Of a stretch of 64,000 nucleotides of DNA, positions 1 to 64,000 are shown piece after piece. Under the pieces are notes generated by a model. That model was not told where the DNA came from. It ran no database searches and worked only from the letters and a program-made list of their open reading frames with translations. The stretch comes from Escherichia phage 241. A program made the position numbers and the translations under genes. The DNA is taken from sequence record OR924452. One strand, given 5' to 3'. Position 1 is the stretch's first letter, and each line of letters opens with the position of its first letter.

Positions 1-1
1 A

Positions 2-385
2 TCCAGTACTCAACTTTCTTTCAAAGGCACATATTTTGAAACGGGTGACACGTCATTCAATGGTACAGTATTCAGCCTTGTTGGTTGGTGTACTCTTAAC
101 TTTGAAGAATGTCTTGTTTATTTGAACAACACCACAAACTTCGTGTCTTCTGGTGGTTCTGGGCAATCTGCTGGCGTCTTGGGTCTAACGATTAAATCTC
201 AAGGTAACGTGTGGCGTAAAACTGACGCGGGGACAACCACAGTGTTTGCAGTTGACCCAGTCACTAATAAACAAGCCTTAGTTGGATCCGAAATATTGAA
301 TGCTGCGAGTGGGGCAACTATCGCATATTGGGCTGGTGCCGTCCCACCTGGCACATACACGGCTCCAATCAGTGTTGCATTTTAA
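2..385 (+). CDS. tail fibre / tailspike protein, C-terminal fragment (5' end lies outside window)
   Basis: Reading frame open from window start to TAA at 383-385; Gly/Ser/Thr-rich C-terminus; followed by hairpin terminator. Confidence 0.5.
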   Translation, partial: SSTQLSFKGTYFETGDTSFNGTVFSLVGWCTLNFEECLVYLNNTTNFVSSGGSGQSAGVLGLTIKSQGNVWRKTDAGTTTVFAVDPVTNKQALVGSEILNAASGATIAYWAGAVPPGTYTAPISVAF

Positions 386-388
386 TTT

Positions 389-412
389 CCCCCTCCTTCG
401 GGAGGGTTTATT
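389..412 (+). terminator. rho-independent terminator
   Basis: CCCTCC-TTCG-GGAGGG hairpin followed by TTTATT. Confidence 0.6.
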
Positions 413-432
413 AGAAAAACAGGAGATTCATC

Positions 433-2913
433 ATGAATCCGCAATTTGCTCAACCGAAAGGTTCTACTTCAAAAGAAACGAACAAAGATAGCATCGCCCG
501 TAAATTTGGGTGCAAAAAGTCGGAAGTCGTTTATGCCAAAGCGGGACAGTCTTTGTCTGGTTATAAAGTGATCTACGATAAGGTGTCTCAACGTGCCTAC
601 GCTCTCCCTTCTAACATTGGTGCTGTAACGGTCACCAGTTTAGTTGACGGCATCCTCACGCACTCTGGAGGCACTGTAGATTTGGGTGCGCTGGCGGTGT
701 TGCGTGAGGAATACGTCATTCTGATAGAAAATTTCACTTCCGGATTTACGATTCGTGTCAAGAACGAAGTCGTGAGCGATGGAGTGAATTTATACCGCTG
801 GGGTGGTGGTTTACCAAAGACTGTCAATGCTGGTGAAGATCTAGACTCCACTGGAGGGATTAGCGTGGGGGCGTGGATTAGCGCGGGCGTTGCTTCATTG
901 AGGAACGATCTTGCTGCTAATGATGGGTTTAAATTTATTGGGCAATGTCCAGATATAGCAACATTAAGGACAATTGAACCTGGCGTCAATGGTCAAAGAA
1001 TTATATTACGGCAACATACGGCTGGAACTGGTCTTGGCGGCGGTTCATTTAGGGCTGTAGTTGATGGCACCGGATATGAAGACGATAACGGAGTGGTTAT
1101 TAAAACAACTGGCGGTGCCGCCTGGCTACGCCTCAACGCAGATAGAGTTAATCCGTTTATGTTTGGGGCAACAGGTGGTGTGGACGACACTGTGGCTGTT
1201 CAGGCCAGCGTAGATAGTGGTCGAGCCACCGAACTAACTGCGCCATTCAACGTCACTTCCATTAAGCTGAAGAAAAAATCTGCAAGTATCTACGGGTCAG
1301 GTATGCACATCTCAAGGCTAGTGCAAAAACCAGGGGTGGCTGGTGACTGTGTGGTTATTGAAGATACCTGCTCGCTTATTAAATTGGATAATTTCGGTAT
1401 TTACGGAACTGGTGCACAGCAAGATACTGCATTCACTGCGGGAACGCGTGGATTAGTTGTTCCAACCCCCACCGGACTTTCTACAAACTACCCATTTAAC
1501 ACATCAGCAGACCCACGAAGGGATTTGTGTATCAACAACGTGCATATTGCTGGGTTTGATGAGTATGGACTTAAAATCGAAAATGGAAACTTTTCAGTAT
1601 CAACGACAAACCTTCTTATTAACCACATTAATCAAGTTGGTGCGTATTGCGCAACAACAGACTGGACTTGGACAAATATCCAGATAAATACCTGTGGTAA
1701 GGAGTGTCTTGTCTTAGATGGCGCTGGCAACGCCCGTATTATTGGTGCTAAACTTATTTGGGCTAACTGGCAACCATATGCTGCTTCAGGTAGTTACCCT
1801 GGATTGAAGATAAACAATTGTCAAAACATTACTATGAGTGCTACAGAGGTTCAGGACTGCGGTTCTGATGGCATAATCTTTAAAGACAGTTATTCTATTT
1901 CAATTTCAGGACTAAACACGAACAGAAACAGCATAAACAGCAACTACTCATATAACAACTGCGTATTTGATAGTTGCGACGTTACAATTGATGGGTTCGT
2001 TGGTCTTAACTATTCTTCAAACTCAGGTTCGGGGATACCTTCCAGTGCCGCTAATTTTAGATTCCTGTCTTCAGATTGTACCGTAGTCGTAAACGGAAAT
2101 GTAGAGTCAGAGTATCTCGGTATCTTGTTCCGTGGTGATAACAATATTATTCAGCCAACGAATTCAGACCTTAAAATAAATGGATTGATTAATTACGATA
2201 AAACAAGCATTACATTTCAAAATGTAATGCCTTCATTCGATGGTGTTAGTACCACTCCTGTATTCGTTCCCGCCCCATCAATTATAGGCCAGGCAAACGG
2301 ACTTCGTTTGTCACAAGGAAATAAAGACAAAATCAGGTATACAACATCCAGAGTTCCAGCTGGTGGCGTGTCACTATCTGCAATTCTAATACCAACAATA
2401 ACTGGCGCTGAAACGTTTAATATTATTGTTCTGGGTACTGGATTTGGCTCTACCAACAATAGCCTCTACTTTCAGTTAAATGTCGACTCATCAGGAAATC
2501 AAAGCGTTGCATTACTTATCAGTGGCGATGGTCAAACACAAGTTCTTTCTGGGGTGATTCCGGATGAATTTAAGATACAAAGTGGAGTTCCGTACCATTT
2601 TGCATTGGGTGCTGCTCCTGGGAGATTCTGGTGGAGTATATTAAATATTCAAACAGGTTCACGTATAAGAAGGGCATTTAGACGTGATTACTTAAGCGCT
2701 CCATTTAACAGCTTATTTGGTAATGATGTTTCTATAAATTTCTTCTCAGGTGAAGGTTCATCAGATGAAGCATGCTCTGGGATTGGGGCAAAAGTTTATG
2801 CTGGAGCATTCAGTTCTGAATCTGATTATTGCGCAAGCAGATACTACAGTTTGTACAATCCTATAGACCCATCTAAAATGTTTAGCTATAGAACACTTGA
2901 TGGCTCCATATAA
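433..2913 (+). CDS. tailspike protein with pectate-lyase-like right-handed beta-helix (probable polysaccharide depolymerase)
   Basis: 826 aa; motif VNPFMFGATGGVDDTVAVQASVD typical of pectate-lyase-fold tailspikes; repetitive N/S/T/G-rich beta-helix-like segments; AGGAGA RBS before ATG. Confidence 0.7.
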   Translation: MNPQFAQPKGSTSKETNKDSIARKFGCKKSEVVYAKAGQSLSGYKVIYDKVSQRAYALPSNIGAVTVTSLVDGILTHSGGTVDLGALAVLREEYVILIENFTSGFTIRVKNEVVSDGVNLYRWGGGLPKTVNAGEDLDSTGGISVGAWISAGVASLRNDLAANDGFKFIGQCPDIATLRTIEPGVNGQRIILRQHTAGTGLGGGSFRAVVDGTGYEDDNGVVIKTTGGAAWLRLNADRVNPFMFGATGGVDDTVAVQASVDSGRATELTAPFNVTSIKLKKKSASIYGSGMHISRLVQKPGVAGDCVVIEDTCSLIKLDNFGIYGTGAQQDTAFTAGTRGLVVPTPTGLSTNYPFNTSADPRRDLCINNVHIAGFDEYGLKIENGNFSVSTTNLLINHINQVGAYCATTDWTWTNIQINTCGKECLVLDGAGNARIIGAKLIWANWQPYAASGSYPGLKINNCQNITMSATEVQDCGSDGIIFKDSYSISISGLNTNRNSINSNYSYNNCVFDSCDVTIDGFVGLNYSSNSGSGIPSSAANFRFLSSDCTVVVNGNVESEYLGILFRGDNNIIQPTNSDLKINGLINYDKTSITFQNVMPSFDGVSTTPVFVPAPSIIGQANGLRLSQGNKDKIRYTTSRVPAGGVSLSAILIPTITGAETFNIIVLGTGFGSTNNSLYFQLNVDSSGNQSVALLISGDGQTQVLSGVIPDEFKIQSGVPYHFALGAAPGRFWWSILNIQTGSRIRRAFRRDYLSAPFNSLFGNDVSINFFSGEGSSDEACSGIGAKVYAGAFSSESDYCASRYYSLYNPIDPSKMFSYRTLDGSI

Positions 2914-2917
2914 CAAA

Positions 2918-2944
2918 AACCCCGCTTCAGCGGGGTTTTTATTT
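2918..2944 (+). terminator. rho-independent terminator
   Basis: CCCCGC-TTCA-GCGGGG hairpin followed by TTTTTATTT directly after the tailspike stop. Confidence 0.7.
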
Positions 2945-2966
2945 CTATCTGTCTGTTGGCTGTATA

Positions 2967-2974
2967 CTAAATAT
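2967..2974 (+). promoter_or_regulatory. late-promoter-like motif CTAAATAT
   Basis: CTAAATAT about 30 nt upstream of ATG 3006; TATAAAT also present at 2978-2984. Confidence 0.4.
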
Positions 2975-3005
2975 CTCTATAAATGGCACTCGATGGAGCA
3001 TCAAA

Positions 3006-6000
3006 ATGCAATCTACAAATCTAAACCGTCGCCCGTATTGGGACGACTGGAATCCTGGAAAACGGTTTTCACGGATTCTTTTTCGCCCGATGCCTATTAA
3101 AGTTCAGACTCGTGAACTAAACCAGATGCAGACTATTCTGCAAGATCAGATTGAAAAGCTGGGAAACCATTTGTTCAAAGATGGATCTATGGTTATCCCT
3201 GGTGGTCTGACGATTACCAACGCCGCTGTATCTATGAAATTCACTCTGGCTGGCGGTACTGAGTTTACTGATCTGGAAGGGATTACTGAACTTTATGTTC
3301 TGGGAAAAGACAATAATGCCAAAGCGCGTGTGCTATCTCTTGAACGTGATCTGTCTGCTCCGGATACGATGTTGGCCATCCTTGAAATGACAGAAGTGGG
3401 TAATGCAGATGGCTTCCACGTCAACGACAATCTGTATTTCCAAACCTATGACGTCAATGACAACTTCATTCGTATTGGTTATGGTATCGCAGCTGCGGTG
3501 ACTGGTTCTATCGTCGCTCGTATGACGAAGGGCGTTTACTTCATTCGTGGGATGTTCCTTGATGTTGATGACGCGACTCTCATCGTCGATAAAACTTCAA
3601 ACACTTCTTCCCATCGCGTCGGGTTTAAAGTCACTGAAACCATCGTGACTGAATCTGAAGACGAATCCCTTTATTCAAACGCTCAGGGAACGATTAACTC
3701 CAAAGCCCCAGGCGCTCATCGTCTTCGAATAGATCTGGTCTTATCTCGATTTGATTATGATGCTGTGGTTGAAGACTTTGTTGAACTGGCCAAAGTTCGT
3801 GATGGTAAAATCCAGTCTATGGTGACTCAGTCCACCTATAATATTCTGGAAGACACGTTGGCTCAACGGACGTATGAAACCAACGGCGATTACAACGTTT
3901 CAACGCATCAGATCGACATCCGCGAACACCTGAAAGTCAATAACAATGGTGGTGTATTCAATGCTGCTGATGGCGGCGACGAAAGTAAATTCGTGTCTGT
4001 AATGAAACCAGGTATTTCCTATGTTCGCGGTCGTCGTATCGAAAACGTCGGGGAAGAGTTGGTGATCGTTGACAAGGCACGGGATACCGATGTCCTGAAT
4101 AACACGCCTGTCGCAGTTGCTACAGGGAATTATCTGGTCACCAAGAACTCCAAAGGTGTTCCAGTAATATCTCGCACTGTGCGATACAAGTTATTGAACG
4201 CATCTGGCGCTGCTCAAGCCACGGCGTTGTGTATATCCGCTGAACGCAATTCAACTGAATTCCGTCTGTACATGCGTGATTTGGTTGTGACTGGGGACGC
4301 GTCCACTATCACCAAAGTGTCTTATGAAGAAAGTGGTATCACCATGTTCTCTGCTGAACTGGAATCCAACCAGTTTAACCAGAGTTCTATGGTAGACTTG
4401 ATCTTCTCTCTTCCGGTCTTCGGTGTTAAAACATTAGCGCCAACAGGTTCCGTGGATATCAACTACACAGTCCTCAGAACTTATAAGGTGACGCTAGACA
4501 GCAGCGGTTCTGGTTCTATTTCAGCTCCGCTGGGATATAGTTTCTCTCCTGAATTTTCGTTGTATTCTTCTGCGAAATCCGATGGTTCAGAAGCGCAATT
4601 TGATATCTCTGGCTCTTTGTCACTGACTGGTTCTCCGGTGGGTTCGGCTTTGCAGATTTCCCTGGGTAGCGGTAATGCTAACCAGTCAATCAATTTGCTG
4701 GCACTGATGATCCGCACTACGGCCACGATCAAAACGAAGACGATAACTGAAACCACAGAGTCTGTGACTTTTACTTCCCAAACCAGTAGACCTCTGGCAA
4801 ATCACGACGGCTGGAAATTGGTATCTGTCAAAAATGATACTGGCGCGGACGTGACTTCGAGCTTCACCCTCGACGGTGGCCAACGCGATGCGGGATATTA
4901 CAAGGCTAATCTGTTATCCACCGCTGGAGCCATTTCAGGGACGTATACGGTGGTGTATCAATACTTCGCGCATAGTTCGGGGGATTTCTTCTCAGCGGAT
5001 TCGTATACTTCAATGGATTACAAAGATATCCCGAATTATACATCCTCCACATCAGGGGCGGTGTATGGTTTGGCCGATAGCCTTGATTTCCGTCCGAAAA
5101 TTACCAACGGGACATCCGACACTGATATGGTTCGCCCGAATACGGCTGTCATCCTGGACACAGAGTATTATTTGCCTCGTATCGACGCGATTTATCTGGC
5201 AGATAATGGCGTGTTTGGTGTAGCCCGTGGCATCAGTTCCAACAACCTGGCGTCCCCAGCAATACCTGCAAACTCCATGCGTTTGTATGAACTGTTGATT
5301 CCCCCATACACGCCGAATATCGATGATATACAAATTCGCACCATCGATAACCGTCGTTATACGATGCGTGATATCGGTAAACTGGAAACGCGTATTTCCA
5401 ACGTTGAATACTACACCTCTCTGTCGCAGCTGGAATCTTCGGCGATGACACAACAGGTATTTGATCCAATCACGGGTAATCCGCGATTCAAAAACGGTAT
5501 CGCCGCCGATCCATTCAAAGACTTCCGTCTTATTGATGATCTGTCTGAAGATTGGATGGGATCTATCGATACGGAAAATGGACGTTTGCGTCCGTTTGTT
5601 CAACAGAACGCCGTTGACATGACTCCAGTAGGCTGGAACAAAGTGATGGATGGTATGGTGGTTTGTAACTACACGCCTGAAATCTCCGTGAACCAAGAAT
5701 ACGCGACGACGACGATCAACGTTAACCCGTATGCTGTATTCAACTGGGAAGGTTTCTTGAAGATTAACCCGACCACGGATTACTGGTTTGAAAACTACTA
5801 TGTCGCCCCGCGTGTTATCAATGAAACGATCAACACTCGTGGTACTGTACAAGAAGGTTCGGTGTACGGGACGTGGCGTACTGTTTCTGTTTCTGATCGT
5901 GTTTGGGAGCCGCATGGCGCTGGTGGTGTGTGGTGGGGATACCGCTATCGCACGACTGTTTCTGCCCGTGATGTCACCACATACACATACACGGACAAAA

Positions 6001-7844
6001 CAACCACGACCATGACTGGCGAACAGATTGTGGAAACGCAGGTTATCCCATACATGCGCGAAATTGATATTTCTTTCGACGCTTCTGGGTTGCGACCTTT
6101 CACTCGCATGTATGCATTCTTCTCAGGTCGTGATGTGAATCTGTATTGCAAGCCGAATGGTGGTAATTTTGGTGACCCAATCACCACTGATGCCAATGGC
6201 GCAGTCAAAGGCGTGTTCCGCGTTCCTCAGAACGATACGATCAAGTTCAACACAGGTGACAACGTGTTCCGCTTGACGGATAGCCCCGTTGACAGTAAAT
6301 CTGCGGATGATACGCTGACTAATGCTGAAATTGTTCACAAATCTTTCGGTAAGAAACAAGGGATTCAAAAGACCTTTGTCAATACTCGAGTTCTGGGTTA
6401 TACCGCAAGCACCAGCACCGAAACCAGCACTTCTGAAGTTGTGGTCGACCAATGGCGTGATCCAATTGCCCAATCGTTTATGGTGGCAACTAAGATCGGT
6501 GGTGAATATATCGAAGGCGTGGAAGTATTCTTCTCCACCAAGTCACGTGATGTTCCGATCACCCTGGAAATTCGCGAGATGGAGAATGGCTTACCATCCC
6601 ATACCGTCATAACTCGTAAAACTTTGAACCCATCTGAGGTGACGATCTCTACAGACTCGTCTGGCGGTACGAAGTTCACCTTCGATTATCCGGTATACTT
6701 GCAAGCATCGACTGAGTTTGCTATTGTTCTGTTGGCGAATACTCAGGATTACAACGCGTATATCGCGGAAATGGGCAAGAAAAACCTTCTGTCCAACGAA
6801 TATATCGCCAAACAACCGTATACAGGGGTGTTCTTCACTTCTTCAAACGGTTCTACATGGTCTCCCAACCAGATGGCAGATATGAAGTTCCGTGTTTATC
6901 GTTGTAACTTTGCTGCTGGTCAGAACGTTGTAACATTTGATCCGAAACTTGGACCGAAACAACGTCCGCTGGGGTTGAACACTCTCAACTGTGTGAGCGG
7001 GTCTTCTGTCGTGACCGTGTTTGCACCTGGTCATGGTTTGGTTGCTGGGAACAATGTCACTCTGTCTGAATTGACAGGCGGTTGTGGCTTTACTCCTGAA
7101 CAACTTAACAAAACGTTTACTGTGACAGATGCGAGCTATACTTCATTCAAGATTGACGTCGGTTCAGCAGCAGACAGCAACGGGCAAATCGGCGGGGATA
7201 ATGCTTCGTTCTTGGGCAATTATCTGGTTGATATGTTCTATGCGAGTGTTACAAATTCAGCTCTGGAAGGTTCGATTCTGAAATTGGAATACCGTTATCG
7301 CGATGCCACTTCAAATTCTATGTCTGATTGGGCTGAGTTTGAAACTGACACTGACGTGGCGTTGCCGACTGAAGGGATCTATCGTCAGGTTGGGGATTTC
7401 CAGATCCGAGCCACCATGACGCGCAGTGAAAACAACGTGTACACCGCTCCAATGATTGATGGCGATGACCTGAGCGTAATCTTCAACTCATACGGCGTGG
7501 ATCCATTTGAAGATGTCTTCAAATATGTGACAAAAGACATCGGATTTGATAACCCATGTTCGACTGTGAAGTTGTTCTTTGGTGCAATGCTCCCATCTCA
7601 GTCTTCTATGAAGGTGCAGGTGAAACTTCTTAGAGCAGGTCAGGAGATGGATAGTGTGGCTTGGGAAGATGTTACTCCAACGTCGCCTCTGGTCAACGAC
7701 GGTTCTACATTCTTTGAATATGAATACGACAAGACTGTGGCGAGCAATAACCCGTTTGTTGGCCTGAAAGTCCGAGCGCTTGTACGGGGGAACCGCGTTG
7801 CTCCTCCATCATTCAAAGACTTCCGTCTTATTGCTCTGGCATAA
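3006..7844 (+). CDS. large virion structural protein (1612 aa), probable tail fibre / baseplate-associated adhesin
   Basis: Long uninterrupted ORF with late-promoter-like motif upstream; position between tailspike gene and neck gene 13; no specific family recognised. Confidence 0.55.
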   Translation: MQSTNLNRRPYWDDWNPGKRFSRILFRPMPIKVQTRELNQMQTILQDQIEKLGNHLFKDGSMVIPGGLTITNAAVSMKFTLAGGTEFTDLEGITELYVLGKDNNAKARVLSLERDLSAPDTMLAILEMTEVGNADGFHVNDNLYFQTYDVNDNFIRIGYGIAAAVTGSIVARMTKGVYFIRGMFLDVDDATLIVDKTSNTSSHRVGFKVTETIVTESEDESLYSNAQGTINSKAPGAHRLRIDLVLSRFDYDAVVEDFVELAKVRDGKIQSMVTQSTYNILEDTLAQRTYETNGDYNVSTHQIDIREHLKVNNNGGVFNAADGGDESKFVSVMKPGISYVRGRRIENVGEELVIVDKARDTDVLNNTPVAVATGNYLVTKNSKGVPVISRTVRYKLLNASGAAQATALCISAERNSTEFRLYMRDLVVTGDASTITKVSYEESGITMFSAELESNQFNQSSMVDLIFSLPVFGVKTLAPTGSVDINYTVLRTYKVTLDSSGSGSISAPLGYSFSPEFSLYSSAKSDGSEAQFDISGSLSLTGSPVGSALQISLGSGNANQSINLLALMIRTTATIKTKTITETTESVTFTSQTSRPLANHDGWKLVSVKNDTGADVTSSFTLDGGQRDAGYYKANLLSTAGAISGTYTVVYQYFAHSSGDFFSADSYTSMDYKDIPNYTSSTSGAVYGLADSLDFRPKITNGTSDTDMVRPNTAVILDTEYYLPRIDAIYLADNGVFGVARGISSNNLASPAIPANSMRLYELLIPPYTPNIDDIQIRTIDNRRYTMRDIGKLETRISNVEYYTSLSQLESSAMTQQVFDPITGNPRFKNGIAADPFKDFRLIDDLSEDWMGSIDTENGRLRPFVQQNAVDMTPVGWNKVMDGMVVCNYTPEISVNQEYATTTINVNPYAVFNWEGFLKINPTTDYWFENYYVAPRVINETINTRGTVQEGSVYGTWRTVSVSDRVWEPHGAGGVWWGYRYRTTVSARDVTTYTYTDKTTTTMTGEQIVETQVIPYMREIDISFDASGLRPFTRMYAFFSGRDVNLYCKPNGGNFGDPITTDANGAVKGVFRVPQNDTIKFNTGDNVFRLTDSPVDSKSADDTLTNAEIVHKSFGKKQGIQKTFVNTRVLGYTASTSTETSTSEVVVDQWRDPIAQSFMVATKIGGEYIEGVEVFFSTKSRDVPITLEIREMENGLPSHTVITRKTLNPSEVTISTDSSGGTKFTFDYPVYLQASTEFAIVLLANTQDYNAYIAEMGKKNLLSNEYIAKQPYTGVFFTSSNGSTWSPNQMADMKFRVYRCNFAAGQNVVTFDPKLGPKQRPLGLNTLNCVSGSSVVTVFAPGHGLVAGNNVTLSELTGGCGFTPEQLNKTFTVTDASYTSFKIDVGSAADSNGQIGGDNASFLGNYLVDMFYASVTNSALEGSILKLEYRYRDATSNSMSDWAEFETDTDVALPTEGIYRQVGDFQIRATMTRSENNVYTAPMIDGDDLSVIFNSYGVDPFEDVFKYVTKDIGFDNPCSTVKLFFGAMLPSQSSMKVQVKLLRAGQEMDSVAWEDVTPTSPLVNDGSTFFEYEYDKTVASNNPFVGLKVRALVRGNRVAPPSFKDFRLIALA

Positions 7845-7896
7845 ATAATGTTGAAAGGTGGGCGTAAAGCCCACCAAACCAATAGAGGATAAAGAT

Positions 7897-8145
7897 ATGC
7901 GTGGAATGAAAGTACAGGGGCACGCATCCATGTTGAGAAGCAGTTCTTGTCCAGGCGCGATCATTTGTACTGATCATGCTGCAGGTATGGCTGCATTGCA
8001 AGCCCGTCAACGCAACGAAACCCGTGAAGCCACCATTGTTGAACAATCAAACCAGATATCGAATCTGGAGGCGACGATCAAAATGATGGCTGAAAAGTTG
8101 GGGATAGAAATCCCCGAAGGAGGTCAGAATGGCGACGCAAGCTGA
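7897..8145 (+). CDS. hypothetical protein (predicted coiled-coil)
   Basis: ATG at 7897 preceded by GAGGA; ORF track start at 7858 is GTG inside a hairpin. Confidence 0.4.
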   Translation: MRGMKVQGHASMLRSSSCPGAIICTDHAAGMAALQARQRNETREATIVEQSNQISNLEATIKMMAEKLGIEIPEGGQNGDAS

Positions 8146-8470
8146 AAGATCTGGGCTTGATATCCGTGGTATCTTGACTGCTGTCGTGGCTTCTGCATTG
8201 GTCTCGGCGGCGTCGTTCCTTTGGTTTATGGGTGGGATGGAAACACGCGTGAATGTATTGGAGCGAGATTCTAATAAAATGGATCAGGTCCTTCAAAAGG
8301 TGAATGACATGAGTGAGCGCATGGCGATCATGAATACAGACCTCGCATATGTCAAACAAAATATGGCTGAGTTAAAACTCAATAGCAGCAGCCTATCAGA
8401 CGATGTCCGCACATTGCGGATTACTGTATCTGATTTGCAGCAACGAGGGAATAACAATGGCCGTCAATAA
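8129..8470 (+). CDS. hypothetical membrane protein (single N-terminal TM helix plus coiled-coil)
   Basis: Hydrophobic stretch ILTAVVASALVSAASFLWF near N-terminus; overlaps neighbours by short ATGA-type junctions. Confidence 0.45.
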   Translation: MATQAERSGLDIRGILTAVVASALVSAASFLWFMGGMETRVNVLERDSNKMDQVLQKVNDMSERMAIMNTDLAYVKQNMAELKLNSSSLSDDVRTLRITVSDLQQRGNNNGRQ

Positions 8471-9209
8471 AATTCGCGACAAGAAATCTTTTATGAACTA
8501 TGTCTTGCGTAAATTGGGCGCTCCGGTCATCCAAATTAACCTTGACAGTTCACAAGTAGAAGATGCTGTTGATGATGCTCTACAGAAGTTTTGGGAATAT
8601 CATCGCGACGGTAGCCAAGATGCGTTCTTCCTGTACCAAGTTAAGCAAGAAGATATCGACAAGGGTTATATTGAATTCCCAGAAGATATTGACGATGTGA
8701 TTGAAGTTATCCCTGGACCTCCTATTGAGTCAATTGGAAACTGGGCAACTCCTCAATGGCAAATGGCCCAAGCCATGCTTGTACCAAAAGCGGCGCTTGT
8801 GTCTATTCGTCTCATTGATTACGTTTCCATGCAACAGCGCCTGTCTGATATCACAAGCGTCTTGAATGTTCGTCGTAATTTTGTGTACAAGAAGTTCCAG
8901 CGACGCCTTTACCCGCAATTTGCTGCCACCATTGATGAAACTCTGGCTTTCCGTTGTTATCAGAATATCGACCCCGAATCGGAAGAAAACGCTGAAGCAT
9001 GGAATGACATGTGGTTGAAAGCGTATGCGACTGCATTGGTTAAGCGCCGTTGGGCTGAGGTGCTTAAGAAGGCAAGAGGCATCCGTCTCCCAGGTGGTAT
9101 CGAACTGGATGGTGATAGTATGTTCAGTGAGGCCGAGACCGAGATAGAGCGGTTGGAGGAAGAATTGCGTACTGGTCAGCAATACCCTATCGATTTTATG
9201 ATGGGATAA
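8457..9209 (+). CDS. neck protein, T4 gp13-like
   Basis: N-terminal LRKLGAPVIQINLDSSQVEDAVDDAL resembles T4 gp13 LRRLGAPIINVELTPDQI; first gene of conserved 13-23 block. Confidence 0.75.
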   Translation: MAVNKIRDKKSFMNYVLRKLGAPVIQINLDSSQVEDAVDDALQKFWEYHRDGSQDAFFLYQVKQEDIDKGYIEFPEDIDDVIEVIPGPPIESIGNWATPQWQMAQAMLVPKAALVSIRLIDYVSMQQRLSDITSVLNVRRNFVYKKFQRRLYPQFAATIDETLAFRCYQNIDPESEENAEAWNDMWLKAYATALVKRRWAEVLKKARGIRLPGGIELDGDSMFSEAETEIERLEEELRTGQQYPIDFMMG

Positions 9210-9210
9210 G

Positions 9211-9240
9211 AGAAGGCGGGTTATCCCGCCTTTCTTTTTA
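9211..9240. terminator. bidirectional rho-independent terminator
   Basis: AAGGCGGG-TTAT-CCCGCCTT hairpin flanked by A-run and T-run, between convergent genes. Confidence 0.65.
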
Positions 9241-9450
9241 TAACTTGATGTCGCGGTCGGAAGGATTTGAATTTGCTAGAATATAACCATCAACCAAGTT
9301 CTTTTCATCCCACCATTCAATAAAATCATTTCCCTTTTCGTCTTTGATAAGACCCACAATGTTATATGAACCATCGGCGATTTTAGCGTCTACACAGATA
9401 ATTCTCACACGCCTTCCGTCACGAGTTTCTTTAATATCTTCAACCTTCAT
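9238..9450 (-). CDS. hypothetical protein (70 aa)
   Basis: Minus-strand ORF between genes 13 and 14, ends at the bidirectional terminator. Confidence 0.45.
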   Translation of the reverse strand: MKVEDIKETRDGRRVRIICVDAKIADGSYNIVGLIKDEKGNDFIEWWDEKNLVDGYILANSNPSDRDIKL

Positions 9451-9481
9451 TTATCAATTCCTCAAAAGAATTAATGATTGA

Positions 9482-9489
9482 CTAAATAC
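9482..9489 (+). promoter_or_regulatory. late-promoter-like motif CTAAATAC
   Basis: About 22 nt upstream of ATG 9512; followed by CTTCAAAATTGAG, also seen before the sheath gene. Confidence 0.5.
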
Positions 9490-9511
9490 CTTCAAAATTG
9501 AGGGTAAAGTC

Positions 9512-10153
9512 ATGGCTACTTCGAAATATTTCAATTATACAGCACACCAAGGTACTCAGAAATTAATTGACGACTTGGTGGTCGAGATGATACAACTACG
9601 TGGGATTGACGTCAAGTATATTCCACGTTCCATCGTTGAAAAATACCCAATTTTAAACGAGGCTGAACATAAATTCGACCAGGCGTTCGATATCGAAGTA
9701 TACATGCAAGATTACCAAGGCTTTAACACCCAAATGTGGGAGAAGTTTGGCGGTATTCAATTACAAGATGAAGTGACGTTCACCATTGCTCGTCGCCGTT
9801 TTTCAGAAGTGATTGGTAATGGGCCAGGACTTGAGCAGATGCCTCAAGAAGGTGATTTGATATACCTCCCAATGGCGAACAAGATATTCAAAGTGAATAA
9901 CCCGAATAACGACGAAGAATTTATGCAATTCGGTAAATGGTACACATATTCCTTACCGTGCACGTTGTTCCAATATGGTAATGAAGATTTTGATACTGGT
10001 GTATCTGAAATTGACGACATCGATAAACGTTTACAAGATCTAGACGGCGATGGTGTCTACAAAGATGCCAGTCTACAGACAGATAACCAATTTGCGGACG
10101 AAATAGAGAAAGATCTTTCGCCCAATAAAATGAAGATAGACTTCGGGGAATAA
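9512..10153 (+). CDS. neck protein, T4 gp14-like
   Basis: Position and size in conserved 13-14-15 order. Confidence 0.55.
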   Translation: MATSKYFNYTAHQGTQKLIDDLVVEMIQLRGIDVKYIPRSIVEKYPILNEAEHKFDQAFDIEVYMQDYQGFNTQMWEKFGGIQLQDEVTFTIARRRFSEVIGNGPGLEQMPQEGDLIYLPMANKIFKVNNPNNDEEFMQFGKWYTYSLPCTLFQYGNEDFDTGVSEIDDIDKRLQDLDGDGVYKDASLQTDNQFADEIEKDLSPNKMKIDFGE

Positions 10154-10155
10154 TC

Positions 10156-10854
10156 ATGGCCAGACCATTTGAAAAATATTTCTACCATGAATCGTTGTTG
10201 AAATACATTCATGTCTTCAACGCTATCATGTCAGATTTAAAAGTCAAAACCGAACGTGGCTTGATGGAAATCCCGCTGCATATGGCTATTGGCCGTCGCA
10301 ATGACCTCAACAGGAACGTGCCAGCCAATATGCTGCCATTTGCGACTATGTCCTTCGGTCAATTTGAAATTAATAAACAAGTGACCAAGTCGTATCATAA
10401 TCAGATATCGACTGCAACTGCGCGGTCCAAACAACGAATTCCGATCATTATAGATTTTGAATATAACATCAGAACGAAGAAACTGGTCGAAATGCTACAG
10501 GTGTTGGAACAAATTTATTCTGTGTTCACTCCTTCTATTGATTGTCAGATAAAAGACAACGATACGTTATCTCAAGATCAAAACGTGAAGATTATGTTGA
10601 CGTCCCATACCATTTCCGATAACTGGGAAGGGGATGCCGCTGAATCACCCCATATAGATTGCACCTTTAATTTTCAATTACATGGGCACATTTATGGCGA
10701 AGATTATTGGGTCGATGACGGCTCTGGCGGTGGTGATCCGAACGTTATCAAAGAGATAATTATTGAAATGTCTAATGATTTGAACACGCCATGGTCGGAA
10801 CTGCCTGAGTGGTTCCGAGTTGACAAAGATGGCATACATCATCCGGAGGATTGA
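10156..10854 (+). CDS. tail sheath stabiliser / tail completion protein, T4 gp15-like
   Basis: Synteny between gp14-like gene and terminase genes. Confidence 0.55.
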   Translation: MARPFEKYFYHESLLKYIHVFNAIMSDLKVKTERGLMEIPLHMAIGRRNDLNRNVPANMLPFATMSFGQFEINKQVTKSYHNQISTATARSKQRIPIIIDFEYNIRTKKLVEMLQVLEQIYSVFTPSIDCQIKDNDTLSQDQNVKIMLTSHTISDNWEGDAAESPHIDCTFNFQLHGHIYGEDYWVDDGSGGGDPNVIKEIIIEMSNDLNTPWSELPEWFRVDKDGIHHPED

Positions 10855-10856
10855 TC

Positions 10857-11537
10857 ATGAGCAATATGTCAGAAAGGTTACTTGCGACGCTAGACGCGGT
10901 GACTGCCAGAGATGAAGTTGGTAAGGAGGCGATGGAAGCCGTCTCTCCACGTCCAGGTATTGACTTCGATGAAAAAACGGGCGAGTGGTTTGGTGAACGC
11001 CCAGAAGGTTATCAGCCGATTCCAGAACCTCCATCATTGGAAGATATCGCGTCCAAAGAATCCAAGGTTCCGGAGTTTGCGGATACTGATGCCACAACAG
11101 ATTACAAGCGAATACGCGATACGACATACGCCATGCAGGAAGCCACGATGTTCATGATGGGGCAAGCTGCTAAATTAGCTGCATCTACCGAAGCCCCAAG
11201 AGCGTTTTCTGTGTTTCGTGAATTGGGCGAACTCATGCGCGGCCTGAACAAAGACCTGATGGAAAACCAAAAAACCATCAAAGCTGTGACAGGGGATAAA
11301 GAACCGCCGACTGATGACACAACCGTGGATGTTACCACTTCACCCGACGGGACCACAACAGTATCTGTTGGGAAGAAAGCGAGATCTTCGCGCGATTTAT
11401 TGAAAACGATCGAAGATGCACGCCGCCGCGCTGAAGAACGCGCTCAGGCAAAAGCCACCCAACAAACCGAAGATGAAATTATCGACGGTGAAACGGTTGA
11501 CGTGAAGGAAAAAGACGATGGCGTATCAGAAGCGTGA
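10857..11537 (+). CDS. terminase small subunit, T4 gp16-like
   Basis: Immediately upstream of and overlapping the large terminase gene; GGAGGA RBS before ATG 10857; acidic/charged C-terminal region. Confidence 0.55.
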   Translation: MSNMSERLLATLDAVTARDEVGKEAMEAVSPRPGIDFDEKTGEWFGERPEGYQPIPEPPSLEDIASKESKVPEFADTDATTDYKRIRDTTYAMQEATMFMMGQAAKLAASTEAPRAFSVFRELGELMRGLNKDLMENQKTIKAVTGDKEPPTDDTTVDVTTSPDGTTTVSVGKKARSSRDLLKTIEDARRRAEERAQAKATQQTEDEIIDGETVDVKEKDDGVSEA

Positions 11538-13728
11538 TATAGAATATGCTCCGATAAAAACGGGGTTTAAAATCGACGACGTGAAATTGCGTATGGACCA
11601 GACGTTCATGCGCAAGCCTTCTGTGCGCGCTCCACGAGTCGAGTTGATGCTAACAGATGAACAAGAAGACGAATTTGTTGAATGTTCAATGGACGCACAT
11701 TACTTCGCTGCCAATTACTACAAGATAACGACAATCGATAAAGGCTTTATCCTTTTCGATATGCATGATTATCAGAAACAATTATTTCACGATTTTCAAG
11801 ATTATCGTTTCAATGCCGTTGTCCAGGCGCGTCAGTCCGGTAAATGCGTCCGTGGTGATACTCTTGTTTATGTCTATGATACAGTCAGTCAACAAGAGTT
11901 GCATCTCACCATAGAAGAGCTTCACAAGCGCTTCGAAGGACCGAACCATGCTGTGCCACTGAATACCATTGGCAACCACAATAAGTTTGTAGACAGCCGT
12001 TTCGGGAAACGATATTTTGTTGAGTCCGACACTGGCTGGGTTCCGGTTATTGCCGCTCATAAAACGAAAGAATACGCTGAATACGTGGTCAGGACTGAAA
12101 CCGGACGCACAATTCATGTCGCAGATGAGCACATGTTCTTCAATGAATATGGGCGCGAAGTATTTGCTAAAGACATGGAGGCCGGAGATGCCATAATGAC
12201 CCAGGAGGGAATAGAATTCATCTCTGAGATCTGGGAGACTGGTGAGTACCACCACATGTATGACTTGCAAGTCAAGTCCAGCGATCAACGTTATTACACG
12301 AATGGGTTCCTCAGCCATAATACCACGGTCGTGGCTGCGTTTCTTCTTTGGTATGCGATGTTCCACTCAGACAAAGAAATCGCGGTACTGGCAAACAAAG
12401 AGAAACAAGCGATTGAAATTCTTGACCGTATCAGGAAGGCGTATCAGGACCTCCCATTCTTCCTTCAGCAGGGTTGTGAGAAGTTTGGTTCTACACTGAT
12501 AGAGTTTGAGAACGGCTCTAAGATATATGCTTATGCAACGTCTTCGGACTCTATTCGTGGTCGTTCTGTATCTCTCTTGTACGTGGACGAAGTCGCGTTC
12601 ATCGAAAATGACTTTGAATTTTGGGAATCAACATTCCCAGCGATCGCATCTGCTGATACTTCACGTTGTATTCTTACCAGTACTCCGAAAGGCCAGCGAG
12701 GGTTGTTCTATGATATCGTCACCAAAGCAGACCCGCGCCATCCACAATACAACGATTTCCATCTTACCGAAGTCCCTTGGTACAAGGTTCCGGCGTACAC
12801 CAAAGACCCTGATTGGGAAACCAAACAACGCGCTCGTCTGGGGGATGCCCGTTTTGACCAGGAATTTGGAATCAAGTTCCGTGGTTCTGTAGGTTCATTG
12901 ATACCAGCCAAATGCTTGGATAAAATGACATCCAAGTTATATCGAGAGCCTAATGAGTTCACCAAAATTTACAAGGAATATGACCCGCAACGCATCTACT
13001 TCGGGATTGCAGATACGGGGAAAGGTGTTGAAGGAGATTATTCGGTTCTGACAATTCTGGATATAACGGAATACCCGCATGTCATAGCGGCCAAGTACAG
13101 GAACAATACAATACCTCCGATGATGTATGCATACACGATAGCTGATATGTGTACTGAATACGGGGAGTGTCCAGTCCTTGTAGAAACCAACAACGACGTT
13201 GGTGGACAGGTTATTACAATCTTGTATCAAGAAATTGAGTATCCAGAGATTATATTCACGTCGACGGATAACAAAGGGACAGGGAAACGGATTGGTGGTC
13301 GTAAACCAGAGCCAGGCATTAACACCAACAGGAAAGTGCGATCTATTGGTTGTGCTAACCTGAAAGCGCTTATTGAGAAAGAAATGTTGGTGATCGAAGA
13401 CCAAGACACGATAGATGAACTCAGCACATTCGTGTTCCGTGGTGCGCGTTATGAAGCAGATGATGGATGTCACGACGACTGCGTTATGCCGTTGGTATTA
13501 TATTCTTGGGCAGTTAAACAAGAATGGTTCAGTGATCTGACTTCTACCAGTATTTCTCAAGACATGAGAAATAGAATGTCTTCGACTGAGTCACAACAAG
13601 TATTCCCATTTGGTGGTTTAGTCGTGGGAGACACTCCATCTGGAACTGAGCATCTCCCTGGGTTCGGTGGTGTTCAAGTCTTCGACGAACGTTCAGGGAT
13701 GACAATGGACGAGTGGTTTAAGAATTGA
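11518..13728 (+). CDS. terminase large subunit, T4 gp17-like, interrupted by a mini-intein
   Basis: RFNAVVQARQSGK...TTVVAAFLLWYAMF matches T4 gp17 [24 protein letters not shown] once residues 110-268 are removed. Confidence 0.9.
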   Translation: MAYQKRDIEYAPIKTGFKIDDVKLRMDQTFMRKPSVRAPRVELMLTDEQEDEFVECSMDAHYFAANYYKITTIDKGFILFDMHDYQKQLFHDFQDYRFNAVVQARQSGKCVRGDTLVYVYDTVSQQELHLTIEELHKRFEGPNHAVPLNTIGNHNKFVDSRFGKRYFVESDTGWVPVIAAHKTKEYAEYVVRTETGRTIHVADEHMFFNEYGREVFAKDMEAGDAIMTQEGIEFISEIWETGEYHHMYDLQVKSSDQRYYTNGFLSHNTTVVAAFLLWYAMFHSDKEIAVLANKEKQAIEILDRIRKAYQDLPFFLQQGCEKFGSTLIEFENGSKIYAYATSSDSIRGRSVSLLYVDEVAFIENDFEFWESTFPAIASADTSRCILTSTPKGQRGLFYDIVTKADPRHPQYNDFHLTEVPWYKVPAYTKDPDWETKQRARLGDARFDQEFGIKFRGSVGSLIPAKCLDKMTSKLYREPNEFTKIYKEYDPQRIYFGIADTGKGVEGDYSVLTILDITEYPHVIAAKYRNNTIPPMMYAYTIADMCTEYGECPVLVETNNDVGGQVITILYQEIEYPEIIFTSTDNKGTGKRIGGRKPEPGINTNRKVRSIGCANLKALIEKEMLVIEDQDTIDELSTFVFRGARYEADDGCHDDCVMPLVLYSWAVKQEWFSDLTSTSISQDMRNRMSSTESQQVFPFGGLVVGDTPSGTEHLPGFGGVQVFDERSGMTMDEWFKN
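11845..12321 (+). mobile_element. mini-intein (159 aa) inserted in terminase Walker A motif between Lys and Thr of GKT
   Basis: Insert begins with Cys (CVRGDTLV), ends with His-Asn (FLSHN) and is followed by Thr; flanking exteins rejoin to a canonical P-loop; too short for an endonuclease domain. Confidence 0.8.
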
Positions 13729-13731
13729 TCA

Positions 13732-13739
13732 CTAAATAT
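13732..13739 (+). promoter_or_regulatory. late-promoter-like motif CTAAATAT
   Basis: About 40 nt upstream of sheath ATG 13781; followed by CTTTCAAATTGAG. Confidence 0.5.
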
Positions 13740-13780
13740 CTTTCAAATTGAGCGAAACTCTACCGAGAAGGAATAACATT

Positions 13781-15676
13781 ATGGCAACTCAAAGCTTCAG
13801 CGTTGCGCCGTCCGTACAGTGGACTGAGCGTGATGCCACGCTTCAGACTTCTCCGTCCGTGGTTGTTCAGGGCGCGACAGTCGGCAAATTTCAATGGGGT
13901 GAAGTCGAACTCCCAGTGCTGGTGACTGGTGGTGAGACGGGTTTGGTGAAGAAATTCTTCAAACCTAATGACAGCACTGCGACAGATTTCCTTGTGATTG
14001 CAGACTTTTTGTCTTACAGCTCTATGGCATGGGTGACTCGTGTTGTTGGTCCTCTGGCCAAGAACTCTGTCACCAAAGGCCAGACAGCCATCACGATCAA
14101 AAACAAGCTGGATTTTGAAACAGCAAGTCCGTCAGCGTCTATCACTTGGGCTGGTCGTTATCCAGGATCTCTGGGAAATGACATCGCCATCAATGTTTGT
14201 GACTCCGCTGGATTTCCGACCTGGGAATTCCGTAACAACTTTGCGTACGCACCTCAATCTGGTGAATTCCATGTTGTGGTTGTAGACAAAGTTGGGCGCA
14301 TTACTGACTCTGCAGGCGCAGTCGGTCAGGTTGATCGTATATCTGTTTCTGGCACGGCAACTGCAGCTGGCACCATCAGTGTGGCAGGTGAAGATATTGC
14401 ATATCTGGATACTGATACTCCGGCCACTTTGGCGACCAAAATCGGCGCGGCGCTGACGGCGCTGACAGATGTTTATTCTTCTGTCGTTGTTAAGTCTAAC
14501 ACTGTCATCGTGACCCATAAAGCTATTGGTCCCCAGACAGTTACTGCTATTGTTCCAGATGATAAGGGGCTGACTGCAACCGCCGTGATTACCACTGTTG
14601 GCGCATCTGGTTCTATTATCGAAAAATACGAACTCATGCAGAACACACAGGGTTCCAAAAAGTCCGATGGCGCGAATGCGTACTTCAAAGATGTCATCAA
14701 TGATACATCAAATTGGGTGTACACCTTCGCTACCGCTCTGGCCGCAGGTGTTGTTGAATTAGAAGGCGGCGTAGACGACTACAATATCAACCGTGTCGCG
14801 GCTATCCAAGTTCTGAACAACGCCGAAGCATATGATGCGAAGCCAGTATTTGCATACTGTGAAGAGTTGATTGAACAACAGGCATTAATCGACTTGTCTA
14901 CCGAGCGAAAAGACACCGTTTCCTTCGTGTCGCCTTTGCGTGATACTGTGGTCGGCAACCGTGGCCGTGAGATGGACGATGTGGTCGCTTGGCGTGAAAG
15001 TCTGGTGCGCGACTCCTCCTATTTCTTCATGGACGACAACTGGGCATACGTGTACGATAAATACAACGATAAGATGCGCTGGATCCCTGCTTGCGGCGGT
15101 ACAGCGGGTGTTTGGGCACGTAGTATTGAAATCGCGGGTATCTACAAATCTCCTGCGTTCCACAACCGTGGCAAATACAACAACTACAATCGAATGGCGT
15201 GGTCTGCGTCTTCCGATGAACGTGCCGTGTTGTACCGCAACCAGATTAACAGCATCGTGACCTTCTCCAATGAAGGTATCGTGTTGTATGGTGACAAAAC
15301 TGGTCTGACTCGTCCGTCTGCTTTCGATCGTATCAATGTTCGCGGTCTGTTTATTATGGCAGAACAGAACATCGCTGCAATCGCCAAATATTACCTTGGT
15401 GAGAACAATGATGCGTTCACTCGCAGTCTGTTCAGCAACGCTGTTCGTCCTTATATTCGCCAGCTGGCAAATATGGGTGCGATCTACGATGGTAAAGTCA
15501 AGTGTGACGAAGATAACAACACTGCTGACGTCATCGCGGCAAATCAGATGGTCGCTGGTATCTGGCTGAAACCGGAATACAGCATCAATTGGGTGTATCT
15601 TGACTTTGCTGCAGTTCGTCCGGATATGGAGTTCTCTGAAATTGAATCCGGCGGCGGCATCGTTGCTGCTTCTTAA
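13781..15676 (+). CDS. tail sheath protein, T4 gp18-like
   Basis: GKFQWGEVELPV...FLSYSSMAWVTRVVGP resembles T4 gp18 GKFQWGPAFQI...FLQYGNDLRVVRAV; ORF track start 13748 is TTG, ATG at 13781 has GAGAAGGAA RBS. Confidence 0.85.
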   Translation: MATQSFSVAPSVQWTERDATLQTSPSVVVQGATVGKFQWGEVELPVLVTGGETGLVKKFFKPNDSTATDFLVIADFLSYSSMAWVTRVVGPLAKNSVTKGQTAITIKNKLDFETASPSASITWAGRYPGSLGNDIAINVCDSAGFPTWEFRNNFAYAPQSGEFHVVVVDKVGRITDSAGAVGQVDRISVSGTATAAGTISVAGEDIAYLDTDTPATLATKIGAALTALTDVYSSVVVKSNTVIVTHKAIGPQTVTAIVPDDKGLTATAVITTVGASGSIIEKYELMQNTQGSKKSDGANAYFKDVINDTSNWVYTFATALAAGVVELEGGVDDYNINRVAAIQVLNNAEAYDAKPVFAYCEELIEQQALIDLSTERKDTVSFVSPLRDTVVGNRGREMDDVVAWRESLVRDSSYFFMDDNWAYVYDKYNDKMRWIPACGGTAGVWARSIEIAGIYKSPAFHNRGKYNNYNRMAWSASSDERAVLYRNQINSIVTFSNEGIVLYGDKTGLTRPSAFDRINVRGLFIMAEQNIAAIAKYYLGENNDAFTRSLFSNAVRPYIRQLANMGAIYDGKVKCDEDNNTADVIAANQMVAGIWLKPEYSINWVYLDFAAVRPDMEFSEIESGGGIVAAS

Positions 15677-15682
15677 AAGATC

Positions 15683-15708
15683 AACCCCGCTTCGGCGGGG
15701 TTTTCCTT
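15683..15708 (+). terminator. rho-independent terminator
   Basis: CCCCGC-TTCG-GCGGGG hairpin followed by TTTT, after sheath stop. Confidence 0.7.
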
Positions 15709-15732
15709 TATCCCACATATTTGAGTTATTGA

Positions 15733-16191
15733 ATGATATACGCATACAAAATTGAAATGGTTTGTAATGGAAAGGTCTACATCGGTGTGACCAATGACCC
15801 ACAACGAAGATATGATCAGCATTTTGCGAATGCCTTTCATCATGGAGTCCAAAGTGAATTGTATGACGCCATGCGTAAGTATGGAACATCTGGATTTACT
15901 TTCGTTGTAATTGCTCAGACCGATGAAGTCCATAAATGGGAATTAGAGAAGCAACTCATCGCTCAATATAATTCTTATGAGATGGGTTACAACATGAATA
16001 AAGGCGGTAATGATGGAAGTCATATGCTGGGTAAAACTGCAGCAAAATTGACATCCACAGGTGAACACATTGGTCTTGTTTCTCTCATAGATCCCCGTTG
16101 GGAATTGTGTGAAATCGAACCTGTTTCAAGTAATGTTCACCATGGTTTCGATCTTTCTTCTATGAAGATTAAAAGATTGACGACTAATTAG
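15733..16191 (+). CDS. GIY-YIG homing endonuclease (free-standing)
   Basis: N-terminal IYAYKIEMVCNGKVYIGVTNDPQRRYDQH matches GIY-x10-YIG with conserved Arg/His; inserted between sheath and tube genes. Confidence 0.7.
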   Translation: MIYAYKIEMVCNGKVYIGVTNDPQRRYDQHFANAFHHGVQSELYDAMRKYGTSGFTFVVIAQTDEVHKWELEKQLIAQYNSYEMGYNMNKGGNDGSHMLGKTAAKLTSTGEHIGLVSLIDPRWELCEIEPVSSNVHHGFDLSSMKIKRLTTN

Positions 16192-16221
16192 AATTGTGTA
16201 CTCTTATTTGGAGATATAAAA

Positions 16222-16755
16222 ATGGCGACAGTCAATGAGTTTCGCGCAGCCATGTCACGAGGGGGCGGCGTACAACGCCAACACCGCTGGCGTGTGACTG
16301 TAAACTTTCCTTCTTTTGTTGCTGGTTCCGACACAATTCGCGACGTGTCCTTGCTGGCTGTAACTACCAACACCCCGACAGGTCAGCTGGGTGAAATTCT
16401 GGTGCCCTGGGGTGGTCGTGAACTTCCATTCCCAGGCGACCGTCGTTTCGAAGCACTGCCTGTAACATTCATTAACGTTGTGAACAACGCGCCGTACAAC
16501 GCATTTGAAGTGTGGCAGCAATTCATCAATGGTAGTGAAAACAACCGCGCCAGCGCGAATCCAGATGATTATTTCCGTGATATCATCATGGAGCTTCTGG
16601 ATGCGAATGACAATGTCACCAAGACATGGACTTTGCAGGGTGGCTGGCCTCAAAACCTCGGCCAATTGGAACTCGATATGTCTGCGATGGACTCTTATAC
16701 ACAGTTCACCGTCGATCTGCGTTATTTCCAAGCCGTGTCAGACAAATCTTTATAA
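16222..16755 (+). CDS. tail tube protein, T4 gp19-like
   Basis: C-terminal GGWPQNLGQLELDMSAMDSYTQFTVDL resembles T4 gp19 GLWPTNVGELQLDWDSNNEIQTFEVTL. Confidence 0.8.
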   Translation: MATVNEFRAAMSRGGGVQRQHRWRVTVNFPSFVAGSDTIRDVSLLAVTTNTPTGQLGEILVPWGGRELPFPGDRRFEALPVTFINVVNNAPYNAFEVWQQFINGSENNRASANPDDYFRDIIMELLDANDNVTKTWTLQGGWPQNLGQLELDMSAMDSYTQFTVDLRYFQAVSDKSL

Positions 16756-16822
16756 TGTCCTCGGTGCTGGGGGAATCATATTCCCCCTCACTAATTACAA
16801 GAAAATGTTGAGGACTTAGATC

Positions 16823-18505
16823 ATGGCTGGATACGGCAGAGGGTTCTTCGGTTTGTTTGGCGGCGGCGGTTTGGTGAACGCTAAAGTCGACACCGATAAG
16901 TTAGCCCAAAAACAAGATGAACGGTTGCTAACCAAAGCGACAGTTGTTGCTCTGGACGACGCTCAAGACGGTTCTATAATCCTTCAGGGTGGTGCGAACA
17001 CCTACAACTATGTTGGCGTTGAAAGTGAACTTCTCAGCGTTAAAACAGTTGTGGAAGAATATCAGTCCATGGCTCAACAGCCTGAAATTCGCAAAGCGGT
17101 GGACATTATTGTCAATGATGTTGTCACCTGTGAGGAAGATGAAACTCCAGTGACAGTAAACCTTGACAAAGTTGAAGGGATATCTGATACTGTTAAAGAA
17201 TCTATCACTGAATGCTTCAAAGAAGTTATGCACTTGATGGACTTTGACAATACGGCATATCAGAAGATCCGGAAATGGTATGTTGACGGTCGACAAGCAT
17301 ATCATGTCATCGTTGATCCCACGAATAAAAAAGGCGGGATCAAGAAATTGGTTATGCTTGATTCTCGTTGCATTCGTCCTGTCTATATCGTTGAGAAGGC
17401 GATGCGTGAAGGTGGTATCGAAGCAATAGAATCTGTAACGCTGAAATATTATTACAACCCGAATTACAACCGGAACCAATTCACTGGTCAGTCAGGGACT
17501 TCTCAAAACTTCCAGCCTTCACAACAAGAACTCGTATTCGATGACGAAAGCATTGTTTACATCGATAGTGGTGAAGAGCCATTGGCCAATGGTATTGTCC
17601 CAGGCCTTTTAAATCCTGCTATCCGTCCGTTGAACAACCTGGTTACGACTGAAGATGCGACTGTAATTTATGCCATCACTCGCGCCCCTGAGAAACGCGC
17701 ATTCTATCTTGACGTCGGTACTCTCGGTAAGAAATCTGCTGAAGAATACATGACCATGATGATGGGTAAATTCAAAAACCGCAACGCATATGACCGCACC
17801 ACTGGTAAGATAACAGGTAATGCCCATCTTATGGGTATTGCAGAGGATTATTGGTTGCCGCGCCGCGAAGGTCAGAATGCTACAGAGATCGCGACTGTTG
17901 GTGGTGGGAATCAATTGGGCGAAATGGATCACGTGAACTATTTCCGTGAAAAACTCTATGATGCTCTAATGATCCCTAAGAGCCGCCTCCAAGAGGAAGG
18001 ATCTATTAACATTGGGGGTTCTAACCTTGCGGAGATTACACAGGAAGAGCTGCGTTTCAGCAAGTTCTGTGCTGGGTTACGTCGTCGTTACTCCCATTTC
18101 TTTATGGAGTTTTTACGTCGCCAATTAATTTTGAAAGGCGTGACTGACGAAAAAGATTGGAATGAAAAAATCAAGCCGTTTATTAAGTTTGAATTCACTT
18201 CTGATAGCTATATTCGTGAGCAACAAGAAAACGCCATATTAAATGATCGCCTGGCTTCTCTGAACACTGTTGAGCCTTTTGTTGGTTCTATATTCTCCAT
18301 CGATTATGTCATGCGGAATGTTCTGCGTATGTCAGACGAAGAAGTTAAAGAACAACAGGCTAAGATCGCGGAAGAGAAGAAGAAAGGTCTCTATCCGAAG
18401 GTTCAAGCAGATGAAACTGGCAATTATAGTGGTTCAGATGTTAGTCCGTTGAAGTTTAAACCTGAGACTATCCCATTCTCCGGTTCAACAGACGATAGTA
18501 TTTAA
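16823..18505 (+). CDS. portal vertex protein, T4 gp20-like
   Basis: WYVDGRQAYHVIVDP and VIYAITRAPEKRAFYLDVG...EDYWLPRREGQNATE match T4 gp20 blocks. Confidence 0.9.
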   Translation: MAGYGRGFFGLFGGGGLVNAKVDTDKLAQKQDERLLTKATVVALDDAQDGSIILQGGANTYNYVGVESELLSVKTVVEEYQSMAQQPEIRKAVDIIVNDVVTCEEDETPVTVNLDKVEGISDTVKESITECFKEVMHLMDFDNTAYQKIRKWYVDGRQAYHVIVDPTNKKGGIKKLVMLDSRCIRPVYIVEKAMREGGIEAIESVTLKYYYNPNYNRNQFTGQSGTSQNFQPSQQELVFDDESIVYIDSGEEPLANGIVPGLLNPAIRPLNNLVTTEDATVIYAITRAPEKRAFYLDVGTLGKKSAEEYMTMMMGKFKNRNAYDRTTGKITGNAHLMGIAEDYWLPRREGQNATEIATVGGGNQLGEMDHVNYFREKLYDALMIPKSRLQEEGSINIGGSNLAEITQEELRFSKFCAGLRRRYSHFFMEFLRRQLILKGVTDEKDWNEKIKPFIKFEFTSDSYIREQQENAILNDRLASLNTVEPFVGSIFSIDYVMRNVLRMSDEEVKEQQAKIAEEKKKGLYPKVQADETGNYSGSDVSPLKFKPETIPFSGSTDDSI

Positions 18506-18512
18506 AGTTCAA

Positions 18513-18520
18513 CTAAATAT
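18513..18520 (+). promoter_or_regulatory. late-promoter-like motif CTAAATAT
   Basis: About 25 nt upstream of ATG 18547. Confidence 0.45.
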
Positions 18521-18546
18521 AGAAAATTAATTCGGAGATCAAAATC

Positions 18547-18717
18547 ATGAGCGCAATTGATATCGTTCGTGCAGTAATTGACGGTGACACTGAAACTGCT
18601 GTTGCAGAATGCAACATGGAACTTGATGCACGTAGTCAAGAACTATTGAACCAAGGCACAGCATATGTTCTGGATTCTATCGCAGCCGATATGAATTCAA
18701 ACAACAACGGCCAGTAA
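18547..18717 (+). CDS. small head/prohead protein (56 aa), position of T4 gene 67/68
   Basis: Short ORF with GGAGA RBS between portal and prohead protease genes; below the ORF-track size cut-off. Confidence 0.35.
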   Translation: MSAIDIVRAVIDGDTETAVAECNMELDARSQELLNQGTAYVLDSIAADMNSNNNGQ

Positions 18718-18725
18718 GGAGATGC

Positions 18726-19043
18726 ATGATGGAAATCACAGAGATCGCCACGTTCGCTGATTTCCTGGCCTCTCGTATGGACGAGCAGCGAGTCATCGAT
18801 AAAGTGAACGCTCGTGGTAAACGCCGCCGCCGCTTGAAATGTGCCCCTGGGTTCAAATTGTCGGCTGATGGTTCACGTTGTGAAGTTATGGACGCCAGCG
18901 AACGTCGTGTTCGCAAGATCGGCAACCGCAAAGCCCTCCGCTCTAAAAAGCGTATGGGAATGGGCTATCAACGTAAAATCGAGCGCCGCAAGAAAAAGGC
19001 TATGAAGTTCCGCAAAATGATGGGACTGAGTAAGAACAAGTAA
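18726..19043 (+). CDS. prohead core / internal basic protein (105 aa)
   Basis: Highly basic Arg/Lys-rich protein between portal and prohead protease, where T4 encodes prohead core proteins. Confidence 0.45.
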   Translation: MMEITEIATFADFLASRMDEQRVIDKVNARGKRRRRLKCAPGFKLSADGSRCEVMDASERRVRKIGNRKALRSKKRMGMGYQRKIERRKKKAMKFRKMMGLSKNK

Positions 19044-19050
19044 GGAGTTT

Positions 19051-19719
19051 ATGATGAAACTGTTGCGTGAGATCACAGCGATAGGGAAGGATCTTCAAAT
19101 CGGTGAGGCCACAACCTCAACTGGTGGGAAGGCCATGTTCATCGAAGGTCCGTTTGTGATGTGTAACCAAGTCAACCGTAACGGGCGTAACTATGATCTA
19201 CAGAAAGTGGGTATTCCTGCTGTCGAAGCATACGACAAAGAGTATATCCAAGATCGTCGCGCAATCGGTGAAGTCACACATCCTGACTATCCTTTCCCTA
19301 ATTTAGTGGAAGCTGCGCTCAAAACCGAATCCCTTCGCTGGGAAGGCACTAATGCCATCGGTCGGGCGAGAATTTTAAACACACCAAAAGGCCAAATCAT
19401 TCGTGCATTGGCCGAAGCAGACTTCAATCTGGCCGTATCTACTCGTGGCCTGGGTGAGACTAAGTCGGTAAGCGGTTATGATGATGTTCAGCCTGGCTTT
19501 ATGCTTACCGCCGTTGACGCAGTTGACCGTCCTTCTGGACAAGTTTGTTATGTTAAGGCTGTGAGTGAATCTGTTGAATGGCAGCTGGACGAGGCTTCGG
19601 GTATTTGGATGCCTCGTGATGTTAAAGGGAAAGTTGTAGACCAGTTGGTGAAAGCCAATATCCAGGTTGAAGACGATTTCCTGCGCCGCCTTGATGCAGC
19701 ATTGAATCATCTGGGCTGA
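19051..19719 (+). CDS. prohead core protease, T4 gp21-like
   Basis: IGEVTHP, IGRARILN and VSTRGLGE match T4 gp21 GELNHP, YGRARVIEG, VSSRGLGS. Confidence 0.85.
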   Translation: MMKLLREITAIGKDLQIGEATTSTGGKAMFIEGPFVMCNQVNRNGRNYDLQKVGIPAVEAYDKEYIQDRRAIGEVTHPDYPFPNLVEAALKTESLRWEGTNAIGRARILNTPKGQIIRALAEADFNLAVSTRGLGETKSVSGYDDVQPGFMLTAVDAVDRPSGQVCYVKAVSESVEWQLDEASGIWMPRDVKGKVVDQLVKANIQVEDDFLRRLDAALNHLG

Positions 19720-19730
19720 ATTTCAGCTCA

Positions 19731-19738
19731 CTAAATAC
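19731..19738 (+). promoter_or_regulatory. late-promoter-like motif CTAAATAC
   Basis: About 27 nt upstream of ATG 19766. Confidence 0.45.
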
Positions 19739-19765
19739 TGAAAAATCGTTCAGAAGGAAACTATC

Positions 19766-20605
19766 ATGAAACCTGAATTGCAAAATCTGTTTGAAGGCGT
19801 TAACGGCATCAGCCCAGATTTCCTGGATAAAGTATCCAATTTGCTGGAATCGAAAGTTGAAGCGGCTCGTCTGAAAGCTATCCAAGAAACCGAAGCAGCT
19901 GGCAACGTCGAGCGCCTGAATCTGGTAGAATCTCACCAGAAAGAAATCGCCGACCTGAAAGAAAATTTCATTCTGCAATTGGCTGGGAAAGTTGACTCAT
20001 TCCTCAACGCGGTGGTTGAAGAATGGGCTAACAAAAATGCCCCAGCTATTGACGCTCAGATCAAAACTGAAGCTGCTGAACGCTTCCTCACTGGTTTCTC
20101 CAACGTGCTGAAAGAAGCAGGTGTGAGTTTCGCTACTGACCCAGACGGTCAGATTGCCGCCCTCACCAGTCGCCTTGCTGAAGCAGAACAACGCGCCAAC
20201 ATGGCTAATACAGAGTTGAGCCAACTCAAAGAAAGCGAGACTAAACGCCAGCGCACCGACGTAATTGATCGCATTTGTGAAGGTATGGTTGACACCAAGA
20301 AAGACACTGTTGTCAACCTGCTGGAAGGTATTGAATTCCAGACCGAGTCTGAATTCGAATCGCGTGTTCGCACCTTCCGTAATCTGGTAGAAGGTAAAGA
20401 TGACTTCTCTGACAAAGTCGGTAAAGACAATGAAAAGGGTAAGCCAGATGGCGACAAGGCTGAAAAAGACATCAAAGAAGGTAAGAAACAGAAAAAAGAA
20501 GGTGATGTTGTTGACGACGATAAAGACGACGACGACAGAGACGAAGTTGGCAAAGAAGTCAACGAAGCCGTCCGTCGCCAGATCAGCGCCATTCTGAACG
20601 GCTAA
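19766..20605 (+). CDS. prohead scaffolding protein, T4 gp22-like
   Basis: Acidic, alanine/glutamate-rich, coiled-coil-like protein with poly-Asp tail; between protease and major capsid genes. Confidence 0.7.
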   Translation: MKPELQNLFEGVNGISPDFLDKVSNLLESKVEAARLKAIQETEAAGNVERLNLVESHQKEIADLKENFILQLAGKVDSFLNAVVEEWANKNAPAIDAQIKTEAAERFLTGFSNVLKEAGVSFATDPDGQIAALTSRLAEAEQRANMANTELSQLKESETKRQRTDVIDRICEGMVDTKKDTVVNLLEGIEFQTESEFESRVRTFRNLVEGKDDFSDKVGKDNEKGKPDGDKAEKDIKEGKKQKKEGDVVDDDKDDDDRDEVGKEVNEAVRRQISAILNG

Positions 20606-20696
20606 TTTTAGCAGCCACAGCCCTCGAAAGGGGGCTTGATTTTGAACTACTAAGTAATTTCAACTTAACTGAATATCAATGTAAGGAACGAGCATC

Positions 20697-22019
20697 ATGA
20701 CTAAGAAACTTGTAACCGAAGAAATGCGCAAACAGTGGCTGCCAGTTCTCCAAAAAGAATCTGAAGCCATCCAACCTCTGTCTGCCGAAAACGTAACCAT
20801 CCGTCTGATGCAAAACCAGGCCGAGTGGAACGCTAAAAACCTGGGCGAATCCGACGCTCCTGGTTCTGTAAACAGCACTGTCGGTAAATGGCAGCCAGTC
20901 CTGATCGACATGGCAAAACGTCTGGCGCCGATCAACATCGCAATGGACTTCTTCGGCGTTCAGCCGCTGTCTGGTCCTGATGGTCAGATCTTCGCACTGC
21001 GTGCTCGCCAAGGCGTTGGTGACGGTTCTACTACCGCTCAGGCGCGTAAAGAACTGTTCATGAACGAAGCCGATTCCGGCTACTCTGGTGATGGCACTGT
21101 ACAGGCTGGTGACCCGTCAGGCTTCAGTCAGGCTGAGATCGAAGGTTCCGGCTCTGTCGTGACCACTATCGGTAAAGGTATGCCGTCAACCGACGCGGAA
21201 CTGCTGGGTACTACCACCAATCCGTGGGCGCGTGTTGGTATCACCGTTCAGAAAGCGACCGTTACTGCCAAGTCTCGCGGCCTGTATGCTGATTACAGCC
21301 ATGAACTGCGTCAGGATATGATGGCAATTCACGGCGAAGACGTGGACAATATCCTGTCTGACGTGATGGTAACTGAAATTCAGGCGGAAATGAACCGTGA
21401 ATTCATCCGCACCATGAACTTCAGTGCTGTTCGTTTCAAAAAATTCGGCACCAACGGTGTTGTTGATATCGCGCAGGACATCTCCGGTCGTTGGGCGCTG
21501 GAAAAATGGAAATTCCTGACTTTCATGCTGGAAGTCGAAGCGAATGGTATCGGCGTTGACACCCGTCGTGGTAAAGGCAACCGTGTTCTGTGTTCTCCGA
21601 ACGTGGCGTCTGCTCTGGCGATGTCCGGCATGCTGGACTATGCTCCGGTTCTGCAGGAAAACACCAAACTGGCTGTTGACCCGACTGGTCAGACCTTCGC
21701 GGGTGTTCTGTCCAACGGTATGCGCGTCTATGTTGACCCGTATGCTGTAGCAGAATATATCACCCTGGCGTACAAAGGCGCGACTGCGCTGGATGCTGGT
21801 ATCTTCTTCGCACCGTATGTGCCGCTGGAAATGTACCGCACCCAGGGTGAAACCACCTTCGCTCCGCGTATGGCGTTCAAAACCCGTTACGGCATCTGTG
21901 CTAACCCGTTCGTTCAGATTCCGGCTAACCAAGACCCGCAGGTTTACGTGACTGCTGACGGTATTGCTCAAGACAGCAACCCATACTTCCGTAAAGGTCT
22001 CATCAAATCTCTGTTCTAA
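20697..22019 (+). CDS. major capsid protein, T4 gp23-like
   Basis: INIAMDFFGVQPLSGPDGQIFALRARQG matches T4 gp23 NLIAFDICGVQPMNSPTGQVFALRAVYG; C-terminal AFKTRYGICANPF matches GFKTRYGIGINPF. Confidence 0.9.
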   Translation: MTKKLVTEEMRKQWLPVLQKESEAIQPLSAENVTIRLMQNQAEWNAKNLGESDAPGSVNSTVGKWQPVLIDMAKRLAPINIAMDFFGVQPLSGPDGQIFALRARQGVGDGSTTAQARKELFMNEADSGYSGDGTVQAGDPSGFSQAEIEGSGSVVTTIGKGMPSTDAELLGTTTNPWARVGITVQKATVTAKSRGLYADYSHELRQDMMAIHGEDVDNILSDVMVTEIQAEMNREFIRTMNFSAVRFKKFGTNGVVDIAQDISGRWALEKWKFLTFMLEVEANGIGVDTRRGKGNRVLCSPNVASALAMSGMLDYAPVLQENTKLAVDPTGQTFAGVLSNGMRVYVDPYAVAEYITLAYKGATALDAGIFFAPYVPLEMYRTQGETTFAPRMAFKTRYGICANPFVQIPANQDPQVYVTADGIAQDSNPYFRKGLIKSLF

Positions 22020-22039
22020 TCAACAGGTTTTGATAAACA

Positions 22040-22064
22040 AACCCCGCCATGTGCGGGGTTTTTC
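22040..22064 (+). terminator. rho-independent terminator
   Basis: CCCCGC-CATGT-GCGGGG hairpin followed by TTTTT after capsid gene. Confidence 0.7.
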
Positions 22065-22115
22065 TTTATAGGGATATGTAAGATAATAAAGCCTCATTTA
22101 TCAAAGGAGGTTAAA

Positions 22116-22352
22116 ATGTCTCATCAATTATCCGGCGGTGCCATCGATACTCTATTCGTTCTTTTCTGGTTTGGACCTCGTGAAGCTGGGGAAATACCTG
22201 CTAAATCTGGAGAAGCCGAATTGGCATCCCTGGGGTTTTGTAAACGAGTTGATGTTAAAAACGTACCAAAAGGTCGAGATACACATCTGTGTGTACTCAC
22301 CGAGGAAGGTTACAAATACGCATATCTGAAATATGTTTCTCAAAATACGTGA
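22116..22352 (+). CDS. hypothetical protein (78 aa), possible small winged-helix protein
   Basis: Strong AAAGGAGG RBS; function guess is weak. Confidence 0.5.
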   Translation: MSHQLSGGAIDTLFVLFWFGPREAGEIPAKSGEAELASLGFCKRVDVKNVPKGRDTHLCVLTEEGYKYAYLKYVSQNT

Positions 22353-22439
22353 TTGTTTATCGTAACGATTTAATACGCGAATAGTTCAATAACAATTCCT
22401 GTTGTACGATATAACTTTCTTACAACAGGAGTATCAGTC

Positions 22440-22754
22440 ATGACAACCCGAAATATTACCTCTGAACAATCCGTGTCACAAATCCTCATTAATTCCCGCA
22501 CCCAAAAAGAACGTCTTTTTGACATCCTCACTAATGTGATCAATATTCGTCGACAATTAGATGGTGAATTTCCCGAATCTGATTCTGAAGAAAAATCAAC
22601 ATACAATCCAGGTCTTGTTGGTGCTATCCTTAACATACAAGGAGAGCAGGACGATATCATCGATAGAATCAATGCCCACATGGACGTCATCCATACTAAA
22701 CTGGGAACGTTTTATCACCCAAATTGTGAAGACGAGTCTAAAGATAATTGTTAA
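22440..22754 (+). CDS. hypothetical protein (104 aa)
   Basis: ORF with AGGAG RBS. Confidence 0.5.
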   Translation: MTTRNITSEQSVSQILINSRTQKERLFDILTNVINIRRQLDGEFPESDSEEKSTYNPGLVGAILNIQGEQDDIIDRINAHMDVIHTKLGTFYHPNCEDESKDNC

Positions 22755-22815
22755 TGTTTTCAATAAATGGGTAATGAACCATCATTACCCAACTTTCACA
22801 ATAGGAATACAACTC

Positions 22816-23010
22816 ATGGCAAAAGAAACTCTTAACAATGAAAACTCCAACTTTGCAGAATGGCATACCGAATTAGAGCGCGTTGCCCGTTCTCAACATG
22901 GTTCTGCCGCTGATGCAGATGCTTGGCGTGAAGATTATGAATCTGGCAAAACTCCACGTCAGGCTTGGGAAGACGAATGGGGGTGGGATGATGCCGACTC
23001 TAATCCGTAA
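22816..23010 (+). CDS. hypothetical protein (64 aa)
   Basis: ATG at 22816 chosen over upstream non-ATG start that overlaps previous gene. Confidence 0.35.
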   Translation: MAKETLNNENSNFAEWHTELERVARSQHGSAADADAWREDYESGKTPRQAWEDEWGWDDADSNP

Positions 23011-23221
23011 GATATATCTGGATAAGAACTATTTGGAATCTAAAATCGAAATTTTCACGGCTCAAAAAATATTTGAAGACGGTGAAACGAGATATTATCT
23101 GAAGCCAGATCTTTATCTACCAGGAAGTAATTTGAATTGCGACATAACCCAAATGGACGGCACGATCATTCGTTGGGAGTTGGCAAGTCAAGAAGACTCA
23201 TGCAACCATTTATCACTTTGA
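22988..23221 (+). CDS. hypothetical protein (77 aa)
   Basis: ATG at 22988 overlapping end of previous ORF; alternative frame. Confidence 0.3.
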   Translation: MMPTLIRKIYLDKNYLESKIEIFTAQKIFEDGETRYYLKPDLYLPGSNLNCDITQMDGTIIRWELASQEDSCNHLSL

Positions 23222-23236
23222 AGAGAGAACTACATC

Positions 23237-23677
23237 ATGTCAAAAGGAAAATACATATTCATCAGCCCCGCCACGAAAGAGTTCTTCATCTCCGACGTGA
23301 AAGATCGTGTTGAGAAGTTCCGCTACATGCGCAGCTATGGTTTGCCATCTGGTGATATTGATTATCAGTCACTGGACAATGATCGCCAGGATCTGATTGA
23401 TGACGGCTGGCGTTTAGTCCCCTCCCCTCAGTACATCCACATCAAGCTGTACTACATGAAGGACAGCGGGAAGTATTATTCTGAAGGCGAACTTGTCCTC
23501 AATCGCGGCGAGGCCGAGGCCGAACCTGCTAAGAACTGGATGATGGCAATGGATCAAATCCGTGGACTGCTAGATTCCGGCAATCTGCCTGGCCTGATCA
23601 AGGGTTCTAAATTCGACGTGTTCGTTACTGGCCAGGGTCATCCTGGTGGTTATCCGCATTTGTTCCGTATTAACTGA
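23237..23677 (+). CDS. hypothetical protein (146 aa)
   Basis: ORF preceded by AGAGAACTACATC-ATG initiation context. Confidence 0.5.
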   Translation: MSKGKYIFISPATKEFFISDVKDRVEKFRYMRSYGLPSGDIDYQSLDNDRQDLIDDGWRLVPSPQYIHIKLYYMKDSGKYYSEGELVLNRGEAEAEPAKNWMMAMDQIRGLLDSGNLPGLIKGSKFDVFVTGQGHPGGYPHLFRIN

Positions 23678-23685
23678 GGTCCGAT

Positions 23686-23922
23686 ATGAGAATCAAAAAG
23701 ATTGGAGCAAGCCCGTTGACGGGCACTATCTTCCAAGGTACATTGAATACCAAAACCAGTATGTGGGTAGGTGAGAAGACCGACGTGACTAACGACTGTG
23801 TAGCGGCTACGGCTGAACACATGCGCCACATCAAGAAAGACTACTGCTTCCCTACTAAAGACGGCAAGTTCCTGGTGCTGAGCGCTGAGGTTCACGACAC
23901 TCTTCCTGATCGCTTCAAATAA
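23686..23922 (+). CDS. hypothetical protein (78 aa)
   Basis: ORF with GAGG RBS. Confidence 0.45.
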   Translation: MRIKKIGASPLTGTIFQGTLNTKTSMWVGEKTDVTNDCVAATAEHMRHIKKDYCFPTKDGKFLVLSAEVHDTLPDRFK

Positions 23923-23947
23923 ATTTAAAATTTATTCAATAAACGGG

Positions 23948-23976
23948 GTTTACTTCTTCAATAAACCCCGTATACT
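23948..23976 (+). promoter_or_regulatory. sigma70-like early promoter (-35 GTTTAC, -10 TATACT, 17-nt spacer)
   Basis: GTTTACTTCTTCAATAAACCCCGTATACT; same architecture repeated at 58621 and 42577/42929. Confidence 0.5.
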
Positions 23977-24025
23977 TCATTCCATAAGCAGCACAACACT
24001 GACTCTGAAATGAAGGAACTACATC

Positions 24026-24490
24026 ATGACAACCGTAAAAATCTCCGTCTGGGCATTCAACAATTTCACCAAATTTGACGCGTTTGTTAAAAACGCTCTG
24101 GGCATCACCAACATAGAATCTTTCACTTCTTATGACCGCGAAGATCAGGTCAAAATGCTTCGTCCTGAAATCGACCTTGACGCAATGCTGAACGCCATCA
24201 AGAATCACGATGACAATCTGGCTGAATTCGAAAACCTCCGCACCTCTATCTTCAAAAAGAATGGCGGCATCCGTAAGCTGAGCAACAAAACCATCAAATA
24301 TGTCACCGAAGGGTTCTTTGTGGTGTTCGACTTCATAGAAACCAAGCCGAACGAACTTCGTAAAGATTTAGACGGCAACGTTATCACCCTGAAAATGTTT
24401 GGCGAAGCCAAGGCCGATATGATGCGTGATGGCCTGTGTGATGAGACATTCACATACGACGAATATTGCGATCAGTGCCAAGATCTGTAA
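24026..24490 (+). CDS. hypothetical protein (154 aa)
   Basis: ORF downstream of early promoter; GGAACTACATC-ATG context. Confidence 0.5.
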   Translation: MTTVKISVWAFNNFTKFDAFVKNALGITNIESFTSYDREDQVKMLRPEIDLDAMLNAIKNHDDNLAEFENLRTSIFKKNGGIRKLSNKTIKYVTEGFFVVFDFIETKPNELRKDLDGNVITLKMFGEAKADMMRDGLCDETFTYDEYCDQCQDL

Positions 24491-24558
24491 TTTGTTCTAA
24501 ACCATTTGAACGGGTATGTTAAAATCATACCCAACCCCTACAAATAGAGGACTATAAC

Positions 24559-24876
24559 ATGGCTTGTAAAACACCAGAAATGAAATTAGTTGTTTCTTCA
24601 AAGGGGCGTCGCAGCCGCAGTCGAAATCTCATCACCCGTTTAGATATTCTACGTCAAAAATATCAAGCCCACAGCGTATTCACACGCATCCGTAACGCAT
24701 TAAAGGAAGGGCGAACCGAGTTGGAGCTATATCGTCCAAACGGTTCGACTCGTGCGTATCAGACCACCGACGGCTTGCTGGAACTGATCCGCCTGAGTGG
24801 GATGACAATCGAACCCCGCTCGTCAGGGACTCCCCTGTGCTCCCTTTATGTCATCGGCAATCTTGGGGCGCTGTGA
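24559..24876 (+). CDS. hypothetical basic protein (105 aa)
   Basis: ORF with AGAGGA RBS. Confidence 0.45.
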   Translation: MACKTPEMKLVVSSKGRRSRSRNLITRLDILRQKYQAHSVFTRIRNALKEGRTELELYRPNGSTRAYQTTDGLLELIRLSGMTIEPRSSGTPLCSLYVIGNLGAL

Positions 24877-24881
24877 GTTCT

Positions 24882-25304
24882 ATGAAGAAATATGTCGTGC
24901 TCATTACAGGTTCCCGCTCAATAACCGAGCGGGATAAAATCTTCGCCAAACTGGATGAACTGTTAGATCCCCACGAGATCGAAACTTTTATAGAAGGTGA
25001 AGCGGTTGGTGTGGACTTGATATCTCGTGATTGGTGTGAAATCAATTATGTCCATGTTACGCCAATGGGGATCCCTAAGGATTATCACACGATATATGGG
25101 AAAGGCGCAGGAAACCAACGTAACAAAGATATGTTAGACAAAGCTACAACCCTGGCCAAACAAAAAGGTCTTGAGGTCTTTGGAATTGCGTTATGGGATG
25201 GTTCGTCTACTGGGACGCAAGACATGATTACCCGCATGAAAAAAGCAGGAGTCAATGTCAATATCACTCTCATGGGCAAACCCAAAACCAAACGATTGTT
25301 ATAA
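24882..25304 (+). CDS. possible SLOG-family (LOG/DprA-like) nucleotide-binding protein
   Basis: N-terminal VVLITGSRS and GxxxGxD pattern suggest a Rossmann-like SLOG fold; weak. Confidence 0.35.
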   Translation: MKKYVVLITGSRSITERDKIFAKLDELLDPHEIETFIEGEAVGVDLISRDWCEINYVHVTPMGIPKDYHTIYGKGAGNQRNKDMLDKATTLAKQKGLEVFGIALWDGSSTGTQDMITRMKKAGVNVNITLMGKPKTKRLL

Positions 25305-25326
25305 ATATGTTTGCCTTCACACCCAT

Positions 25327-25509
25327 ATGGAGTTAGCTATGCTGCAATTAATTTTGATTCTTTGCGTCGCTTTTACCATGTACTTTCTGGCGCGAATCAG
25401 TTATATCACACTAAATGATCTGAAAAATACACCACGCGAACCTAAATTTATATTTCTAAAGAAATACACCAAAAAGTTCTGCGAGAATTTTATCTATCAT
25501 CTTCCATGA
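25327..25509 (+). CDS. small hydrophobic protein (about 60 aa)
   Basis: Hydrophobic segment LILILCVAFTMYFLA; start ambiguous (25327 or 25339). Confidence 0.3.
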   Translation: MELAMLQLILILCVAFTMYFLARISYITLNDLKNTPREPKFIFLKKYTKKFCENFIYHLP

Positions 25510-25540
25510 TTATAAATACCCCCAAAATTGGGGGTATTTT

Positions 25541-26269
25541 ATGAACGCACAAATCTACGATGTCCTTTCCTCTGGTAACGCATTTAGCAACCCGCTTCCG
25601 TCCCTCTCCGGTCCCTCACAGGATTTAATCACCAGTGGTAGTACCAATATACCATTGATAACTGCCAACGCGACTCCGGAAATGCAGTTGGCTATGTCAG
25701 CAGGTGGATTAACACCAGATAAACTTACAGCAGCCACAAACATGTATAGCTCTGCCAACACGGGGATAACGACACTGAACACATATGGCGACCAGAGCAT
25801 AAATGAAGCGTATTCAAGAATTGGGACTTCCGTTTCATATAAATCAGGTTTGAAAAGTATATCACGGGAACCAAACAATTGTGACCTGATCAACAAAGCA
25901 TTCGGTGTTGTTCAGGATCTAGGCCGCCAATGGTTAAACGCTATGGAAGGCGCTCTCCAGACTGTGACTAACAAGATATCGGAATTGTATGACATGATTA
26001 TGGAAGGTGCCTCAGAAGGTATGGCAAAACTACAGCAATTGGCTGCTGAAGTAACAGGACATATCAATGAGGCAATAACCGCCGTCAATGGAGTTATAAA
26101 CGATATCACCGATGGGATAGCTGCAGAACTTGCTCATATTGAAAGTATGATCAAAGAATGTCTAAACTTCTCTTTTGCGAATGTTCTTGGAGAATGGGCC
26201 AAAGATCTCTGTGCTGGAGGCGTTATTGATAAAATAGGGACTCCAGAATTAAAAGAGTCCCTGAAATAA
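25541..26269 (+). CDS. hypothetical protein (242 aa), possibly late/structural
   Basis: Preceded by TATAAATA (25511-25518) adjacent to a CCCCC-AAAATT-GGGGG hairpin. Confidence 0.5.
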   Translation: MNAQIYDVLSSGNAFSNPLPSLSGPSQDLITSGSTNIPLITANATPEMQLAMSAGGLTPDKLTAATNMYSSANTGITTLNTYGDQSINEAYSRIGTSVSYKSGLKSISREPNNCDLINKAFGVVQDLGRQWLNAMEGALQTVTNKISELYDMIMEGASEGMAKLQQLAAEVTGHINEAITAVNGVINDITDGIAAELAHIESMIKECLNFSFANVLGEWAKDLCAGGVIDKIGTPELKESLK

Positions 26270-26890
26270 TCAATGTCTAGCGGGGAGAACTCCCACTGGT
26301 TCGATACCTTCCATCACCAGGGAGTTCACCCCAACATCACTCATTCGAATCCATACTTTACCGCCTGGTCTTATTTCATAGATGTTCATTTCATTACCCA
26401 CAGCAGATCCATTAACGAAAACACCCTGAGTGGCAATTCGGATCGGAGATTTGGTGTTATTAACTATCTGAAATGATATTGCAACGTCTCTGGTGATTTC
26501 TACGTCCCTTGCTTGAGTATTCCTTCTAAGTTTGTCAAAGAAAGAAGGATTGAAAGTCGCTATGATGCTATTATTCTGAGAGTAATAAATACTTGCGGAT
26601 AGATATGGGATCTTTCCTTCGTCACCTTTCCTCAATAGGGGAATCGTGGTTTTCCAGTATGGTCTCAGTGACTGGTTGTTATCATCAAAACAACCAACAG
26701 CTTGAAGAGTCTGGAAGTTCTGAAAATCAGATACTACTTGATTCAGAATATTTTTATTGCATTTATCAATGTCGGCTGAGATGTTAACAGGTATGGTTCT
26801 GATTTCAGGATCCCAGAGGTCGGTTACAGAAATGACGGACGTGACAAAGATACGGCAACTTGTGAGTGCAAGCACCATTATCATCGTCAT
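26270..26890 (-). CDS. predicted lipoprotein (minus strand)
   Basis: Within ORF 26270-26968, internal Met gives MTMIMVLALTSC signal with lipobox LTSC. Confidence 0.5.
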   Translation of the reverse strand: MTMIMVLALTSCRIFVTSVISVTDLWDPEIRTIPVNISADIDKCNKNILNQVVSDFQNFQTLQAVGCFDDNNQSLRPYWKTTIPLLRKGDEGKIPYLSASIYYSQNNSIIATFNPSFFDKLRRNTQARDVEITRDVAISFQIVNNTKSPIRIATQGVFVNGSAVGNEMNIYEIRPGGKVWIRMSDVGVNSLVMEGIEPVGVLPARH

Positions 26891-26953
26891 GATCCATTTT
26901 CTGAATCCGCGTATCAGGAACACTAAAACGTTCTCCACAGCAAAGGTGCTAAC

Positions 26954-27451
26954 ATGACAGGTGTACAATTCAAAAACGAAAATCCTAATTTCGCGGCTTC
27001 CGATAAATGGCGCTTAACTATCGGAGACCTGATATTGCTTACTCGTTCAATACATGACTTCAGTATTCCTGGAGTGTATTCTGAAGGTATCGAGGGACCA
27101 TCCCCTGGCGATGTGCTCAACTCCATACCTTCAGAACGTCTCACGTATGACCCCATCGTATTTACGTTCGTTATCGATGAGAGTTGGTACAACTGGGAAC
27201 AGATTTACAATTGGATTGCGTCTAATGCTGGATCTGATTTAGCTGTCAGCCGCGACATCACCATCGACCTTCTTGATAACATGAATCGACCTGTTGGTCT
27301 ACAATTGTTGTTGGAAGAAGCCCGTCCCACAGCTTTGGATAACGTATTGGTGGATGTGGATGCTGCGGTTCCCCAACTGGTCACGACTGTCACGTTCAAA
27401 TATTTGAAACTGACTCCGACTCGCGTCACCCGCGAAATTGATAAACAATAA
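26954..27451 (+). CDS. hypothetical protein (165 aa), possible tail-tube-fold baseplate protein
   Basis: Weak similarity in residue pattern to tail-tube family proteins; upstream of uvsY. Confidence 0.3.
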   Translation: MTGVQFKNENPNFAASDKWRLTIGDLILLTRSIHDFSIPGVYSEGIEGPSPGDVLNSIPSERLTYDPIVFTFVIDESWYNWEQIYNWIASNAGSDLAVSRDITIDLLDNMNRPVGLQLLLEEARPTALDNVLVDVDAAVPQLVTTVTFKYLKLTPTRVTREIDKQ

Positions 27452-27489
27452 GTTATAATACAGAGAGTTGAAACAGCAGGGAATAAATC

Positions 27490-27945
27490 ATGAGCGAAAC
27501 AAAACTTGAAACGATGAAAACCGAAGATATAATGGCAGAATTGGAACCTCTTATTTCGGTAAATCCTGAAGACATGAACTTAGACCAAATGTCATTGAAA
27601 ATTGGTCGTTCGTGGATGACTGTGCAACGCCATTATATTCGTGAAGGAAGATATCTGGAGTATCTAACTGGCAAATTCCGCCAAATAGATCTCTATTTAC
27701 GCCGATTTTATGCAGGGGAATTGCCGCCCAACGTTTATGTTGAACGCCCATTAAAAGTTCGACCCCTGAAATCTGATATAGACGTATGGGTAAAAGCAGA
27801 TGATGATTATATCGAATTGTCTAGCATGCTTCAAGAGCAGAAAGCCAAAGTCAAGTTCATCGAAAGTTGCTTAGATCGTTTGAACAAACTCGGATATGAA
27901 GTGAAGAATGCTATTGATTGGCGAAAATATTTGGATGGGATGTAA
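27490..27945 (+). CDS. uvsY: recombination mediator UvsY-like
   Basis: C-terminal CLDRLNKLGYEVKNAIDWRKYLDG resembles T4 UvsY ALDAIKSRGFAIKHIQDMRAFEAG; adjacent to uvsW as in T4. Confidence 0.6.
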   Translation: MSETKLETMKTEDIMAELEPLISVNPEDMNLDQMSLKIGRSWMTVQRHYIREGRYLEYLTGKFRQIDLYLRRFYAGELPPNVYVERPLKVRPLKSDIDVWVKADDDYIELSSMLQEQKAKVKFIESCLDRLNKLGYEVKNAIDWRKYLDGM

Positions 27946-28691
27946 TGGTTTCTCTACAGGCTTTGCGCAAACTTAATGACTTTGAAAATCGTCATCATAC
28001 ATTTCAGCAATATTCCTTGCCGTTTAAGGAACTGACTTGCGTAACTACCGAAAATGGTCGTCACTATGTTTCTCCCACTGGAGTCAAACTAACTTCAGTG
28101 ACGACCATGTTAGGGCGTACTGGTGACCACACATGGTTAGAAGCCTGGCGGGACAAGTTGGGGCATGAAGCTGCTGATATAGAAACACATCGTTGCGCAG
28201 ACCGTGGGGAAAAACTTCATTTGGCTTGTGAGTTGTATCTCAAAAACAGACCAATGAAGGAAGTTCTGGAAGCTGCAGGGGAATACGTGTTTATGTTCAA
28301 ACAGGTTTTCCCCTACCTTAACAAAATGAGCAAGATATATGCACAAGAGATTCCATTATATAGCGAAGTCCTGGGTCTTGCTGGTCGTGTTGACCTTATC
28401 GGGGTTTACGAAGGAATTCCAAGCATAATCGATTTCAAAACATCCAACACCCTGAAAACTCGGAGCATGATAGAAGATTACAGCATTCAACTATGCCTGT
28501 ACTCAGTCATGTTTCAACAGATGTTTAATGTTAAGATCGAACGTTTGGTCAATATTATATCTAATGAAAATTCTCTTGTCCCGACTATAATCGAATTTAA
28601 TCGAAAAGACGTTATTTCTAAAATGTTTGATCGTGTTCGCCTGTATCATAAAATGGATAAAGAACAGAACGGGATCTGGGCGGATCGCTAA
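27945..28691 (+). CDS. PD-(D/E)xK family nuclease (Cas4/RecB-like fold)
   Basis: GRVDLIG...IIDFKTS matches the D...(D/E)xK core; ATG 27945 overlaps uvsY stop (TAATG). Confidence 0.5.
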   Translation: MVSLQALRKLNDFENRHHTFQQYSLPFKELTCVTTENGRHYVSPTGVKLTSVTTMLGRTGDHTWLEAWRDKLGHEAADIETHRCADRGEKLHLACELYLKNRPMKEVLEAAGEYVFMFKQVFPYLNKMSKIYAQEIPLYSEVLGLAGRVDLIGVYEGIPSIIDFKTSNTLKTRSMIEDYSIQLCLYSVMFQQMFNVKIERLVNIISNENSLVPTIIEFNRKDVISKMFDRVRLYHKMDKEQNGIWADR

Positions 28692-28695
28692 ATAC
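28688..28695 (+). promoter_or_regulatory. late-promoter-like motif CTAAATAC
   Basis: About 25 nt upstream of uvsW ATG 28720 (uvsW is a late gene in T4). Confidence 0.45.
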
Positions 28696-28719
28696 TCCAT
28701 AATATTGGGGGAATTAGTG

Positions 28720-30225
28720 ATGTCAGAAATTCAAATAATCAAAGTTAACGAAGTGCGCATGCGAATCTTGGCGGAGGACTATATCCGCGAAGAACTCAAT
28801 GATTACTTCAAATTTGAAGATCCTAATTTCCAACCGAATCCCTTCAGTAAATGGGATGGCGTGGTACGCTTGTTCACAAAGAGTTCTGGTCTTATAGACA
28901 TCGGTCTGTTGTTTGAGGTGTTTAAGTTCTGTAAGATGAATGGTTACACCATCAAATTAGATCCCGCCTTAAAATATATCCAAGATATACCAGACGAAGA
29001 GATACATACATTTATCAATTCCCTGAACGCTGTTTACCGTGATGAAAACAAGCAATACCAAATCGCAACAGTGCGGGACTATCAATTCGACTCAGTGGCC
29101 ACAGCAATACGCCAATCCAGATGCGTGCTAGAAGCGGCTACGAGCGCGGGTAAATCGTTTATTTTGTACATCATGGCGCGTTACTACAGGCAACGCAGAG
29201 AGGCACTGGAAAGCAATCTCAAGACGTTGATCGTTGTACCTTCCATTCACTTGGTGACTCAGTTGTATGACAACTTTGAGGAATACAGCCATGGCACAAA
29301 TTGGAATACCATGATGAATGTCCAGATGATATGTGAAGGCGCAACAAAGGACATATTCAAGCCCATAGTCATTTCTACATGGCAGGGTATTCAGAATCAG
29401 CCCAAAGAATGGTTCCATCAATTTGGGGATATTGTTGTCGACGAAGTACACACATCTAAATCTGAAAAGCTATCTTATATCCTGAACAACTGCATTAATG
29501 CTGACCAAAGATTGGGAGTAACCGGAACCCTCGCGAATACAAAGGTTGCAGGGTTGCAGGTCGTTGCCCATTTTGGAGCATACCATAAAATTATTACAGC
29601 ACGTGATTTAATAAATCTTGGTTATGCCACAGATATCCATGTCAACATGATTGAAGTCATACATCCCATGGCGGATTGTATAGAAATGCATGGTGCTGAG
29701 TATCAAAAGGAAATAGAATTCCTCATAGCGAATGAACGTCGAAACGAGTTAATAGCCAGAATGGCATTGTCTTTGAAAGGTAACGTGGCCGTTATGTTCG
29801 AACGCATTGACGCCCATATGATGATTGTTTATGAAATGCTTTCAGCCGTTAAGAAAAACGTATTTGTCATTAACGGCGAAGTTAAGACAGAAGTTCGTAA
29901 ACAAATTCAGGCAGCGATGGAAGAGGGTGAAGATATAACACTGCTGGCATCTTATGGGACCATGCAACAGGGAGTGTCGATCAAAAAACTTCATCATTTG
30001 ATATTGGCACACCCGAGTAAATCCTATATCCGTGTCATACAGACTTTAGGGCGTCTCATGCGCCAGCACTCTTCAAAGGATGTCGCCAAGATCTGGGATT
30101 TAGTAGACAACTTGCGTTACAATGGATTCTCGTACAACCATGCTCTCAGACATTCGCATGAGAGATATAAATTTTATCTTATGGAGCGACACCCTGTACA
30201 AATGAAGAAAGTGTCGCTCCAGTAA
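28720..30225 (+). CDS. uvsW: ATP-dependent DNA helicase UvsW
   Basis: EAATSAGKSF Walker A, IVVDEVH Walker B; VISTWQGIQNQPKEWFHQFG matches T4 UvsW VVGTWQTVVKQPKEWFSQFG; 501 aa from ATG 28720. Confidence 0.9.
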   Translation: MSEIQIIKVNEVRMRILAEDYIREELNDYFKFEDPNFQPNPFSKWDGVVRLFTKSSGLIDIGLLFEVFKFCKMNGYTIKLDPALKYIQDIPDEEIHTFINSLNAVYRDENKQYQIATVRDYQFDSVATAIRQSRCVLEAATSAGKSFILYIMARYYRQRREALESNLKTLIVVPSIHLVTQLYDNFEEYSHGTNWNTMMNVQMICEGATKDIFKPIVISTWQGIQNQPKEWFHQFGDIVVDEVHTSKSEKLSYILNNCINADQRLGVTGTLANTKVAGLQVVAHFGAYHKIITARDLINLGYATDIHVNMIEVIHPMADCIEMHGAEYQKEIEFLIANERRNELIARMALSLKGNVAVMFERIDAHMMIVYEMLSAVKKNVFVINGEVKTEVRKQIQAAMEEGEDITLLASYGTMQQGVSIKKLHHLILAHPSKSYIRVIQTLGRLMRQHSSKDVAKIWDLVDNLRYNGFSYNHALRHSHERYKFYLMERHPVQMKKVSLQ

Positions 30226-30226
30226 T

Positions 30227-30571
30227 TCATTTGTCTTGGTTCACATAGGCGGGGGTCGCCTCGCCTTCTTTGTCAGAACCGAATAAACAACCCATCGTGC
30301 TGATGCATTGTTGTAGAACTTCTGGATCCAGAATCTGACACAACAGTTGTTCATTACATTCCAGCAATGGGACAACTTTCACTTCCCGCGCCTGTCCTTG
30401 TTGAATAATGCCGACATATAGACCTTTGGTGTCTGGCAGTAACGGGATCACCATCATTGGTGTCACAACAAACTTAGAAGTGCAATAGAGGCTGTGTAGG
30501 TAAACACCTTTCAATGCCGGACATGCTTCTTGTTCTTCCCCCACTGCATATAAACCCACGAATTGTTTCAT
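30227..30571 (-). CDS. hypothetical protein (114 aa, Cys-containing)
   Basis: Minus-strand ORF divergent from gene 45. Confidence 0.45.
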   Translation of the reverse strand: MKQFVGLYAVGEEQEACPALKGVYLHSLYCTSKFVVTPMMVIPLLPDTKGLYVGIIQQGQAREVKVVPLLECNEQLLCQILDPEVLQQCISTMGCLFGSDKEGEATPAYVNQDK

Positions 30572-30906
30572 ATATTACTCTCTTGTTAGTAAACATGACT
30601 ACATAATAATTTCATGCTGTGTTTAGACCAAATAAATTATTTTGCTAGTTGAATAAAAATCGCTTTCTTGTTGAACAAACCGTGCGTAATATACGAGTTG
30701 TGAGCTTTGCGAGCAACGAGTATTATCACGAGCGAAGCGAGTAGACTAATAAAGAAAGGTTTATTAAAACAGAATACTATAAATGCCGTCAGGCATTTAT
30801 TTATCGCGCGTAGGGCATTTTAACACTTGTTCTATAACTGCAAACACGCGATACTAATTTGCGTCAAACATGACTTGAACCCCACTATATTTTGAGGATA
30901 TAAACA

Positions 30907-31575
30907 ATGCAAGAGATCACTCTCTCTGAACGTACTTTACAACTGCTGGCCAACTTTGAAACCATTTGCCCTTCTATCGTTCTGGCACCTGGTAAAAAGC
31001 TGCGCACTGTTAACGACTCCAGCACCGTCATCGCTATCGCTGACATCGACGAAGACTTCCCGTTTGAATTCCCTATTTTGGATCTGACCAAACTTCTGGC
31101 CATTCAGCGTCTGCCTAGTTTCAAAGGCGGTAAAATCGAAATGTCGGAAGATCATATTTTACTGAAAGGTGAAAACTCGCAGCTGCAATTCTGGCGCTCA
31201 GCAAAAGAATTGACTGTCGTTCCTGCCGACAGCATTGATCTCCCGTCCGTTGAATTCGAAGCGACGGTCACTCCTGAAAAAATGAAAGAGCTGACCCGCG
31301 CCTGTTCTACTCTGGGACACAAAACTGTTCGTCTGGTTGCCAGCGGCGGTAAAACCCGTCTGGTCGGTACGACTACGACTATCGATAATTCCAACGATTA
31401 CACCGTTGAATTGGGTGAAACTGCTCTGGCTGATTTCGCTATGCCTGTCGACGTTGTTAACCTGAAAATGATCGAAGGCAACTATGTGATCCGCGCCTGT
31501 GCTGAAATGCAGCTTGTTAACTTCCAGTCGGCTGACGGCACCATCAACTACTACGTTGGCATGCAGCTGGATTAA
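30907..31575 (+). CDS. sliding clamp, T4 gp45-like
   Basis: 222 aa; N-terminal LQLLANFETICPSIVL resembles T4 gp45 TALLKNFATINSGIML; followed by clamp-loader genes. Confidence 0.85.
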   Translation: MQEITLSERTLQLLANFETICPSIVLAPGKKLRTVNDSSTVIAIADIDEDFPFEFPILDLTKLLAIQRLPSFKGGKIEMSEDHILLKGENSQLQFWRSAKELTVVPADSIDLPSVEFEATVTPEKMKELTRACSTLGHKTVRLVASGGKTRLVGTTTTIDNSNDYTVELGETALADFAMPVDVVNLKMIEGNYVIRACAEMQLVNFQSADGTINYYVGMQLD

Positions 31576-31603
31576 TCAATATCGCTTCGGCGCTTTATTA
31601 TCG

Positions 31604-31630
31604 GTGGCGGGGTTATTATCCCGCCCTTTG
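31604..31630 (+). terminator. hairpin terminator / attenuator between genes 45 and 44
   Basis: GGCGGGG-TTATTAT-CCCGCC hairpin followed by TTTG. Confidence 0.5.
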
Positions 31631-31655
31631 AAATGTTTTATCTAAAGAGGCTGCA

Positions 31656-32645
31656 ATGTCCAACATTACTATCGTTACAGACCAATACGCGTGGGAAAAC
31701 AAATATCGTCCTGATAATTTAGATGAGATCGTTCTCCCCTCAGACGTCCGTGCCAAGATCCATGGTTATGTTACCTCTGGCAACGGAAACATCCCCTCTA
31801 TGCTGTTCTACTCCCCTCAGCCTGGTACGGGTAAAACTACTTCTGCTCTGGCCGTGTGCAATGAAATCGGTTGTGTGAAACCTCTGATGATCAACGCATC
31901 GCTTGACAACAGCATTGATGTGATTCGCGATCGTGTTATTCAATATGCTACTGGCGTCAGCGTTTTCGGTGGTCGGAAAGTCGTCATCCTCGACGAAGTT
32001 GAGCGTCTTTCTATGGCGGCTCAGGAATCATTGAAAGGTATCGTGGAAAAGGTTTCCAAGAACTGCTCGTTTATCCTGACCACCAACGCCAAACAGCGTG
32101 TCAATGAGCCTCTGCGTTCTCGTTGCCGTGAAATTGATTTCATCTGGTCCGAAAAAGAAGCCGACGAAGTTAAACTTCAATTTATGCGTCGTTGTGCCGC
32201 TATCCTGACAGAAGAAGGCATTCCATACGAAGCTGGTGTTATTGCGTCGATTGTCAAGTCGTATTTCCCCGACAACCGTAAGATTATGGGCACCCTTCAG
32301 GATAATGCCACCACGTTTGGTAAAATCGATGAACGTGCTTTAGCTCAGGTGAAAGCGGGTGAATTCCAGGCGCTGGTCGATTTCTTAAAGGCCAATGATT
32401 GGGCTGGTATGAAGCAATGGGTGACCGACAACCAAAACTACATTACAGAGGACTTCTACTCTCGGTTTTTCCATTTCTGTGTCCCACAGAACAAAGAGAA
32501 GACTCCTTTGATTCAGAACGAATCTATCCCAGATTTGGTCTGCGTTTGTGGTCAGTCACAGATTGAACATCGTTCAGTTGGAGACGTCTGGTTACACGGC
32601 GTTTACTTCCTGACCAACGTCATGCTCAACATCAAGTGGAAGTGA
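31656..32645 (+). CDS. clamp loader large subunit, T4 gp44-like (AAA+ ATPase)
   Basis: Walker A PQPGTGKTT, Walker B VVILDEVERL; synteny 45-44-62. Confidence 0.85.
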   Translation: MSNITIVTDQYAWENKYRPDNLDEIVLPSDVRAKIHGYVTSGNGNIPSMLFYSPQPGTGKTTSALAVCNEIGCVKPLMINASLDNSIDVIRDRVIQYATGVSVFGGRKVVILDEVERLSMAAQESLKGIVEKVSKNCSFILTTNAKQRVNEPLRSRCREIDFIWSEKEADEVKLQFMRRCAAILTEEGIPYEAGVIASIVKSYFPDNRKIMGTLQDNATTFGKIDERALAQVKAGEFQALVDFLKANDWAGMKQWVTDNQNYITEDFYSRFFHFCVPQNKEKTPLIQNESIPDLVCVCGQSQIEHRSVGDVWLHGVYFLTNVMLNIKWK

Positions 32646-32649
32646 TATT

Positions 32650-33072
32650 ATGGCCGCTCCGTCACTGTTCGATTACCTGGGTGCTCTGAACAGCACCAAA
32701 GAGAATCTGTTGTTGACCGAAGACCCCGAAATCAGAAAGGCATTTGATCCTTTCATGACTCGGCGCGGCCTTGCCCAGAGTAAAGACACGTTGGTGGTTG
32801 CAGAACGAATGAACCACTTTCATGCCATTACTCCTTGGATGCAATGGAACCTTGCGTTTCATAGCATTCCGGCGAAACGCCGTTATGGCAAATGGTCTAA
32901 GAAAGGAGCCATGGACCCTGATGTAAAATTGATTTCTGAGTATTACTACATCAGTCCTGAAAAGGCTTCTGAGTATGTTCGATTCCTGCCGAAAGAAGTC
33001 CTGGCTGAAATCAAGGCGAAGGTCGAACGTTCCAACAGCAACGAAAAAGCTAAACCGCGCAAGGCTAAGTAA
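32650..33072 (+). CDS. clamp loader small subunit, T4 gp62-like
   Basis: AKRRYGKWSK resembles T4 gp62 RGKRYGKWAK; synteny. Confidence 0.7.
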   Translation: MAAPSLFDYLGALNSTKENLLLTEDPEIRKAFDPFMTRRGLAQSKDTLVVAERMNHFHAITPWMQWNLAFHSIPAKRRYGKWSKKGAMDPDVKLISEYYYISPEKASEYVRFLPKEVLAEIKAKVERSNSNEKAKPRKAK

Positions 33073-33101
33073 TTCAAATTATTGTTAAAGGGGTACGAGT
33101 C

Positions 33102-33566
33102 ATGGCGCGTAATACGCTGGACATCTTGAAACTTTCAGCTGTTAACGATGAGGCCAGCATCGTTGATTGTATGGTTGAAGTTCAATTGAACCAAGATAAA
33201 CCAGGAATTTTCCTGGGTATCAAGGAAACGCTGAGCCGCATCGGGGTGAACACTCGTCAAGAGCCGAATACCCTGTACCAAACATGTCATATTCTGCATA
33301 AATTTGGCAGATATCACATCGTGCACTTCAAGCATCTTTTCATGCTGGATGGGCATTACAACGGCTTTACGCGTGAAGATGTCCTGCGTATGAATCGGAT
33401 TATTCGGCTTTTGGAGCAGTGGAATATGGTTAAAATACTGCATCCGGAACAGATTACCGAAGTTGCTGATATGTCTCGAATCAAAGTTGTAAAACATGAC
33501 CAAGTTTCTGATTGGAAACTGGTTCCAAAATATACCATCCGCCCGAGTCGGGCGAAAAGCGAATAA
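33102..33566 (+). CDS. regA: translational repressor RegA
   Basis: QTCHILHKFGRYHIVHFKHLFMLDG and DWKLVPKYTI match T4 RegA; start may be the internal Met at 33171, which aligns with the T4 N-terminus. Confidence 0.85.
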   Translation: MARNTLDILKLSAVNDEASIVDCMVEVQLNQDKPGIFLGIKETLSRIGVNTRQEPNTLYQTCHILHKFGRYHIVHFKHLFMLDGHYNGFTREDVLRMNRIIRLLEQWNMVKILHPEQITEVADMSRIKVVKHDQVSDWKLVPKYTIRPSRAKSE

Positions 33567-33582
33567 CTGGAGTCGCTATATT

Positions 33583-34446
33583 ATGACAACTACATTTAAT
33601 AAAAACGTGAGACTGAATCTGGCTTTTGGTAATGCTGCAGGGGACGTGACCGCCCCCGACTTTAGCAAAATACGCAATCAGGCGAAACTCGTGCTGGAAG
33701 AGACCCGCGAACTTCTGGAAGCGGCTTATTACGATCATCAAGTGGTTCTAACATTAGAATTGAATCCTCGAGAAAGCGAGACGCCGACCACTACCGAAGA
33801 TCTGATGAAAGCCATCATGGACGCGCAGGGTGATATCACTACTGTTAACGACGGTGTGGCCCATATCGCGGGTTTCAATGGCGATGAGTGCTTACAGCGC
33901 GTGTTTGCTTCCAACATGAGCAAGTTTATCCGCTCTGAAGATGAAGTCGGTCCGGCTCTGGACTATTACTATTCTCGCGGTTTCCCTGATGGGCAATTGC
34001 GTGTGGAAGGCGAATTCCCTCAGGCATGTATTAAAGTTAATGAAACTGTCGTTTGGAATGGTAAAGAATATCCTAAAGGGAAATTCCTTAAAAACATGGC
34101 CGTTTTCCAAGAGCCTGATTTTTCTGACATGCTGACCAAAACTCCTTCCCGTCAGATCAACGATATCGTTGCCAGCATGGCGATTGAAGAAGGTCAGGTG
34201 TTTATCGATGATCTCAATGGCGTGGCGTTGGTATCTCCGAACACATTGGGTGTAATCCTTTCCATGGCTGTTGAAAAAACTTCTCAACCTGTAGAGATCG
34301 ACGGGCAAATCGAAAGTTATGTGCCAGCGTTCATCGTGGATGACACCAATATGCCTAAGCTGTGTGGGGTGTGGGGTTCTAATGTTCGTGTTTATGCGAG
34401 CACTCCAGTGCAGAACACGGTAACACACCTCTCCCGTATCGATTAA
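33583..34446 (+). CDS. hypothetical protein (288 aa)
   Basis: ATG 33583 follows regA stop; no family recognised. Confidence 0.5.
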   Translation: MTTTFNKNVRLNLAFGNAAGDVTAPDFSKIRNQAKLVLEETRELLEAAYYDHQVVLTLELNPRESETPTTTEDLMKAIMDAQGDITTVNDGVAHIAGFNGDECLQRVFASNMSKFIRSEDEVGPALDYYYSRGFPDGQLRVEGEFPQACIKVNETVVWNGKEYPKGKFLKNMAVFQEPDFSDMLTKTPSRQINDIVASMAIEEGQVFIDDLNGVALVSPNTLGVILSMAVEKTSQPVEIDGQIESYVPAFIVDDTNMPKLCGVWGSNVRVYASTPVQNTVTHLSRID

Positions 34447-34468
34447 TATAAACCGTTATTCATTAAAC

Positions 34469-34497
34469 AACAGAGGCTATAATGGCCTCTGTTTTTG
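34469..34497 (+). terminator. rho-independent terminator
   Basis: CAGAGGC-TATAATG-GCCTCTG hairpin followed by TTTTTG. Confidence 0.6.
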
Positions 34498-34515
34498 TAT
34501 TCTAGAGAGGATACC

Positions 34516-35739
34516 ATGAAAGATAAACCGTGTGACATTCCTTATTGCGGTGTTCGGGAAACCAAAATTAAATCTGCACACCCCACGTTAAGTCCATTCC
34601 ATAAACAACTCGCATACGAATGGATGAGTGAGCGCTATAAGATCCACGTGAGAAAGGACGTCCAACGTCTTCCTGCTCCTTGGACGGATAATCCCATACT
34701 ACGGCAGGTCAAGTTCTGTAACGTCCGGAGAGAGCACGACAGGCAGTCTCTTAACCTGATCAACAATATCGTCAAGAACGATGCTCTGGGCATGGCCGAC
34801 AAGATGTTCAACTGTGTTCTGTTCCGCATGTTCAACCTCTGGGACCCGATCAAGGCTATCGGTGACGCTCGTACTATCAAAGAGTTCGCAAACATCGATC
34901 TTGATGCAACCCGCAAAAGTCTTCAGGAATTTGAGGCCAACGGTGGTAAGATCTTCACCAATGCCTTCAACACAGGCGGTCTAAAGCAGTGTCTGGCGTT
35001 CCCCGAACTCGTTGTCAACCACAAGGAGCAGCGCTTTGGTGGTATGATGGTTAAGGTACACCGTGTTGGCCAGGGTATCGTTGATGAATTGGATTACAAG
35101 GTCGCCAAGAAGCTGGTTGAAGAAAATCCTGGGGAGTACACGATCGAGGGCTGGGAGCCGTACATGCCGATGCGTGTTATCCGTTCCCTGAAGGCATTTG
35201 TCAACAAGTATCCTGATTATTTCAATGATCTTTTACGTCTTGACTCTCCGCTGAAAGTTTACCAGCGCATGTATGACGACATTGAAGGGCTTGGGCCATT
35301 CCTGGCATATCAGATATGGGTGGACTTCACATACATCCCTGAGTATCCATTCAGTGAGAATCACTTCACCATCGCTGGCCCAGGTTGCCGTGCGGGTATT
35401 GACCTGATGTTCCTGGATAAGGACGGTATGACTCATGAAGAGTGCATCTTCTGGGTTCGAGATCACCAGTATCAATTGTTTGCCCAGTATGGTTATGTCC
35501 AAGAGCAGTTCTGGTCAGCCGAAGCGCCGGAAGATCAGTGCATGAATGTCATGCAGCTGGAGAACATGTTCTGTGAATTGAGCAAGTACACCCGCTGTGT
35601 TGAGGCTATTGAGAGAGGGGAAAAGCCACGCGGCAAGGTCGGTTACGATGGAGGCGGAGAATACAAAAAGCGGTGCGATGAAGTTGTCCTTAAACGCGGT
35701 TCCGTCAATTTGTTAGATCGTTTGAAGAAACCTGAATAA
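34516..35739 (+). CDS. hypothetical protein (407 aa), Cys-rich
   Basis: ATG 34516 with GAGAGGATA RBS; no family assignable by inspection. Confidence 0.5.
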   Translation: MKDKPCDIPYCGVRETKIKSAHPTLSPFHKQLAYEWMSERYKIHVRKDVQRLPAPWTDNPILRQVKFCNVRREHDRQSLNLINNIVKNDALGMADKMFNCVLFRMFNLWDPIKAIGDARTIKEFANIDLDATRKSLQEFEANGGKIFTNAFNTGGLKQCLAFPELVVNHKEQRFGGMMVKVHRVGQGIVDELDYKVAKKLVEENPGEYTIEGWEPYMPMRVIRSLKAFVNKYPDYFNDLLRLDSPLKVYQRMYDDIEGLGPFLAYQIWVDFTYIPEYPFSENHFTIAGPGCRAGIDLMFLDKDGMTHEECIFWVRDHQYQLFAQYGYVQEQFWSAEAPEDQCMNVMQLENMFCELSKYTRCVEAIERGEKPRGKVGYDGGGEYKKRCDEVVLKRGSVNLLDRLKKPE

Positions 35740-35851
35740 AGAATCGCTTTACTTCATTCTTCAATAACCCCCTTTCAACGTATATTGACCTCACTTTAAC
35801 GACGCGCCCATTTAGGGCGCTCAATTTGAACTGAAACAGGAAGACTACACC

Positions 35852-37873
35852 ATGGCAGAATTTAAACCTTTCGCAACGGCTGTTAATGATAACGTGCTGG
35901 CGATGTCCGCAACTGGTCTGTTCATGACCAACGTTGATAAAGATGCTCTGTGGGATTTGTATTTGGCATCCTTCCCAGCTGGTACCAACCCGATGTACCG
36001 CGAACGCACTGAACACGACTGCACCTGCTGTAAACAATTCATCCGTAATATCGGCGGCGTCGTGACTATCGATGCTGACCTGAACGTTATCTCGATTTGG
36101 GACAACATTGAGCTGGGTAACGAATACGATGTGGTCGCGGCGGCGTTATCTGCATATGTCAAACAACACGCAATCGTTGATGTGTATTTCAACGATTCTG
36201 CTAAAGTCGGCCTGTCTCATAACCACGAATCTGGTGAAGACGGCAAAATCCGCACGTATAACCATTTCCACACAGAACTGCTCGGCAGCTATGTCCTGCG
36301 TTCTGATGCTATCGCATCTAAAAAAGGTGAAATCCGACAGGCTATCGAATTATTTGAACGCGGTCTGCGTGAAATTACTCTGGAATCAGCAGAAATCGTT
36401 CTGGAATTGATTGATCAGAATTCTTTGTATCGCGGTGCTGAACATAAAGCTGCGGTGATGGGCTTCGTAGTAGCCAAGACGGCATATGAAGAAATCCCAG
36501 AATCTAACCGTTCTCTGTGGGCATGGCGCACTGGTTATCGTTCAAACAATCATGTTCCACATGGCATTCGCAACACCGTTATCGGTACTCTGTTGACGGA
36601 TATCAGTGAAGGCGTGGAACTGGAAAAGGCCGTTAAGTCGTTTGAAACCAAAGTTGCCCCAGCGAACTACAAACGCCCGACGGCTCTGGTCTCCAAGTCC
36701 ATGATCGAAAACGCTCAGAAAGAAGTGATTGCTCTCGGTCTGGAAGATTCGCTGGCGCGTCGTTATGCAGTTTATGACGACCTGACGATCAATAACGTTC
36801 TGTTTGCAGACCTGGCTGCTCAAAAAGCGATGGATCCATTCGCTCAACTGGCCGCCGAAGTGAAAACGCCGACCAAGTCTCTGGATAAAGTTGAAGAGAT
36901 TGGCATTGATGACTTCCTGAGCAATATTCTGCCGAAAGCGCATTCGATGGAAGTGCTGGTTGAAAACTCGCATACTGGCAACCTTATGTCTCTGGTCGCT
37001 CCGGCTATTGCAGGTGCTCCTAACCTTTTCAAATGGGGCAACGGTTTCTCATGGTCATACAACGGCGAAGTGGCCGACTCCATCAAAGAGCGTGTGAAAG
37101 CGGCTGGCGGTAAAGTCGACGGGTTCCTCCGTGTATCCCTGGCCTGGCACAACAACGATGACCTCGATCTGCATATGTTCTTTAACAATATGGAACATGT
37201 GTACTTCCGCGATCGTCGTTCAATGACTGGTGCTCATCTCGATATCGACATGAACGGTATGGACGGCATCGACCCGAACCGCTCTCCGGTAGAAAACATC
37301 ATCTTCACTGATGAAAGAAAGTTGCGTGACGGTGAATATCGTTTTGAGATTCACAACTACAACCAACGTGAAAAGATCGACGAAGGGTTTGAAATTGAAG
37401 TTGAATACAAAGGCGCTACGCAACGTTTCAGCCACAATGGGTTAAAAGACCAGGGGCGCATCACTGCCGTCGTTCTGACTGTTAAAGACAAACAAGTCGT
37501 TAGCATCAAGTCTGAGCTGGCGAATGTTGATAAATCCAAAGAAATTTGGGGCATTAAGACAGCGACCTTCCAGAAGGTACAGCTGGTCCTGAACTCACCA
37601 AACCATTGGGATGGTGAACAAACTGGCAACAAGCACGTCTTCTTCATCTTGGAAGGTTGTGCGAATCCTGAAGGTACTCGTGGTTTCTACAATGAATATC
37701 TGAAGCCGGAACTGGATAAACATCGTAAGGTTTTTGAAATGCTGGGTAGTAAAATGAAAGTACAACCCAACGAAAACCAACTGTCTGGTCTGGGGTTCTC
37801 GACAACGCAACGCAACCATGTGTTCGTCAAAGTGTCCGGCGCGTTTAACCGTACTGTAAAAGTCATTTTCTAA
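35852..37873 (+). CDS. hypothetical large protein (673 aa)
   Basis: Long ORF with GGAAGA RBS; conserved-looking HDCTCC motif near N-terminus; no family recognised. Confidence 0.6.
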   Translation: MAEFKPFATAVNDNVLAMSATGLFMTNVDKDALWDLYLASFPAGTNPMYRERTEHDCTCCKQFIRNIGGVVTIDADLNVISIWDNIELGNEYDVVAAALSAYVKQHAIVDVYFNDSAKVGLSHNHESGEDGKIRTYNHFHTELLGSYVLRSDAIASKKGEIRQAIELFERGLREITLESAEIVLELIDQNSLYRGAEHKAAVMGFVVAKTAYEEIPESNRSLWAWRTGYRSNNHVPHGIRNTVIGTLLTDISEGVELEKAVKSFETKVAPANYKRPTALVSKSMIENAQKEVIALGLEDSLARRYAVYDDLTINNVLFADLAAQKAMDPFAQLAAEVKTPTKSLDKVEEIGIDDFLSNILPKAHSMEVLVENSHTGNLMSLVAPAIAGAPNLFKWGNGFSWSYNGEVADSIKERVKAAGGKVDGFLRVSLAWHNNDDLDLHMFFNNMEHVYFRDRRSMTGAHLDIDMNGMDGIDPNRSPVENIIFTDERKLRDGEYRFEIHNYNQREKIDEGFEIEVEYKGATQRFSHNGLKDQGRITAVVLTVKDKQVVSIKSELANVDKSKEIWGIKTATFQKVQLVLNSPNHWDGEQTGNKHVFFILEGCANPEGTRGFYNEYLKPELDKHRKVFEMLGSKMKVQPNENQLSGLGFSTTQRNHVFVKVSGAFNRTVKVIF

Positions 37874-37910
37874 TTGATTTGACAACAACTTCGTAATAAG
37901 GAACAAAGAA

Positions 37911-38282
37911 ATGTTTGATCAAGCAACCCGTTTAAAACTGCGTTTTAACTCCAACAAAGGTCTGCTGTCTGTTGAGCAGGTTTGGGATCTGAATCTGAAC
38001 GCACTGAACGAGCTGGCGAAAGATCTGAGCCGTCAGGTGAAAGAAGCAGCCAGTGATGAAGAAGACTTCATCGGTGTGAAAAGCGCGGTCGATTCTCAGT
38101 TACAACTGCGGTTCGATATCGTGAAAGCGATCATCGGTGTTAAACTGAAAGAACGCGATGAAAGCGCGACCGCAGCAGAGCGTAAAGCGAACAACCAGGC
38201 GATCATGGAACTGATCCAGCGTAAGAAACAACAGGAACTGGAAGGTCTGTCTGTTGAAGAACTGGAAAAACTCCTGAAATAA
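37911..38282 (+). CDS. hypothetical protein (123 aa, predicted helical)
   Basis: ORF with AAGGAA RBS, followed by strong terminator. Confidence 0.5.
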   Translation: MFDQATRLKLRFNSNKGLLSVEQVWDLNLNALNELAKDLSRQVKEAASDEEDFIGVKSAVDSQLQLRFDIVKAIIGVKLKERDESATAAERKANNQAIMELIQRKKQQELEGLSVEELEKLLK

Positions 38283-38301
38283 TCTGTCGGCTCCGGCCTG
38301 A

Positions 38302-38330
38302 GAAACCCCGCACACGGCGGGGTTTCTTTT
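38302..38330 (+). terminator. rho-independent terminator
   Basis: GAAACCCCGC-ACACG-GCGGGGTTTC hairpin followed by TTTT. Confidence 0.7.
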
Positions 38331-38341
38331 GGACAAAAATC

Positions 38342-38752
38342 ATGAAATCTATTACGTGTGATTACTGCGGTCAACCTGCCCAATACGTCGGGGGTGATGT
38401 TGTATACCCCCACCGCCCCGATCTCCGCAATCTGAAGTTCTGGGTATGCTCGCCATGCGACGCTCGTGTGGGTTGCCATACCCATGGGGATGGTAGACAA
38501 CCTCTGGGAAGGATGGCGAATGCCGCTCTCCGTGCTGCTAAGCAGGAAGCTCATAGATCGTTTGACCCTATCTGGAAAAGTGGGCAGAGGAGCAGGAGTG
38601 ATGCTTACAGCTGGCTGGCTCATAATTTGGGGATCAAGAAGCGCGATTGCCATATCGGCTTGTTCGATATCGATATGTGCCGTAAAGTAGTCGCTGTGTG
38701 TAATCAACTAAAGGCACAAGATAATGTCAAAGGAAATACAAGAAGCATTTGA
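38342..38752 (+). CDS. zinc-ribbon protein (two CxxC pairs)
   Basis: CDYCG...CSPCDARVGCH cysteine pattern. Confidence 0.5.
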   Translation: MKSITCDYCGQPAQYVGGDVVYPHRPDLRNLKFWVCSPCDARVGCHTHGDGRQPLGRMANAALRAAKQEAHRSFDPIWKSGQRSRSDAYSWLAHNLGIKKRDCHIGLFDIDMCRKVVAVCNQLKAQDNVKGNTRSI

Positions 38753-38975
38753 AAATTTATCTCAGGTAATGACCGACTGCAACCGCCGGAATTATTGTGA
38801 TGAAGCGTATACCAAATTGAAAACTGCTGTTGAAACCGAGCTGGCAGGTCTTTCCGTTTTCAAAGATATTCAGACCGAAGCGCTATATCTGTCGGATGAA
38901 GATTTAAGGCGTTGCCCCCGCAAGATTTACCAATTACTGGATCGTTTGGTGAAAGTGGGGGTGAATAATGGGTAA
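38724..38975 (+). CDS. hypothetical protein (83 aa)
   Basis: ORF overlapping neighbours by short junctions. Confidence 0.4.
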   Translation: MSKEIQEAFENLSQVMTDCNRRNYCDEAYTKLKTAVETELAGLSVFKDIQTEALYLSDEDLRRCPRKIYQLLDRLVKVGVNNG

Positions 38976-39693
38976 TCGTGAAGGGATTAAACTCACACCA
39001 GAACTTCTGAAGTCACATATTGCTGAAGTGATTTATGAAGACCGTGAAGTTGGTGGTCACCGCGTCATTACATGCCATTTCAAGATGGACAATGGGTTCG
39101 TTGTGTGGGGTAAGAATAGTTCCACATCGGTAGACCCTGCCAACTTCGATGAAGAAATAGGCAAGCAGCTGGCCTATGAAAAGACCTTTTCTCAACTGTG
39201 GGAACTGGAAGCATATCGCGCGATGGTAGAAAAGCAGATCATCGATGTGTCTGCCGAAGATGCTAAGATCAACATTGATGAATATGTGTCAGAAAGGGAA
39301 GCGATACATGAGATGGGTGGTTCTGAATTTCTTAAGGGTAAAGGACAATCCATCGTGTTTCGTCATCCCAAAGATCCAAGTCGGGGATTTCGCGTTGAAT
39401 TTGTTCGCACCGATAATGAACGTTATAACGAACGACGCAATGGTGAGGCACGATCTTTGGTGGAAGCGTATCTTCGCTCGTTCATGACTTCTGAAGATCT
39501 AAATTCTGAACTTGTCCTGCGTTTGGCGAAAACGTGTAATGCTGCTTCAGGGGATTATCCGTGGTGTGACCTGTCAGAAGACAAACGCCAAGCAGCCTGT
39601 GATCGTGTTAAGAAATTCTTGTTAGATCCAAAAGCCCAACCTGGCGATTCCGTAGGGGCACTGTATAGAGCCATTGTGGTGTCCTACTTGTAA
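38968..39693 (+). CDS. protein with N-terminal N4-gp49 / Sf6-gp66-like domain
   Basis: VITCHFKMDNGFVVWGKNSSTSVDPANFDEEIGKQLAYEKTFSQLWELEAY resembles the phage gp49/gp66 family signature. Confidence 0.5.
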   Translation: MGNREGIKLTPELLKSHIAEVIYEDREVGGHRVITCHFKMDNGFVVWGKNSSTSVDPANFDEEIGKQLAYEKTFSQLWELEAYRAMVEKQIIDVSAEDAKINIDEYVSEREAIHEMGGSEFLKGKGQSIVFRHPKDPSRGFRVEFVRTDNERYNERRNGEARSLVEAYLRSFMTSEDLNSELVLRLAKTCNAASGDYPWCDLSEDKRQAACDRVKKFLLDPKAQPGDSVGALYRAIVVSYL

Positions 39694-39960
39694 TTCTTCA
39701 AAAGTCTTTCAAAATCAATAACGTCCGGCAAAATGCTGGGCGTTTCAATTAATAAGCCAAGGTATAATGGCCCAACTGAAAACGCGGGGGAATTTCTTTG
39801 TCCAAGCCATTCATTCGTTCCGGAGTTGATTCTCTAGACTCCCAGTTTAAGCCGAGCGAAGTTTTAATCCAACAAATTGAAACCAATCGTGAATTCATAG
39901 AACACATGTTGGCAAAGCCGGAAGGTGAAGCCGCTCAAACCACCAAAGAAGGTAATAACG

Positions 39961-42177
39961 ATGATTGAATCATTAACATTTAAAAATGCGGTAGCAACCG
40001 TCGCGCCGTCTAACCATGTAATCGTTGTGGATATCTCCGGTTCCATGTACCGTTCACTTCCTGAAGTTCGCAAGCATCTGAAGGAAAATCTCCCGTCTCT
40101 GGTTAAACCAGAAGATACCGTCAGCATTCTTTACTTTTCATCCCGTGGTGATTTCGGTACGGTATTCGCTGGCCGTCAGATCAATAGCGCGACCGATCTC
40201 AGTGAAATCAATAAACTGATTGACCGCTTCCTGCAACCGTCCGGTTGTACGGGATTTGTAGAACCTCTGAAGTTGGCTGCTGAAACCGCGTTGAGCCTGA
40301 ACAAACCTGGTTATGTCAATAACCTGGCGTTCATGACCGACGGCTATGACAACTGCTGGCGCTCGAATGAAATTCTGGCAGCAGCTGAAGTACTGCCCAA
40401 GGCGTTCGATAATATTACATTCATCGAATATGGCTGGTACTGTAACCGCGAACTTCTGGCCCTGATGTCCGAGCGTTCTGGCGCGACTCACGTGTTTGCC
40501 GAAGGTCAGACTGAATATCAGACCGAACTGGAAAACGTACTGAAATCATCTACGCCGAAAGTGGTTGTTGATGTTCCCCTGGTTTACACTCATGCCATTT
40601 ACGTTGAAAACGGCGTGGCAACTGTGCTAGCCGTACAACCCGATGAAGAACACCCGATTGGCCACGTCAGCATCCCTGAAAGCGTTTCTCAGCTGTGGGT
40701 TGTAAACCCTGACATGATCGACCAGCTGGATAATCTGGCAGACACCCAGGCGGCATACGTGCTGGCATTCTATGGCGTGTACACCATGGACGCCGATCTG
40801 GTCTGGGCCGCGCTGAAGAAGACGGGTGACGTCCGCTTCATCAAACAATACAGCAACTGTTTCACCAAGCAGGACTATTCCAACATCAAAGTCGATCTGA
40901 CCCAGGCTATCGTGGATGAAACTCTGCGCGGCGTAGATGGCATCGATTACAATATGGTTCCAGCTGAAGATGCAACGACCATTGTTGATGTCTTGACCTA
41001 CCTGGCCGAAGCCGATGTCTCTGTTGTCACTAAGCATCCGCTGTTCTCTTACAACAGCATCGGTCGCGGTACTGTGCAGAAAGTTGATGACACTGAAGAC
41101 AAGCTGGCTGAACAAATCGCCGAAGCCAAAACCAAAGCAGAGCGTAAAGCGCTGGCTCTCAAACTGGCTGAGCACGAAGATTGGACGCCGGAATTTACTC
41201 CGGTTGATGACAAAGGGATTGTCCCAATTAGCAATCTGGTCTACAATTCAGAGCGCCCTAACATCAGCATTCAGACCGTTCAGCATGGGACGGTTGTTGT
41301 GCCGGAGTTCGTACAGAAGAAATATGAACTCCCTGAAGAACTGGGAACCTGGCGTTATCGTAATTACACCATCGTCAAAGATGGAATCATCAACCTGAAG
41401 ACGATGCCGATTACTGCCGAATCTCCGATTGTCCGAGCTAAGGTTGTCCAAGATTTGATCGCCATGGGCGTTAATGTATTTGGTGGACCGGAAATCTTCA
41501 TCGTTAATTTAGAAAGTGTTCCGATGGTCAACCGCGCCATGACCAAGAACATCAGTGCTGCCGAATTCTTCGCTGACAACGTTCGTCGCGAAGCGCTGAA
41601 GGCAAAACAGAAAGTTCTGAAATTCTATCGTGATGAACTGGTTGGCAAAGGCAATGCAACTGGTCTGGCTTCTAAATATGGTAAAGAAGCCGCCGATTTC
41701 TTGTCGGCAAATGGCATTCGCGACTACGGGTTCTCGCCGAAAACTACTTCTGTGGAATCAACCGATGTCTACATGAGCCGTGAGCTGAATGTGAAAATCA
41801 AAGGTGCTTCGTCGCTGCCGAGCATTGCGTCAGTTATCAAAAAGCAAGCAGATGGTAAAAAACTGAATGTCGCTGATCAGTTGATTGCCAATGCTCTGGC
41901 CGAATACGACGCTTTTGTTAAATCTCCAATGATCACCAGCGTACCTGAAGAGACTCAGAAAAAGCTGATTGAAAGCTGGATCGGAGACGCAGCAAAAGCG
42001 GCCATTAACGAAGTCCGCGCCCTGAACAAAACGCTGTCTAAAGTCGTTTACGGCATCGTCGCTGGTCATGGTTGGTTCACTGATTTGGATCTGGAAGAGT
42101 CTACGATGGATGTAGAAGTTGATGGGGTGAAATACACCGTCACTGCCGAACTGGCCGAAAAAGAAATCAAAATCTAA
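39961..42177 (+). CDS. von Willebrand factor type A (vWA) domain protein with long C-terminal extension
   Basis: MIDAS motif VVDISGSM (DxSxS) and downstream MTDGYDN; ATG 39961 preferred over upstream GTG 39925. Confidence 0.65.
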   Translation: MIESLTFKNAVATVAPSNHVIVVDISGSMYRSLPEVRKHLKENLPSLVKPEDTVSILYFSSRGDFGTVFAGRQINSATDLSEINKLIDRFLQPSGCTGFVEPLKLAAETALSLNKPGYVNNLAFMTDGYDNCWRSNEILAAAEVLPKAFDNITFIEYGWYCNRELLALMSERSGATHVFAEGQTEYQTELENVLKSSTPKVVVDVPLVYTHAIYVENGVATVLAVQPDEEHPIGHVSIPESVSQLWVVNPDMIDQLDNLADTQAAYVLAFYGVYTMDADLVWAALKKTGDVRFIKQYSNCFTKQDYSNIKVDLTQAIVDETLRGVDGIDYNMVPAEDATTIVDVLTYLAEADVSVVTKHPLFSYNSIGRGTVQKVDDTEDKLAEQIAEAKTKAERKALALKLAEHEDWTPEFTPVDDKGIVPISNLVYNSERPNISIQTVQHGTVVVPEFVQKKYELPEELGTWRYRNYTIVKDGIINLKTMPITAESPIVRAKVVQDLIAMGVNVFGGPEIFIVNLESVPMVNRAMTKNISAAEFFADNVRREALKAKQKVLKFYRDELVGKGNATGLASKYGKEAADFLSANGIRDYGFSPKTTSVESTDVYMSRELNVKIKGASSLPSIASVIKKQADGKKLNVADQLIANALAEYDAFVKSPMITSVPEETQKKLIESWIGDAAKAAINEVRALNKTLSKVVYGIVAGHGWFTDLDLEESTMDVEVDGVKYTVTAELAEKEIKI

Positions 42178-42183
42178 ATCTAA

Positions 42184-42210
42184 TTGGCGGGGAAACCCGC
42201 CTTTACTTTC
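42184..42210 (+). terminator. hairpin terminator
   Basis: GGCGGG-GAAA-CCCGCC hairpin followed by TTTACTTTC. Confidence 0.5.
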
Positions 42211-42215
42211 AGGAA

Positions 42216-42533
42216 ATGAATATGAGCAACAAACCGACTTATGTTGATGTCATGCGCGATTTGGCCCAATACGCATGTGACAACCTGAACATGGAAACTT
42301 GGCGCAACGGCGATCATAAAGAAAAGTTCGATAATATCGACGACAACATCGATGCGTTGGCTCCTCTTCGGGCCAAGAGCGATCTCGGCGGTGATGATCT
42401 TGACATGATTGAACTCATCATGGAAGTTGAAGAACAATATGATGTTGAAATCAGTGATGACTGGGTAGGCAAACATGGTGATGATCCCACGCTCGGCGAA
42501 TTAGCTGAATTGGTAGTTGCCCTCCGCAAATAG
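42216..42533 (+). CDS. acyl-carrier-protein-like protein with Asp in place of the phosphopantetheine-attachment Ser
   Basis: LGGDDLDMIELIMEVEEQYDVEISDD resembles ACP LGADSLDTVELVMALEEEF...IPDE but has DDL instead of DSL; start may be 42222. Confidence 0.5.
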   Translation: MNMSNKPTYVDVMRDLAQYACDNLNMETWRNGDHKEKFDNIDDNIDALAPLRAKSDLGGDDLDMIELIMEVEEQYDVEISDDWVGKHGDDPTLGELAELVVALRK

Positions 42534-42537
42534 CAGA

Positions 42538-42566
42538 AGTCCCCAACAAACCGTTGGGGATTTTTA
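42538..42566 (+). terminator. rho-independent terminator
   Basis: CCCCAAC-AAACC-GTTGGGG hairpin followed by ATTTTTACTTTT. Confidence 0.65.
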
Positions 42567-42655
42567 CTTTTAGGGGGTTTACTCTAGAGAAAGGATACCC
42601 TATTATCCAATAACACCAAACGTCGGGTTTGGTATTTGAAATGAAGGAATATAAT
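42556..42655 (+). repeat. direct repeat copy A (promoter plus 5' leader), about 100 bp
   Basis: GGGGATTTTTACTTTTAGGGG..TTTAC...CCTATTAT..CAATAAC shared with copy B. Confidence 0.6.
42577..42606 (+). promoter_or_regulatory. sigma70-like early promoter (-35 GTTTAC, -10 TATTAT)
   Basis: GTTTAC, 17-18 nt spacer, TATTAT; within repeat copy A. Confidence 0.45.
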
Positions 42656-42874
42656 ATGGCTATCTCACAAACCGTTGACCTCAAACCGTTTCATCTTAAC
42701 AACTTACCAAACGTGAAACTGGTACTATACAAAGATCCCTCAAATTTTTGTTGGGTGGCCAGTTGTGACACACATAACAACCGCCGTGCTGTTTGGGACT
42801 TCCCTCCAACAGACGAAGGGCGTGTTGAGGCCATCCGAAAACTAGAATTTGAAAATCTAAAACGGACAGCCTGA
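42656..42874 (+). CDS. hypothetical protein (73 aa)
   Basis: ATG 42656 with GAAATGAAGGAATATAAT-ATG context. Confidence 0.45.
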   Translation: MAISQTVDLKPFHLNNLPNVKLVLYKDPSNFCWVASCDTHNNRRAVWDFPPTDEGRVEAIRKLEFENLKRTA

Positions 42875-42892
42875 GATACCAAATAACAGAAA

Positions 42893-42925
42893 TCCCCAAT
42901 AATTTATTGGGGATTTTTACTTTTA
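42893..42925 (+). terminator. rho-independent terminator
   Basis: CCCCAAT-AATTT-ATTGGGG hairpin followed by ATTTTTACTTTT. Confidence 0.6.
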
Positions 42926-43003
42926 GGGGTTTACTTCTTCTAACGAATATCCTATTATTCAATAACTGGCTAACGTGGGGTTGGCTAGAAAAGGAGATAC
43001 AAA
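42909..43003 (+). repeat. direct repeat copy B (promoter plus 5' leader)
   Basis: Imperfect copy of 42556-42655. Confidence 0.6.
42929..42958 (+). promoter_or_regulatory. sigma70-like early promoter (-35 GTTTAC, -10 TATTAT)
   Basis: Within repeat copy B. Confidence 0.45.
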
Positions 43004-43243
43004 ATGAAACTACCAGGTCATATTGAAGTTTATATGCGGTTATACAAAGAAGGTAACGCCGCTGCTAAAGAACTACACGAACTGATTTTGTCATATGGCG
43101 TTAAGTCTGTTACAGAAGTAAAGAACAACAAAATAGACGGCGAATATGTGTCAATCAATGGGCGTGGTCTGAAAACCAACCCAACATATTTTGTGGGTGT
43201 CCATTTAGACACAGGGAAAGAAGTCGTGGAGATCGTGGCATAA
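43004..43243 (+). CDS. hypothetical protein (79 aa)
   Basis: ORF with AAAGGAGA RBS. Confidence 0.5.
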   Translation: MKLPGHIEVYMRLYKEGNAAAKELHELILSYGVKSVTEVKNNKIDGEYVSINGRGLKTNPTYFVGVHLDTGKEVVEIVA

Positions 43244-43482
43244 TGTCTAATAAGAAAGTTGAAACGACGGTAGAAATTGATCGTAATTGGGGATTACTCC
43301 GCGCTAAAGGTTTTCGTCGCGTTTATATGACCAAGGAAGTTTATGTTCAGCGTCGTGACGTTATTATCAGCAAGAAAGGTAAAGACTGGGTTGCCGAAGA
43401 AGTTGATGTTGAGACTGGCGTCGTCGGCAAGGTGAAGGCCAAGGCCGCGATCCTCTTCGCTCTTCTGAAGCATATCAATTAA
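43243..43482 (+). CDS. hypothetical protein (79 aa)
   Basis: ATG overlaps previous stop (TAATG). Confidence 0.45.
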   Translation: MSNKKVETTVEIDRNWGLLRAKGFRRVYMTKEVYVQRRDVIISKKGKDWVAEEVDVETGVVGKVKAKAAILFALLKHIN

Positions 43483-43493
43483 TTCTATAATTT

Positions 43494-43522
43494 ACGGCGG
43501 GGTATGATTATCCCGCCTATTT
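43494..43522 (+). terminator. rho-independent terminator
   Basis: GGCGGG-loop-CCCGCC hairpin followed by TATTTG. Confidence 0.5.
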
Positions 43523-43542
43523 GAAATTGCAGGAACTATATC

Positions 43543-43821
43543 ATGACAGATCAAAGAAGTATTGCTCGTTCGGAAATCAAAGATATTATACAGAGCAAGA
43601 CCAACGAAACTCATGTTCAATCCAGAATGCTATCTCGATTTGTTGAAATTAAGTTCGACATTGAAGAGAATAACAATCGGAGAGCGCTGGAGGGGATGTT
43701 GGCGATTATCTTGCGCCACGTCACCGATTCAACATATGATATGGATGATTTAACTCGTTTGTTGAACGCCCAGAATATCGTTGGGACTTCTGTTCGTGAA
43801 TTGCTGTTTAAGTCTGAATGA
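43543..43821 (+). CDS. hypothetical protein (92 aa)
   Basis: CAGGAACTATATC-ATG initiation context. Confidence 0.45.
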   Translation: MTDQRSIARSEIKDIIQSKTNETHVQSRMLSRFVEIKFDIEENNNRRALEGMLAIILRHVTDSTYDMDDLTRLLNAQNIVGTSVRELLFKSE

Positions 43822-43858
43822 ACTAACTAAGGGATAACCATATATCCCGAGGTGTGTC

Positions 43859-44308
43859 ATGTTTCTTACATCCTTTATTGACTGGATGAATATCATAAAT
43901 GGCCTGAGGATTCCTGTTGGGAATCTCGGGCTTTCTCGTTCTTCTATGCCGCAAATCGATGCAGACAAACAAGAAGATTTTCACAAATATCTTGAAGATA
44001 ATGGCGTGTCCATAGATGCCGCACAAGTGCCCATCAAAATGCTTCGTCTTACCCAGAATGAAATCAATAAAATGAAGGTCTGGAAGATCATGAAGCAAAT
44101 CAGAAATAAGAAACCCATGGGTCGAGTTTGGGTGTCTTCTGACAATTACGTTGTTGACGGTTCTCACCGATTTGTCGCTGCGTTGAACATGGATGGTAAA
44201 CAGCGAATGAAGGTCTACAAAGTTGATTTGCCTGCGATGGAATTCGTAAAACTCGCCAAACAATTTCAGGGTGTGCGGTACAGAACGGTCAGCGATACCC
44301 GTTTCTGA
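43859..44308 (+). CDS. ParB-like nuclease domain protein
   Basis: VVDGSHRFVAALNMDGKQRMKVYKV matches the ParB/Srx DGxHR signature. Confidence 0.5.
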   Translation: MFLTSFIDWMNIINGLRIPVGNLGLSRSSMPQIDADKQEDFHKYLEDNGVSIDAAQVPIKMLRLTQNEINKMKVWKIMKQIRNKKPMGRVWVSSDNYVVDGSHRFVAALNMDGKQRMKVYKVDLPAMEFVKLAKQFQGVRYRTVSDTRF

Positions 44309-44387
44309 ATACGATAGTTTATTGAAACCCTTTACTCAACATGGTGAGCCGACTATCATTTTATCCAATGAAATAAGGAGAATCACC

Positions 44388-45077
44388 ATGAAACGTTTAA
44401 TCATCGGGGTTGTGCTGGCTGGTCTGGCACTTCCTGCCACCGCCAAGCTGAACTCCACAGGTGAAAAACTGTGGTCTGATCTTTCCTACTGTGCTGGGTT
44501 CTCCCAGGCGGTCGCTATCGACAAGTCCGGTTCCATAGAGAATTTTGCTGAACTTTGGAACACGGGTAACGTCTCCACTGCTGTTGTTAATGCTGGGATT
44601 GAGTTCAACCGTTACAAACAGGGAGCCTACAACTTGAAAGGCTACCTGAATGACGATGAATTTAACCGAGGAGGCATGGAGGCTGGCGATCTCATCATGA
44701 CTGGCCGTATGGGTACACAAGGCCGTATGACTGTAAGGCAATGCCGTTCTCTCCCCTCTCCGGCATTACAGAAGGGTGTGCAAATCGGGCGTCGACATCT
44801 GGATCTGATTAATGATGGCAACCAATGCATCAAGGTGTTTGAATATAGTGCCGACCAAGAATCAGATCGACGTTTGAAAAAGGAATGGCGGACACGTGCC
44901 CTTGGATTGAGAGCATGGCTGGTGGAAAATGATCATTATTATGAAGACCGTGTTCAGAATGGTTTGAAAGATCTTTCCACTAATTTGTCTGTCAATCTTG
45001 ATGATCCCAGGCTTGCCCGTGAACTCAAGCAAACAAGAATTGACTGTGATAATATGATGAAGGAGAACGAAAGATGA
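44388..45077 (+). CDS. secreted/periplasmic protein (signal peptide)
   Basis: MKRLIIGVVLAGLALPATA signal peptide; AAGGAG RBS; ATG 44388 inside ORF 44271-45077. Confidence 0.5.
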   Translation: MKRLIIGVVLAGLALPATAKLNSTGEKLWSDLSYCAGFSQAVAIDKSGSIENFAELWNTGNVSTAVVNAGIEFNRYKQGAYNLKGYLNDDEFNRGGMEAGDLIMTGRMGTQGRMTVRQCRSLPSPALQKGVQIGRRHLDLINDGNQCIKVFEYSADQESDRRLKKEWRTRALGLRAWLVENDHYYEDRVQNGLKDLSTNLSVNLDDPRLARELKQTRIDCDNMMKENER

Positions 45078-45394
45078 GAAACATAATATTCTTGTTATTC
45101 TTTTCTATGTTGGCATCATTCCAAGTTGTGGCAACTCCGGCTAGCAAATTGAATATGTGTGCGGCGTGGTTGTCTACTTATCAACAATTTCACCCTGATG
45201 ATAAAGATACATCCATCCTTTTATCAGATTATGAAGGTGAGTTGAAACGCCTTGATCTCTACAGCGTGGATCAAATAGAGAATGCTTTGGATTTGCCAAT
45301 GATGGAGTCCGCTGCCGACAATAGCAAACAGACGATCAAAGATCTGACTATGTGTCGGGAAATAGCGACTAATTTCGTTGGAAATCAAAGATAA
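45074..45394 (+). CDS. small secreted protein (signal peptide)
   Basis: MRNIIFLLFFSMLASFQVVA signal peptide; overlaps previous gene by 4 nt. Confidence 0.5.
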   Translation: MRNIIFLLFFSMLASFQVVATPASKLNMCAAWLSTYQQFHPDDKDTSILLSDYEGELKRLDLYSVDQIENALDLPMMESAADNSKQTIKDLTMCREIATNFVGNQR

Positions 45395-45441
45395 TTTTCA
45401 GGTTAAAATTTAACTTCCATTGAACTGAAAGGAAATACTTC

Positions 45442-46251
45442 GTGATGATTATTACCAAAAAGATCGCCGAATCGATCATTGAAAAGAATAAGATGTTCGC
45501 GCCCAACAAAGCAAAGGTCATTCTGATTCACGAAGACGGGCGCGTCATCTTCGCTGAAAAGTTCGAGCAGGGTTGTGCTTTCTGGTTCGCAGACACTATG
45601 CGCGAAAGTAAGCTGCAGGGCATCATCTATAAACTGACTCTGGTTGCCAAGCGCAATGATCAGGGTGATTGGGTTACGGTCTGCGATTTTAGCTCTAAGG
45701 TTGAAACTAAACCCAAAACCCGCCAAGAAAGGATTTTAGAGGCTCAGGAAAAACTTCGAGTCGCTCGCACATCATCCGCGGAGAAGCCGGAAATCAAACC
45801 AGCCGTTATGCCTGTCACCAATAATCCGCTCCCACCTGTGGGTCAAAAGGCTTTCGAACAATATGTTGAAAAGAGAAGAGAAGAATCCATGAAGCCTCCG
45901 GTAGAAAATAATGATGAGTCCGAATTTATTTCAATACGACAGTTGTGTCCGCAAGAACAACGCTATTCTTCTCCAAATGATTTATTTGTGTCATTCCGAT
46001 GCAACGGAAAGATCATATTGTGTAAAACTCTGCGTGAACAACTACCATGGCCGAACATCAATATGATGGTAAGCCGGAATTTTAAACGATTTGCTATTAG
46101 TGAAGGGAACGATTATCCCGTAAACAAGAGCGGAACGTATGCCAACAAACATATGTCTAGTAAGTTGTCTTTCCCTAACGATTCTGGCACTATTCGTGTT
46201 CGTTTAGAATGGGATGAAACCCTGAACATGTATGTTGGTGATATAAAGTAA
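45442..46251 (+). CDS. hypothetical protein (269 aa)
   Basis: ORF with GAAAGGAAA RBS. Confidence 0.5.
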   Translation: MMIITKKIAESIIEKNKMFAPNKAKVILIHEDGRVIFAEKFEQGCAFWFADTMRESKLQGIIYKLTLVAKRNDQGDWVTVCDFSSKVETKPKTRQERILEAQEKLRVARTSSAEKPEIKPAVMPVTNNPLPPVGQKAFEQYVEKRREESMKPPVENNDESEFISIRQLCPQEQRYSSPNDLFVSFRCNGKIILCKTLREQLPWPNINMMVSRNFKRFAISEGNDYPVNKSGTYANKHMSSKLSFPNDSGTIRVRLEWDETLNMYVGDIK

Positions 46252-46308
46252 TTCAATAACAATCGGGCGGTTATTATTAAACCGCCTTTTATTTGAGAGA
46301 TCTATATT

Positions 46309-46980
46309 ATGGACAAATCTTATCCTATCATCCTTGGCGCAGACCAAGGAAACCTTCGATTCTCAGAACCTTGTTATATTGCTTATGCCCGTGTTGGTGG
46401 GGACAAATACGTGTATTGCCAACATGACTGTGGGCGTGGTACAGGCATCCTTCATTACACGATGAATGACACGACGATGGTCTCTTTGAAGCCAGAAGAC
46501 GTTGTGTTGGCGAGGCGGGTTTACATCGACTTCAACGCGATGCACAATAATGAAATTGACGCACGTTATCATGCCATGAAATGTATGGAAGGTCATGGGA
46601 TTATCTATCGTATTGATCACTTCGATGATTTCACTCAATCGATTGATTGGTTTGTTTCTGACAAAGTGATGGGCGAACGGATTGTTACGACTTCTTGGGC
46701 GCATGCAGAACAACTCAGGGTTTCCACTGATGCTTACGGAGAAGTAGACGCGTTGTGTCATAAATTCCGCATTTCGGTGGATTGTAACGAAGACCTGGGT
46801 GAAGAGATCCAATGGACTGCCGAATCACCACATTTTCGCGGACTTGAGATGCGTTCCGAAAGCCGTTCCCGCGCCGTCGTTCAATTAGTCCTGTGGGCGT
46901 TCTACCAGCGTACCCCGTTCTCTTACATGGGGCAGAAAGGAATTGATGAACTACTTAAATCCCACTCGGTGGAGGTGTAA
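46309..46980 (+). CDS. hypothetical protein (223 aa)
   Basis: ORF; no family recognised. Confidence 0.5.
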   Translation: MDKSYPIILGADQGNLRFSEPCYIAYARVGGDKYVYCQHDCGRGTGILHYTMNDTTMVSLKPEDVVLARRVYIDFNAMHNNEIDARYHAMKCMEGHGIIYRIDHFDDFTQSIDWFVSDKVMGERIVTTSWAHAEQLRVSTDAYGEVDALCHKFRISVDCNEDLGEEIQWTAESPHFRGLEMRSESRSRAVVQLVLWAFYQRTPFSYMGQKGIDELLKSHSVEV

Positions 46981-46981
46981 T

Positions 46982-47269
46982 ATGTCCGGTGTATGGTGTG
47001 ATGTATTATTAGTGAGATTTTCAAACGGGATGGATAATCAGATCATTTCATTCTTTTATCCTGTTCCCTTTTCTTCTATGGGTCTGACTGTCAAGCGCGT
47101 TCTTGACATAGAAGAAAAACTCAACGCCATGCCGTATATGGCGCGACCACACGTGCTGGGTTGTGAACTGTTAAACGAAATGATGATTGACGAGAATCTT
47201 GTTGAAACAATTATCACGCGTGAACAGATGAAAACCATACTGTCTCAGGGAGAACCCCATGTCGAATAA
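46982..47269 (+). CDS. hypothetical protein (95 aa)
   Basis: ATG 46982 directly after previous stop. Confidence 0.4.
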   Translation: MSGVWCDVLLVRFSNGMDNQIISFFYPVPFSSMGLTVKRVLDIEEKLNAMPYMARPHVLGCELLNEMMIDENLVETIITREQMKTILSQGEPHVE

Positions 47270-47579
47270 ACCGTTTGAACTTAAATTTCGCGTTTGGCAT
47301 ATTCCCCAGGTTCCTGGGATCGCTTTTCATGTTGAGGTTCCAACATTTGAAGAAGCGCAGCGCCTGAAGAATACTCTGGCTGATTACGACCTGTTTCAGT
47401 ATAACAATAACATCAAGCCGGATTATTGTAATGCTTCCGGCGTTCAAATATACCAACATGATCTGACTGAAGAAGATCTAAATGATATGGGTCTGGATGA
47501 TCGTTGGGTTGATATCGAAGATATTGACGAACTCAACGATTATTTTGATCATCTGCGTAGCACAGGGTGGGAAATATGA
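47259..47579 (+). CDS. hypothetical acidic protein (106 aa)
   Basis: ORF overlapping neighbours. Confidence 0.45.
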   Translation: MSNKPFELKFRVWHIPQVPGIAFHVEVPTFEEAQRLKNTLADYDLFQYNNNIKPDYCNASGVQIYQHDLTEEDLNDMGLDDRWVDIEDIDELNDYFDHLRSTGWEI

Positions 47580-47785
47580 TCGGGTTAATCCGTTATCTGT
47601 TCATATTCGTAATTTCAACATTCATTTTATTTTTCTTTTTCAAATACTTGAAAGAGACTAAAATCTACCGAAGTAAACGTTGGCGCAAACGGGTGAGGGT
47701 AACTTTCCTGCTGCTGATTTCTTCGGTTACAATAACCGCACTCACATTGGGTGCATATATCTACATTTTTGAAGGGATACATTGA
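47567..47785 (+). CDS. small membrane protein (two predicted TM helices)
   Basis: Hydrophobic segments IGLIRYLFIFVISTFILFFFF and VTFLLLISSVTITALTLGAYIYIF. Confidence 0.4.
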   Translation: MGNMIGLIRYLFIFVISTFILFFFFKYLKETKIYRSKRWRKRVRVTFLLLISSVTITALTLGAYIYIFEGIH

Positions 47786-48576
47786 TGTTCAAGAAATTGG
47801 TGTTCGGTGCAATTATGGTTCTGGCTGCAAGTCTACTTTCTGGTTGTGGTGGCGTTATCGATGAAGGTAATGTCGGCGTTCGCACCCAATGGGGTGAAGT
47901 AGACATGAACCCTGTAACAGCGGGGATCTACACCAGCTTTGTTTCAAGCGTGGATGTTTACACGACCAAAGAAGCCGTTGTGAGTCTGACTAAAATGACG
48001 CCAAAGGCCAAAGACAACCTGACTCTGGAAGACTTGGATGTGGATGTTTATTACACACCCAATGTCGCAAAGGTTCCGTGGTTCCATACCAAATTTGCTG
48101 GCCAGAGCGCTGAACTCGATGATGGCACGATAGCGGTGGGTTTCAATCTAGTTAAAACTGCTGCAGCATCTTCTTCGATGGACGCCGTTTCTTCTCTTGA
48201 TTCTATGACAATCCACACCCAACGTGCTGAATTAGAGAAGATGATTAAAGACCGCACTCAGCAACAATTAGAGACTGCAGCGCCTGGCATGTTCACAATC
48301 ACACGCGTGTTGGTCAAAAAGGCGCTGACGGATCCTTCTATTGAGCAGTCTATCCGTGATAATGTTATGGCGGACAAACGATTGGATACGGCAAGAAAGA
48401 ACGTTGAAATTCGCGAGCAAGAAGCCCAAGCGAACCAGAAACTGACCACTTCGCTGACGCCTGAATATCTTCAACATGAATATAACATGGTATTACAATC
48501 ATGTGCCAACAGTGGAAAATGTACTCTGATCGTTGACGGATCCGGCTCAGGTAAAATGCTGAACGTCGGCAAATAA
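47782..48576 (+). CDS. SPFH/band-7-like lipoprotein
   Basis: Signal with lipobox LLSGC; beta-rich N-region followed by helical Ala/Gln/Glu-rich region, reminiscent of SPFH domains. Confidence 0.45.
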   Translation: MMFKKLVFGAIMVLAASLLSGCGGVIDEGNVGVRTQWGEVDMNPVTAGIYTSFVSSVDVYTTKEAVVSLTKMTPKAKDNLTLEDLDVDVYYTPNVAKVPWFHTKFAGQSAELDDGTIAVGFNLVKTAAASSSMDAVSSLDSMTIHTQRAELEKMIKDRTQQQLETAAPGMFTITRVLVKKALTDPSIEQSIRDNVMADKRLDTARKNVEIREQEAQANQKLTTSLTPEYLQHEYNMVLQSCANSGKCTLIVDGSGSGKMLNVGK

Positions 48577-48659
48577 ACGCTTTATTCAATAATATTTGTT
48601 AGGTAAGCTGTAGTCCTCTTGTAGTGAAACATTGTAAACAACTAACTGGAGTAATCCGA

Positions 48660-48938
48660 ATGAACCGTACTGATTTTATCGCTCACATCGCCCAGACTCA
48701 GGGTATGACCAAAGGCGAAGCAGAGAAGATCGTGGCATCTTTTATCAACGGCGTAAAAACTGCAGTCGCAGCTGGCCAATCTGTCCAATTCGTCGGCTTC
48801 GGCGCGTTTGAAGTTAAACATCAGGAAGCGCGCACTGGCCGCAACCCGCTGAACGGGCAAGCGATTCAGATCGAAGCGAAAAATGTTGTTAAATTCAAAG
48901 TCGGTGAAGGTCTGAAAGCTGCTGCCAACGGCCAGTAA
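48660..48938 (+). CDS. HU-like histone-like DNA-binding protein
   Basis: QFVGFGAFEVKHQEARTGRNPLNGQAIQIEAKNVVKFKVG matches HU/IHF [39 protein letters not shown]. Confidence 0.85.
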   Translation: MNRTDFIAHIAQTQGMTKGEAEKIVASFINGVKTAVAAGQSVQFVGFGAFEVKHQEARTGRNPLNGQAIQIEAKNVVKFKVGEGLKAAANGQ

Positions 48939-48988
48939 TCACATCCAGAGCGGTCGTGCCTAGCACAGCGTGTTAGGCTAAAAGAGAA

Positions 48989-49016
48989 AGCCGAGGTTAA
49001 TGCCTCGGCTTTTTCG
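48989..49016 (+). terminator. rho-independent terminator
   Basis: AGCCGAGG-TTAATG-CCTCGGCT hairpin followed by TTTT. Confidence 0.7.
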
Positions 49017-49063
49017 TTGTTGGAATTCGGGTAAACTATAACAGAACCCAAAGGAGGAACAAC

Positions 49064-50785
49064 GTGACAGCATTTAATCAATACCGAAAGGCAATTGACG
49101 CCATAGGCCGTAAGGTTCCTATAGAAGAAATACAAAGCCTTGCCAAAAACGAATTTCCATATGACAAGGCGAACCAAGGCCAGATGGAATGTATCGTCGA
49201 AGCCGTTGATGCCTTGGTCAACAAAAAGGTCAAACACGTGATCATTGAAGCCCCAACTGGCGTGGGGAAATCTTTGATTGGGACAACAATTCATAAAGTG
49301 ATTCGCCATTTGGTTTTACAGGCCGATCCTTATGGGCAATTCCGCACGTCTATCAGTACGCCCACCAAAGGTCTACAAGATCAGTATGCTGCTGAAAAGG
49401 CGGTGGCGATAGACATCCTGAAAGGCAAGAAGAACTATCGTTGCCACGTACACCCAGATGTGTATTACAACGCCGTGCAATGCCGTATAGCATGCCGCGA
49501 CGGGCATTGTAGCAAACGCCGTTGTCCTTATGTACAGGCGCGCAATTTATGGACTGATATTTCGTCATTGCGTTGCACTAATGCAGCTATGATGATTGAG
49601 ATGTGCACCACCATCTGTATGAAGCCTGAAAACCGTTCCGATATGCTGATCTTAGACGAGTGTCATAAGATGCCCTCTACGCTCCTAGAGCACACGATAA
49701 TGGAATACAATACAAAGGCTGTGGATGGGCTGCGAACTATCCCCGAAGGGAAGGAGATAGTCTCTATCATTGCCGATATCGTAGAACGCACCAAGGACTA
49801 TGTCTTGGGCAAGTTGTATTCCTTGTCCGGTGAAATGCATTCGATGTTTGAAGACCTCCATCTTAAAGTGGAGTCTTTGTTGGAAGTTCTTGAAGAATTG
49901 GTTGAAGATGACCGCCTGAGTGAAAGCCAGGTGATGAAACTCGCCGACATTATCGATGTACTACACAATCTGAGTGATTATTGTGGTATTATGTCTCAGA
50001 CAAAGGCCAGCACCTTTATCGTACAGGAAAAGGGAGATGACTTTATTCGGTTTAAACCCGTCATGCCTTCTGATGTAAGTGAATTTGGATTGTTCAGGAA
50101 AGCCGATTACCATGTTCATATGTCGGCAACAATCTGCGGAATCGATTCATATGCCCGTTCCTTGGGTATCCGCCAGGGGGATTATCATTCAATACAGATT
50201 GGAAATCCAATCCCAATTGAAAATCGGAAAGTCAACTATATGCCCATCGTTAAGATGACCAACAACATGGGCGATTATGAAATGAAAAGGCTGACGGAAT
50301 ACATTGATGAAATAATCGCATTCCATCCAGGGCAATCTGGCATCATACATACAGTGAGCTATGATCGCGCATTAGCAATACAAAAATTCAGCAAATACCA
50401 GAACTTTATCCATGTGCCACGCACCCGAAAGGCGTTGATGGATATTATGGAAAATGCCTTCAGGACAAAAACACCTTGTGTTATTGCCAGTCCGGCCATG
50501 GAAGAAGGATATGACTTCAAAGGTGATTACAGCCGATTCCAAATACTGATCAAAGTTCCTTACGATTATTTGGGTGATCCATTGATCGCACATATTAATT
50601 CAGTGGATCCGTCTGCGTACTTCCGCAACGCAGTATTGCGCATTGTTCAGATGTGCGGACGTTCGGTCAGGGGTGTGGATGACTGGGCTGCAACATACAT
50701 AATCGATTCTTCCTTTGAATCTCTTATGATGCGCAACCCAGAGTTCTTCCCAACCTGGTTCACCGATGCAGTATTTGAAGTTTAA
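49064..50785 (+). CDS. DinG/XPD-like superfamily 2 helicase with Cys-rich (putative Fe-S) insertion
   Basis: Walker A IIEAPTGVGKS, DEAH-type box LILDECHKM, Cys cluster CHVHPDVYYNAVQCRIACRDGHCSKRRCPY between them; GTG start with AAAGGAGG RBS. Confidence 0.65.
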   Translation: MTAFNQYRKAIDAIGRKVPIEEIQSLAKNEFPYDKANQGQMECIVEAVDALVNKKVKHVIIEAPTGVGKSLIGTTIHKVIRHLVLQADPYGQFRTSISTPTKGLQDQYAAEKAVAIDILKGKKNYRCHVHPDVYYNAVQCRIACRDGHCSKRRCPYVQARNLWTDISSLRCTNAAMMIEMCTTICMKPENRSDMLILDECHKMPSTLLEHTIMEYNTKAVDGLRTIPEGKEIVSIIADIVERTKDYVLGKLYSLSGEMHSMFEDLHLKVESLLEVLEELVEDDRLSESQVMKLADIIDVLHNLSDYCGIMSQTKASTFIVQEKGDDFIRFKPVMPSDVSEFGLFRKADYHVHMSATICGIDSYARSLGIRQGDYHSIQIGNPIPIENRKVNYMPIVKMTNNMGDYEMKRLTEYIDEIIAFHPGQSGIIHTVSYDRALAIQKFSKYQNFIHVPRTRKALMDIMENAFRTKTPCVIASPAMEEGYDFKGDYSRFQILIKVPYDYLGDPLIAHINSVDPSAYFRNAVLRIVQMCGRSVRGVDDWAATYIIDSSFESLMMRNPEFFPTWFTDAVFEV

Positions 50786-51549
50786 TAACCTGCAATAAAC
50801 GATAAATGGCACTTGATATTTGGTTCAAGTGTCGTTATCGTGATGATCATATTATCCACATCTTGGCTGAAAGATATATTTGCTATTGGTTTAGTCTGAA
50901 CGTGGTTGTACAGGCTGTATATCAAATCTTCACCACGGTATCCGACTTTACCATCAGTATCCTGCCAATGGCCTAACGTGGATTCATGAGCATGTACTCG
51001 GAATTCTATCATATGGAACAATGCTTTTGGGATTGTTTTCAGTATGCTGGTTCCGACAACAGGGATATCAATAGCAGAGTCGTTGGAATTGCCCTCATAT
51101 ACTGACGCCCAACCAAATGTTGGATCTCCCCCCGCTACTGGAGTTCTCTTCCAGTATTGGAATTCCGGATTTCCAGCAGCATTCTTTTGTAGAAGGATAA
51201 CTTCACCGCCTTCAAAATTAGAAGTGTCTATATCATCACGTGCTAATAAATCAGCTGGAGAACCAATAAATTTCCAGGTTTCGCGATCTAAAATAGACTT
51301 ATAATAATCGGTGAATACGTTACTGTCGTCAGCTGCGTTGATTGCGTCTTTAAGACCTTCACCTGTGACCATCTCATTGAGTTTTAGCCACATGTTTTTG
51401 ACAGCTGACGCAGCTGCGACTTGACCTTCAGTCCCACCCGCCGTGTAGTCATAAACGATGTCCAGCTTTTGTATGGAATCATTTATAGACAAGAGCAAAC
51501 GCTCAATTTCTGGGGCGGTCAGACTGAAACGATATGCGCGTTCTGACAT
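50782..51549 (-). CDS. hypothetical protein (255 aa, minus strand)
   Basis: Opposite-strand ORF between helicase and RNase H genes. Confidence 0.45.
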   Translation of the reverse strand: MSERAYRFSLTAPEIERLLLSINDSIQKLDIVYDYTAGGTEGQVAAASAVKNMWLKLNEMVTGEGLKDAINAADDSNVFTDYYKSILDRETWKFIGSPADLLARDDIDTSNFEGGEVILLQKNAAGNPEFQYWKRTPVAGGDPTFGWASVYEGNSNDSAIDIPVVGTSILKTIPKALFHMIEFRVHAHESTLGHWQDTDGKVGYRGEDLIYSLYNHVQTKPIANISFSQDVDNMIITITTLEPNIKCHLSFIAGY

Positions 51550-51591
51550 GATTCGTTCCTCATCGATAAAACCAGTTTGGGATACTTATAC

Positions 51592-52119
51592 ATGATTGAA
51601 ATATACACTGACGGGGCATCTTCCCCGCAGAAGACACAAGCCGCAGGTTGGGCATTTGCTATCAGTCCAATCACTGGAGAGCAATGGAAAGTGTTTTATG
51701 GGTATTTACCCCCACCGTCAACGAATAATATCGCTGAGTTGCTTGGGGTTATAAATGCCTTGAAGATTCTATGGAAATTCTCTAATTGCGGGGAACGCTG
51801 TATTCCCTCAGCCCGTATTATATCCGACAGCCAATATGTTATCAATAGTGTTTTGGAGTGGCGTAGAAAATGGGAATATGAAGGGATGCCGCCTAAGAAC
51901 ACAGAACTCCTACTCGAATTGTTCAATTATTATGACAAAGTTTGTTCAATTTGTGAACTTGAATTAAAATGGGTGAAAGGTCATGCGGGGAATATCGGCA
52001 ACGAAATCGCAGATCAGTGGAGCGTCAGAGCCAAAGAAAATAGCTCGATGGTTCTTGAAAATAATCGTTTTCTGGTCAGAAAGGTTGTTGGTTCTTTCAA
52101 TGAATTCATTGGTATTTGA
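51592..52119 (+). CDS. ribonuclease H (RNase HI family)
   Basis: IYTDGAS...GWAF...NNIAEL...ISDSQYVIN...KGHAGNIGNEIADQWS match RNase HI catalytic blocks; ATG 51592. Confidence 0.8.
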   Translation: MIEIYTDGASSPQKTQAAGWAFAISPITGEQWKVFYGYLPPPSTNNIAELLGVINALKILWKFSNCGERCIPSARIISDSQYVINSVLEWRRKWEYEGMPPKNTELLLELFNYYDKVCSICELELKWVKGHAGNIGNEIADQWSVRAKENSSMVLENNRFLVRKVVGSFNEFIGI

Positions 52120-52130
52120 GGATTATCACG

Positions 52131-52901
52131 ATGGGTATGAATTTTGTAGACAGGGGTGATAACGTCACCAAATATTTCACTGACGAAGATAATGATCGAG
52201 TTGTGGGGATATTGCGTGATTGGATCCCTGCTCGTAAAAAGGCATTAGCCGAAGGAACACCCCTACCAAGAATCCCCAATTACGTGGCCATGAATGTTCA
52301 GATGATAATCAAGAATATGAGTATGCGCTACAACTACCGTGATTATCCATATCGTGAAGACATGGTGAGTGAAGCGGTTGTGAACATCCTTCGTTACCTT
52401 CACACCTTTGACGTTAGCCATATCGGCAAGAAAGGAAAGATCAACTTCTTCTCTTGGGTGACTATGTGTGCCGATCGATCATTCGCCAAGAAACTCACGA
52501 GTGAAGAAGAACACAACTACATTAAATTGCGTTCCTTTGAAGAAGCAGGTGGGTTCGCAGCTTTATCGGATGACCCAGACTTCCAACAACAAACCTTCGT
52601 TGATAGCACTGGGATAACGATGGACTTTCGTGAACGCATCGGTAATTTCGAAAATAAGAAAGAAGCCCAGCGTGAAAAGGAACGCCAAAAGCAAACGGCT
52701 ATCAAAGAAGAGGAAAAGAATAAGAAAATCCCTCGCGGTATACTTCAATGTCTTACGAAGAGTGAAAATACCATTACCGCTGACGCCGAAGATAATTCAG
52801 ATAATGACTTCGGCTCTACTCAATTTAGTCTTGAAGATATAATGGACAGCCCCACATTGTTAGCCGAATCAGTTGGAGAAAAGAATAATGGCGATTGCTA
52901 A
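52131..52901 (+). CDS. late-transcription sigma factor, T4 gp55-like
   Basis: ILRDW, NILRYLHTFD and NFFSWVTMCADRSFAKKL parallel T4 gp55 IIDWKTEL, IKGLHNFD, AYITQACFNAFVQRIKKE; upstream of genes 47/46 as in T4. Confidence 0.6.
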   Translation: MGMNFVDRGDNVTKYFTDEDNDRVVGILRDWIPARKKALAEGTPLPRIPNYVAMNVQMIIKNMSMRYNYRDYPYREDMVSEAVVNILRYLHTFDVSHIGKKGKINFFSWVTMCADRSFAKKLTSEEEHNYIKLRSFEEAGGFAALSDDPDFQQQTFVDSTGITMDFRERIGNFENKKEAQREKERQKQTAIKEEEKNKKIPRGILQCLTKSENTITADAEDNSDNDFGSTQFSLEDIMDSPTLLAESVGEKNNGDC

Positions 52902-54003
52902 AATTGGCGATTTACACATCGGGAGCCGCAATGGTTCCCGTTACGTTCGTGAATTCATAAAGAATTATCTCATCAACTATTTTATTCCCGAATTGGTAGA
53001 TGCAGACATTAAAGAAGTTTGGCAATTCGGCGACACATTTGATGTTCGTAAATTTATGTACGGGCGCGACAAAGATTGGTTGAAAGATGAACTGACTCCA
53101 GCCCTGAGAAAGGCGGGTATCAAATGGAATGGCATCGTTGGAAACCATGATATCACCTTAGAAGAATCTAACCGTATCAACTGGCCATCCTATCTGAATG
53201 AATTAGCGCCAGACGTCTATCATTATTACAGTGAACCCACTGAAGTTTCGATTGAAGGCGAAAAGGTATTGCTTCTCCCATGGATCAATAAAGAGAATTA
53301 TGATGCATCTGTTAAAGCGATACAAGATACAGACGCCAAGTACTGTTTTGCGCATCTGGAGTTGGCAGGGTTCAAAATGTACCAGTCCTCTGTATGTGAT
53401 AAAGGTCAGATCGACGTGGCGCTCCTTTCCAAGTTCGAACGCGTGGATACCGGACATTTCCATACCCGTTCGATGGAAGGTAACATTCAGTATATTGGGA
53501 CTCCTTATCACCTTACCTGGGAAGACCATAAAGACGGGACGAACCGAGGATTCTATGTAGACGACATGAAAGGCGGGGAATTGTTTATTCCCAACAACGA
53601 GCAACAAACGTTGTTCCGATTCATCGAATACGACTACACCCAAATGTCTTCCGACACCGAAGGAAACTGGATTGACCCAGATTGGCTAAACAATGGTTTG
53701 GGTATTGAAGGGCAAATCGTTAAAGTGATTGTACAGAACCGCGATAATGCCAAGCATTATGAAAAGTTCTGCGACGCGCTGAAGCGCTGTAAATGCATCG
53801 ATTACAACTTTATAGATCGGACTATCACAGTCTCGTCTGAGAAGGTAGAAGTCACTGAAGAGATGGTGGCGACTGATGCTGTGGAAGTCCTGAAGAAAGA
53901 TATCCGCGCCGCCAATAATATCCAGCGCCCTGAAAATGTTTGCAAATTAGCAGAACAATTCTATAATGCTGCCCAACAACGCCTGAACACATTGGATGCA
54001 TAA
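52888..54003 (+). CDS. recombination endonuclease subunit, T4 gp47-like (Mre11/SbcD family)
   Basis: N-terminal IAKIGDLHIG phosphoesterase motif, GNHD and GHFH motifs; synteny with gp46. Confidence 0.8.
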   Translation: MAIAKIGDLHIGSRNGSRYVREFIKNYLINYFIPELVDADIKEVWQFGDTFDVRKFMYGRDKDWLKDELTPALRKAGIKWNGIVGNHDITLEESNRINWPSYLNELAPDVYHYYSEPTEVSIEGEKVLLLPWINKENYDASVKAIQDTDAKYCFAHLELAGFKMYQSSVCDKGQIDVALLSKFERVDTGHFHTRSMEGNIQYIGTPYHLTWEDHKDGTNRGFYVDDMKGGELFIPNNEQQTLFRFIEYDYTQMSSDTEGNWIDPDWLNNGLGIEGQIVKVIVQNRDNAKHYEKFCDALKRCKCIDYNFIDRTITVSSEKVEVTEEMVATDAVEVLKKDIRAANNIQRPENVCKLAEQFYNAAQQRLNTLDA

Positions 54004-54005
54004 TA

Positions 54006-56339
54006 ATGAGCAACGTAGATCTATTATCAAAATTTGGTTCGCTGTTGAAAGAAGCGGACGCTCCTGTTATTGTTGAAGCACCATTTGAAATCCGTGGGGA
54101 TATTACTCACAAACTGACTTTCCATCGTGGTCGCGCTAAGAACTTTCGTTCTATCGGTAATGAATTCATGGAAATTGATTACCAACGCAATTCGGCAACC
54201 TTGGTTACATCCGATGACAATGGCGCTGGTAAATCCACCATGCTTGTCTGGCTGCTGTTCTTCGTTCTGTACAACGACACGTACAGCAAGAAAGAGAAGA
54301 AAGCCGGATTGGTTAACTCTCAAAACAAAAAGGAATGCGTGGGTGAAGTTGAGTTCTCAACTCGCGGTAGTGAATGGAAAGTCCGTCGGGGTATCAAACC
54401 AGATTTTGTAGAAGTTTATCAGATGGTGGAAGGAGAGTGGAAGCAAGTCGTGAACGATGCGGCCAAAGCTGATATGAACAAGTACATCGTGAATCTCATC
54501 GGCGTGGACCAGAAGATGTTCGAGAACTCTTTGGTTTTGGGCAAGGAGAAGTTTATTCCTTTCACAGAGATGTATACCGCTGACCGCCGCGCCATGGTTG
54601 AAACAATTTGGGACTTGGGTTTCTTCAGCCTGATGAATGAGGATGTTAAAGCATCTATCAAGGCGGTAACGAACGAACTCACGACGGTCACCAATGATTA
54701 CGCCTTTCATGATGTGAATCTAAAAGGCCAGCAAGCGCAGTTGGAACAGATCAATAATTCCAATGCGATGATTCAGCAACAATCTGCGGATATCCTTGTC
54801 CAAGAGAAGGAACGTCTGAATAGCCTGAATTCAGATATCGGCGCAGTGCAGGAACAACTGACAGAGTCCCGTGCTCAAGACTCTAAATTGGAATCAGAAT
54901 TATCAGAAGTCCGTAATCGCCTGAACGCTGAAATGAAGGTGGATATCGATGCCATCAATGACGAGTATTTTGCCAAAATTCAAGCGGTTCAGGATGAGGC
55001 TGATACCAAGGCTGAAGACTATGAACGTATCGAGGTGTCTGATGGCGAACGTTCATTACAAGAAATTCGGGAGAGAATGGCGGTAGTCGCGGAACGTAAA
55101 AATGATCTGGTCAGCCAACGGAATGCTAACCTGGATGAACTGAACAAAGCATTAGCGCGGCGTCAGCAGGGTGAGAACTTCCGTATCAAATTCGTAACAG
55201 AAATGGAAGGACATGAATCTGCCATCAAACGTTTCCACGATATGGGCACTTGCCCTACGTGTACGCAATTAGTGTCGGACGATACCAAATCACGCATTGA
55301 AAGTCAATATTATCCGCAAATCAGTGAACTGACTGACAAGATTCTTCAGGTTGACACAGCCCTAGAAGAAGTTAATTCCCTGATTGAGAATTACAACGTC
55401 AAAGATTCAGAATTATCTTCTCAGATTTCGGTTGTTGACAAAGAACTGGATGCTTTGCGCAATGAAATCCGAGAAGCGGAATCAGCGATTGCTGCATTAA
55501 AACGCGACATCCAAGGATTCTATGATGTGGCAGCTGTTGAGAAAACATCTTTACAGCGGGAACAACAGTCCAAAATTAACGATATCCTCAAGGCCGTAGA
55601 CACCCGTTACGAAGATATCACGACGTCAATCCGTCAAGCGCGTGAGCAGCTCTCTAAGAGCATCAACGACACGACTGATAAACTCACCAGCCTGAAATCA
55701 CGCCGTGCCCCTCTGGAGGCATCCATTGCCGATTTAGAGCGTAAATTGGCGGTTAAGCCGACACCAACTGACGCCCTGGAAGAAGAGATCGCTCGCATCA
55801 CGGCGTTAATGGAAGATCTGAATGCGCGGCGCGTAGAGTTGGATGAGAAATTGCAAGACCTGAACCATCTTCTGTTCTTCCTAAAAGATGATCAGACCAA
55901 GGCTCGAATTATCAGCCTGTATTTGCCTTTCCTCAATAGTAAAATAAACGAGTATCTTGAAGCACTCAATATGTTCTTGGATATTGCTGTTGATGACACA
56001 TTTGAAATCACCATGAGCGCTGCAGGCCGTAAAGGGCAAAGCATCTTCTCATTATCTACTGGTCAGCGTAGTCGCCTGAACCTGGCTGTGACATTAGCTT
56101 TACGCGATGTTGCAAACCTCAAGGCGTCAGTGCAATGTAACCTGTTTGTGTTAGATGAAATCCTTGAGAACATGAGTGAGCGCGGCGTACAAGAATCGGT
56201 TGAGATGCTGAAGCATAAATTTGGCGGGAACAATCTGTTCGTTATCAGTCAACGCGAGCAGGAATTCCAAGAGTATTTCCAACACAACATCCGTTATGGT
56301 CTGCGTAATGGTATGACTGAAGTGATTAAGAAGGATTGA
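54006..56339 (+). CDS. recombination ATPase, T4 gp46-like (Rad50/SbcC family)
   Basis: Walker A DDNGAGKST, long central coiled-coil, C-terminal FVLDE Walker B. Confidence 0.85.
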   Translation: MSNVDLLSKFGSLLKEADAPVIVEAPFEIRGDITHKLTFHRGRAKNFRSIGNEFMEIDYQRNSATLVTSDDNGAGKSTMLVWLLFFVLYNDTYSKKEKKAGLVNSQNKKECVGEVEFSTRGSEWKVRRGIKPDFVEVYQMVEGEWKQVVNDAAKADMNKYIVNLIGVDQKMFENSLVLGKEKFIPFTEMYTADRRAMVETIWDLGFFSLMNEDVKASIKAVTNELTTVTNDYAFHDVNLKGQQAQLEQINNSNAMIQQQSADILVQEKERLNSLNSDIGAVQEQLTESRAQDSKLESELSEVRNRLNAEMKVDIDAINDEYFAKIQAVQDEADTKAEDYERIEVSDGERSLQEIRERMAVVAERKNDLVSQRNANLDELNKALARRQQGENFRIKFVTEMEGHESAIKRFHDMGTCPTCTQLVSDDTKSRIESQYYPQISELTDKILQVDTALEEVNSLIENYNVKDSELSSQISVVDKELDALRNEIREAESAIAALKRDIQGFYDVAAVEKTSLQREQQSKINDILKAVDTRYEDITTSIRQAREQLSKSINDTTDKLTSLKSRRAPLEASIADLERKLAVKPTPTDALEEEIARITALMEDLNARRVELDEKLQDLNHLLFFLKDDQTKARIISLYLPFLNSKINEYLEALNMFLDIAVDDTFEITMSAAGRKGQSIFSLSTGQRSRLNLAVTLALRDVANLKASVQCNLFVLDEILENMSERGVQESVEMLKHKFGGNNLFVISQREQEFQEYFQHNIRYGLRNGMTEVIKKD

Positions 56340-56341
56340 TC

Positions 56342-56650
56342 ATGGGAAGTCTGATCCGTGTATCAAAGAAATCCAAGGGCGCTGAAAAGCGCCTGTACAA
56401 AGCCGTTCGCCTGATGATCCTCTACAAGTACACTGCTGAGAATCAATGCTGGCGCAAGAAGACGCGTGTCCGCTACCAAGTCGCCCAGTACCAGATGAAG
56501 CAACGCGTTATCCGTTTGGCGATGAAGATCGCAGGAAATTACAAGTATTGGACATGTGAGGCTGTGGGCAGTCGCAAGGCAATTGACCTTGTCGAAGACC
56601 GGAATCTGTCTTTCCTGATCAATCTATCGGATTATGAGGACATGTCGTGA
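56342..56650 (+). CDS. hypothetical basic protein (103 aa)
   Basis: ATG 56342 with AAGGA RBS. Confidence 0.45.
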   Translation: MGSLIRVSKKSKGAEKRLYKAVRLMILYKYTAENQCWRKKTRVRYQVAQYQMKQRVIRLAMKIAGNYKYWTCEAVGSRKAIDLVEDRNLSFLINLSDYEDMS

Positions 56651-56976
56651 AAGTCGTCCACTTCAAGAAGGAGCCATATGACGTCTACATTGGGCGGCCT
56701 GGCAAATGGGGTAATGACTTCGAAGTCAAAGACCATGGGCGCGGCGTTTGTATCGAGTTATTCGAAGACGATTTGTATGTGCGTCTGATTGAAGGGGAAA
56801 TCACTGAGGATGAACTCCTTGAACTGGACGGAAAGATTCTAGGGTGCTGGTGTAAACCACGCCCCTGCCACGGGGATGTTTACGTCAAAGTGATCGGTCG
56901 TATTAAACTATTCCGTAAGTTGGGTAAATCTTTTACTGAATATTTGAGACAAACATATGTCAGAAGAGAAAGATGA
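56647..56976 (+). CDS. DUF4326-like protein
   Basis: VYIGRPGKWGN and GCWCKPRPCHGDV match the DUF4326 signature; GTG start overlapping previous stop. Confidence 0.5.
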   Translation: MKVVHFKKEPYDVYIGRPGKWGNDFEVKDHGRGVCIELFEDDLYVRLIEGEITEDELLELDGKILGCWCKPRPCHGDVYVKVIGRIKLFRKLGKSFTEYLRQTYVRRER

Positions 56977-57241
56977 AATACAGATTGCTTGTGATATCGC
57001 TGTGGAATTATGGAATCAGCGAAATAAACATCATCAGGTAGCATTGACACCAAAACGTTACCTAGAGCAAGGTGGGTTGATCGTTGTTGACGCCGTCTTG
57101 GGTTTCAACAAGTACACAGATATGCAAATCCTCCAAGGGGATTTCATAGTGGCATCAAAATCAGCATGGGACGATCCTATGGAGTTTGTCTACGGCTGGT
57201 TAGAGTGTATTGAGGAATCATACCATCTGATCTACGAATAA
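56957..57241 (+). CDS. hypothetical protein (94 aa)
   Basis: ORF followed by hairpin. Confidence 0.45.
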   Translation: MSEEKDEIQIACDIAVELWNQRNKHHQVALTPKRYLEQGGLIVVDAVLGFNKYTDMQILQGDFIVASKSAWDDPMEFVYGWLECIEESYHLIYE

Positions 57242-57245
57242 GGTG

Positions 57246-57270
57246 AAGGGCACTAAATATCAAGTGCCCT
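57246..57270 (+). terminator. hairpin terminator enclosing a late-promoter-like motif
   Basis: AGGGCAC-TAAATATCAA-GTGCCCT followed by TTATCTTTT. Confidence 0.5.
57253..57260 (+). promoter_or_regulatory. late-promoter-like motif CTAAATAT
   Basis: Lies in the loop of the hairpin, about 75 nt upstream of ATG 57338. Confidence 0.4.
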
Positions 57271-57337
57271 TTATCTTTTAACCCTGTCAGGAGGCTCAAT
57301 CGAGCTGCAAGTCGACAAACACATAAGGAACGCCATC

Positions 57338-57955
57338 ATGACGATGACAACGTTGAAGGCCATGGCCTTGTCCGTGACCTTTACCATTGCCAGCGGGAGT
57401 GTGCACGCTTCCCAAAGTACCACCCAATGTGATTACGAATTTTCTGATCAGCAACTTTCAACTATGGCCACTGCCTATCACATAGGCAAACAGCAAGACC
57501 TTGGTTTCACCCTAGCCGCGATATCATGGAGGGAAAGCCGCGCCGGAGAAGATGTGGTATCCATGCGGAATAACCTGAAATCGGCTAATATGGGGGCATT
57601 CCAAAATCGAGTCCAAACCGTTGGGAAACGGGAGGGATGCAAAACACAGAAGTGTTACGCCAACGTGGCGATTAAATTGCTGGTCAATCAAGAGTACGCA
57701 GCCAATGCAGCCCTTGATGAAATGAATTTCTGGCTTGGGTATCATAACCAAAACATCCGCAAATCGCTCTCCTCTTACAATGCCGGTTTCAGTCGTAACC
57801 AAAAATCCAATTCATACGCTGCTGATGTCGTGAAGAAGGCTAAATATCTTCAACGATGTGTGTCTTTCAAAGGCATGGCAATAAACCCGAAGGTCGACCC
57901 AGGAGTGATCGCCATGAATAAGCGCACGATTGAGAAACTCAAGAGGACCCGATAA
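57338..57955 (+). CDS. lytic transglycosylase (SLT domain) with N-terminal signal sequence; endolysin candidate
   Basis: Signal-like MTMTTLKAMALSVTFTIASGSVHA; SLT motifs WRESRAG (catalytic Glu-Ser), SANMGAFQ, SSYNAGF. Confidence 0.65.
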   Translation: MTMTTLKAMALSVTFTIASGSVHASQSTTQCDYEFSDQQLSTMATAYHIGKQQDLGFTLAAISWRESRAGEDVVSMRNNLKSANMGAFQNRVQTVGKREGCKTQKCYANVAIKLLVNQEYAANAALDEMNFWLGYHNQNIRKSLSSYNAGFSRNQKSNSYAADVVKKAKYLQRCVSFKGMAINPKVDPGVIAMNKRTIEKLKRTR

Positions 57956-58593
57956 TGAATATCACTCCATCTCAGACCGGATACGAGCACTTAATGGTGT
58001 TTATTGCGATTCAGGGGGCAAAAGAAGGCATCATCAGTTCTGAATATTCTGGAACGATGCGCCTGGCTGATTATGTTGCTCCCGAAGCGTTTATCAAGAA
58101 ATGTGTCGACGCATGGTGCCTTTATGCTATCGGCACGTATCCTACTCCTCCGGCAGGTGAGCTACTGTTTACCGTTCCGACCCCAGCCGCTGGCGACACA
58201 GACGCGATCTTTGCTGATATGTTGGCCAAAGGTTATCTGGCATATGATAGTGCTCACAATGTCTATGACTTCTCGGCGTTGAATCGTATCTTCGGATACA
58301 CCATAACATCCGAAGCCAATATTCCCGACTATGGAATTCTGGCATGGGGTATTGACGGTCTCGGCGCAACATATGCGTCTTCTGATGTTGGTCCTGTATT
58401 GATTGACACAGGTGTGACAATGGAGCAATACATGTCACAATTCCCTCAGCATAATGTTACCGGAAGCGACATCATTATTGTCTATCCTGGTTCTAATGCG
58501 TTGTCCCGCCTGGTGGACGGCTGGAAGCCTCAGCTGAAGGACATCGTTGCTGGAATCAGATTTCACATCCCTGTCGTCAATCCCACACCTTAA
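57955..58593 (+). CDS. hypothetical protein (212 aa)
   Basis: ATG overlaps previous stop. Confidence 0.5.
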   Translation: MNITPSQTGYEHLMVFIAIQGAKEGIISSEYSGTMRLADYVAPEAFIKKCVDAWCLYAIGTYPTPPAGELLFTVPTPAAGDTDAIFADMLAKGYLAYDSAHNVYDFSALNRIFGYTITSEANIPDYGILAWGIDGLGATYASSDVGPVLIDTGVTMEQYMSQFPQHNVTGSDIIIVYPGSNALSRLVDGWKPQLKDIVAGIRFHIPVVNPTP

Positions 58594-58620
58594 ATTATTC
58601 AATAAAAGGGGCAAACGCCC

Positions 58621-58649
58621 CTTTACTTCTTCAATAACCCACGTATAAT
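58621..58649 (+). promoter_or_regulatory. sigma70-like early promoter (-35 CTTTAC, -10 TATAAT, 17-nt spacer)
   Basis: CTTTACTTCTTCAATAACCCACGTATAAT following a GGGGC-AAAC-GCCCC hairpin. Confidence 0.5.
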
Positions 58650-58697
58650 TCTAAACATAAGCAGTACGACACCAACTTGAAAAGCAGGAACTATATC

Positions 58698-59066
58698 ATG
58701 ACCAAAACTGAATTGAACAACATTCTGAACGTTGCTGGGTACAAGAATATTCTTCGTGGGAACAACAAAATCGCGCGTGACCGTAGCAACAAAATCATCA
58801 AGGGGTTTCCCCTGTGTAAAACTGGTCCGCTCGATATCAGCAACCCGTCCAAGCGCTTGTTTAAAGACTTATTGCGTGAACTCGGCACTAAAGGCCTGGT
58901 GCTAGATAAAAAGGATGACCTGGTTGACTTTGGCATCGCGGTTATGAAGATTGCCAAATTCAAAATAACTCTGTGCGTACAGACAATTCAGACATATGAC
59001 TACTCTGAAGGCCGTGACCCGAATTACGAAACAAAATATGTCAACGTAAGGATTGAAGGGTTATAA
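58698..59066 (+). CDS. hypothetical protein (122 aa)
   Basis: CAGGAACTATATC-ATG context; ORF track start 58677 is further upstream. Confidence 0.45.
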   Translation: MTKTELNNILNVAGYKNILRGNNKIARDRSNKIIKGFPLCKTGPLDISNPSKRLFKDLLRELGTKGLVLDKKDDLVDFGIAVMKIAKFKITLCVQTIQTYDYSEGRDPNYETKYVNVRIEGL

Positions 59067-59147
59067 TACGAATATGCGGGGGCTTGATGCCCCTTTCTTT
59101 TCGCTAATTAAGGAAAACCGCACCGATTTATTATCAGGAGAATTACA

Positions 59148-61532
59148 ATGGCCATCCAATCTTTCTTAAATTTCCTTGACGAGTCCAAACAATTGGACGA
59201 AGCGTTTAACTCCGCTCCATACGAATTGACTTTCGGCAAGAAAAATGCTGGTGACATTTTCTTCACGTTCGTAGACGAAGATGAAAAAGAATTCCGCATC
59301 CAATTTTATACCCCGCAGGGGCTGGGCAAGAACGTTCGTCAGGTCTTCATAGGCCAGAAACGTGGTTCAACCTATCCAGACGCAATCGGTCGTTTCAAAA
59401 ACCCAATGCGTGTCATCGCATCCATGATCGAAGCGACTAAACAATTCATGGCGACACCGCTGGGTAAAACCATTGATGGGTTTGCGATTAACTTCTCCAA
59501 GAAAGCTCTAGAACGCGGAACGACGTTACTCCCAAAAATTATTCGTCAATCTGGTCTGAAGCAGAAACTCAACGTCATGGATCTGACTTATACCCCAATC
59601 CCTGACCGTGCCTTCGTATGGGTTGTACGCAAAGGCAAGGATCCTGCTCAGGTATTCGATGGTCCGAAAATGAAAGGCGTGACTTGGGACGACCCAGACA
59701 AAGTCGGTGACGTTCCTGACCAGGCTGCTCGTGACGCCGCACTACAAGGTGACATGGATGATTTGAGCCAATCCATAAATGCCGATTCTCGCTGGATTCT
59801 GACCAAAGCTGATCATACTCAGCCTATGCTGGTCTGGTCTGGTAAAGAACGTGGGCGGACTATTACCGCCAATATCGCACCTCACGCGAATGAACCTGGT
59901 GTGTATGCTGGTAGTATCATGAACGAGAAACGGATCCGCGCTCAATCCCCAGACGCTATTGTACGCCAACTGGGATTACCGCAGATCCCTGTGAATATTC
60001 TGAATGATTTCACCAAGCAGTCGTCCATCTTCTGGAAAGAGATGACGGGGGATTCTGGAAAAATAGACATGCAGACTTTGCCAAAAACAGGATCTGTGGA
60101 TGACTTACGAAATCAGGGTTATATTGCTCGCCTTCTGGGGATTGTAGACACATATGCTCCACAACAGGTCGGTATGTATGCAGGTGAGAAACTAACACGA
60201 ATCGGCGCGGGCAAATATCGTACTTCGGGTGGTCTGGACATTCAGGTTTATTTCTGGGGAATTGTCAACGGAAAACTTTCTGTAGAAGTGGTTTCTGATT
60301 TATCTGGCAATGAACAGCTGATGCTGGAAGGCGACGTGAAAAACGCTGCTTTTGAAATCGTCAGTGCGATATCCCGTGCTGCTGATTCTCAGTTCAAAGG
60401 TGAAGTGGAATGTCGTGTTGTTCCAATCAACGGTGCCCCATACCCGATTCAAAAGGTTTCCCGTTCCCAGGGTTATTCTTATGTCGATTGTATTTCGTTT
60501 ACCTTGAAGATCGCCGATGCATTGTTAAATCGTTTTACTCTGGGTAAGGCAGTCAAACTCGATCTGATAAAAGAGTTCCCTCGAACGACGTTTATTGTTC
60601 GTTATGACTGGCGCAGCAAAGATACTCTGATGGTCCAGTCTTCTGATGGGAAGACTATCTTCGGCGAAATCAACACAAATTCCAGTGATAACGCTGTCAT
60701 CACTGCGAACCTGAAAGCCCCAAGCAATGCGAAGATATTTGGTGAAACCGTTCATGGGTTCTCTGTGGCTTGGGACTTCCAGTTCCCTGCGGGTAGCCAG
60801 CTGCAAGCCGCACGGTTCGTTACGAACGTGACTTACGACTTCGATCGTAATAAGGCCAACATCACGACCATGCTGACCGAAAATGGCCGAAATGTAGTCA
60901 ACAGCAGCGGATATGACATTCAGTTATCTGTCAAGTCTGTGCAAGATGCGTTGAATGAGACTTCACAACGCCTGAAAGACGCTGCGGCTCAATTGAGCCA
61001 TCTCAGTTCATCAAACTATAACCCGAACAAGCTGTTTCTGAATGATATCACCGTCAGTAAGTTTGGTGCAATTATGTTCCAAGACAAAGATCTGGCGCAG
61101 TCTAGAAACCGCACTGCAGTCATTGATGCCCTGGCTCGCGCCAAAGACCAAGCTGCTGGGGGCAAGAACAGCAGCGATCTGGCCACATATTCCGATTCCA
61201 TCCGCAACAGTGCTCCCAACGGACGAGATCTTGATTGGCAGGTATACGTGACCAATAGCGGCGCAGTTCTTAACGTCGATTGGAGTATCACCTTCCGTCG
61301 CAACACAACCGAAGGTGCATATCGTGAGTTCAAAGATCAGATCAACCGTGCTAACCAGTATTTACAAACGGTATACAACGATGCGAAATCGAAGGGATAT
61401 AACCCGACAGAGCCAAACCTGATGACTCTGGCTCGTGCCCAGCAGTCCGACGAATGGGCGGCAAGTAACGGGGAAAGCGCATACAGTGAGTATGAGCAGT
61501 CTCTGGGCGGCAATCTTCAGATTAAGATCTGA
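59148..61532 (+). CDS. large hypothetical protein (794 aa); candidate virion-packaged internal protein
   Basis: AGGAG RBS; amphipathic acidic N-terminus MAIQSFLNFLDESKQLDE; shares SPDAIVRQLGLPQIPVNILNDF module with downstream gene. Confidence 0.5.
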   Translation: MAIQSFLNFLDESKQLDEAFNSAPYELTFGKKNAGDIFFTFVDEDEKEFRIQFYTPQGLGKNVRQVFIGQKRGSTYPDAIGRFKNPMRVIASMIEATKQFMATPLGKTIDGFAINFSKKALERGTTLLPKIIRQSGLKQKLNVMDLTYTPIPDRAFVWVVRKGKDPAQVFDGPKMKGVTWDDPDKVGDVPDQAARDAALQGDMDDLSQSINADSRWILTKADHTQPMLVWSGKERGRTITANIAPHANEPGVYAGSIMNEKRIRAQSPDAIVRQLGLPQIPVNILNDFTKQSSIFWKEMTGDSGKIDMQTLPKTGSVDDLRNQGYIARLLGIVDTYAPQQVGMYAGEKLTRIGAGKYRTSGGLDIQVYFWGIVNGKLSVEVVSDLSGNEQLMLEGDVKNAAFEIVSAISRAADSQFKGEVECRVVPINGAPYPIQKVSRSQGYSYVDCISFTLKIADALLNRFTLGKAVKLDLIKEFPRTTFIVRYDWRSKDTLMVQSSDGKTIFGEINTNSSDNAVITANLKAPSNAKIFGETVHGFSVAWDFQFPAGSQLQAARFVTNVTYDFDRNKANITTMLTENGRNVVNSSGYDIQLSVKSVQDALNETSQRLKDAAAQLSHLSSSNYNPNKLFLNDITVSKFGAIMFQDKDLAQSRNRTAVIDALARAKDQAAGGKNSSDLATYSDSIRNSAPNGRDLDWQVYVTNSGAVLNVDWSITFRRNTTEGAYREFKDQINRANQYLQTVYNDAKSKGYNPTEPNLMTLARAQQSDEWAASNGESAYSEYEQSLGGNLQIKI

Positions 61533-61540
61533 TCATCAAG

Positions 61541-61552
61541 CCCCTTCGGGGG
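61541..61552 (+). terminator. short hairpin
   Basis: CCCC-TTCG-GGGG immediately before the late-promoter-like motif. Confidence 0.35.
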
Positions 61553-61560
61553 CTAAATAC
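61553..61560 (+). promoter_or_regulatory. late-promoter-like motif CTAAATAC
   Basis: About 20 nt upstream of ATG 61582. Confidence 0.45.
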
Positions 61561-61581
61561 ATCAAAATCCTTAGGAGATCC

Positions 61582-62130
61582 ATGATGAAACCGTTTATCG
61601 AATATTTTAAAGAACAAGCCCAGCAGCCGCAAACTCATGGCGGTATACAAGGCAAAAGTGTAACCATCACTAAACAAGCCGATGGAACACAATGGTGCTC
61701 CGGCGCTACCGTGACCCAGATCACTCCTGACAATCAGGCCGATGTCTATAATCTGGAATTGACTAATGGCAACACCATCAAAGTGAAGCTAACTCCAGAC
61801 CAGACCCACGGCATTACCCAAGGCCAAGAAGTTGTTGCCGTCCATGATGGTTTTGAATTTTTCTTCGGCAAGTCAGCTGACAAAGGTCAGGTTACTGAAG
61901 CGGAAGGCTGGCGTTTCGTCGGTGACCGTGGCGCTCATATTCTGATGTATGACGCAAAAGTTGGCGGTGCCTCCACTATCCTTCGCAGTCCAACAGATCG
62001 AACCAAATTTGTTGGTGGTCTCATCAACGGTAGAAAAATTTTGGGTAATTCCCCAGAAGAACTGGCGGCAAAATTAGGTCTTCCAAAAATTCCTGATAAT
62101 TTATTAAAATCGTTTTTTGGTAAAAAGTGA
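61582..62130 (+). CDS. hypothetical protein (182 aa) paralogous over a C-terminal module to the 794-aa protein
   Basis: ATG 61582 with AGGAGA RBS preferred over non-ATG start 61435; C-terminal SPEELAAKLGLPKIPDNLLKSFF. Confidence 0.5.
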   Translation: MMKPFIEYFKEQAQQPQTHGGIQGKSVTITKQADGTQWCSGATVTQITPDNQADVYNLELTNGNTIKVKLTPDQTHGITQGQEVVAVHDGFEFFFGKSADKGQVTEAEGWRFVGDRGAHILMYDAKVGGASTILRSPTDRTKFVGGLINGRKILGNSPEELAAKLGLPKIPDNLLKSFFGKK

Positions 62131-62148
62131 TTATAAAATACAATCCCC

Positions 62149-62156
62149 CTAAATAC
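62149..62156 (+). promoter_or_regulatory. late-promoter-like motif CTAAATAC inside hairpin
   Basis: CCCCCT-AAATACA-GGGGG hairpin with motif in the loop, 30 nt upstream of ATG 62187. Confidence 0.4.
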
Positions 62157-62186
62157 AGGGGGATTTTCTTTTTAGGGGTAAATATC

Positions 62187-62540
62187 ATGGTCAATGCGAG
62201 TATATTCATCAACCGTGGACTGCTTGCTATAGCCCACTCCCATGCCCTCCACTTCGTTACAACGTCCTATGCCAAGCACAAGGCACTCGGGGAGTTCTAC
62301 GGGGAACTGGAGGACTTGCTGGATACCTTCACAGAGGCATATATCGGCGCGGGTGGTGTATATGTCCCAGGGTTTGAGAATATTAAACTGTACAACCCAG
62401 ATCCTATATCGTATGTCAACAGTGTTGTTATCGACGTAAACGGAATTTATGGTCAATGCGACAGCCATCTTCAAAATACGCTTGATGAAATCAAAACTTT
62501 GTGCTATCAAACGATTTACAAACTGAAGCAATTGTCCTAA
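62187..62540 (+). CDS. hypothetical protein (118 aa)
   Basis: ATG 62187 downstream of motif. Confidence 0.45.
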   Translation: MVNASIFINRGLLAIAHSHALHFVTTSYAKHKALGEFYGELEDLLDTFTEAYIGAGGVYVPGFENIKLYNPDPISYVNSVVIDVNGIYGQCDSHLQNTLDEIKTLCYQTIYKLKQLS

Positions 62541-62603
62541 CTCAATAGGATCATCGTCAGGTTATAATTTTGCCCATTCGTCATCAATAGGATACAGATA
62601 ACA

Positions 62604-63221
62604 ATGGGCAAAATCTTTATACCTTCTCACTCAGAAGGTTGTCAAATCGCTGCAAAATTTCTACACAAACAAATGAATTGTGGTGCTGTGTTCGTAGAAC
62701 CAAATTCATTCGATAATCGTGAATCCCCTGACGCCATCGGGTTCAGACCTGGGGGTTGTTCTATATTAATGGAAGTTAAAGTCTCCCGCGCCGACTTCCT
62801 GACAGACAAAAAGAAACCTCATCGCATGAATCCTTCCATAGGCATGGGAGCATATCGTTTCTATGTTTGCCCAGCAGATGTTATTAAAATTGAAGACCTC
62901 CCTCCCAAATGGGGTTTGTTGTACTTCACCCCTAGAAAATCTTTGAAGCCCGTTCACGTTCCGAATATGCAATATTCCTCTTTGTCTTCACCGGAACATT
63001 ATGCATCATATTTGTCTAAATCTTTGGGCAAAAGAAGTCCTACAGATATCCCTCCTTATCTATTAGGGTACAAACAGATGCTGGAAGAATTTGCCCACTT
63101 TGATCGCAATCAGGTTGCGGAACAAAATATTCTGTATGGGGCTTGGCGACAGCTTTGCATAGCTCAAAGTCGCGGGGTGGATTATAATGTGACAGAAGTA
63201 TTCCAAAGGCCAAATATCTGA
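62604..63221 (+). CDS. hypothetical protein (205 aa), possible PD-(D/E)xK nuclease fold
   Basis: PDAIGF...ILMEVKVS resembles a D...ExK core; weak. Confidence 0.4.
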   Translation: MGKIFIPSHSEGCQIAAKFLHKQMNCGAVFVEPNSFDNRESPDAIGFRPGGCSILMEVKVSRADFLTDKKKPHRMNPSIGMGAYRFYVCPADVIKIEDLPPKWGLLYFTPRKSLKPVHVPNMQYSSLSSPEHYASYLSKSLGKRSPTDIPPYLLGYKQMLEEFAHFDRNQVAEQNILYGAWRQLCIAQSRGVDYNVTEVFQRPNI

Positions 63222-64000
63222 TGAAATTCTTAGACGAACAATACATCAATTTTCTCGCCCCCCGACTTGATAAATTCAGTTGGGAACGTGTTGGCGCTGT
63301 CGCCAAATTTCGTTGCCCATTATGTGGGGATTCTAAGAAGAGTGCCAACAAGCGTCGTGGTCACTTCTTTTATGATCGTGATGACGATGTGTTTCGTTTC
63401 AAGTGCCACAACTGTAATGAAATGAGCGGTTGGGCGTTTGAATTCTGGTTGAAGAAGTTTGACGAGCGTCTGTATAATGAATACAACCTTGAAAAATTCA
63501 GAATCATGGGGGATACCAGTTCCCGCCCGTTACAAAAACTCAAACCACTACAGCGCCTGACCCAGACAGCACGTATCGGTTCTCAGGTCGCCAAACGGGA
63601 TGAAGAGCACCTTGGGAATATGATACGCCTTGATCTTCTTGACCGTGATCATATCGCCCGTCGTTATGTTGAAGGCAGGGGAATGCCGGAGAGCACGTTA
63701 TCTTTGTTGTATTACAGCAGGAATTTTCGTCAAGATCTTCTGAGTTTCGAAACGGATGTTGAGAAGCAGAAGAAGATACCCGAAGATGAGCGGCTGGTAA
63801 TCCCATTCTGGACCCAAGACGGGCGCATGAAGATAGTTCAGGGGCGCGCATTCGGCGATAACCTTCCTGATGGGGTATTACGGTATGCCACTGTCAAGCC
63901 TAAGAACGAAGACACTAAAATCTACGGGGAAGAGCGCATCATTTGGAACAAAACAAAGTTGGTAGTAGAAGGTCCAATTGATAGCTTGTTTCTACCTAAT
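63221..64000 (+). CDS. DNA primase, T4 gp61-like (3' end beyond window)
   Basis: Zinc-binding FRCPLCGDSKKSANKRRGHFFY...CHNCN and KIYGEERI...VVEGPIDSLF match T4 gp61 FRCPVCGDSK and KIYGVERV...VLEGPIDSLF; frame open to window end. Confidence 0.85.
   Translation, partial: MKFLDEQYINFLAPRLDKFSWERVGAVAKFRCPLCGDSKKSANKRRGHFFYDRDDDVFRFKCHNCNEMSGWAFEFWLKKFDERLYNEYNLEKFRIMGDTSSRPLQKLKPLQRLTQTARIGSQVAKRDEEHLGNMIRLDLLDRDHIARRYVEGRGMPESTLSLLYYSRNFRQDLLSFETDVEKQKKIPEDERLVIPFWTQDGRMKIVQGRAFGDNLPDGVLRYATVKPKNEDTKIYGEERIIWNKTKLVVEGPIDSLFLPN

Follow-up and report, generated by a model that had tools for sequence, protein, structure and literature searches.

A Vs.1-type gene of a kuttervirus probably encodes an exported accessory murein-cleaving enzyme and not the endolysin

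A gene of Escherichia phage 241 (OR924452) encodes a protein with SLT-type motifs and a signal-like N-terminus and has no obvious holin or spanin gene beside it, raising the question of whether it is the lysis enzyme of the phage, a wall hydrolase carried by the virion or an enzyme with another role. We analysed a 64,000-nt stretch of this genome, here called the window. An initial annotation had offered two roles for the gene, a SAR-type endolysin or a virion-associated cell-wall hydrolase. Its description of an SLT-fold protein with a signal sequence, encoded behind a late-type motif, holds up, and the catalytic Glu is conserved, but neither role is the best fit: the gene probably encodes a Vs.1-type, Sec-exported periplasmic accessory murein-cleaving enzyme that is not the lysis enzyme.

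The open reading frame is a genuine gene. It begins with ATG, 7 nt downstream of an AAGGAA Shine-Dalgarno sequence, and encodes 205 aa (the SLT protein; Table 1). The source phage is a Vi01/CBA120-like Kuttervirus (Ackermannviridae), and the 2.7 kb around the gene are 98–99% identical to many Kuttervirus genomes, among them those of Escherichia phage CBA6, the Salmonella phages FrontPhageNews, Sajous1 and sal1, and ECML-4. On its 5' side lie genes for a T4-like RNase H, the gp55 late sigma factor and the gp47/gp46 recombination nuclease. On its 3' side, the start of the DUF7270 gene overlaps the stop codon of the SLT gene (TAATG). We regard the DUF7270 gene as genomic context, and its position does not imply joint action with the SLT protein. 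The run of genes at 57955–62540, which the DUF7270 gene opens, encodes products that are particle-associated in relatives.

Table 1 Features at and around the SLT gene, in window coordinates
Feature	Position	Strand	Remarks
Nine start-proximal CTAAATA copies	2967, 9482, 13732, 18513, 19731, 28688, 57253, 61553, 62149	+	
Terminator-like hairpin with T-tract	57240–57279	+	15-bp stem; closes the upstream gp46/47–DUF4326 block
CTAAATA, late-promoter-like core	57253–57259	+	In the hairpin loop
Ultra-conserved 5' leader, non-coding	57270–57337	+	68 nt; AGGAGG 57290–57295, Shine-Dalgarno AAGGAA 57325–57330
Vs.1-family (PHROG 600) CDS, SLT-fold murein glycosidase, predicted secreted	57338–57955	+	205 aa
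Predicted Sec signal peptide	57338–57409	+	Residues 1–24, cleavage VHA/SQ; hydropathy, −3/−1 rule
Putative catalytic Glu66-Ser67 codons	57533–57538	+	Glu 144/144, Ser 138/144; aligned to the catalytic ES of EtgA
DUF7270 gene (particle-gene run)	57955–58593	+	212 aa; Pfam DUF7270, 1.4e-124; virion protein in relatives
794-aa protein gene (particle-gene run)	59148–61532		196 spectra in Sajous1
182-aa protein gene (particle-gene run)	61582–62130		Weak TOBE-like match
DUF5856 protein gene (particle-gene run)	62187–62540		Ferritin-like by Phyre2 in the Sajous1 paper

Judged by sequence comparison, the SLT protein is the kuttervirus ortholog of T4 Vs.1. It matched PHROG 600 at 2.3e-59 (residues 7–179 on profile positions 4–176 of 178), and T4-type Vs.1 matched the same profile (phrog_600) at 2.1e-68; the window protein, RB3 Vs.1 and proteins from Felixounavirus and Vibrio phages all aligned to it at full length (1e-46 to 1e-68). 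A direct BLASTP comparison with RB3 Vs.1 gave an E value of 3e-20 and 32% identity over about 170 residues. When 50,697 phage records were searched with tblastn, homologs were found in 2,104. Outside the Ackermannviridae, the matches were to vs.1 of T4-type phages, directly adjoining regB; to a Felixounavirus gene annotated 'putative lysin' and located between rIIB and pnk; and to genes of Vibrio, Aeromonas, Acinetobacter and Klebsiella phages. Metagenomes added 612 family clusters at 50% identity (from 1.84 billion representative proteins), whose members carry no recorded names. No plasmid homologs were found, and a pattern scan of genome contigs confirmed no bacterial relatives, the wider alignment being too divergent to serve as a query. 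Besides profile family and size class, the kuttervirus and T4 proteins share an N-terminal signal peptide and the ES, G-x-F-Q, S-Y-N-x-G and Y motifs, whereas the T4 protein lacks the four paired cysteines and the 30-residue basic C-terminal extension of its kuttervirus counterpart. Their settings also differ, the kuttervirus gene following gp46/47 and preceding virion genes and T4 vs.1 lying between regB and vs.

The gene call as such is already known. Proteins identical to the 205-aa product are in the databases under the labels 'RegB', 'SLT domain protein', 'lysozyme' and 'hypothetical', and PHROG 600 itself is labelled 'unknown function'. A marginal SLT similarity of T4 vs.1 was remarked upon in 2006 in a comparative genomics study (PMC1524935), and a 2022 paper (PMC9409062) named PHROG 600 a hallmark of Kuttervirus and gave a lysozyme-like prediction for it. 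On Vs.1 function the searchable literature yielded the 2006 remark alone, and we found in it no biochemical or genetic test of any family member.

What favours a site-specific RNA endonuclease of the RegB type is the name itself, which many GenBank records give to this protein (Maynard, LIMEstone1, FrontPhageNews, Mooltan and others). The SLT protein has no match to Pfam REGB_T4 (PF10715) at E ≤ 0.1, whereas the genuine RegB of RB3 scores 225 bits; its homolog in T4-type genomes is vs.1, the neighbour of regB; and an SLT fold with a signal peptide is incompatible with a cytoplasmic RNase. Sequence and fold refute the identity, and we consider the chance that the protein is a RegB nuclease to be vanishingly small. 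Clan CL0037 is the lysozyme clan, so a RegB name attached to it has apparently slipped over from the gene adjoining vs.1. Such an entry, 'T4 RegB endoribonuclease family (CL0037)', stands in the PhiSH19 paper's own table, which thereby puts the match in that clan. By this reckoning, the 'RegB' label is an annotation error that has spread through many Ackermannviridae records.

The SLT motifs that had been read from the sequence are present: E66-S67 in AISWRESRAGE, G86-A-F-Q89-N and S146-Y-N-A-G150, together with Y160. To place them in the family, we aligned 144 representatives (the 142 best cluster representatives, the window protein and RB3 Vs.1). E66, Y147, G150 and Y160 were 100% conserved in this alignment, followed by S67 (96%, 138/144), G70 and G86 (95–96%; 95% for G86) and N148 (87%). 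The initial annotation would have been undermined by a catalytic Glu that is not conserved; Glu66 is invariant (144/144), and that objection therefore falls away. The SLT protein scored marginally below the gathering cut-off of Pfam SLT (PF01464; 20.9 versus 21.3 bits), with the T4-type ortholog above it (25.1 bits). An AlphaFold2 model (pLDDT 82, pTM 0.77), in which disorder is confined to residues 1–28, has a goose-lysozyme-like alpha-helical fold, and every significant Foldseek match in the PDB was a lytic transglycosylase or lysozyme-like enzyme.

A search of the PDB with the family profile returned EtgA as the top match (3.6e-4). EtgA groups with IagB, IpgF and VirB1 among the specialised lytic transglycosylases of secretion systems, in which a second catalytic Asp lies in the beta-hairpin; its D60 is this second acidic residue (one PDB entry is named 'EtgA D60N mutant'). 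The SLT gene differs from this type in lying in a phage genome and not in a secretion-system cluster, in having no plasmid homologs and in belonging to a family in which the second acidic residue of EtgA is not conserved. Compared with the family-1 enzymes Slt70 and MltC/D/E/F, the SLT protein is much smaller, has neither accessory domains nor a lipoprotein anchor and shows borderline sequence similarity, as the Pfam score indicates. No second conserved acid was found between Glu66 and motif II, residues 68–86 being acidic in at most 48% of family members. This absence hints that a single-carboxylate transglycosylase may fit better than a two-carboxylate lysozyme, and from the motifs and fold we infer catalytic activity and transglycosylase chemistry.

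The N-terminal segment had been described as a hydrophobic signal or SAR-like sequence; our results favour the signal sequence and speak against the SAR anchor. The protein begins with MTMTTLK, continues with AMALSVTFTIASGSV and then reads VHA/SQ, the slash marking the predicted cleavage site, in a call based on a heuristic n/h/c layout and the −3/−1 rule. The core is about 15 residues long and weakly hydrophobic, with a mean hydropathy of 1.5 over 15 residues and 1.12 over 19; the reference SAR segments of P1 Lyz and P21 R averaged 2.07 and 2.11 over 19 residues. Gly, Ala, Ser and Thr make up 59% of it, a composition also typical of SAR domains. In every Ackermannviridae homolog the core is followed by a small-x-small site (VHA, VYA, VHS, VNA, ATA, ANA or AAA), even though the core itself varies, and textbook signal peptides are found in T4-type Vs.1 (…AISMMAHS/SE) and in the Felixounavirus (…AHLSYA/VD) and Vibrio-phage (…SWAAQS/EE) proteins. 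A signal-like core is present in at least 122 of the 144 representatives, most of the others looking like mis-called starts. By these heuristics, the SLT protein would be exported and cleaved.

The cysteines follow a paired pattern. C31 and C174 are both present in 72 of the 144 sequences, both missing from 59 and discordant in 13, and C101 and C106 are both present in 11, both missing from 131 and discordant in 2, although these co-occurrence statistics are inflated by related sequences. Such pairing would give the pattern expected of disulfides in an exported protein, and two disulfides, C31–C174 and C101–C106, probably stabilise the SLT protein. Ackermannviridae proteins also carry the basic C-terminal extension of about 30 residues (175–205; 57860–57952), reading …NKRTIEKLKRTR in the window protein and modelled as two short helices.

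The gene is preceded by a terminator-like hairpin (−22.2 kcal/mol, z = −7.4 against shuffled sequences), and Klebsiella phage Magnus bears the label 'terminator' at the corresponding site. The hairpin loop contains the sequence CTAAATA. This heptamer occurs 11 times in the window, always on the + strand, compared with 6.3 occurrences expected on both strands together, and 9 of the 11 copies lie 20–85 nt before start codons, mostly of genes for particle proteins (neck, sheath, scaffold and others). This strand bias and placement make the label 'late-promoter-like', already given to the motif, a reasonable one, and CTAAATA looks like a putative late-promoter core of this phage. In four lineages, the 794-aa virion gene has a form of the motif (CTAATTA, CTAAGTA or CTAAATA) before it, CTAATTA in the window (at about 59100). 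The T4 late promoter TATAAATA occurs twice in the window, without enrichment, and ATAAATA is not enriched there either. A 2011 paper described ViI-like phages as having a late promoter yet to be identified (PMC3184105).

Two of the CTAAATA copies lie in the loops of terminator-like hairpins, at 57240–57279 and at 62142–62165 (motif at 62149). A transcript that starts in such a loop lacks the 5' arm of the hairpin and would thus escape a terminator that stops upstream transcripts. Another copy (57840–57846) falls inside the SLT gene itself, 115 nt ahead of the DUF7270 start, where the codons specify a conserved K-A-K-Y-L; it might act as an internal late promoter or might simply result from conservation of that protein motif.

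The 68-nt leader of the SLT gene is the most conserved DNA of the compared region (49000–64000). Across it, 270 of 271 Ackermannviridae records were at least 95% identical to an 88-nt query, whereas identity over the 2.7 kb around it fell below 90% in 178 of 272 records. Conserved blocks within the leader lie at 57280–57298, 57303–57319 and 57325–57337. Conservation extends into the first ~90 nt of the coding sequence (57270–57430), which encode the signal peptide. The leader of Magnus (Taipeivirus) is 98.5% identical to that of the window, the leader of LIMEstone1 about 90%, with two single-base indels, and that of a metagenomic relative 88.6%, even though the SLT protein of this relative is only 55% identical. 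Identity over the rest of the coding sequence is 73%, 73% and 57%, respectively, and neighbouring coding DNA goes down to 57–76%. Among sliding 60-mers, the leader ranked at the top against LIMEstone1 (49000–64000) and against Magnus and the related sequence L011 (54000–61500). The element is single-copy and wholly absent from one lineage, and the leader of the 794-aa gene has no comparable conservation.

The leader is putatively a protein-binding translational operator, which is our best guess. Its folding energy is unremarkable (z = +0.63), it has no match in Rfam and, because the sequence hardly varies, it gives no covariation signal; a structured RNA leader gains no support from these results but may still be present. 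An antisense ORF for a 50-aa hydrophobic peptide (57423–57271, − strand) lies exactly over the ultra-conserved stretch. We rejected it as a conserved protein because in LIMEstone1 and L011 it is thrown out of frame by 1-nt indels, which alter its C-terminal half. The same indels break the frame of a possible N-terminal extension from an in-frame CUG behind AGGAGG.

Is the SLT protein, then, the enzyme that lyses the host? The earlier statement that no holin or spanin adjoins the gene is right, since the ORFs found up to about 1.5 kb away in both directions all lack a segment of transmembrane strength. Relatives, on the other hand, have a separate canonical endolysin. In sal1, which is 98.5% identical to the window over the 2.7 kb around the SLT gene, a 264-aa modular protein with PG_binding_1 and Muramidase (former DUF3380) domains is encoded about 8.5 kb 3' of the SLT gene, equivalent to a site roughly 1.8 kb past the window's end. 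LIMEstone1 and FrontPhageNews have this gene under the name endolysin, and it corresponds to the 'endolysin N-acetylmuramidase' in the core-genome listing of Vi01-like phages. The SLT protein and the endolysin are both phage-encoded and target peptidoglycan glycan strands, but the Pfam domains of the endolysin begin at residue 9. T4, for its part, encodes its own full holin/endolysin/spanin set, and established T4 genetics show that its lysis relies on its own endolysin. Transcribed early, T4 vs.1 yields a middle protein (PMC9697503 supplement); as its secretion at that stage brings on no premature lysis, the enzyme is not what triggers lysis. Expression of vs.1 in T4 is thus early to middle, compared with a late-type motif at the kuttervirus gene, and roles may differ between lineages.

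A SAR-type or other holin-independent endolysin would be tethered to the inner membrane in an inactive state and cause lysis once depolarisation frees it. Like the SAR endolysins P1 Lyz and P21 R, whose catalytic domain is T4-lysozyme-like and not of the SLT type, the SLT protein has a muralytic domain after a segment rich in Gly, Ala, Ser and Thr and would be exported by Sec without a holin. The late-type motif before the gene is consistent with this role, as are the 'putative lysin' label of the Felixounavirus orthologs, which lie near spanins, and the lack of an identified holin in ViI-like phages (PMC3184105). The segment is, however, shorter and far less hydrophobic than a SAR domain (1.1 versus 2.1 over 19 residues) and leads into a signal-peptidase-type site that is kept in diverged homologs, and the catalytic Glu lies 40 residues beyond it. 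Together with the canonical endolysin of close relatives and the early-to-middle synthesis of T4 Vs.1 without premature lysis, these features make an endolysin role, as the initial annotation had proposed, quite improbable. The SLT protein is very probably an accessory enzyme and not the main lysis enzyme.

The other proposed role, that of a particle-borne peptidoglycan hydrolase with which the infecting phage breaches the wall, draws on a proteome of CsCl-purified Sajous1 virions, in which the SLT ortholog gp211 is reported with 31 spectra, similar to neck and baseplate proteins. The gene also has the late motif, overlaps the start of a gene for a confirmed virion protein and is followed by genes for four more particle proteins. 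But the published virion proteomes are mirror images of one another: Sajous1 reports gp211 without the DUF7270 protein gp212 (gp211 and gp212 lie at 4828–6083 of L003), and Vi01 and LIMEstone1 list the DUF7270 protein without the SLT protein. In LIMEstone1, ORF085 (DUF7270) is a 'confirmed structural protein' and ORF086 (the SLT ortholog) is not. In the GenBank record of Vi01, 092c, 093c, 094c and 096c are each a 'phage associated protein', a phrase that appears to mark the particle proteins of the Vi01 proteomic study, and Vi01_097c (the SLT ortholog) is labelled merely 'conserved uncharacterised protein'. Because Sajous1 reports gp211 and not its neighbour, a labelling slip by one gene is possible; the pattern suggests either such a mislabel or that a basic protein (pI 9.7) with affinity for the wall was carried over, and the dataset also includes ParB, a ssDNA-binding protein and RIIB. 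The predicted Sec signal peptide and the cysteine pairs speak for a periplasmic location and not for cytoplasmic assembly, a gp5-like baseplate hub already provides the phage with a CHAP domain, and T4 Vs.1 is an early-to-middle protein. Virion association is contradicted by two of the three proteomes, and we consider a particle-borne hydrolase unlikely.

A protein in the periplasm might also be catalytically silent or non-lytic and bind peptidoglycan, for example to sense or modulate superinfection or lysis inhibition. T4 Vs.1 appears early to middle, alongside other periplasmic superinfection proteins (Imm, Sp and RI); CBA120 displays lysis inhibition; and a secreted enzyme would evidently be tolerated by the cell during much of the latent period. 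Against such a silent factor stands the active site: Glu66, Tyr147, Gly150 and Tyr160 are invariant and Ser67 is kept in 138 of 144 diverged representatives, the pattern expected from selection on catalysis. We give this explanation little weight.

The lysis genes of the group gave a further observation. An Rz-like spanin gene (PHROG 3843) is located at 45074–45391 in the window. The gene before it (44388–45074), called 'I-spanin' in relatives, encodes a product with an apparent cleavable signal peptide and not an N-terminal membrane anchor, and its PHROG matches are all of unknown function, whereas the next gene matches the 'Rz-like spanin' PHROG. Spanin assignments in the kuttervirus group may need checking.

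For the accessory enzyme that we favour, the following course can be proposed. Late transcription would probably start at the CTAAATA promoter in the terminator loop and run through the conserved leader. The product would be exported by Sec, lose its 24-residue signal peptide and act in the periplasm as a basic mature protein of about 20 kDa. With a family-1 lytic-transglycosylase/goose-lysozyme fold and a lone catalytic Glu66, it would most likely attack the host sacculus from within the periplasm, cutting the MurNAc-GlcNAc bond with no need of a holin. It would thereby remodel or loosen the wall, and the timing and execution of lysis would fall to the PG_binding_1 + Muramidase endolysin.

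With an accessory role very probable and identical proteins long deposited, there is little out of the ordinary in the gene. It does have practical consequences: the 'RegB endoribonuclease' label of Ackermannviridae records is mistaken and needs replacing, and those who seek endolysins in therapeutic or biocontrol phages should not mistake the SLT gene for the lysis enzyme. More tentatively, and with some doubt on our part, Vs.1-type enzymes could form a third class of phage muralytic enzymes beside holin-gated endolysins and virion lysins, secreted by Sec into the periplasm of the living cell and, in Ackermannviridae, controlled by the leader. If so, the leader may be a new cis-regulatory element, and the sacculus would be remodelled during prolonged or lysis-inhibited infection or primed for abrupt lysis. 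More than 2,000 phage genomes, that of T4 among them, carry the family, and a secreted transglycosylase that infected cells tolerate would be a puzzle for lysis biology, with the near-invariant leader as a concrete handle on how the SLT gene is regulated.

Follow-up and report, generated by a model that had tools for sequence, protein, structure and literature searches.

What are two adjacent genes of a Salmonella/E. coli phage, a Kuttervirus (Ackermannviridae), encoding proteins of 794 and 182 residues that share a stretch of sequence, doing in the virus? They lie in the 64,000 nucleotides of Escherichia phage 241 (record OR924452) analysed here as a whole and referred to below as the window (Table 1). 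The first-pass annotation, which had the coordinates of both open reading frames exactly right, had considered packaged internal head proteins or injected effectors. The region of the 794-aa gene has 96% nucleotide identity to Kutterviruses, and a Pfam scan of its product gives no match. Relatives start the 182-aa frame from its second ATG, at 61585, and the N-terminal part of the protein is homologous to Sajous1 gp215. We consider it reasonably probable that both are internal head (ejection) proteins, targeted by a leader, processed by a protease and carrying shuffled payload domains. The annotation had missed the complete swappable domain, the hypervariable cassette slot of the large protein and a possible link to the N-terminal domain of T4 Alt.

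Table 1. Features of the locus and related genes, in positions of the window; a slash within a peptide marks a cleavage site or candidate site.
Feature	Position	Strand	Remarks
gp21-type prohead protease (T4 type)	19054..19716	+	tblastn with CBA120 orf190: 99% identity over 221 aa
gp22-type scaffold	19766-20602		within window
Terminator-like hairpin, end of the gene upstream of the 794-aa ORF	59078..59094	+	GGGGGCTTGATGCCCCT, then T-run
GCTAATTAAGG	59103..59113	+	one-mismatch CTAAATA variant, ~40 nt upstream of 794-aa start
794-aa ORF	59148-61532	+	homologue of CBA120 orf111, Sajous1 gp214, Vi01 'phage associated protein'; PHROG 3867
794-aa leader, residues 1-18, MAIQSFLNFLDE/SKQLDE/AFN	59148..59201	+	capsid-targeting-like propeptide, two [L]-x-E candidate cleavage sites
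N-terminal 'carrier' domain, 794-aa residues 19-190	59202..59717	+	most conserved part of family
Cassette copy 1, 794-aa residues ~214-289	59787..60014	+	inside hypervariable slot; pI 9.7
Central and C-terminal region, 794-aa residues 310-794	60075..61529	+	beta-rich domains
Hairpin GCCCCTTCGGGGGC	61541..61559	+	overlaps CTAAATA (61553-61559), motif of 182-aa gene
182-aa ORF	61582-62130	+	homologue of CBA120 orf109; PHROG 4048
182-aa leader, M-MKPFIEYFKE/Q	61582..61614	+	capsid-targeting-like
N-domain of 182-aa protein, residues 12-106	61615..61899	+	conserved, beta-rich; ends in invariant motif VTE/A
Cassette copy 2, 182-aa residues ~108-179	61903..62118	+	BLASTP and hhalign; pI 10.1
Hairpin 3' of 182-aa gene	62142..62165	+	CTAAATA (62149-62155) in loop
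DUF5856 ferritin/Dps-like protein	62187..62540	+	Pfam PF19174, E=1.3e-28

Virion mass spectrometry, the check proposed with the earlier suggestion, is available in published form, and lists homologues of the two proteins among the components of purified virions. In CsCl-purified Sajous1 particles, gp214 is represented by 196 spectra, gp215 by 32, gp216 by 20 and gp217 by 10 (PMC10892097), gp217 being the homologue of the DUF5856 protein. In LIMEstone1, the clustered ORF78-85, listed as 'unknown structural proteins' (PMC3296691), match the present locus by synteny and predicted mass, with ORF78 (13.15 kDa) fitting the DUF5856 protein by size and order. The DUF5856 gene belongs, with the two genes under study, to one cluster of late-expressed virion-protein genes. 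The abundance of the 794-aa homologue in virions would also suit an external position, in which the proteins would be tail completion, fibre or decoration components and the cassettes surface-exposed binding domains that adapt the particle to its hosts or surroundings. The N-terminal helix would then serve assembly rather than capsid targeting. Homologues called 'phage associated protein' in Vi01 are named 'tail completion protein' or 'tail fiber protein' in other records, and a tail-associated 'ferrojan horse' operon comprising gp214-217 has been proposed (PMC10892097). The 794-aa protein shows no homology to the gp3 or gp15 tail completion families, and we regard an external position as rather improbable.

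The leaders of both proteins point to the head. The T4 capsid-targeting sequence is MKTYQEFIAE (PMC8442874), in which positions 4 and 7 serve targeting and positions 8 and 10 processing (PMC9026906). Counted from the second methionine, the 182-aa leader has F4, Y7, F8 and E10 in the register of T4 Y4, F7, I8 and E10, and the 794-aa leader shows the T4 spacing offset by two residues (F6, F9, L10, E12), followed by a second site, LDE18. The T4-like character ascribed earlier to both leaders is thus borne out by an in-register match at the functional positions. Across 61 homologues of the 794-aa protein, F6, F9, E12, L16, E18 and A19-F20-N21 are strictly or almost strictly conserved, the intervening residues being variable, and M, K, F and E are invariant across 25 homologues of the 182-aa protein. 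Diverged carriers also retain the motif (e.g., MKSTFSGFIAE/A...LVTE/AFN), and MKGFPDFLKE of Sajous1 gp216 and MKTFGEFLTE of CBA120 orf223 fit the T4 sequence at positions 4, 7, 8 and 10. Among the genes of the window, a strict leader pattern selects both study genes only, plus one antisense open reading frame, and in the whole CBA120 genome it selects orf111, orf109 and orf223 only, where by our own estimate ~0.03-0.2 chance occurrences are expected among ~210 genes. The motif is short, with ~4 chance matches expected in 4160 candidate starts, and the enrichment appears for real genes only. The intact N-terminal peptides are MAIQSFLNFLDESK for the 794-aa protein and MKPFIEYFK for the 182-aa protein; the latter leader has F two positions before the candidate cleaved Glu, a place where T4 uses L or I. 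Full-text searches of the literature yielded no N-terminal sequence. Besides the prohead protease, whose PhiSH19 counterpart is annotated as Peptidase U9, and the scaffold, the window encodes a major capsid protein, a portal and a gp55 late sigma factor. We infer that the two proteins are located inside the head, are cleaved at E11, E12 or E18, and are ejected.

Both genes had been associated with late promoters in the first-pass annotation, which is supported for the 182-aa gene, with CTAAATA 29 nt upstream of its start, but not in the same form for the 794-aa gene, which has no exact CTAAATA upstream and is preceded only by the one-mismatch GCTAATTAAGG. The exact motif occurs 11 times in the window, always on the + strand, and six copies sit 29-49 nt upstream of a start codon. 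The genes that it precedes encode the tail sheath, the gp22 scaffold, a 213-aa product present in the Sajous1 virion peptide table, a small head-cluster protein, the 182-aa protein and the DUF5856 protein; the orf223 gene has it too. In Dickeya phage phiD3, the place of the 182-aa gene's CTAAATA is taken by the T4 consensus TATAAATA, and as judged from these motifs a late promoter of the 182-aa gene is credible. The GCTAATTAAGG variant is conserved in CBA120, bering, Sajous1 and phiD3, and the two genes of Vibrio phage K369 that are orthologous to the 794-aa gene have an exact CTAAATA in the same position; we infer that the variant acts as a promoter. The hairpin on the 3' side of the 182-aa gene acts as its terminator and is likely to be the late promoter of the next gene.

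The homology between the two proteins, described earlier as a shared motif of 25-34 residues, is real, but its extent had been understated. BLASTP aligns 794-aa residues 253-288 with 182-aa residues 143-178 without gaps (39% identity, 67% positives, E=7e-8), and the cassette profile built from 794-aa homologues aligns by hhalign with the C-termini of the 182-aa family over 72 columns (probability 96.6%, E=4.8e-10), which defines a domain of ~75 residues. Its predicted secondary structure, five strands and then two helices, is the same in both AF2 models, that of the 182-aa protein (pLDDT 46) being too poor for a fold search. In an exhaustive search of 1.84 billion proteins, the shared domain was found in the 794-aa and 182-aa families only. 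Apparent cassette matches in large repeat proteins (P0149-P0155, P0159) were discarded as compositional, being due to beta repeats rich in Thr, Ser, Gly and Val.

The extent of the domain bears on a reading of the shared segment as a short linear motif (PIP box-like, ...DNLLKSFF) docking onto the replication or late-transcription clamp and reflecting a neighbourhood of replication genes. The pattern D-x-x-L-x-x-F-F is matched by DNLLKSFF at the very C-terminus of the 182-aa protein, and gp46/47, primase and RNR genes flank the locus. However, the 794-aa motif is internal and reads VNILNDFT, and the presence of both proteins in virions, together with their late-promoter motifs, disfavours such a role. 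Because the similarity is a folded domain rather than a peptide, and the proteins are virion components, the clamp-binding idea was rejected as highly improbable. Another alternative keeps both proteins inside the head and sees in the basic cassette a DNA-binding or organising module (helix-turn-helix-like, SPxxLxxxLGLPxIP) that condenses or protects the packaged genome. Both copies are basic, their conserved core looks helix-turn-helix-like in the AF2 models, T4 internal proteins have been described as highly basic (PMC8442874), and a neighbouring virion protein is Dps/ferritin-like. Against this, no helix-turn-helix family was matched in Pfam or structure searches, and some close relatives have no cassette in one or both proteins (e.g., those with a Vi01-type slot or the 189-aa variants), so that the cassette must be dispensable for packaging; a genome-organising role seems to us unlikely.

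The distribution of the cassettes is among the points in favour of a payload. In the large protein, the cassette lies in a hypervariable slot (residues ~191-310) that in homologues takes 69 distinct sequences and holds 0-2 cassettes drawn from at least 7 types, the members of the family ranging in length from 464 to 1138 aa; P0146 and P0147 contain the module twice. The domain that stands alone as Sajous1 gp216 is found fused inside another carrier, P0157 (E=4.4e-15). In the small-protein family, the 189-aa variants have an unrelated 84-aa C-terminus in place of the cassette (no homology to the module detectable by hhalign, E=0.07), and a 104-aa homologue, P0144, stops exactly at ...TE. The small cassettes occur in three formats: in the slot of the carrier, at the C-terminus of the small protein, and as stand-alone mini-proteins bearing a leader. 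Surface-exposed phage proteins typically carry hypervariable arrays of small beta-rich domains, and the slot shares this property with them, a further point for the external position discussed above. Behind the slot, residues 310-794 are modelled with pLDDT 80-90, and structure searches with them returned no convincing structural neighbour; the C-terminal ~100 residues are conserved and end in AYSEYEQSLGG. A 31-residue tblastn match in 'Salmonella phage selz', considered as a transfer to another phage type, turned out to be this conserved C-terminus of the same family, and the protein database has an 819-aa homologue with a selz locus tag as well.

The domain preceding the slot also occurs alone, in a protein of 182 aa (P0145), and it may be a distant relative of a known head-packaged domain. 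A Foldseek search of BFVD with the 794-aa N-domain (query model pLDDT 40-66) matched Alt proteins with E=7.5e-5, 3.9e-4 and 1.2e-3. One of these matches, aligned by tblastn to T4 Alt residues 2-200, is a protein of 272 aa, which leaves no room for an ADP-ribosyltransferase (ART) domain. When compared by hhalign with a set of diverse Alt N-termini gathered individually, 794-aa residues 15-169 aligned over 152 collinear columns beginning at the N-terminus (P=0.0028, 3 of 300 shuffles being as good; probability 10.8%). The alignment places LDE18/AFN of the 794-aa protein on ITE6/LFD of T4 Alt, which is cleaved at ITE-6 (PMC5694885). HMMER against PHROGs showed no link between the 794-aa family and Alt, a related-locus search from the Alt N-terminus found only close T4 relatives, and a word-based homologue search with the Vibrio N-domain returned a single protein. 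With moderate confidence, resting on profile alignment and predicted structure, we propose that the 794-aa N-terminal domain is a candidate for remote homology with the non-catalytic domain at the N-terminus of T4 Alt. Alt itself is an injected ADP-ribosyltransferase present in ~40 copies in the head and cut at ITE-6 and LTE-619. It resembles the 794-aa protein in being large, with a short propeptide that is cleaved in Alt, in carrying directly after it a ~170-residue domain with which the carrier domain can be aligned collinearly, at marginally significant similarity, and in looking like a non-essential passenger of the virion. The propeptide has, in contrast, 6 residues in Alt and 18 in the 794-aa protein, and the ART domain (PF03496, Alt residues 374-614) is replaced in the latter by the cassette slot and an unrelated C-terminal body.

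A profile search for ADP-ribosyltransferase or other effector domains, which the first-pass annotation had recommended, recognised none, either in Pfam or by structure. PF03496, with its R-S-E motif, was absent at E<=0.1 from the whole 794-aa protein and at E<=10 from its N-domain, the same scan detecting it in T4 Alt at 5.8e-36, and catalogued conflict domains (zincin-like metallopeptidase, ART, ParB, InPase and others) were found in none of the window proteins. For residues 42-87 of the 182-aa protein, a match to the molybdate-binding TOBE domain (PF03459; 17.4 bits against a cutoff of 22.3, E=0.0053) stays below the gathering threshold; the small protein has been reported as TOBE by Phyre2 with 63% confidence over 23% of its length (PMC10892097). 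With no effector or inhibitor domain recognised, a host-directed function is a pure analogy, and it is by likeness to the T-even internal proteins and Alt that the proteins may be envisaged as acting in anti-defence or in an early takeover of the host.

Several unrelated domains in one polypeptide, in an architecture that varies from relative to relative, are what characterises the polyvalent proteins (Iyer et al. 2017, PMC5512222) and the MuF-type head-delivered polymorphic proteins, for which virion packaging and delivery are likewise predicted. In Vibrio phage K369, the carrier domain is found in two paralogues with different C-termini, one with an HExxH motif (HEMGH), and a protein with an InPase domain, known from head-packaged polyvalent proteins (PMC5512222), and a similar leader is encoded next door. 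The Kuttervirus cassettes differ in being lineage-restricted and devoid of catalogued polyvalent domains, and their targeting apparently relies on a T4-type leader and an Alt-N-like domain rather than on MuF or portal fusions.

[quoted passage not shown] The mature parts, however, have no sequence homology to the proteins studied here, and the Kuttervirus payloads are not only free-standing but also fused, either inside a large carrier or after a second conserved domain; their processing and ejection are putative, and no anti-restriction activity is known for them.

All together, we propose that both proteins are expressed late and that, as in T4, a short capsid-targeting leader at the N-terminus would bring them into the prohead core. 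The gp21-type protease would then trim them after a hydrophobic-x-Glu site, leaving S13 or A19 (AFNSAPYELTFGK) as candidate mature N-termini of the 794-aa protein and Q12 (QAQQPQTHGG...) as that of the 182-aa protein. The trimmed proteins would stay within the DNA-filled head and probably enter the cell together with the ejected DNA. In the 794-aa protein, which would act as a carrier, the leader is followed by the invariant Alt-N-like domain, then by the hypervariable slot and by a C-terminal body that is conserved. The segment common to both proteins would be one interchangeable basic cassette from a pool put to three uses: inside the carrier, fused C-terminally to the 95-residue domain of the small protein, or on its own with a separate leader. 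These findings suggest that, in this phage family, a shuffled assortment of proteins is packed into the head and probably injected with the DNA. More speculatively, the Alt-N-type carrier and the T4-type leader might form a general head-loading platform of the Ackermannviridae, on which lineage-specific mini-domains are continually reshuffled among a large carrier, a small one and free-standing genes with a leader, some perhaps released by the protease at conserved VTE/A-type junctions, as a polymorphic, co-injected arsenal against host defences directed at the hypermodified DNA of these phages; this would be a cassette-based counterpart of the arms race of the T-even internal proteins.

Kuttervirus and related Ackermannviridae are widely used in biocontrol and therapy, yet no role has been assigned to about half of their genes, among them those of several abundant virion proteins; a 2024 review of the family makes no mention of internal proteins, anti-defence or late promoters. 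If the proteins described here are head passengers, the cluster of 'unknown structural proteins' would be explained, and the T4 paradigm of capsid targeting and Alt would reach a second phage family, with a possible reuse of the Alt N-terminal domain for carrying other proteins. The cassettes would then be prime candidates for counter-defence factors that limit host range, and the leader-bearing carriers would offer a natural protein-delivery handle for the engineering of Ackermannviridae phages.

The two neighbouring genes, encoding proteins of 794 aa (the large protein, or carrier) and 182 aa (the small protein), lie where the first-pass annotation placed them, in a region (59000-62200) sharing 93-96% nucleotide identity with Kutterviruses (family Ackermannviridae), for instance CBA120, PhaxI, Escherichia phage Sa157lw and Salmonella phage Se_EM1. 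In CBA120 they correspond to orf111 (795 aa, listed as a 'possible fusion protein') and orf109 (181 aa), which are flanked by the gp46/gp47 recombination nuclease genes on one side and the primase gene on the other. The most economical reading is that both proteins are T4-style passengers of the prohead core.

Coordinates of the genes and sequence elements discussed (positions in the window unless another sequence is named)
Feature	Position	Strand	Remarks
Portal, head module	16871-18502
gp21-type prohead protease, head module	19054-19716
gp22 scaffold, head module	19766-20602
Major capsid protein, head module	20697-22016
Late sigma factor gp55	52131-52898
DUF7270 protein	57955-58593		212 aa, acidic, pI 4.5; CTAAATA 115 nt upstream, within the preceding gene
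Variable slot directly 5' of 794-aa gene	58677-59066		129-aa protein, PHROG 13016
794-aa ORF	59148-61532	+
Terminator-like hairpin 5' of 182-aa gene	61541-61559		CTAAATA overlaps 3' stem of GCCCCTTCGGGGGC
182-aa ORF	61582-62130	+
Terminator-like hairpin 3' of 182-aa gene	62142-62165		CTAAATA in loop of CCCCCTAAATACAGGGGG
DUF5856 protein	62187-62540		117 aa, PF19174, ferritin/Dps-like; elsewhere annotated 'starvation-inducible transcriptional regulator'
205-aa protein	62604-63221		PHROG 631; weak matches to 'DNA repair protein' PHROG; adjoins 5' side of primase gene
CBA120 orf223	136922-137119		65 aa, tRNA region; outside the window
Vibrio phage K369 carrier paralogue	L005 2391-4604		737 aa; HEMGH zinc-protease-like motif near C-terminus
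K369 InPase protein, next gene	L005 8460-9068		202 aa; PF18823, E=5e-34; leader-like MPSFKCIAE/A
T4 alt.-1 and alt.-2	L010 13065-13450		annotated old duplication of first part of alt

In CsCl-purified virions of the relative Sajous1, the large-protein homologue gp214 gave 196 spectra and ranked among the top five, with 32, 20 and 10 spectra for gp215 (the small-protein homologue), gp216 and gp217, respectively (PMC10892097). Virions of LIMEstone1 contain a cluster of structural proteins described as unknown, ORF78, 80, 81, 82 and 85 (PMC3296691), which synteny and mass match to the DUF5856 protein, the small protein, two carrier halves and the DUF7270 protein. The earlier suggestion of packaging was largely on target, but neither protein has a recognisable ADP-ribosyltransferase (ART) or other effector domain. 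For gp214 the Sajous1 authors used the name 'tail completion protein', and they postulated a tail entry operon of an iron-based 'ferrojan horse' type; the phage infected TonB and FeoB mutants normally (PMC10892097). An external location of both proteins, in the tail or as decoration, is in our opinion unlikely, as it has no homology support and leaves unexplained both the leaders and the similarity to Alt described below. The DUF5856 protein likewise belongs to the virion in relatives (Sajous1 gp217; LIMEstone1 ORF78 by size and gene order), and it lacks a leader of the capsid-targeting kind; packaging of a Dps-like protein alongside DNA would be unusual. The DUF7270 protein corresponds to LIMEstone1 ORF85, again by size and gene order. 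A 2024 review of the family makes no mention of internal proteins, anti-defence or late promoters.

The capsid-targeting sequence (CTS) of T4 internal proteins is MKTYQEFIAE (PMC8442874), in which targeting depends on residues 4 and 7 (Y4, F7) and processing on residues 8 and 10 (I8, E10) (PMC9026906). The resemblance to it reported in the first-pass annotation holds for both proteins: the key-position spacing is reproduced in the small protein counted from its second Met (MKPFIEYFKE; F4, Y7, F8, E10) and, offset by two, in the large one (MAIQSFLNFLDE, then QLDE/AFN, where a slash marks a candidate cleavage site; F6, F9, L10, E12, with a second site at E18). Diverged carriers keep the pattern with different variable residues (MKSTFSGFIAE/A...LVTE/AFN, MTPSFSGFLTE/Q...LVTE/AFN, MSKFLGFLAE/S...LNE/AFN), and Sajous1 gp216 begins with MKGFPDFLKE (F4, F7, L8, E10). 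The motif is short, and we estimate about four chance matches over all candidate starts; a strict regular expression retrieved only the two genes and one antisense ORF in the window (2149 candidate starts), and only orf111, orf109 and orf223 in the whole of CBA120 (4160 candidate starts). Within ~210 real genes, by our own estimate, ~0.03-0.2 matches are expected by chance, and three were observed. The leader of orf223, MKTFGEFLTE (F4, F7, L8, E10), shares 6 of its 10 residues with that of T4, and the gene, which is preceded by CTAAATA at a distance of 40 nt, is a candidate for a third internal head protein in Kutterviruses.

All 11 copies of the late-promoter-like heptamer CTAAATA in the window are on the + strand, and six lie 29-49 nt 5' of a start codon, preceding the genes for the sheath, gp22, a 213-aa protein (listed among the virion peptides of Sajous1), a small head-cluster protein, the DUF5856 protein and, as had been noted, the 182-aa protein. 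In CBA120, ~17 of 25 copies precede a start on the same strand by 24-44 nt; most of these starts belong to structural genes, and one copy lies before orf223. The T4 consensus TATAAATA occupies the equivalent position before the small gene of Dickeya phage phiD3; carrier genes have exact CTAAATA in Vibrio phage K369 and a conserved one-mismatch variant, GCTAATTAAGG, in Kutterviruses and Limestoneviruses. The CBA120 paper did not identify the late promoter of the phage family, and the AG3 paper gave only a loose consensus ending in ATNAATA. Two copies fall within terminator-like hairpins on either side of the 182-aa gene, where a single compact element may both terminate one late transcript and initiate the following one.

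The two proteins share a homologous module, as originally proposed, and it extends beyond the stretch first noted. BLASTP aligns large-protein residues 253-288 with small-protein residues 143-178 (39% identity, ungapped, E=7e-8), and hhalign, comparing the segment from 50 distinct large-protein homologues with the C-termini of four full-length small-protein homologues, extends this to 72 columns (probability 96.6%, E=4.8e-10), spanning residues ~214-289 and ~108-179. Because of this homology, and of an AF2-predicted secondary structure of five strands and two helices in identical pattern, the shared unit is a complete small domain. Its C-terminal half, SP[DE]..L...LGLP.IP...L..F, is helix-turn-helix-like, and both copies are basic (pI 9.7 and 10.1 in the large and small protein), so that binding of nucleic acid or of a host protein is plausible; a clamp-docking motif is disfavoured. 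A purely DNA-organising role, a sub-variant of the prohead-core reading, strikes us as rather improbable. A HMMER search of 1.84 billion representative proteins, with a profile of ten domain copies, recovered it only from large-protein homologues (P0146, P0147, P0148, P0156, P0157, P0158), two of which (P0146, P0147) carry two diverged copies each, and from the small-protein homologue P0121; other matches were compositional, to beta-rich repeat proteins. With tblastn against 50,697 phage genomes, it was confined to Ackermannviridae. The domain is dispensable, since close relatives lack it.

Both families are modular. The large family has 268 members (E<=0.001); residues 1-190, comprising leader and N-terminal domain, are nearly invariant, and are followed by a slot that is hypervariable, a beta-rich body of moderate conservation and ~100 conserved C-terminal residues. 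The slot shows 69 distinct sequences among 120 homologues; it is either empty or filled with one or two small cassettes, which fall into at least seven unrelated types. The shared domain is one type, and phage Vi01 carries another. The small family keeps the leader and residues 12-106 and swaps its C-terminal ~76 residues: the 182-aa form ends in the shared domain, a 189-aa form (e.g. Sajous1 gp215) in an unrelated 84-residue domain, and a 104-aa member (P0144) has its last residues precisely at the junction, ...TE. Where a phage has the 189-aa form, an extra 79-aa gene lies downstream (Sajous1 gp216); the mature part of its product also occurs as a fusion in the P0157 carrier slot (E=4.4e-15). 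Mini-domains from one pool are thus inserted in the carrier, fused to the small protein or encoded on their own, always with a leader in front. VTE/A is invariant at the small-protein junction and is similar to the second site in the leaders of certain carriers (LVTE/AFN), from which we speculate that a protease might free the cassette there. The position directly 5' of the 794-aa gene varies as well: CBA120 encodes an unrelated protein of 91 aa there (orf112), and phiD3 has two small proteins, of 111 and 75 aa, that differ again. The 205-aa protein has DAIGFRPGGCSILMEVKVSRADF, by eye PD-(D/E)xK nuclease motif-like. K369 has two carrier paralogues (737 and 1138 aa) with a common N-domain and very different downstream regions. 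Its HEMGH-containing paralogue and the neighbour with a leader-like N-terminus and InPase, a domain of head-packaged polyvalent proteins (Iyer et al., PMC5512222), suggest that marine Ackermannviridae-like phages have a wider family of enzymes delivered from the head.

The carrier N-domain is likely, but not proven, to be homologous to the non-catalytic N-terminal domain of T4 Alt (Alt-N). In a Foldseek search of BFVD with an AF2 model (mean pLDDT 72, the N-domain only 40-66), the top matches were the protein's own family, followed by Alt of Aeromonas phage phiAS5 (E=7.5e-5, 210 columns); the list also included Alt of Shigella phage SP18 (E=1.2e-3), multi-domain proteins of phages in which a Zeta-toxin, deaminase or ParB domain is present, and, from Aeromonas phage 50AhydR13PP, a 272-aa protein (E=3.9e-4). 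The last is an Alt N-terminal region, as it aligns by tblastn to T4 Alt residues 2-200 and is too short for the ART domain (residues 374-614 in T4 Alt). Profiles of 15 carrier N-domains and 11 diverse Alt N-termini aligned collinearly in hhalign across 152 columns, from 15 to 169 in the carrier and from 3 to 170 in Alt (P=0.0028), a score reached by 3 of 300 column-shuffled controls; HMMER-level searches found no link between the two families, and no Pfam family matched the first 200 residues of T4 Alt. The alignment begins with carrier QLDE/AFN on Alt-family L-[IN]-[TE]-E/[LV]-F-D, where T4 Alt is cleaved at ITE-6, its other site being LTE-619; the head takes up about 40 copies, which are later ejected (PMC5694885). 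In T4, alt.-1 and alt.-2 indicate that this region was duplicated independently of the ART domain, consistent with a separable module.

All together, we propose that both genes would be transcribed late, that the leader, perhaps together with the Alt-N-like domain in the large protein, would target the products to the prohead core, and that the gp21-type protease would trim the leaders, leaving proteins that stay in the filled head and are ejected together with the DNA. A recombining, hypervariable cassette slot fits the evolutionary logic of T4-style head passengers. The sequence comparisons would extend leader-targeted head passengers of the T4 type to the Ackermannviridae, in the form of an Alt-N-like carrier with shuffled cassettes.
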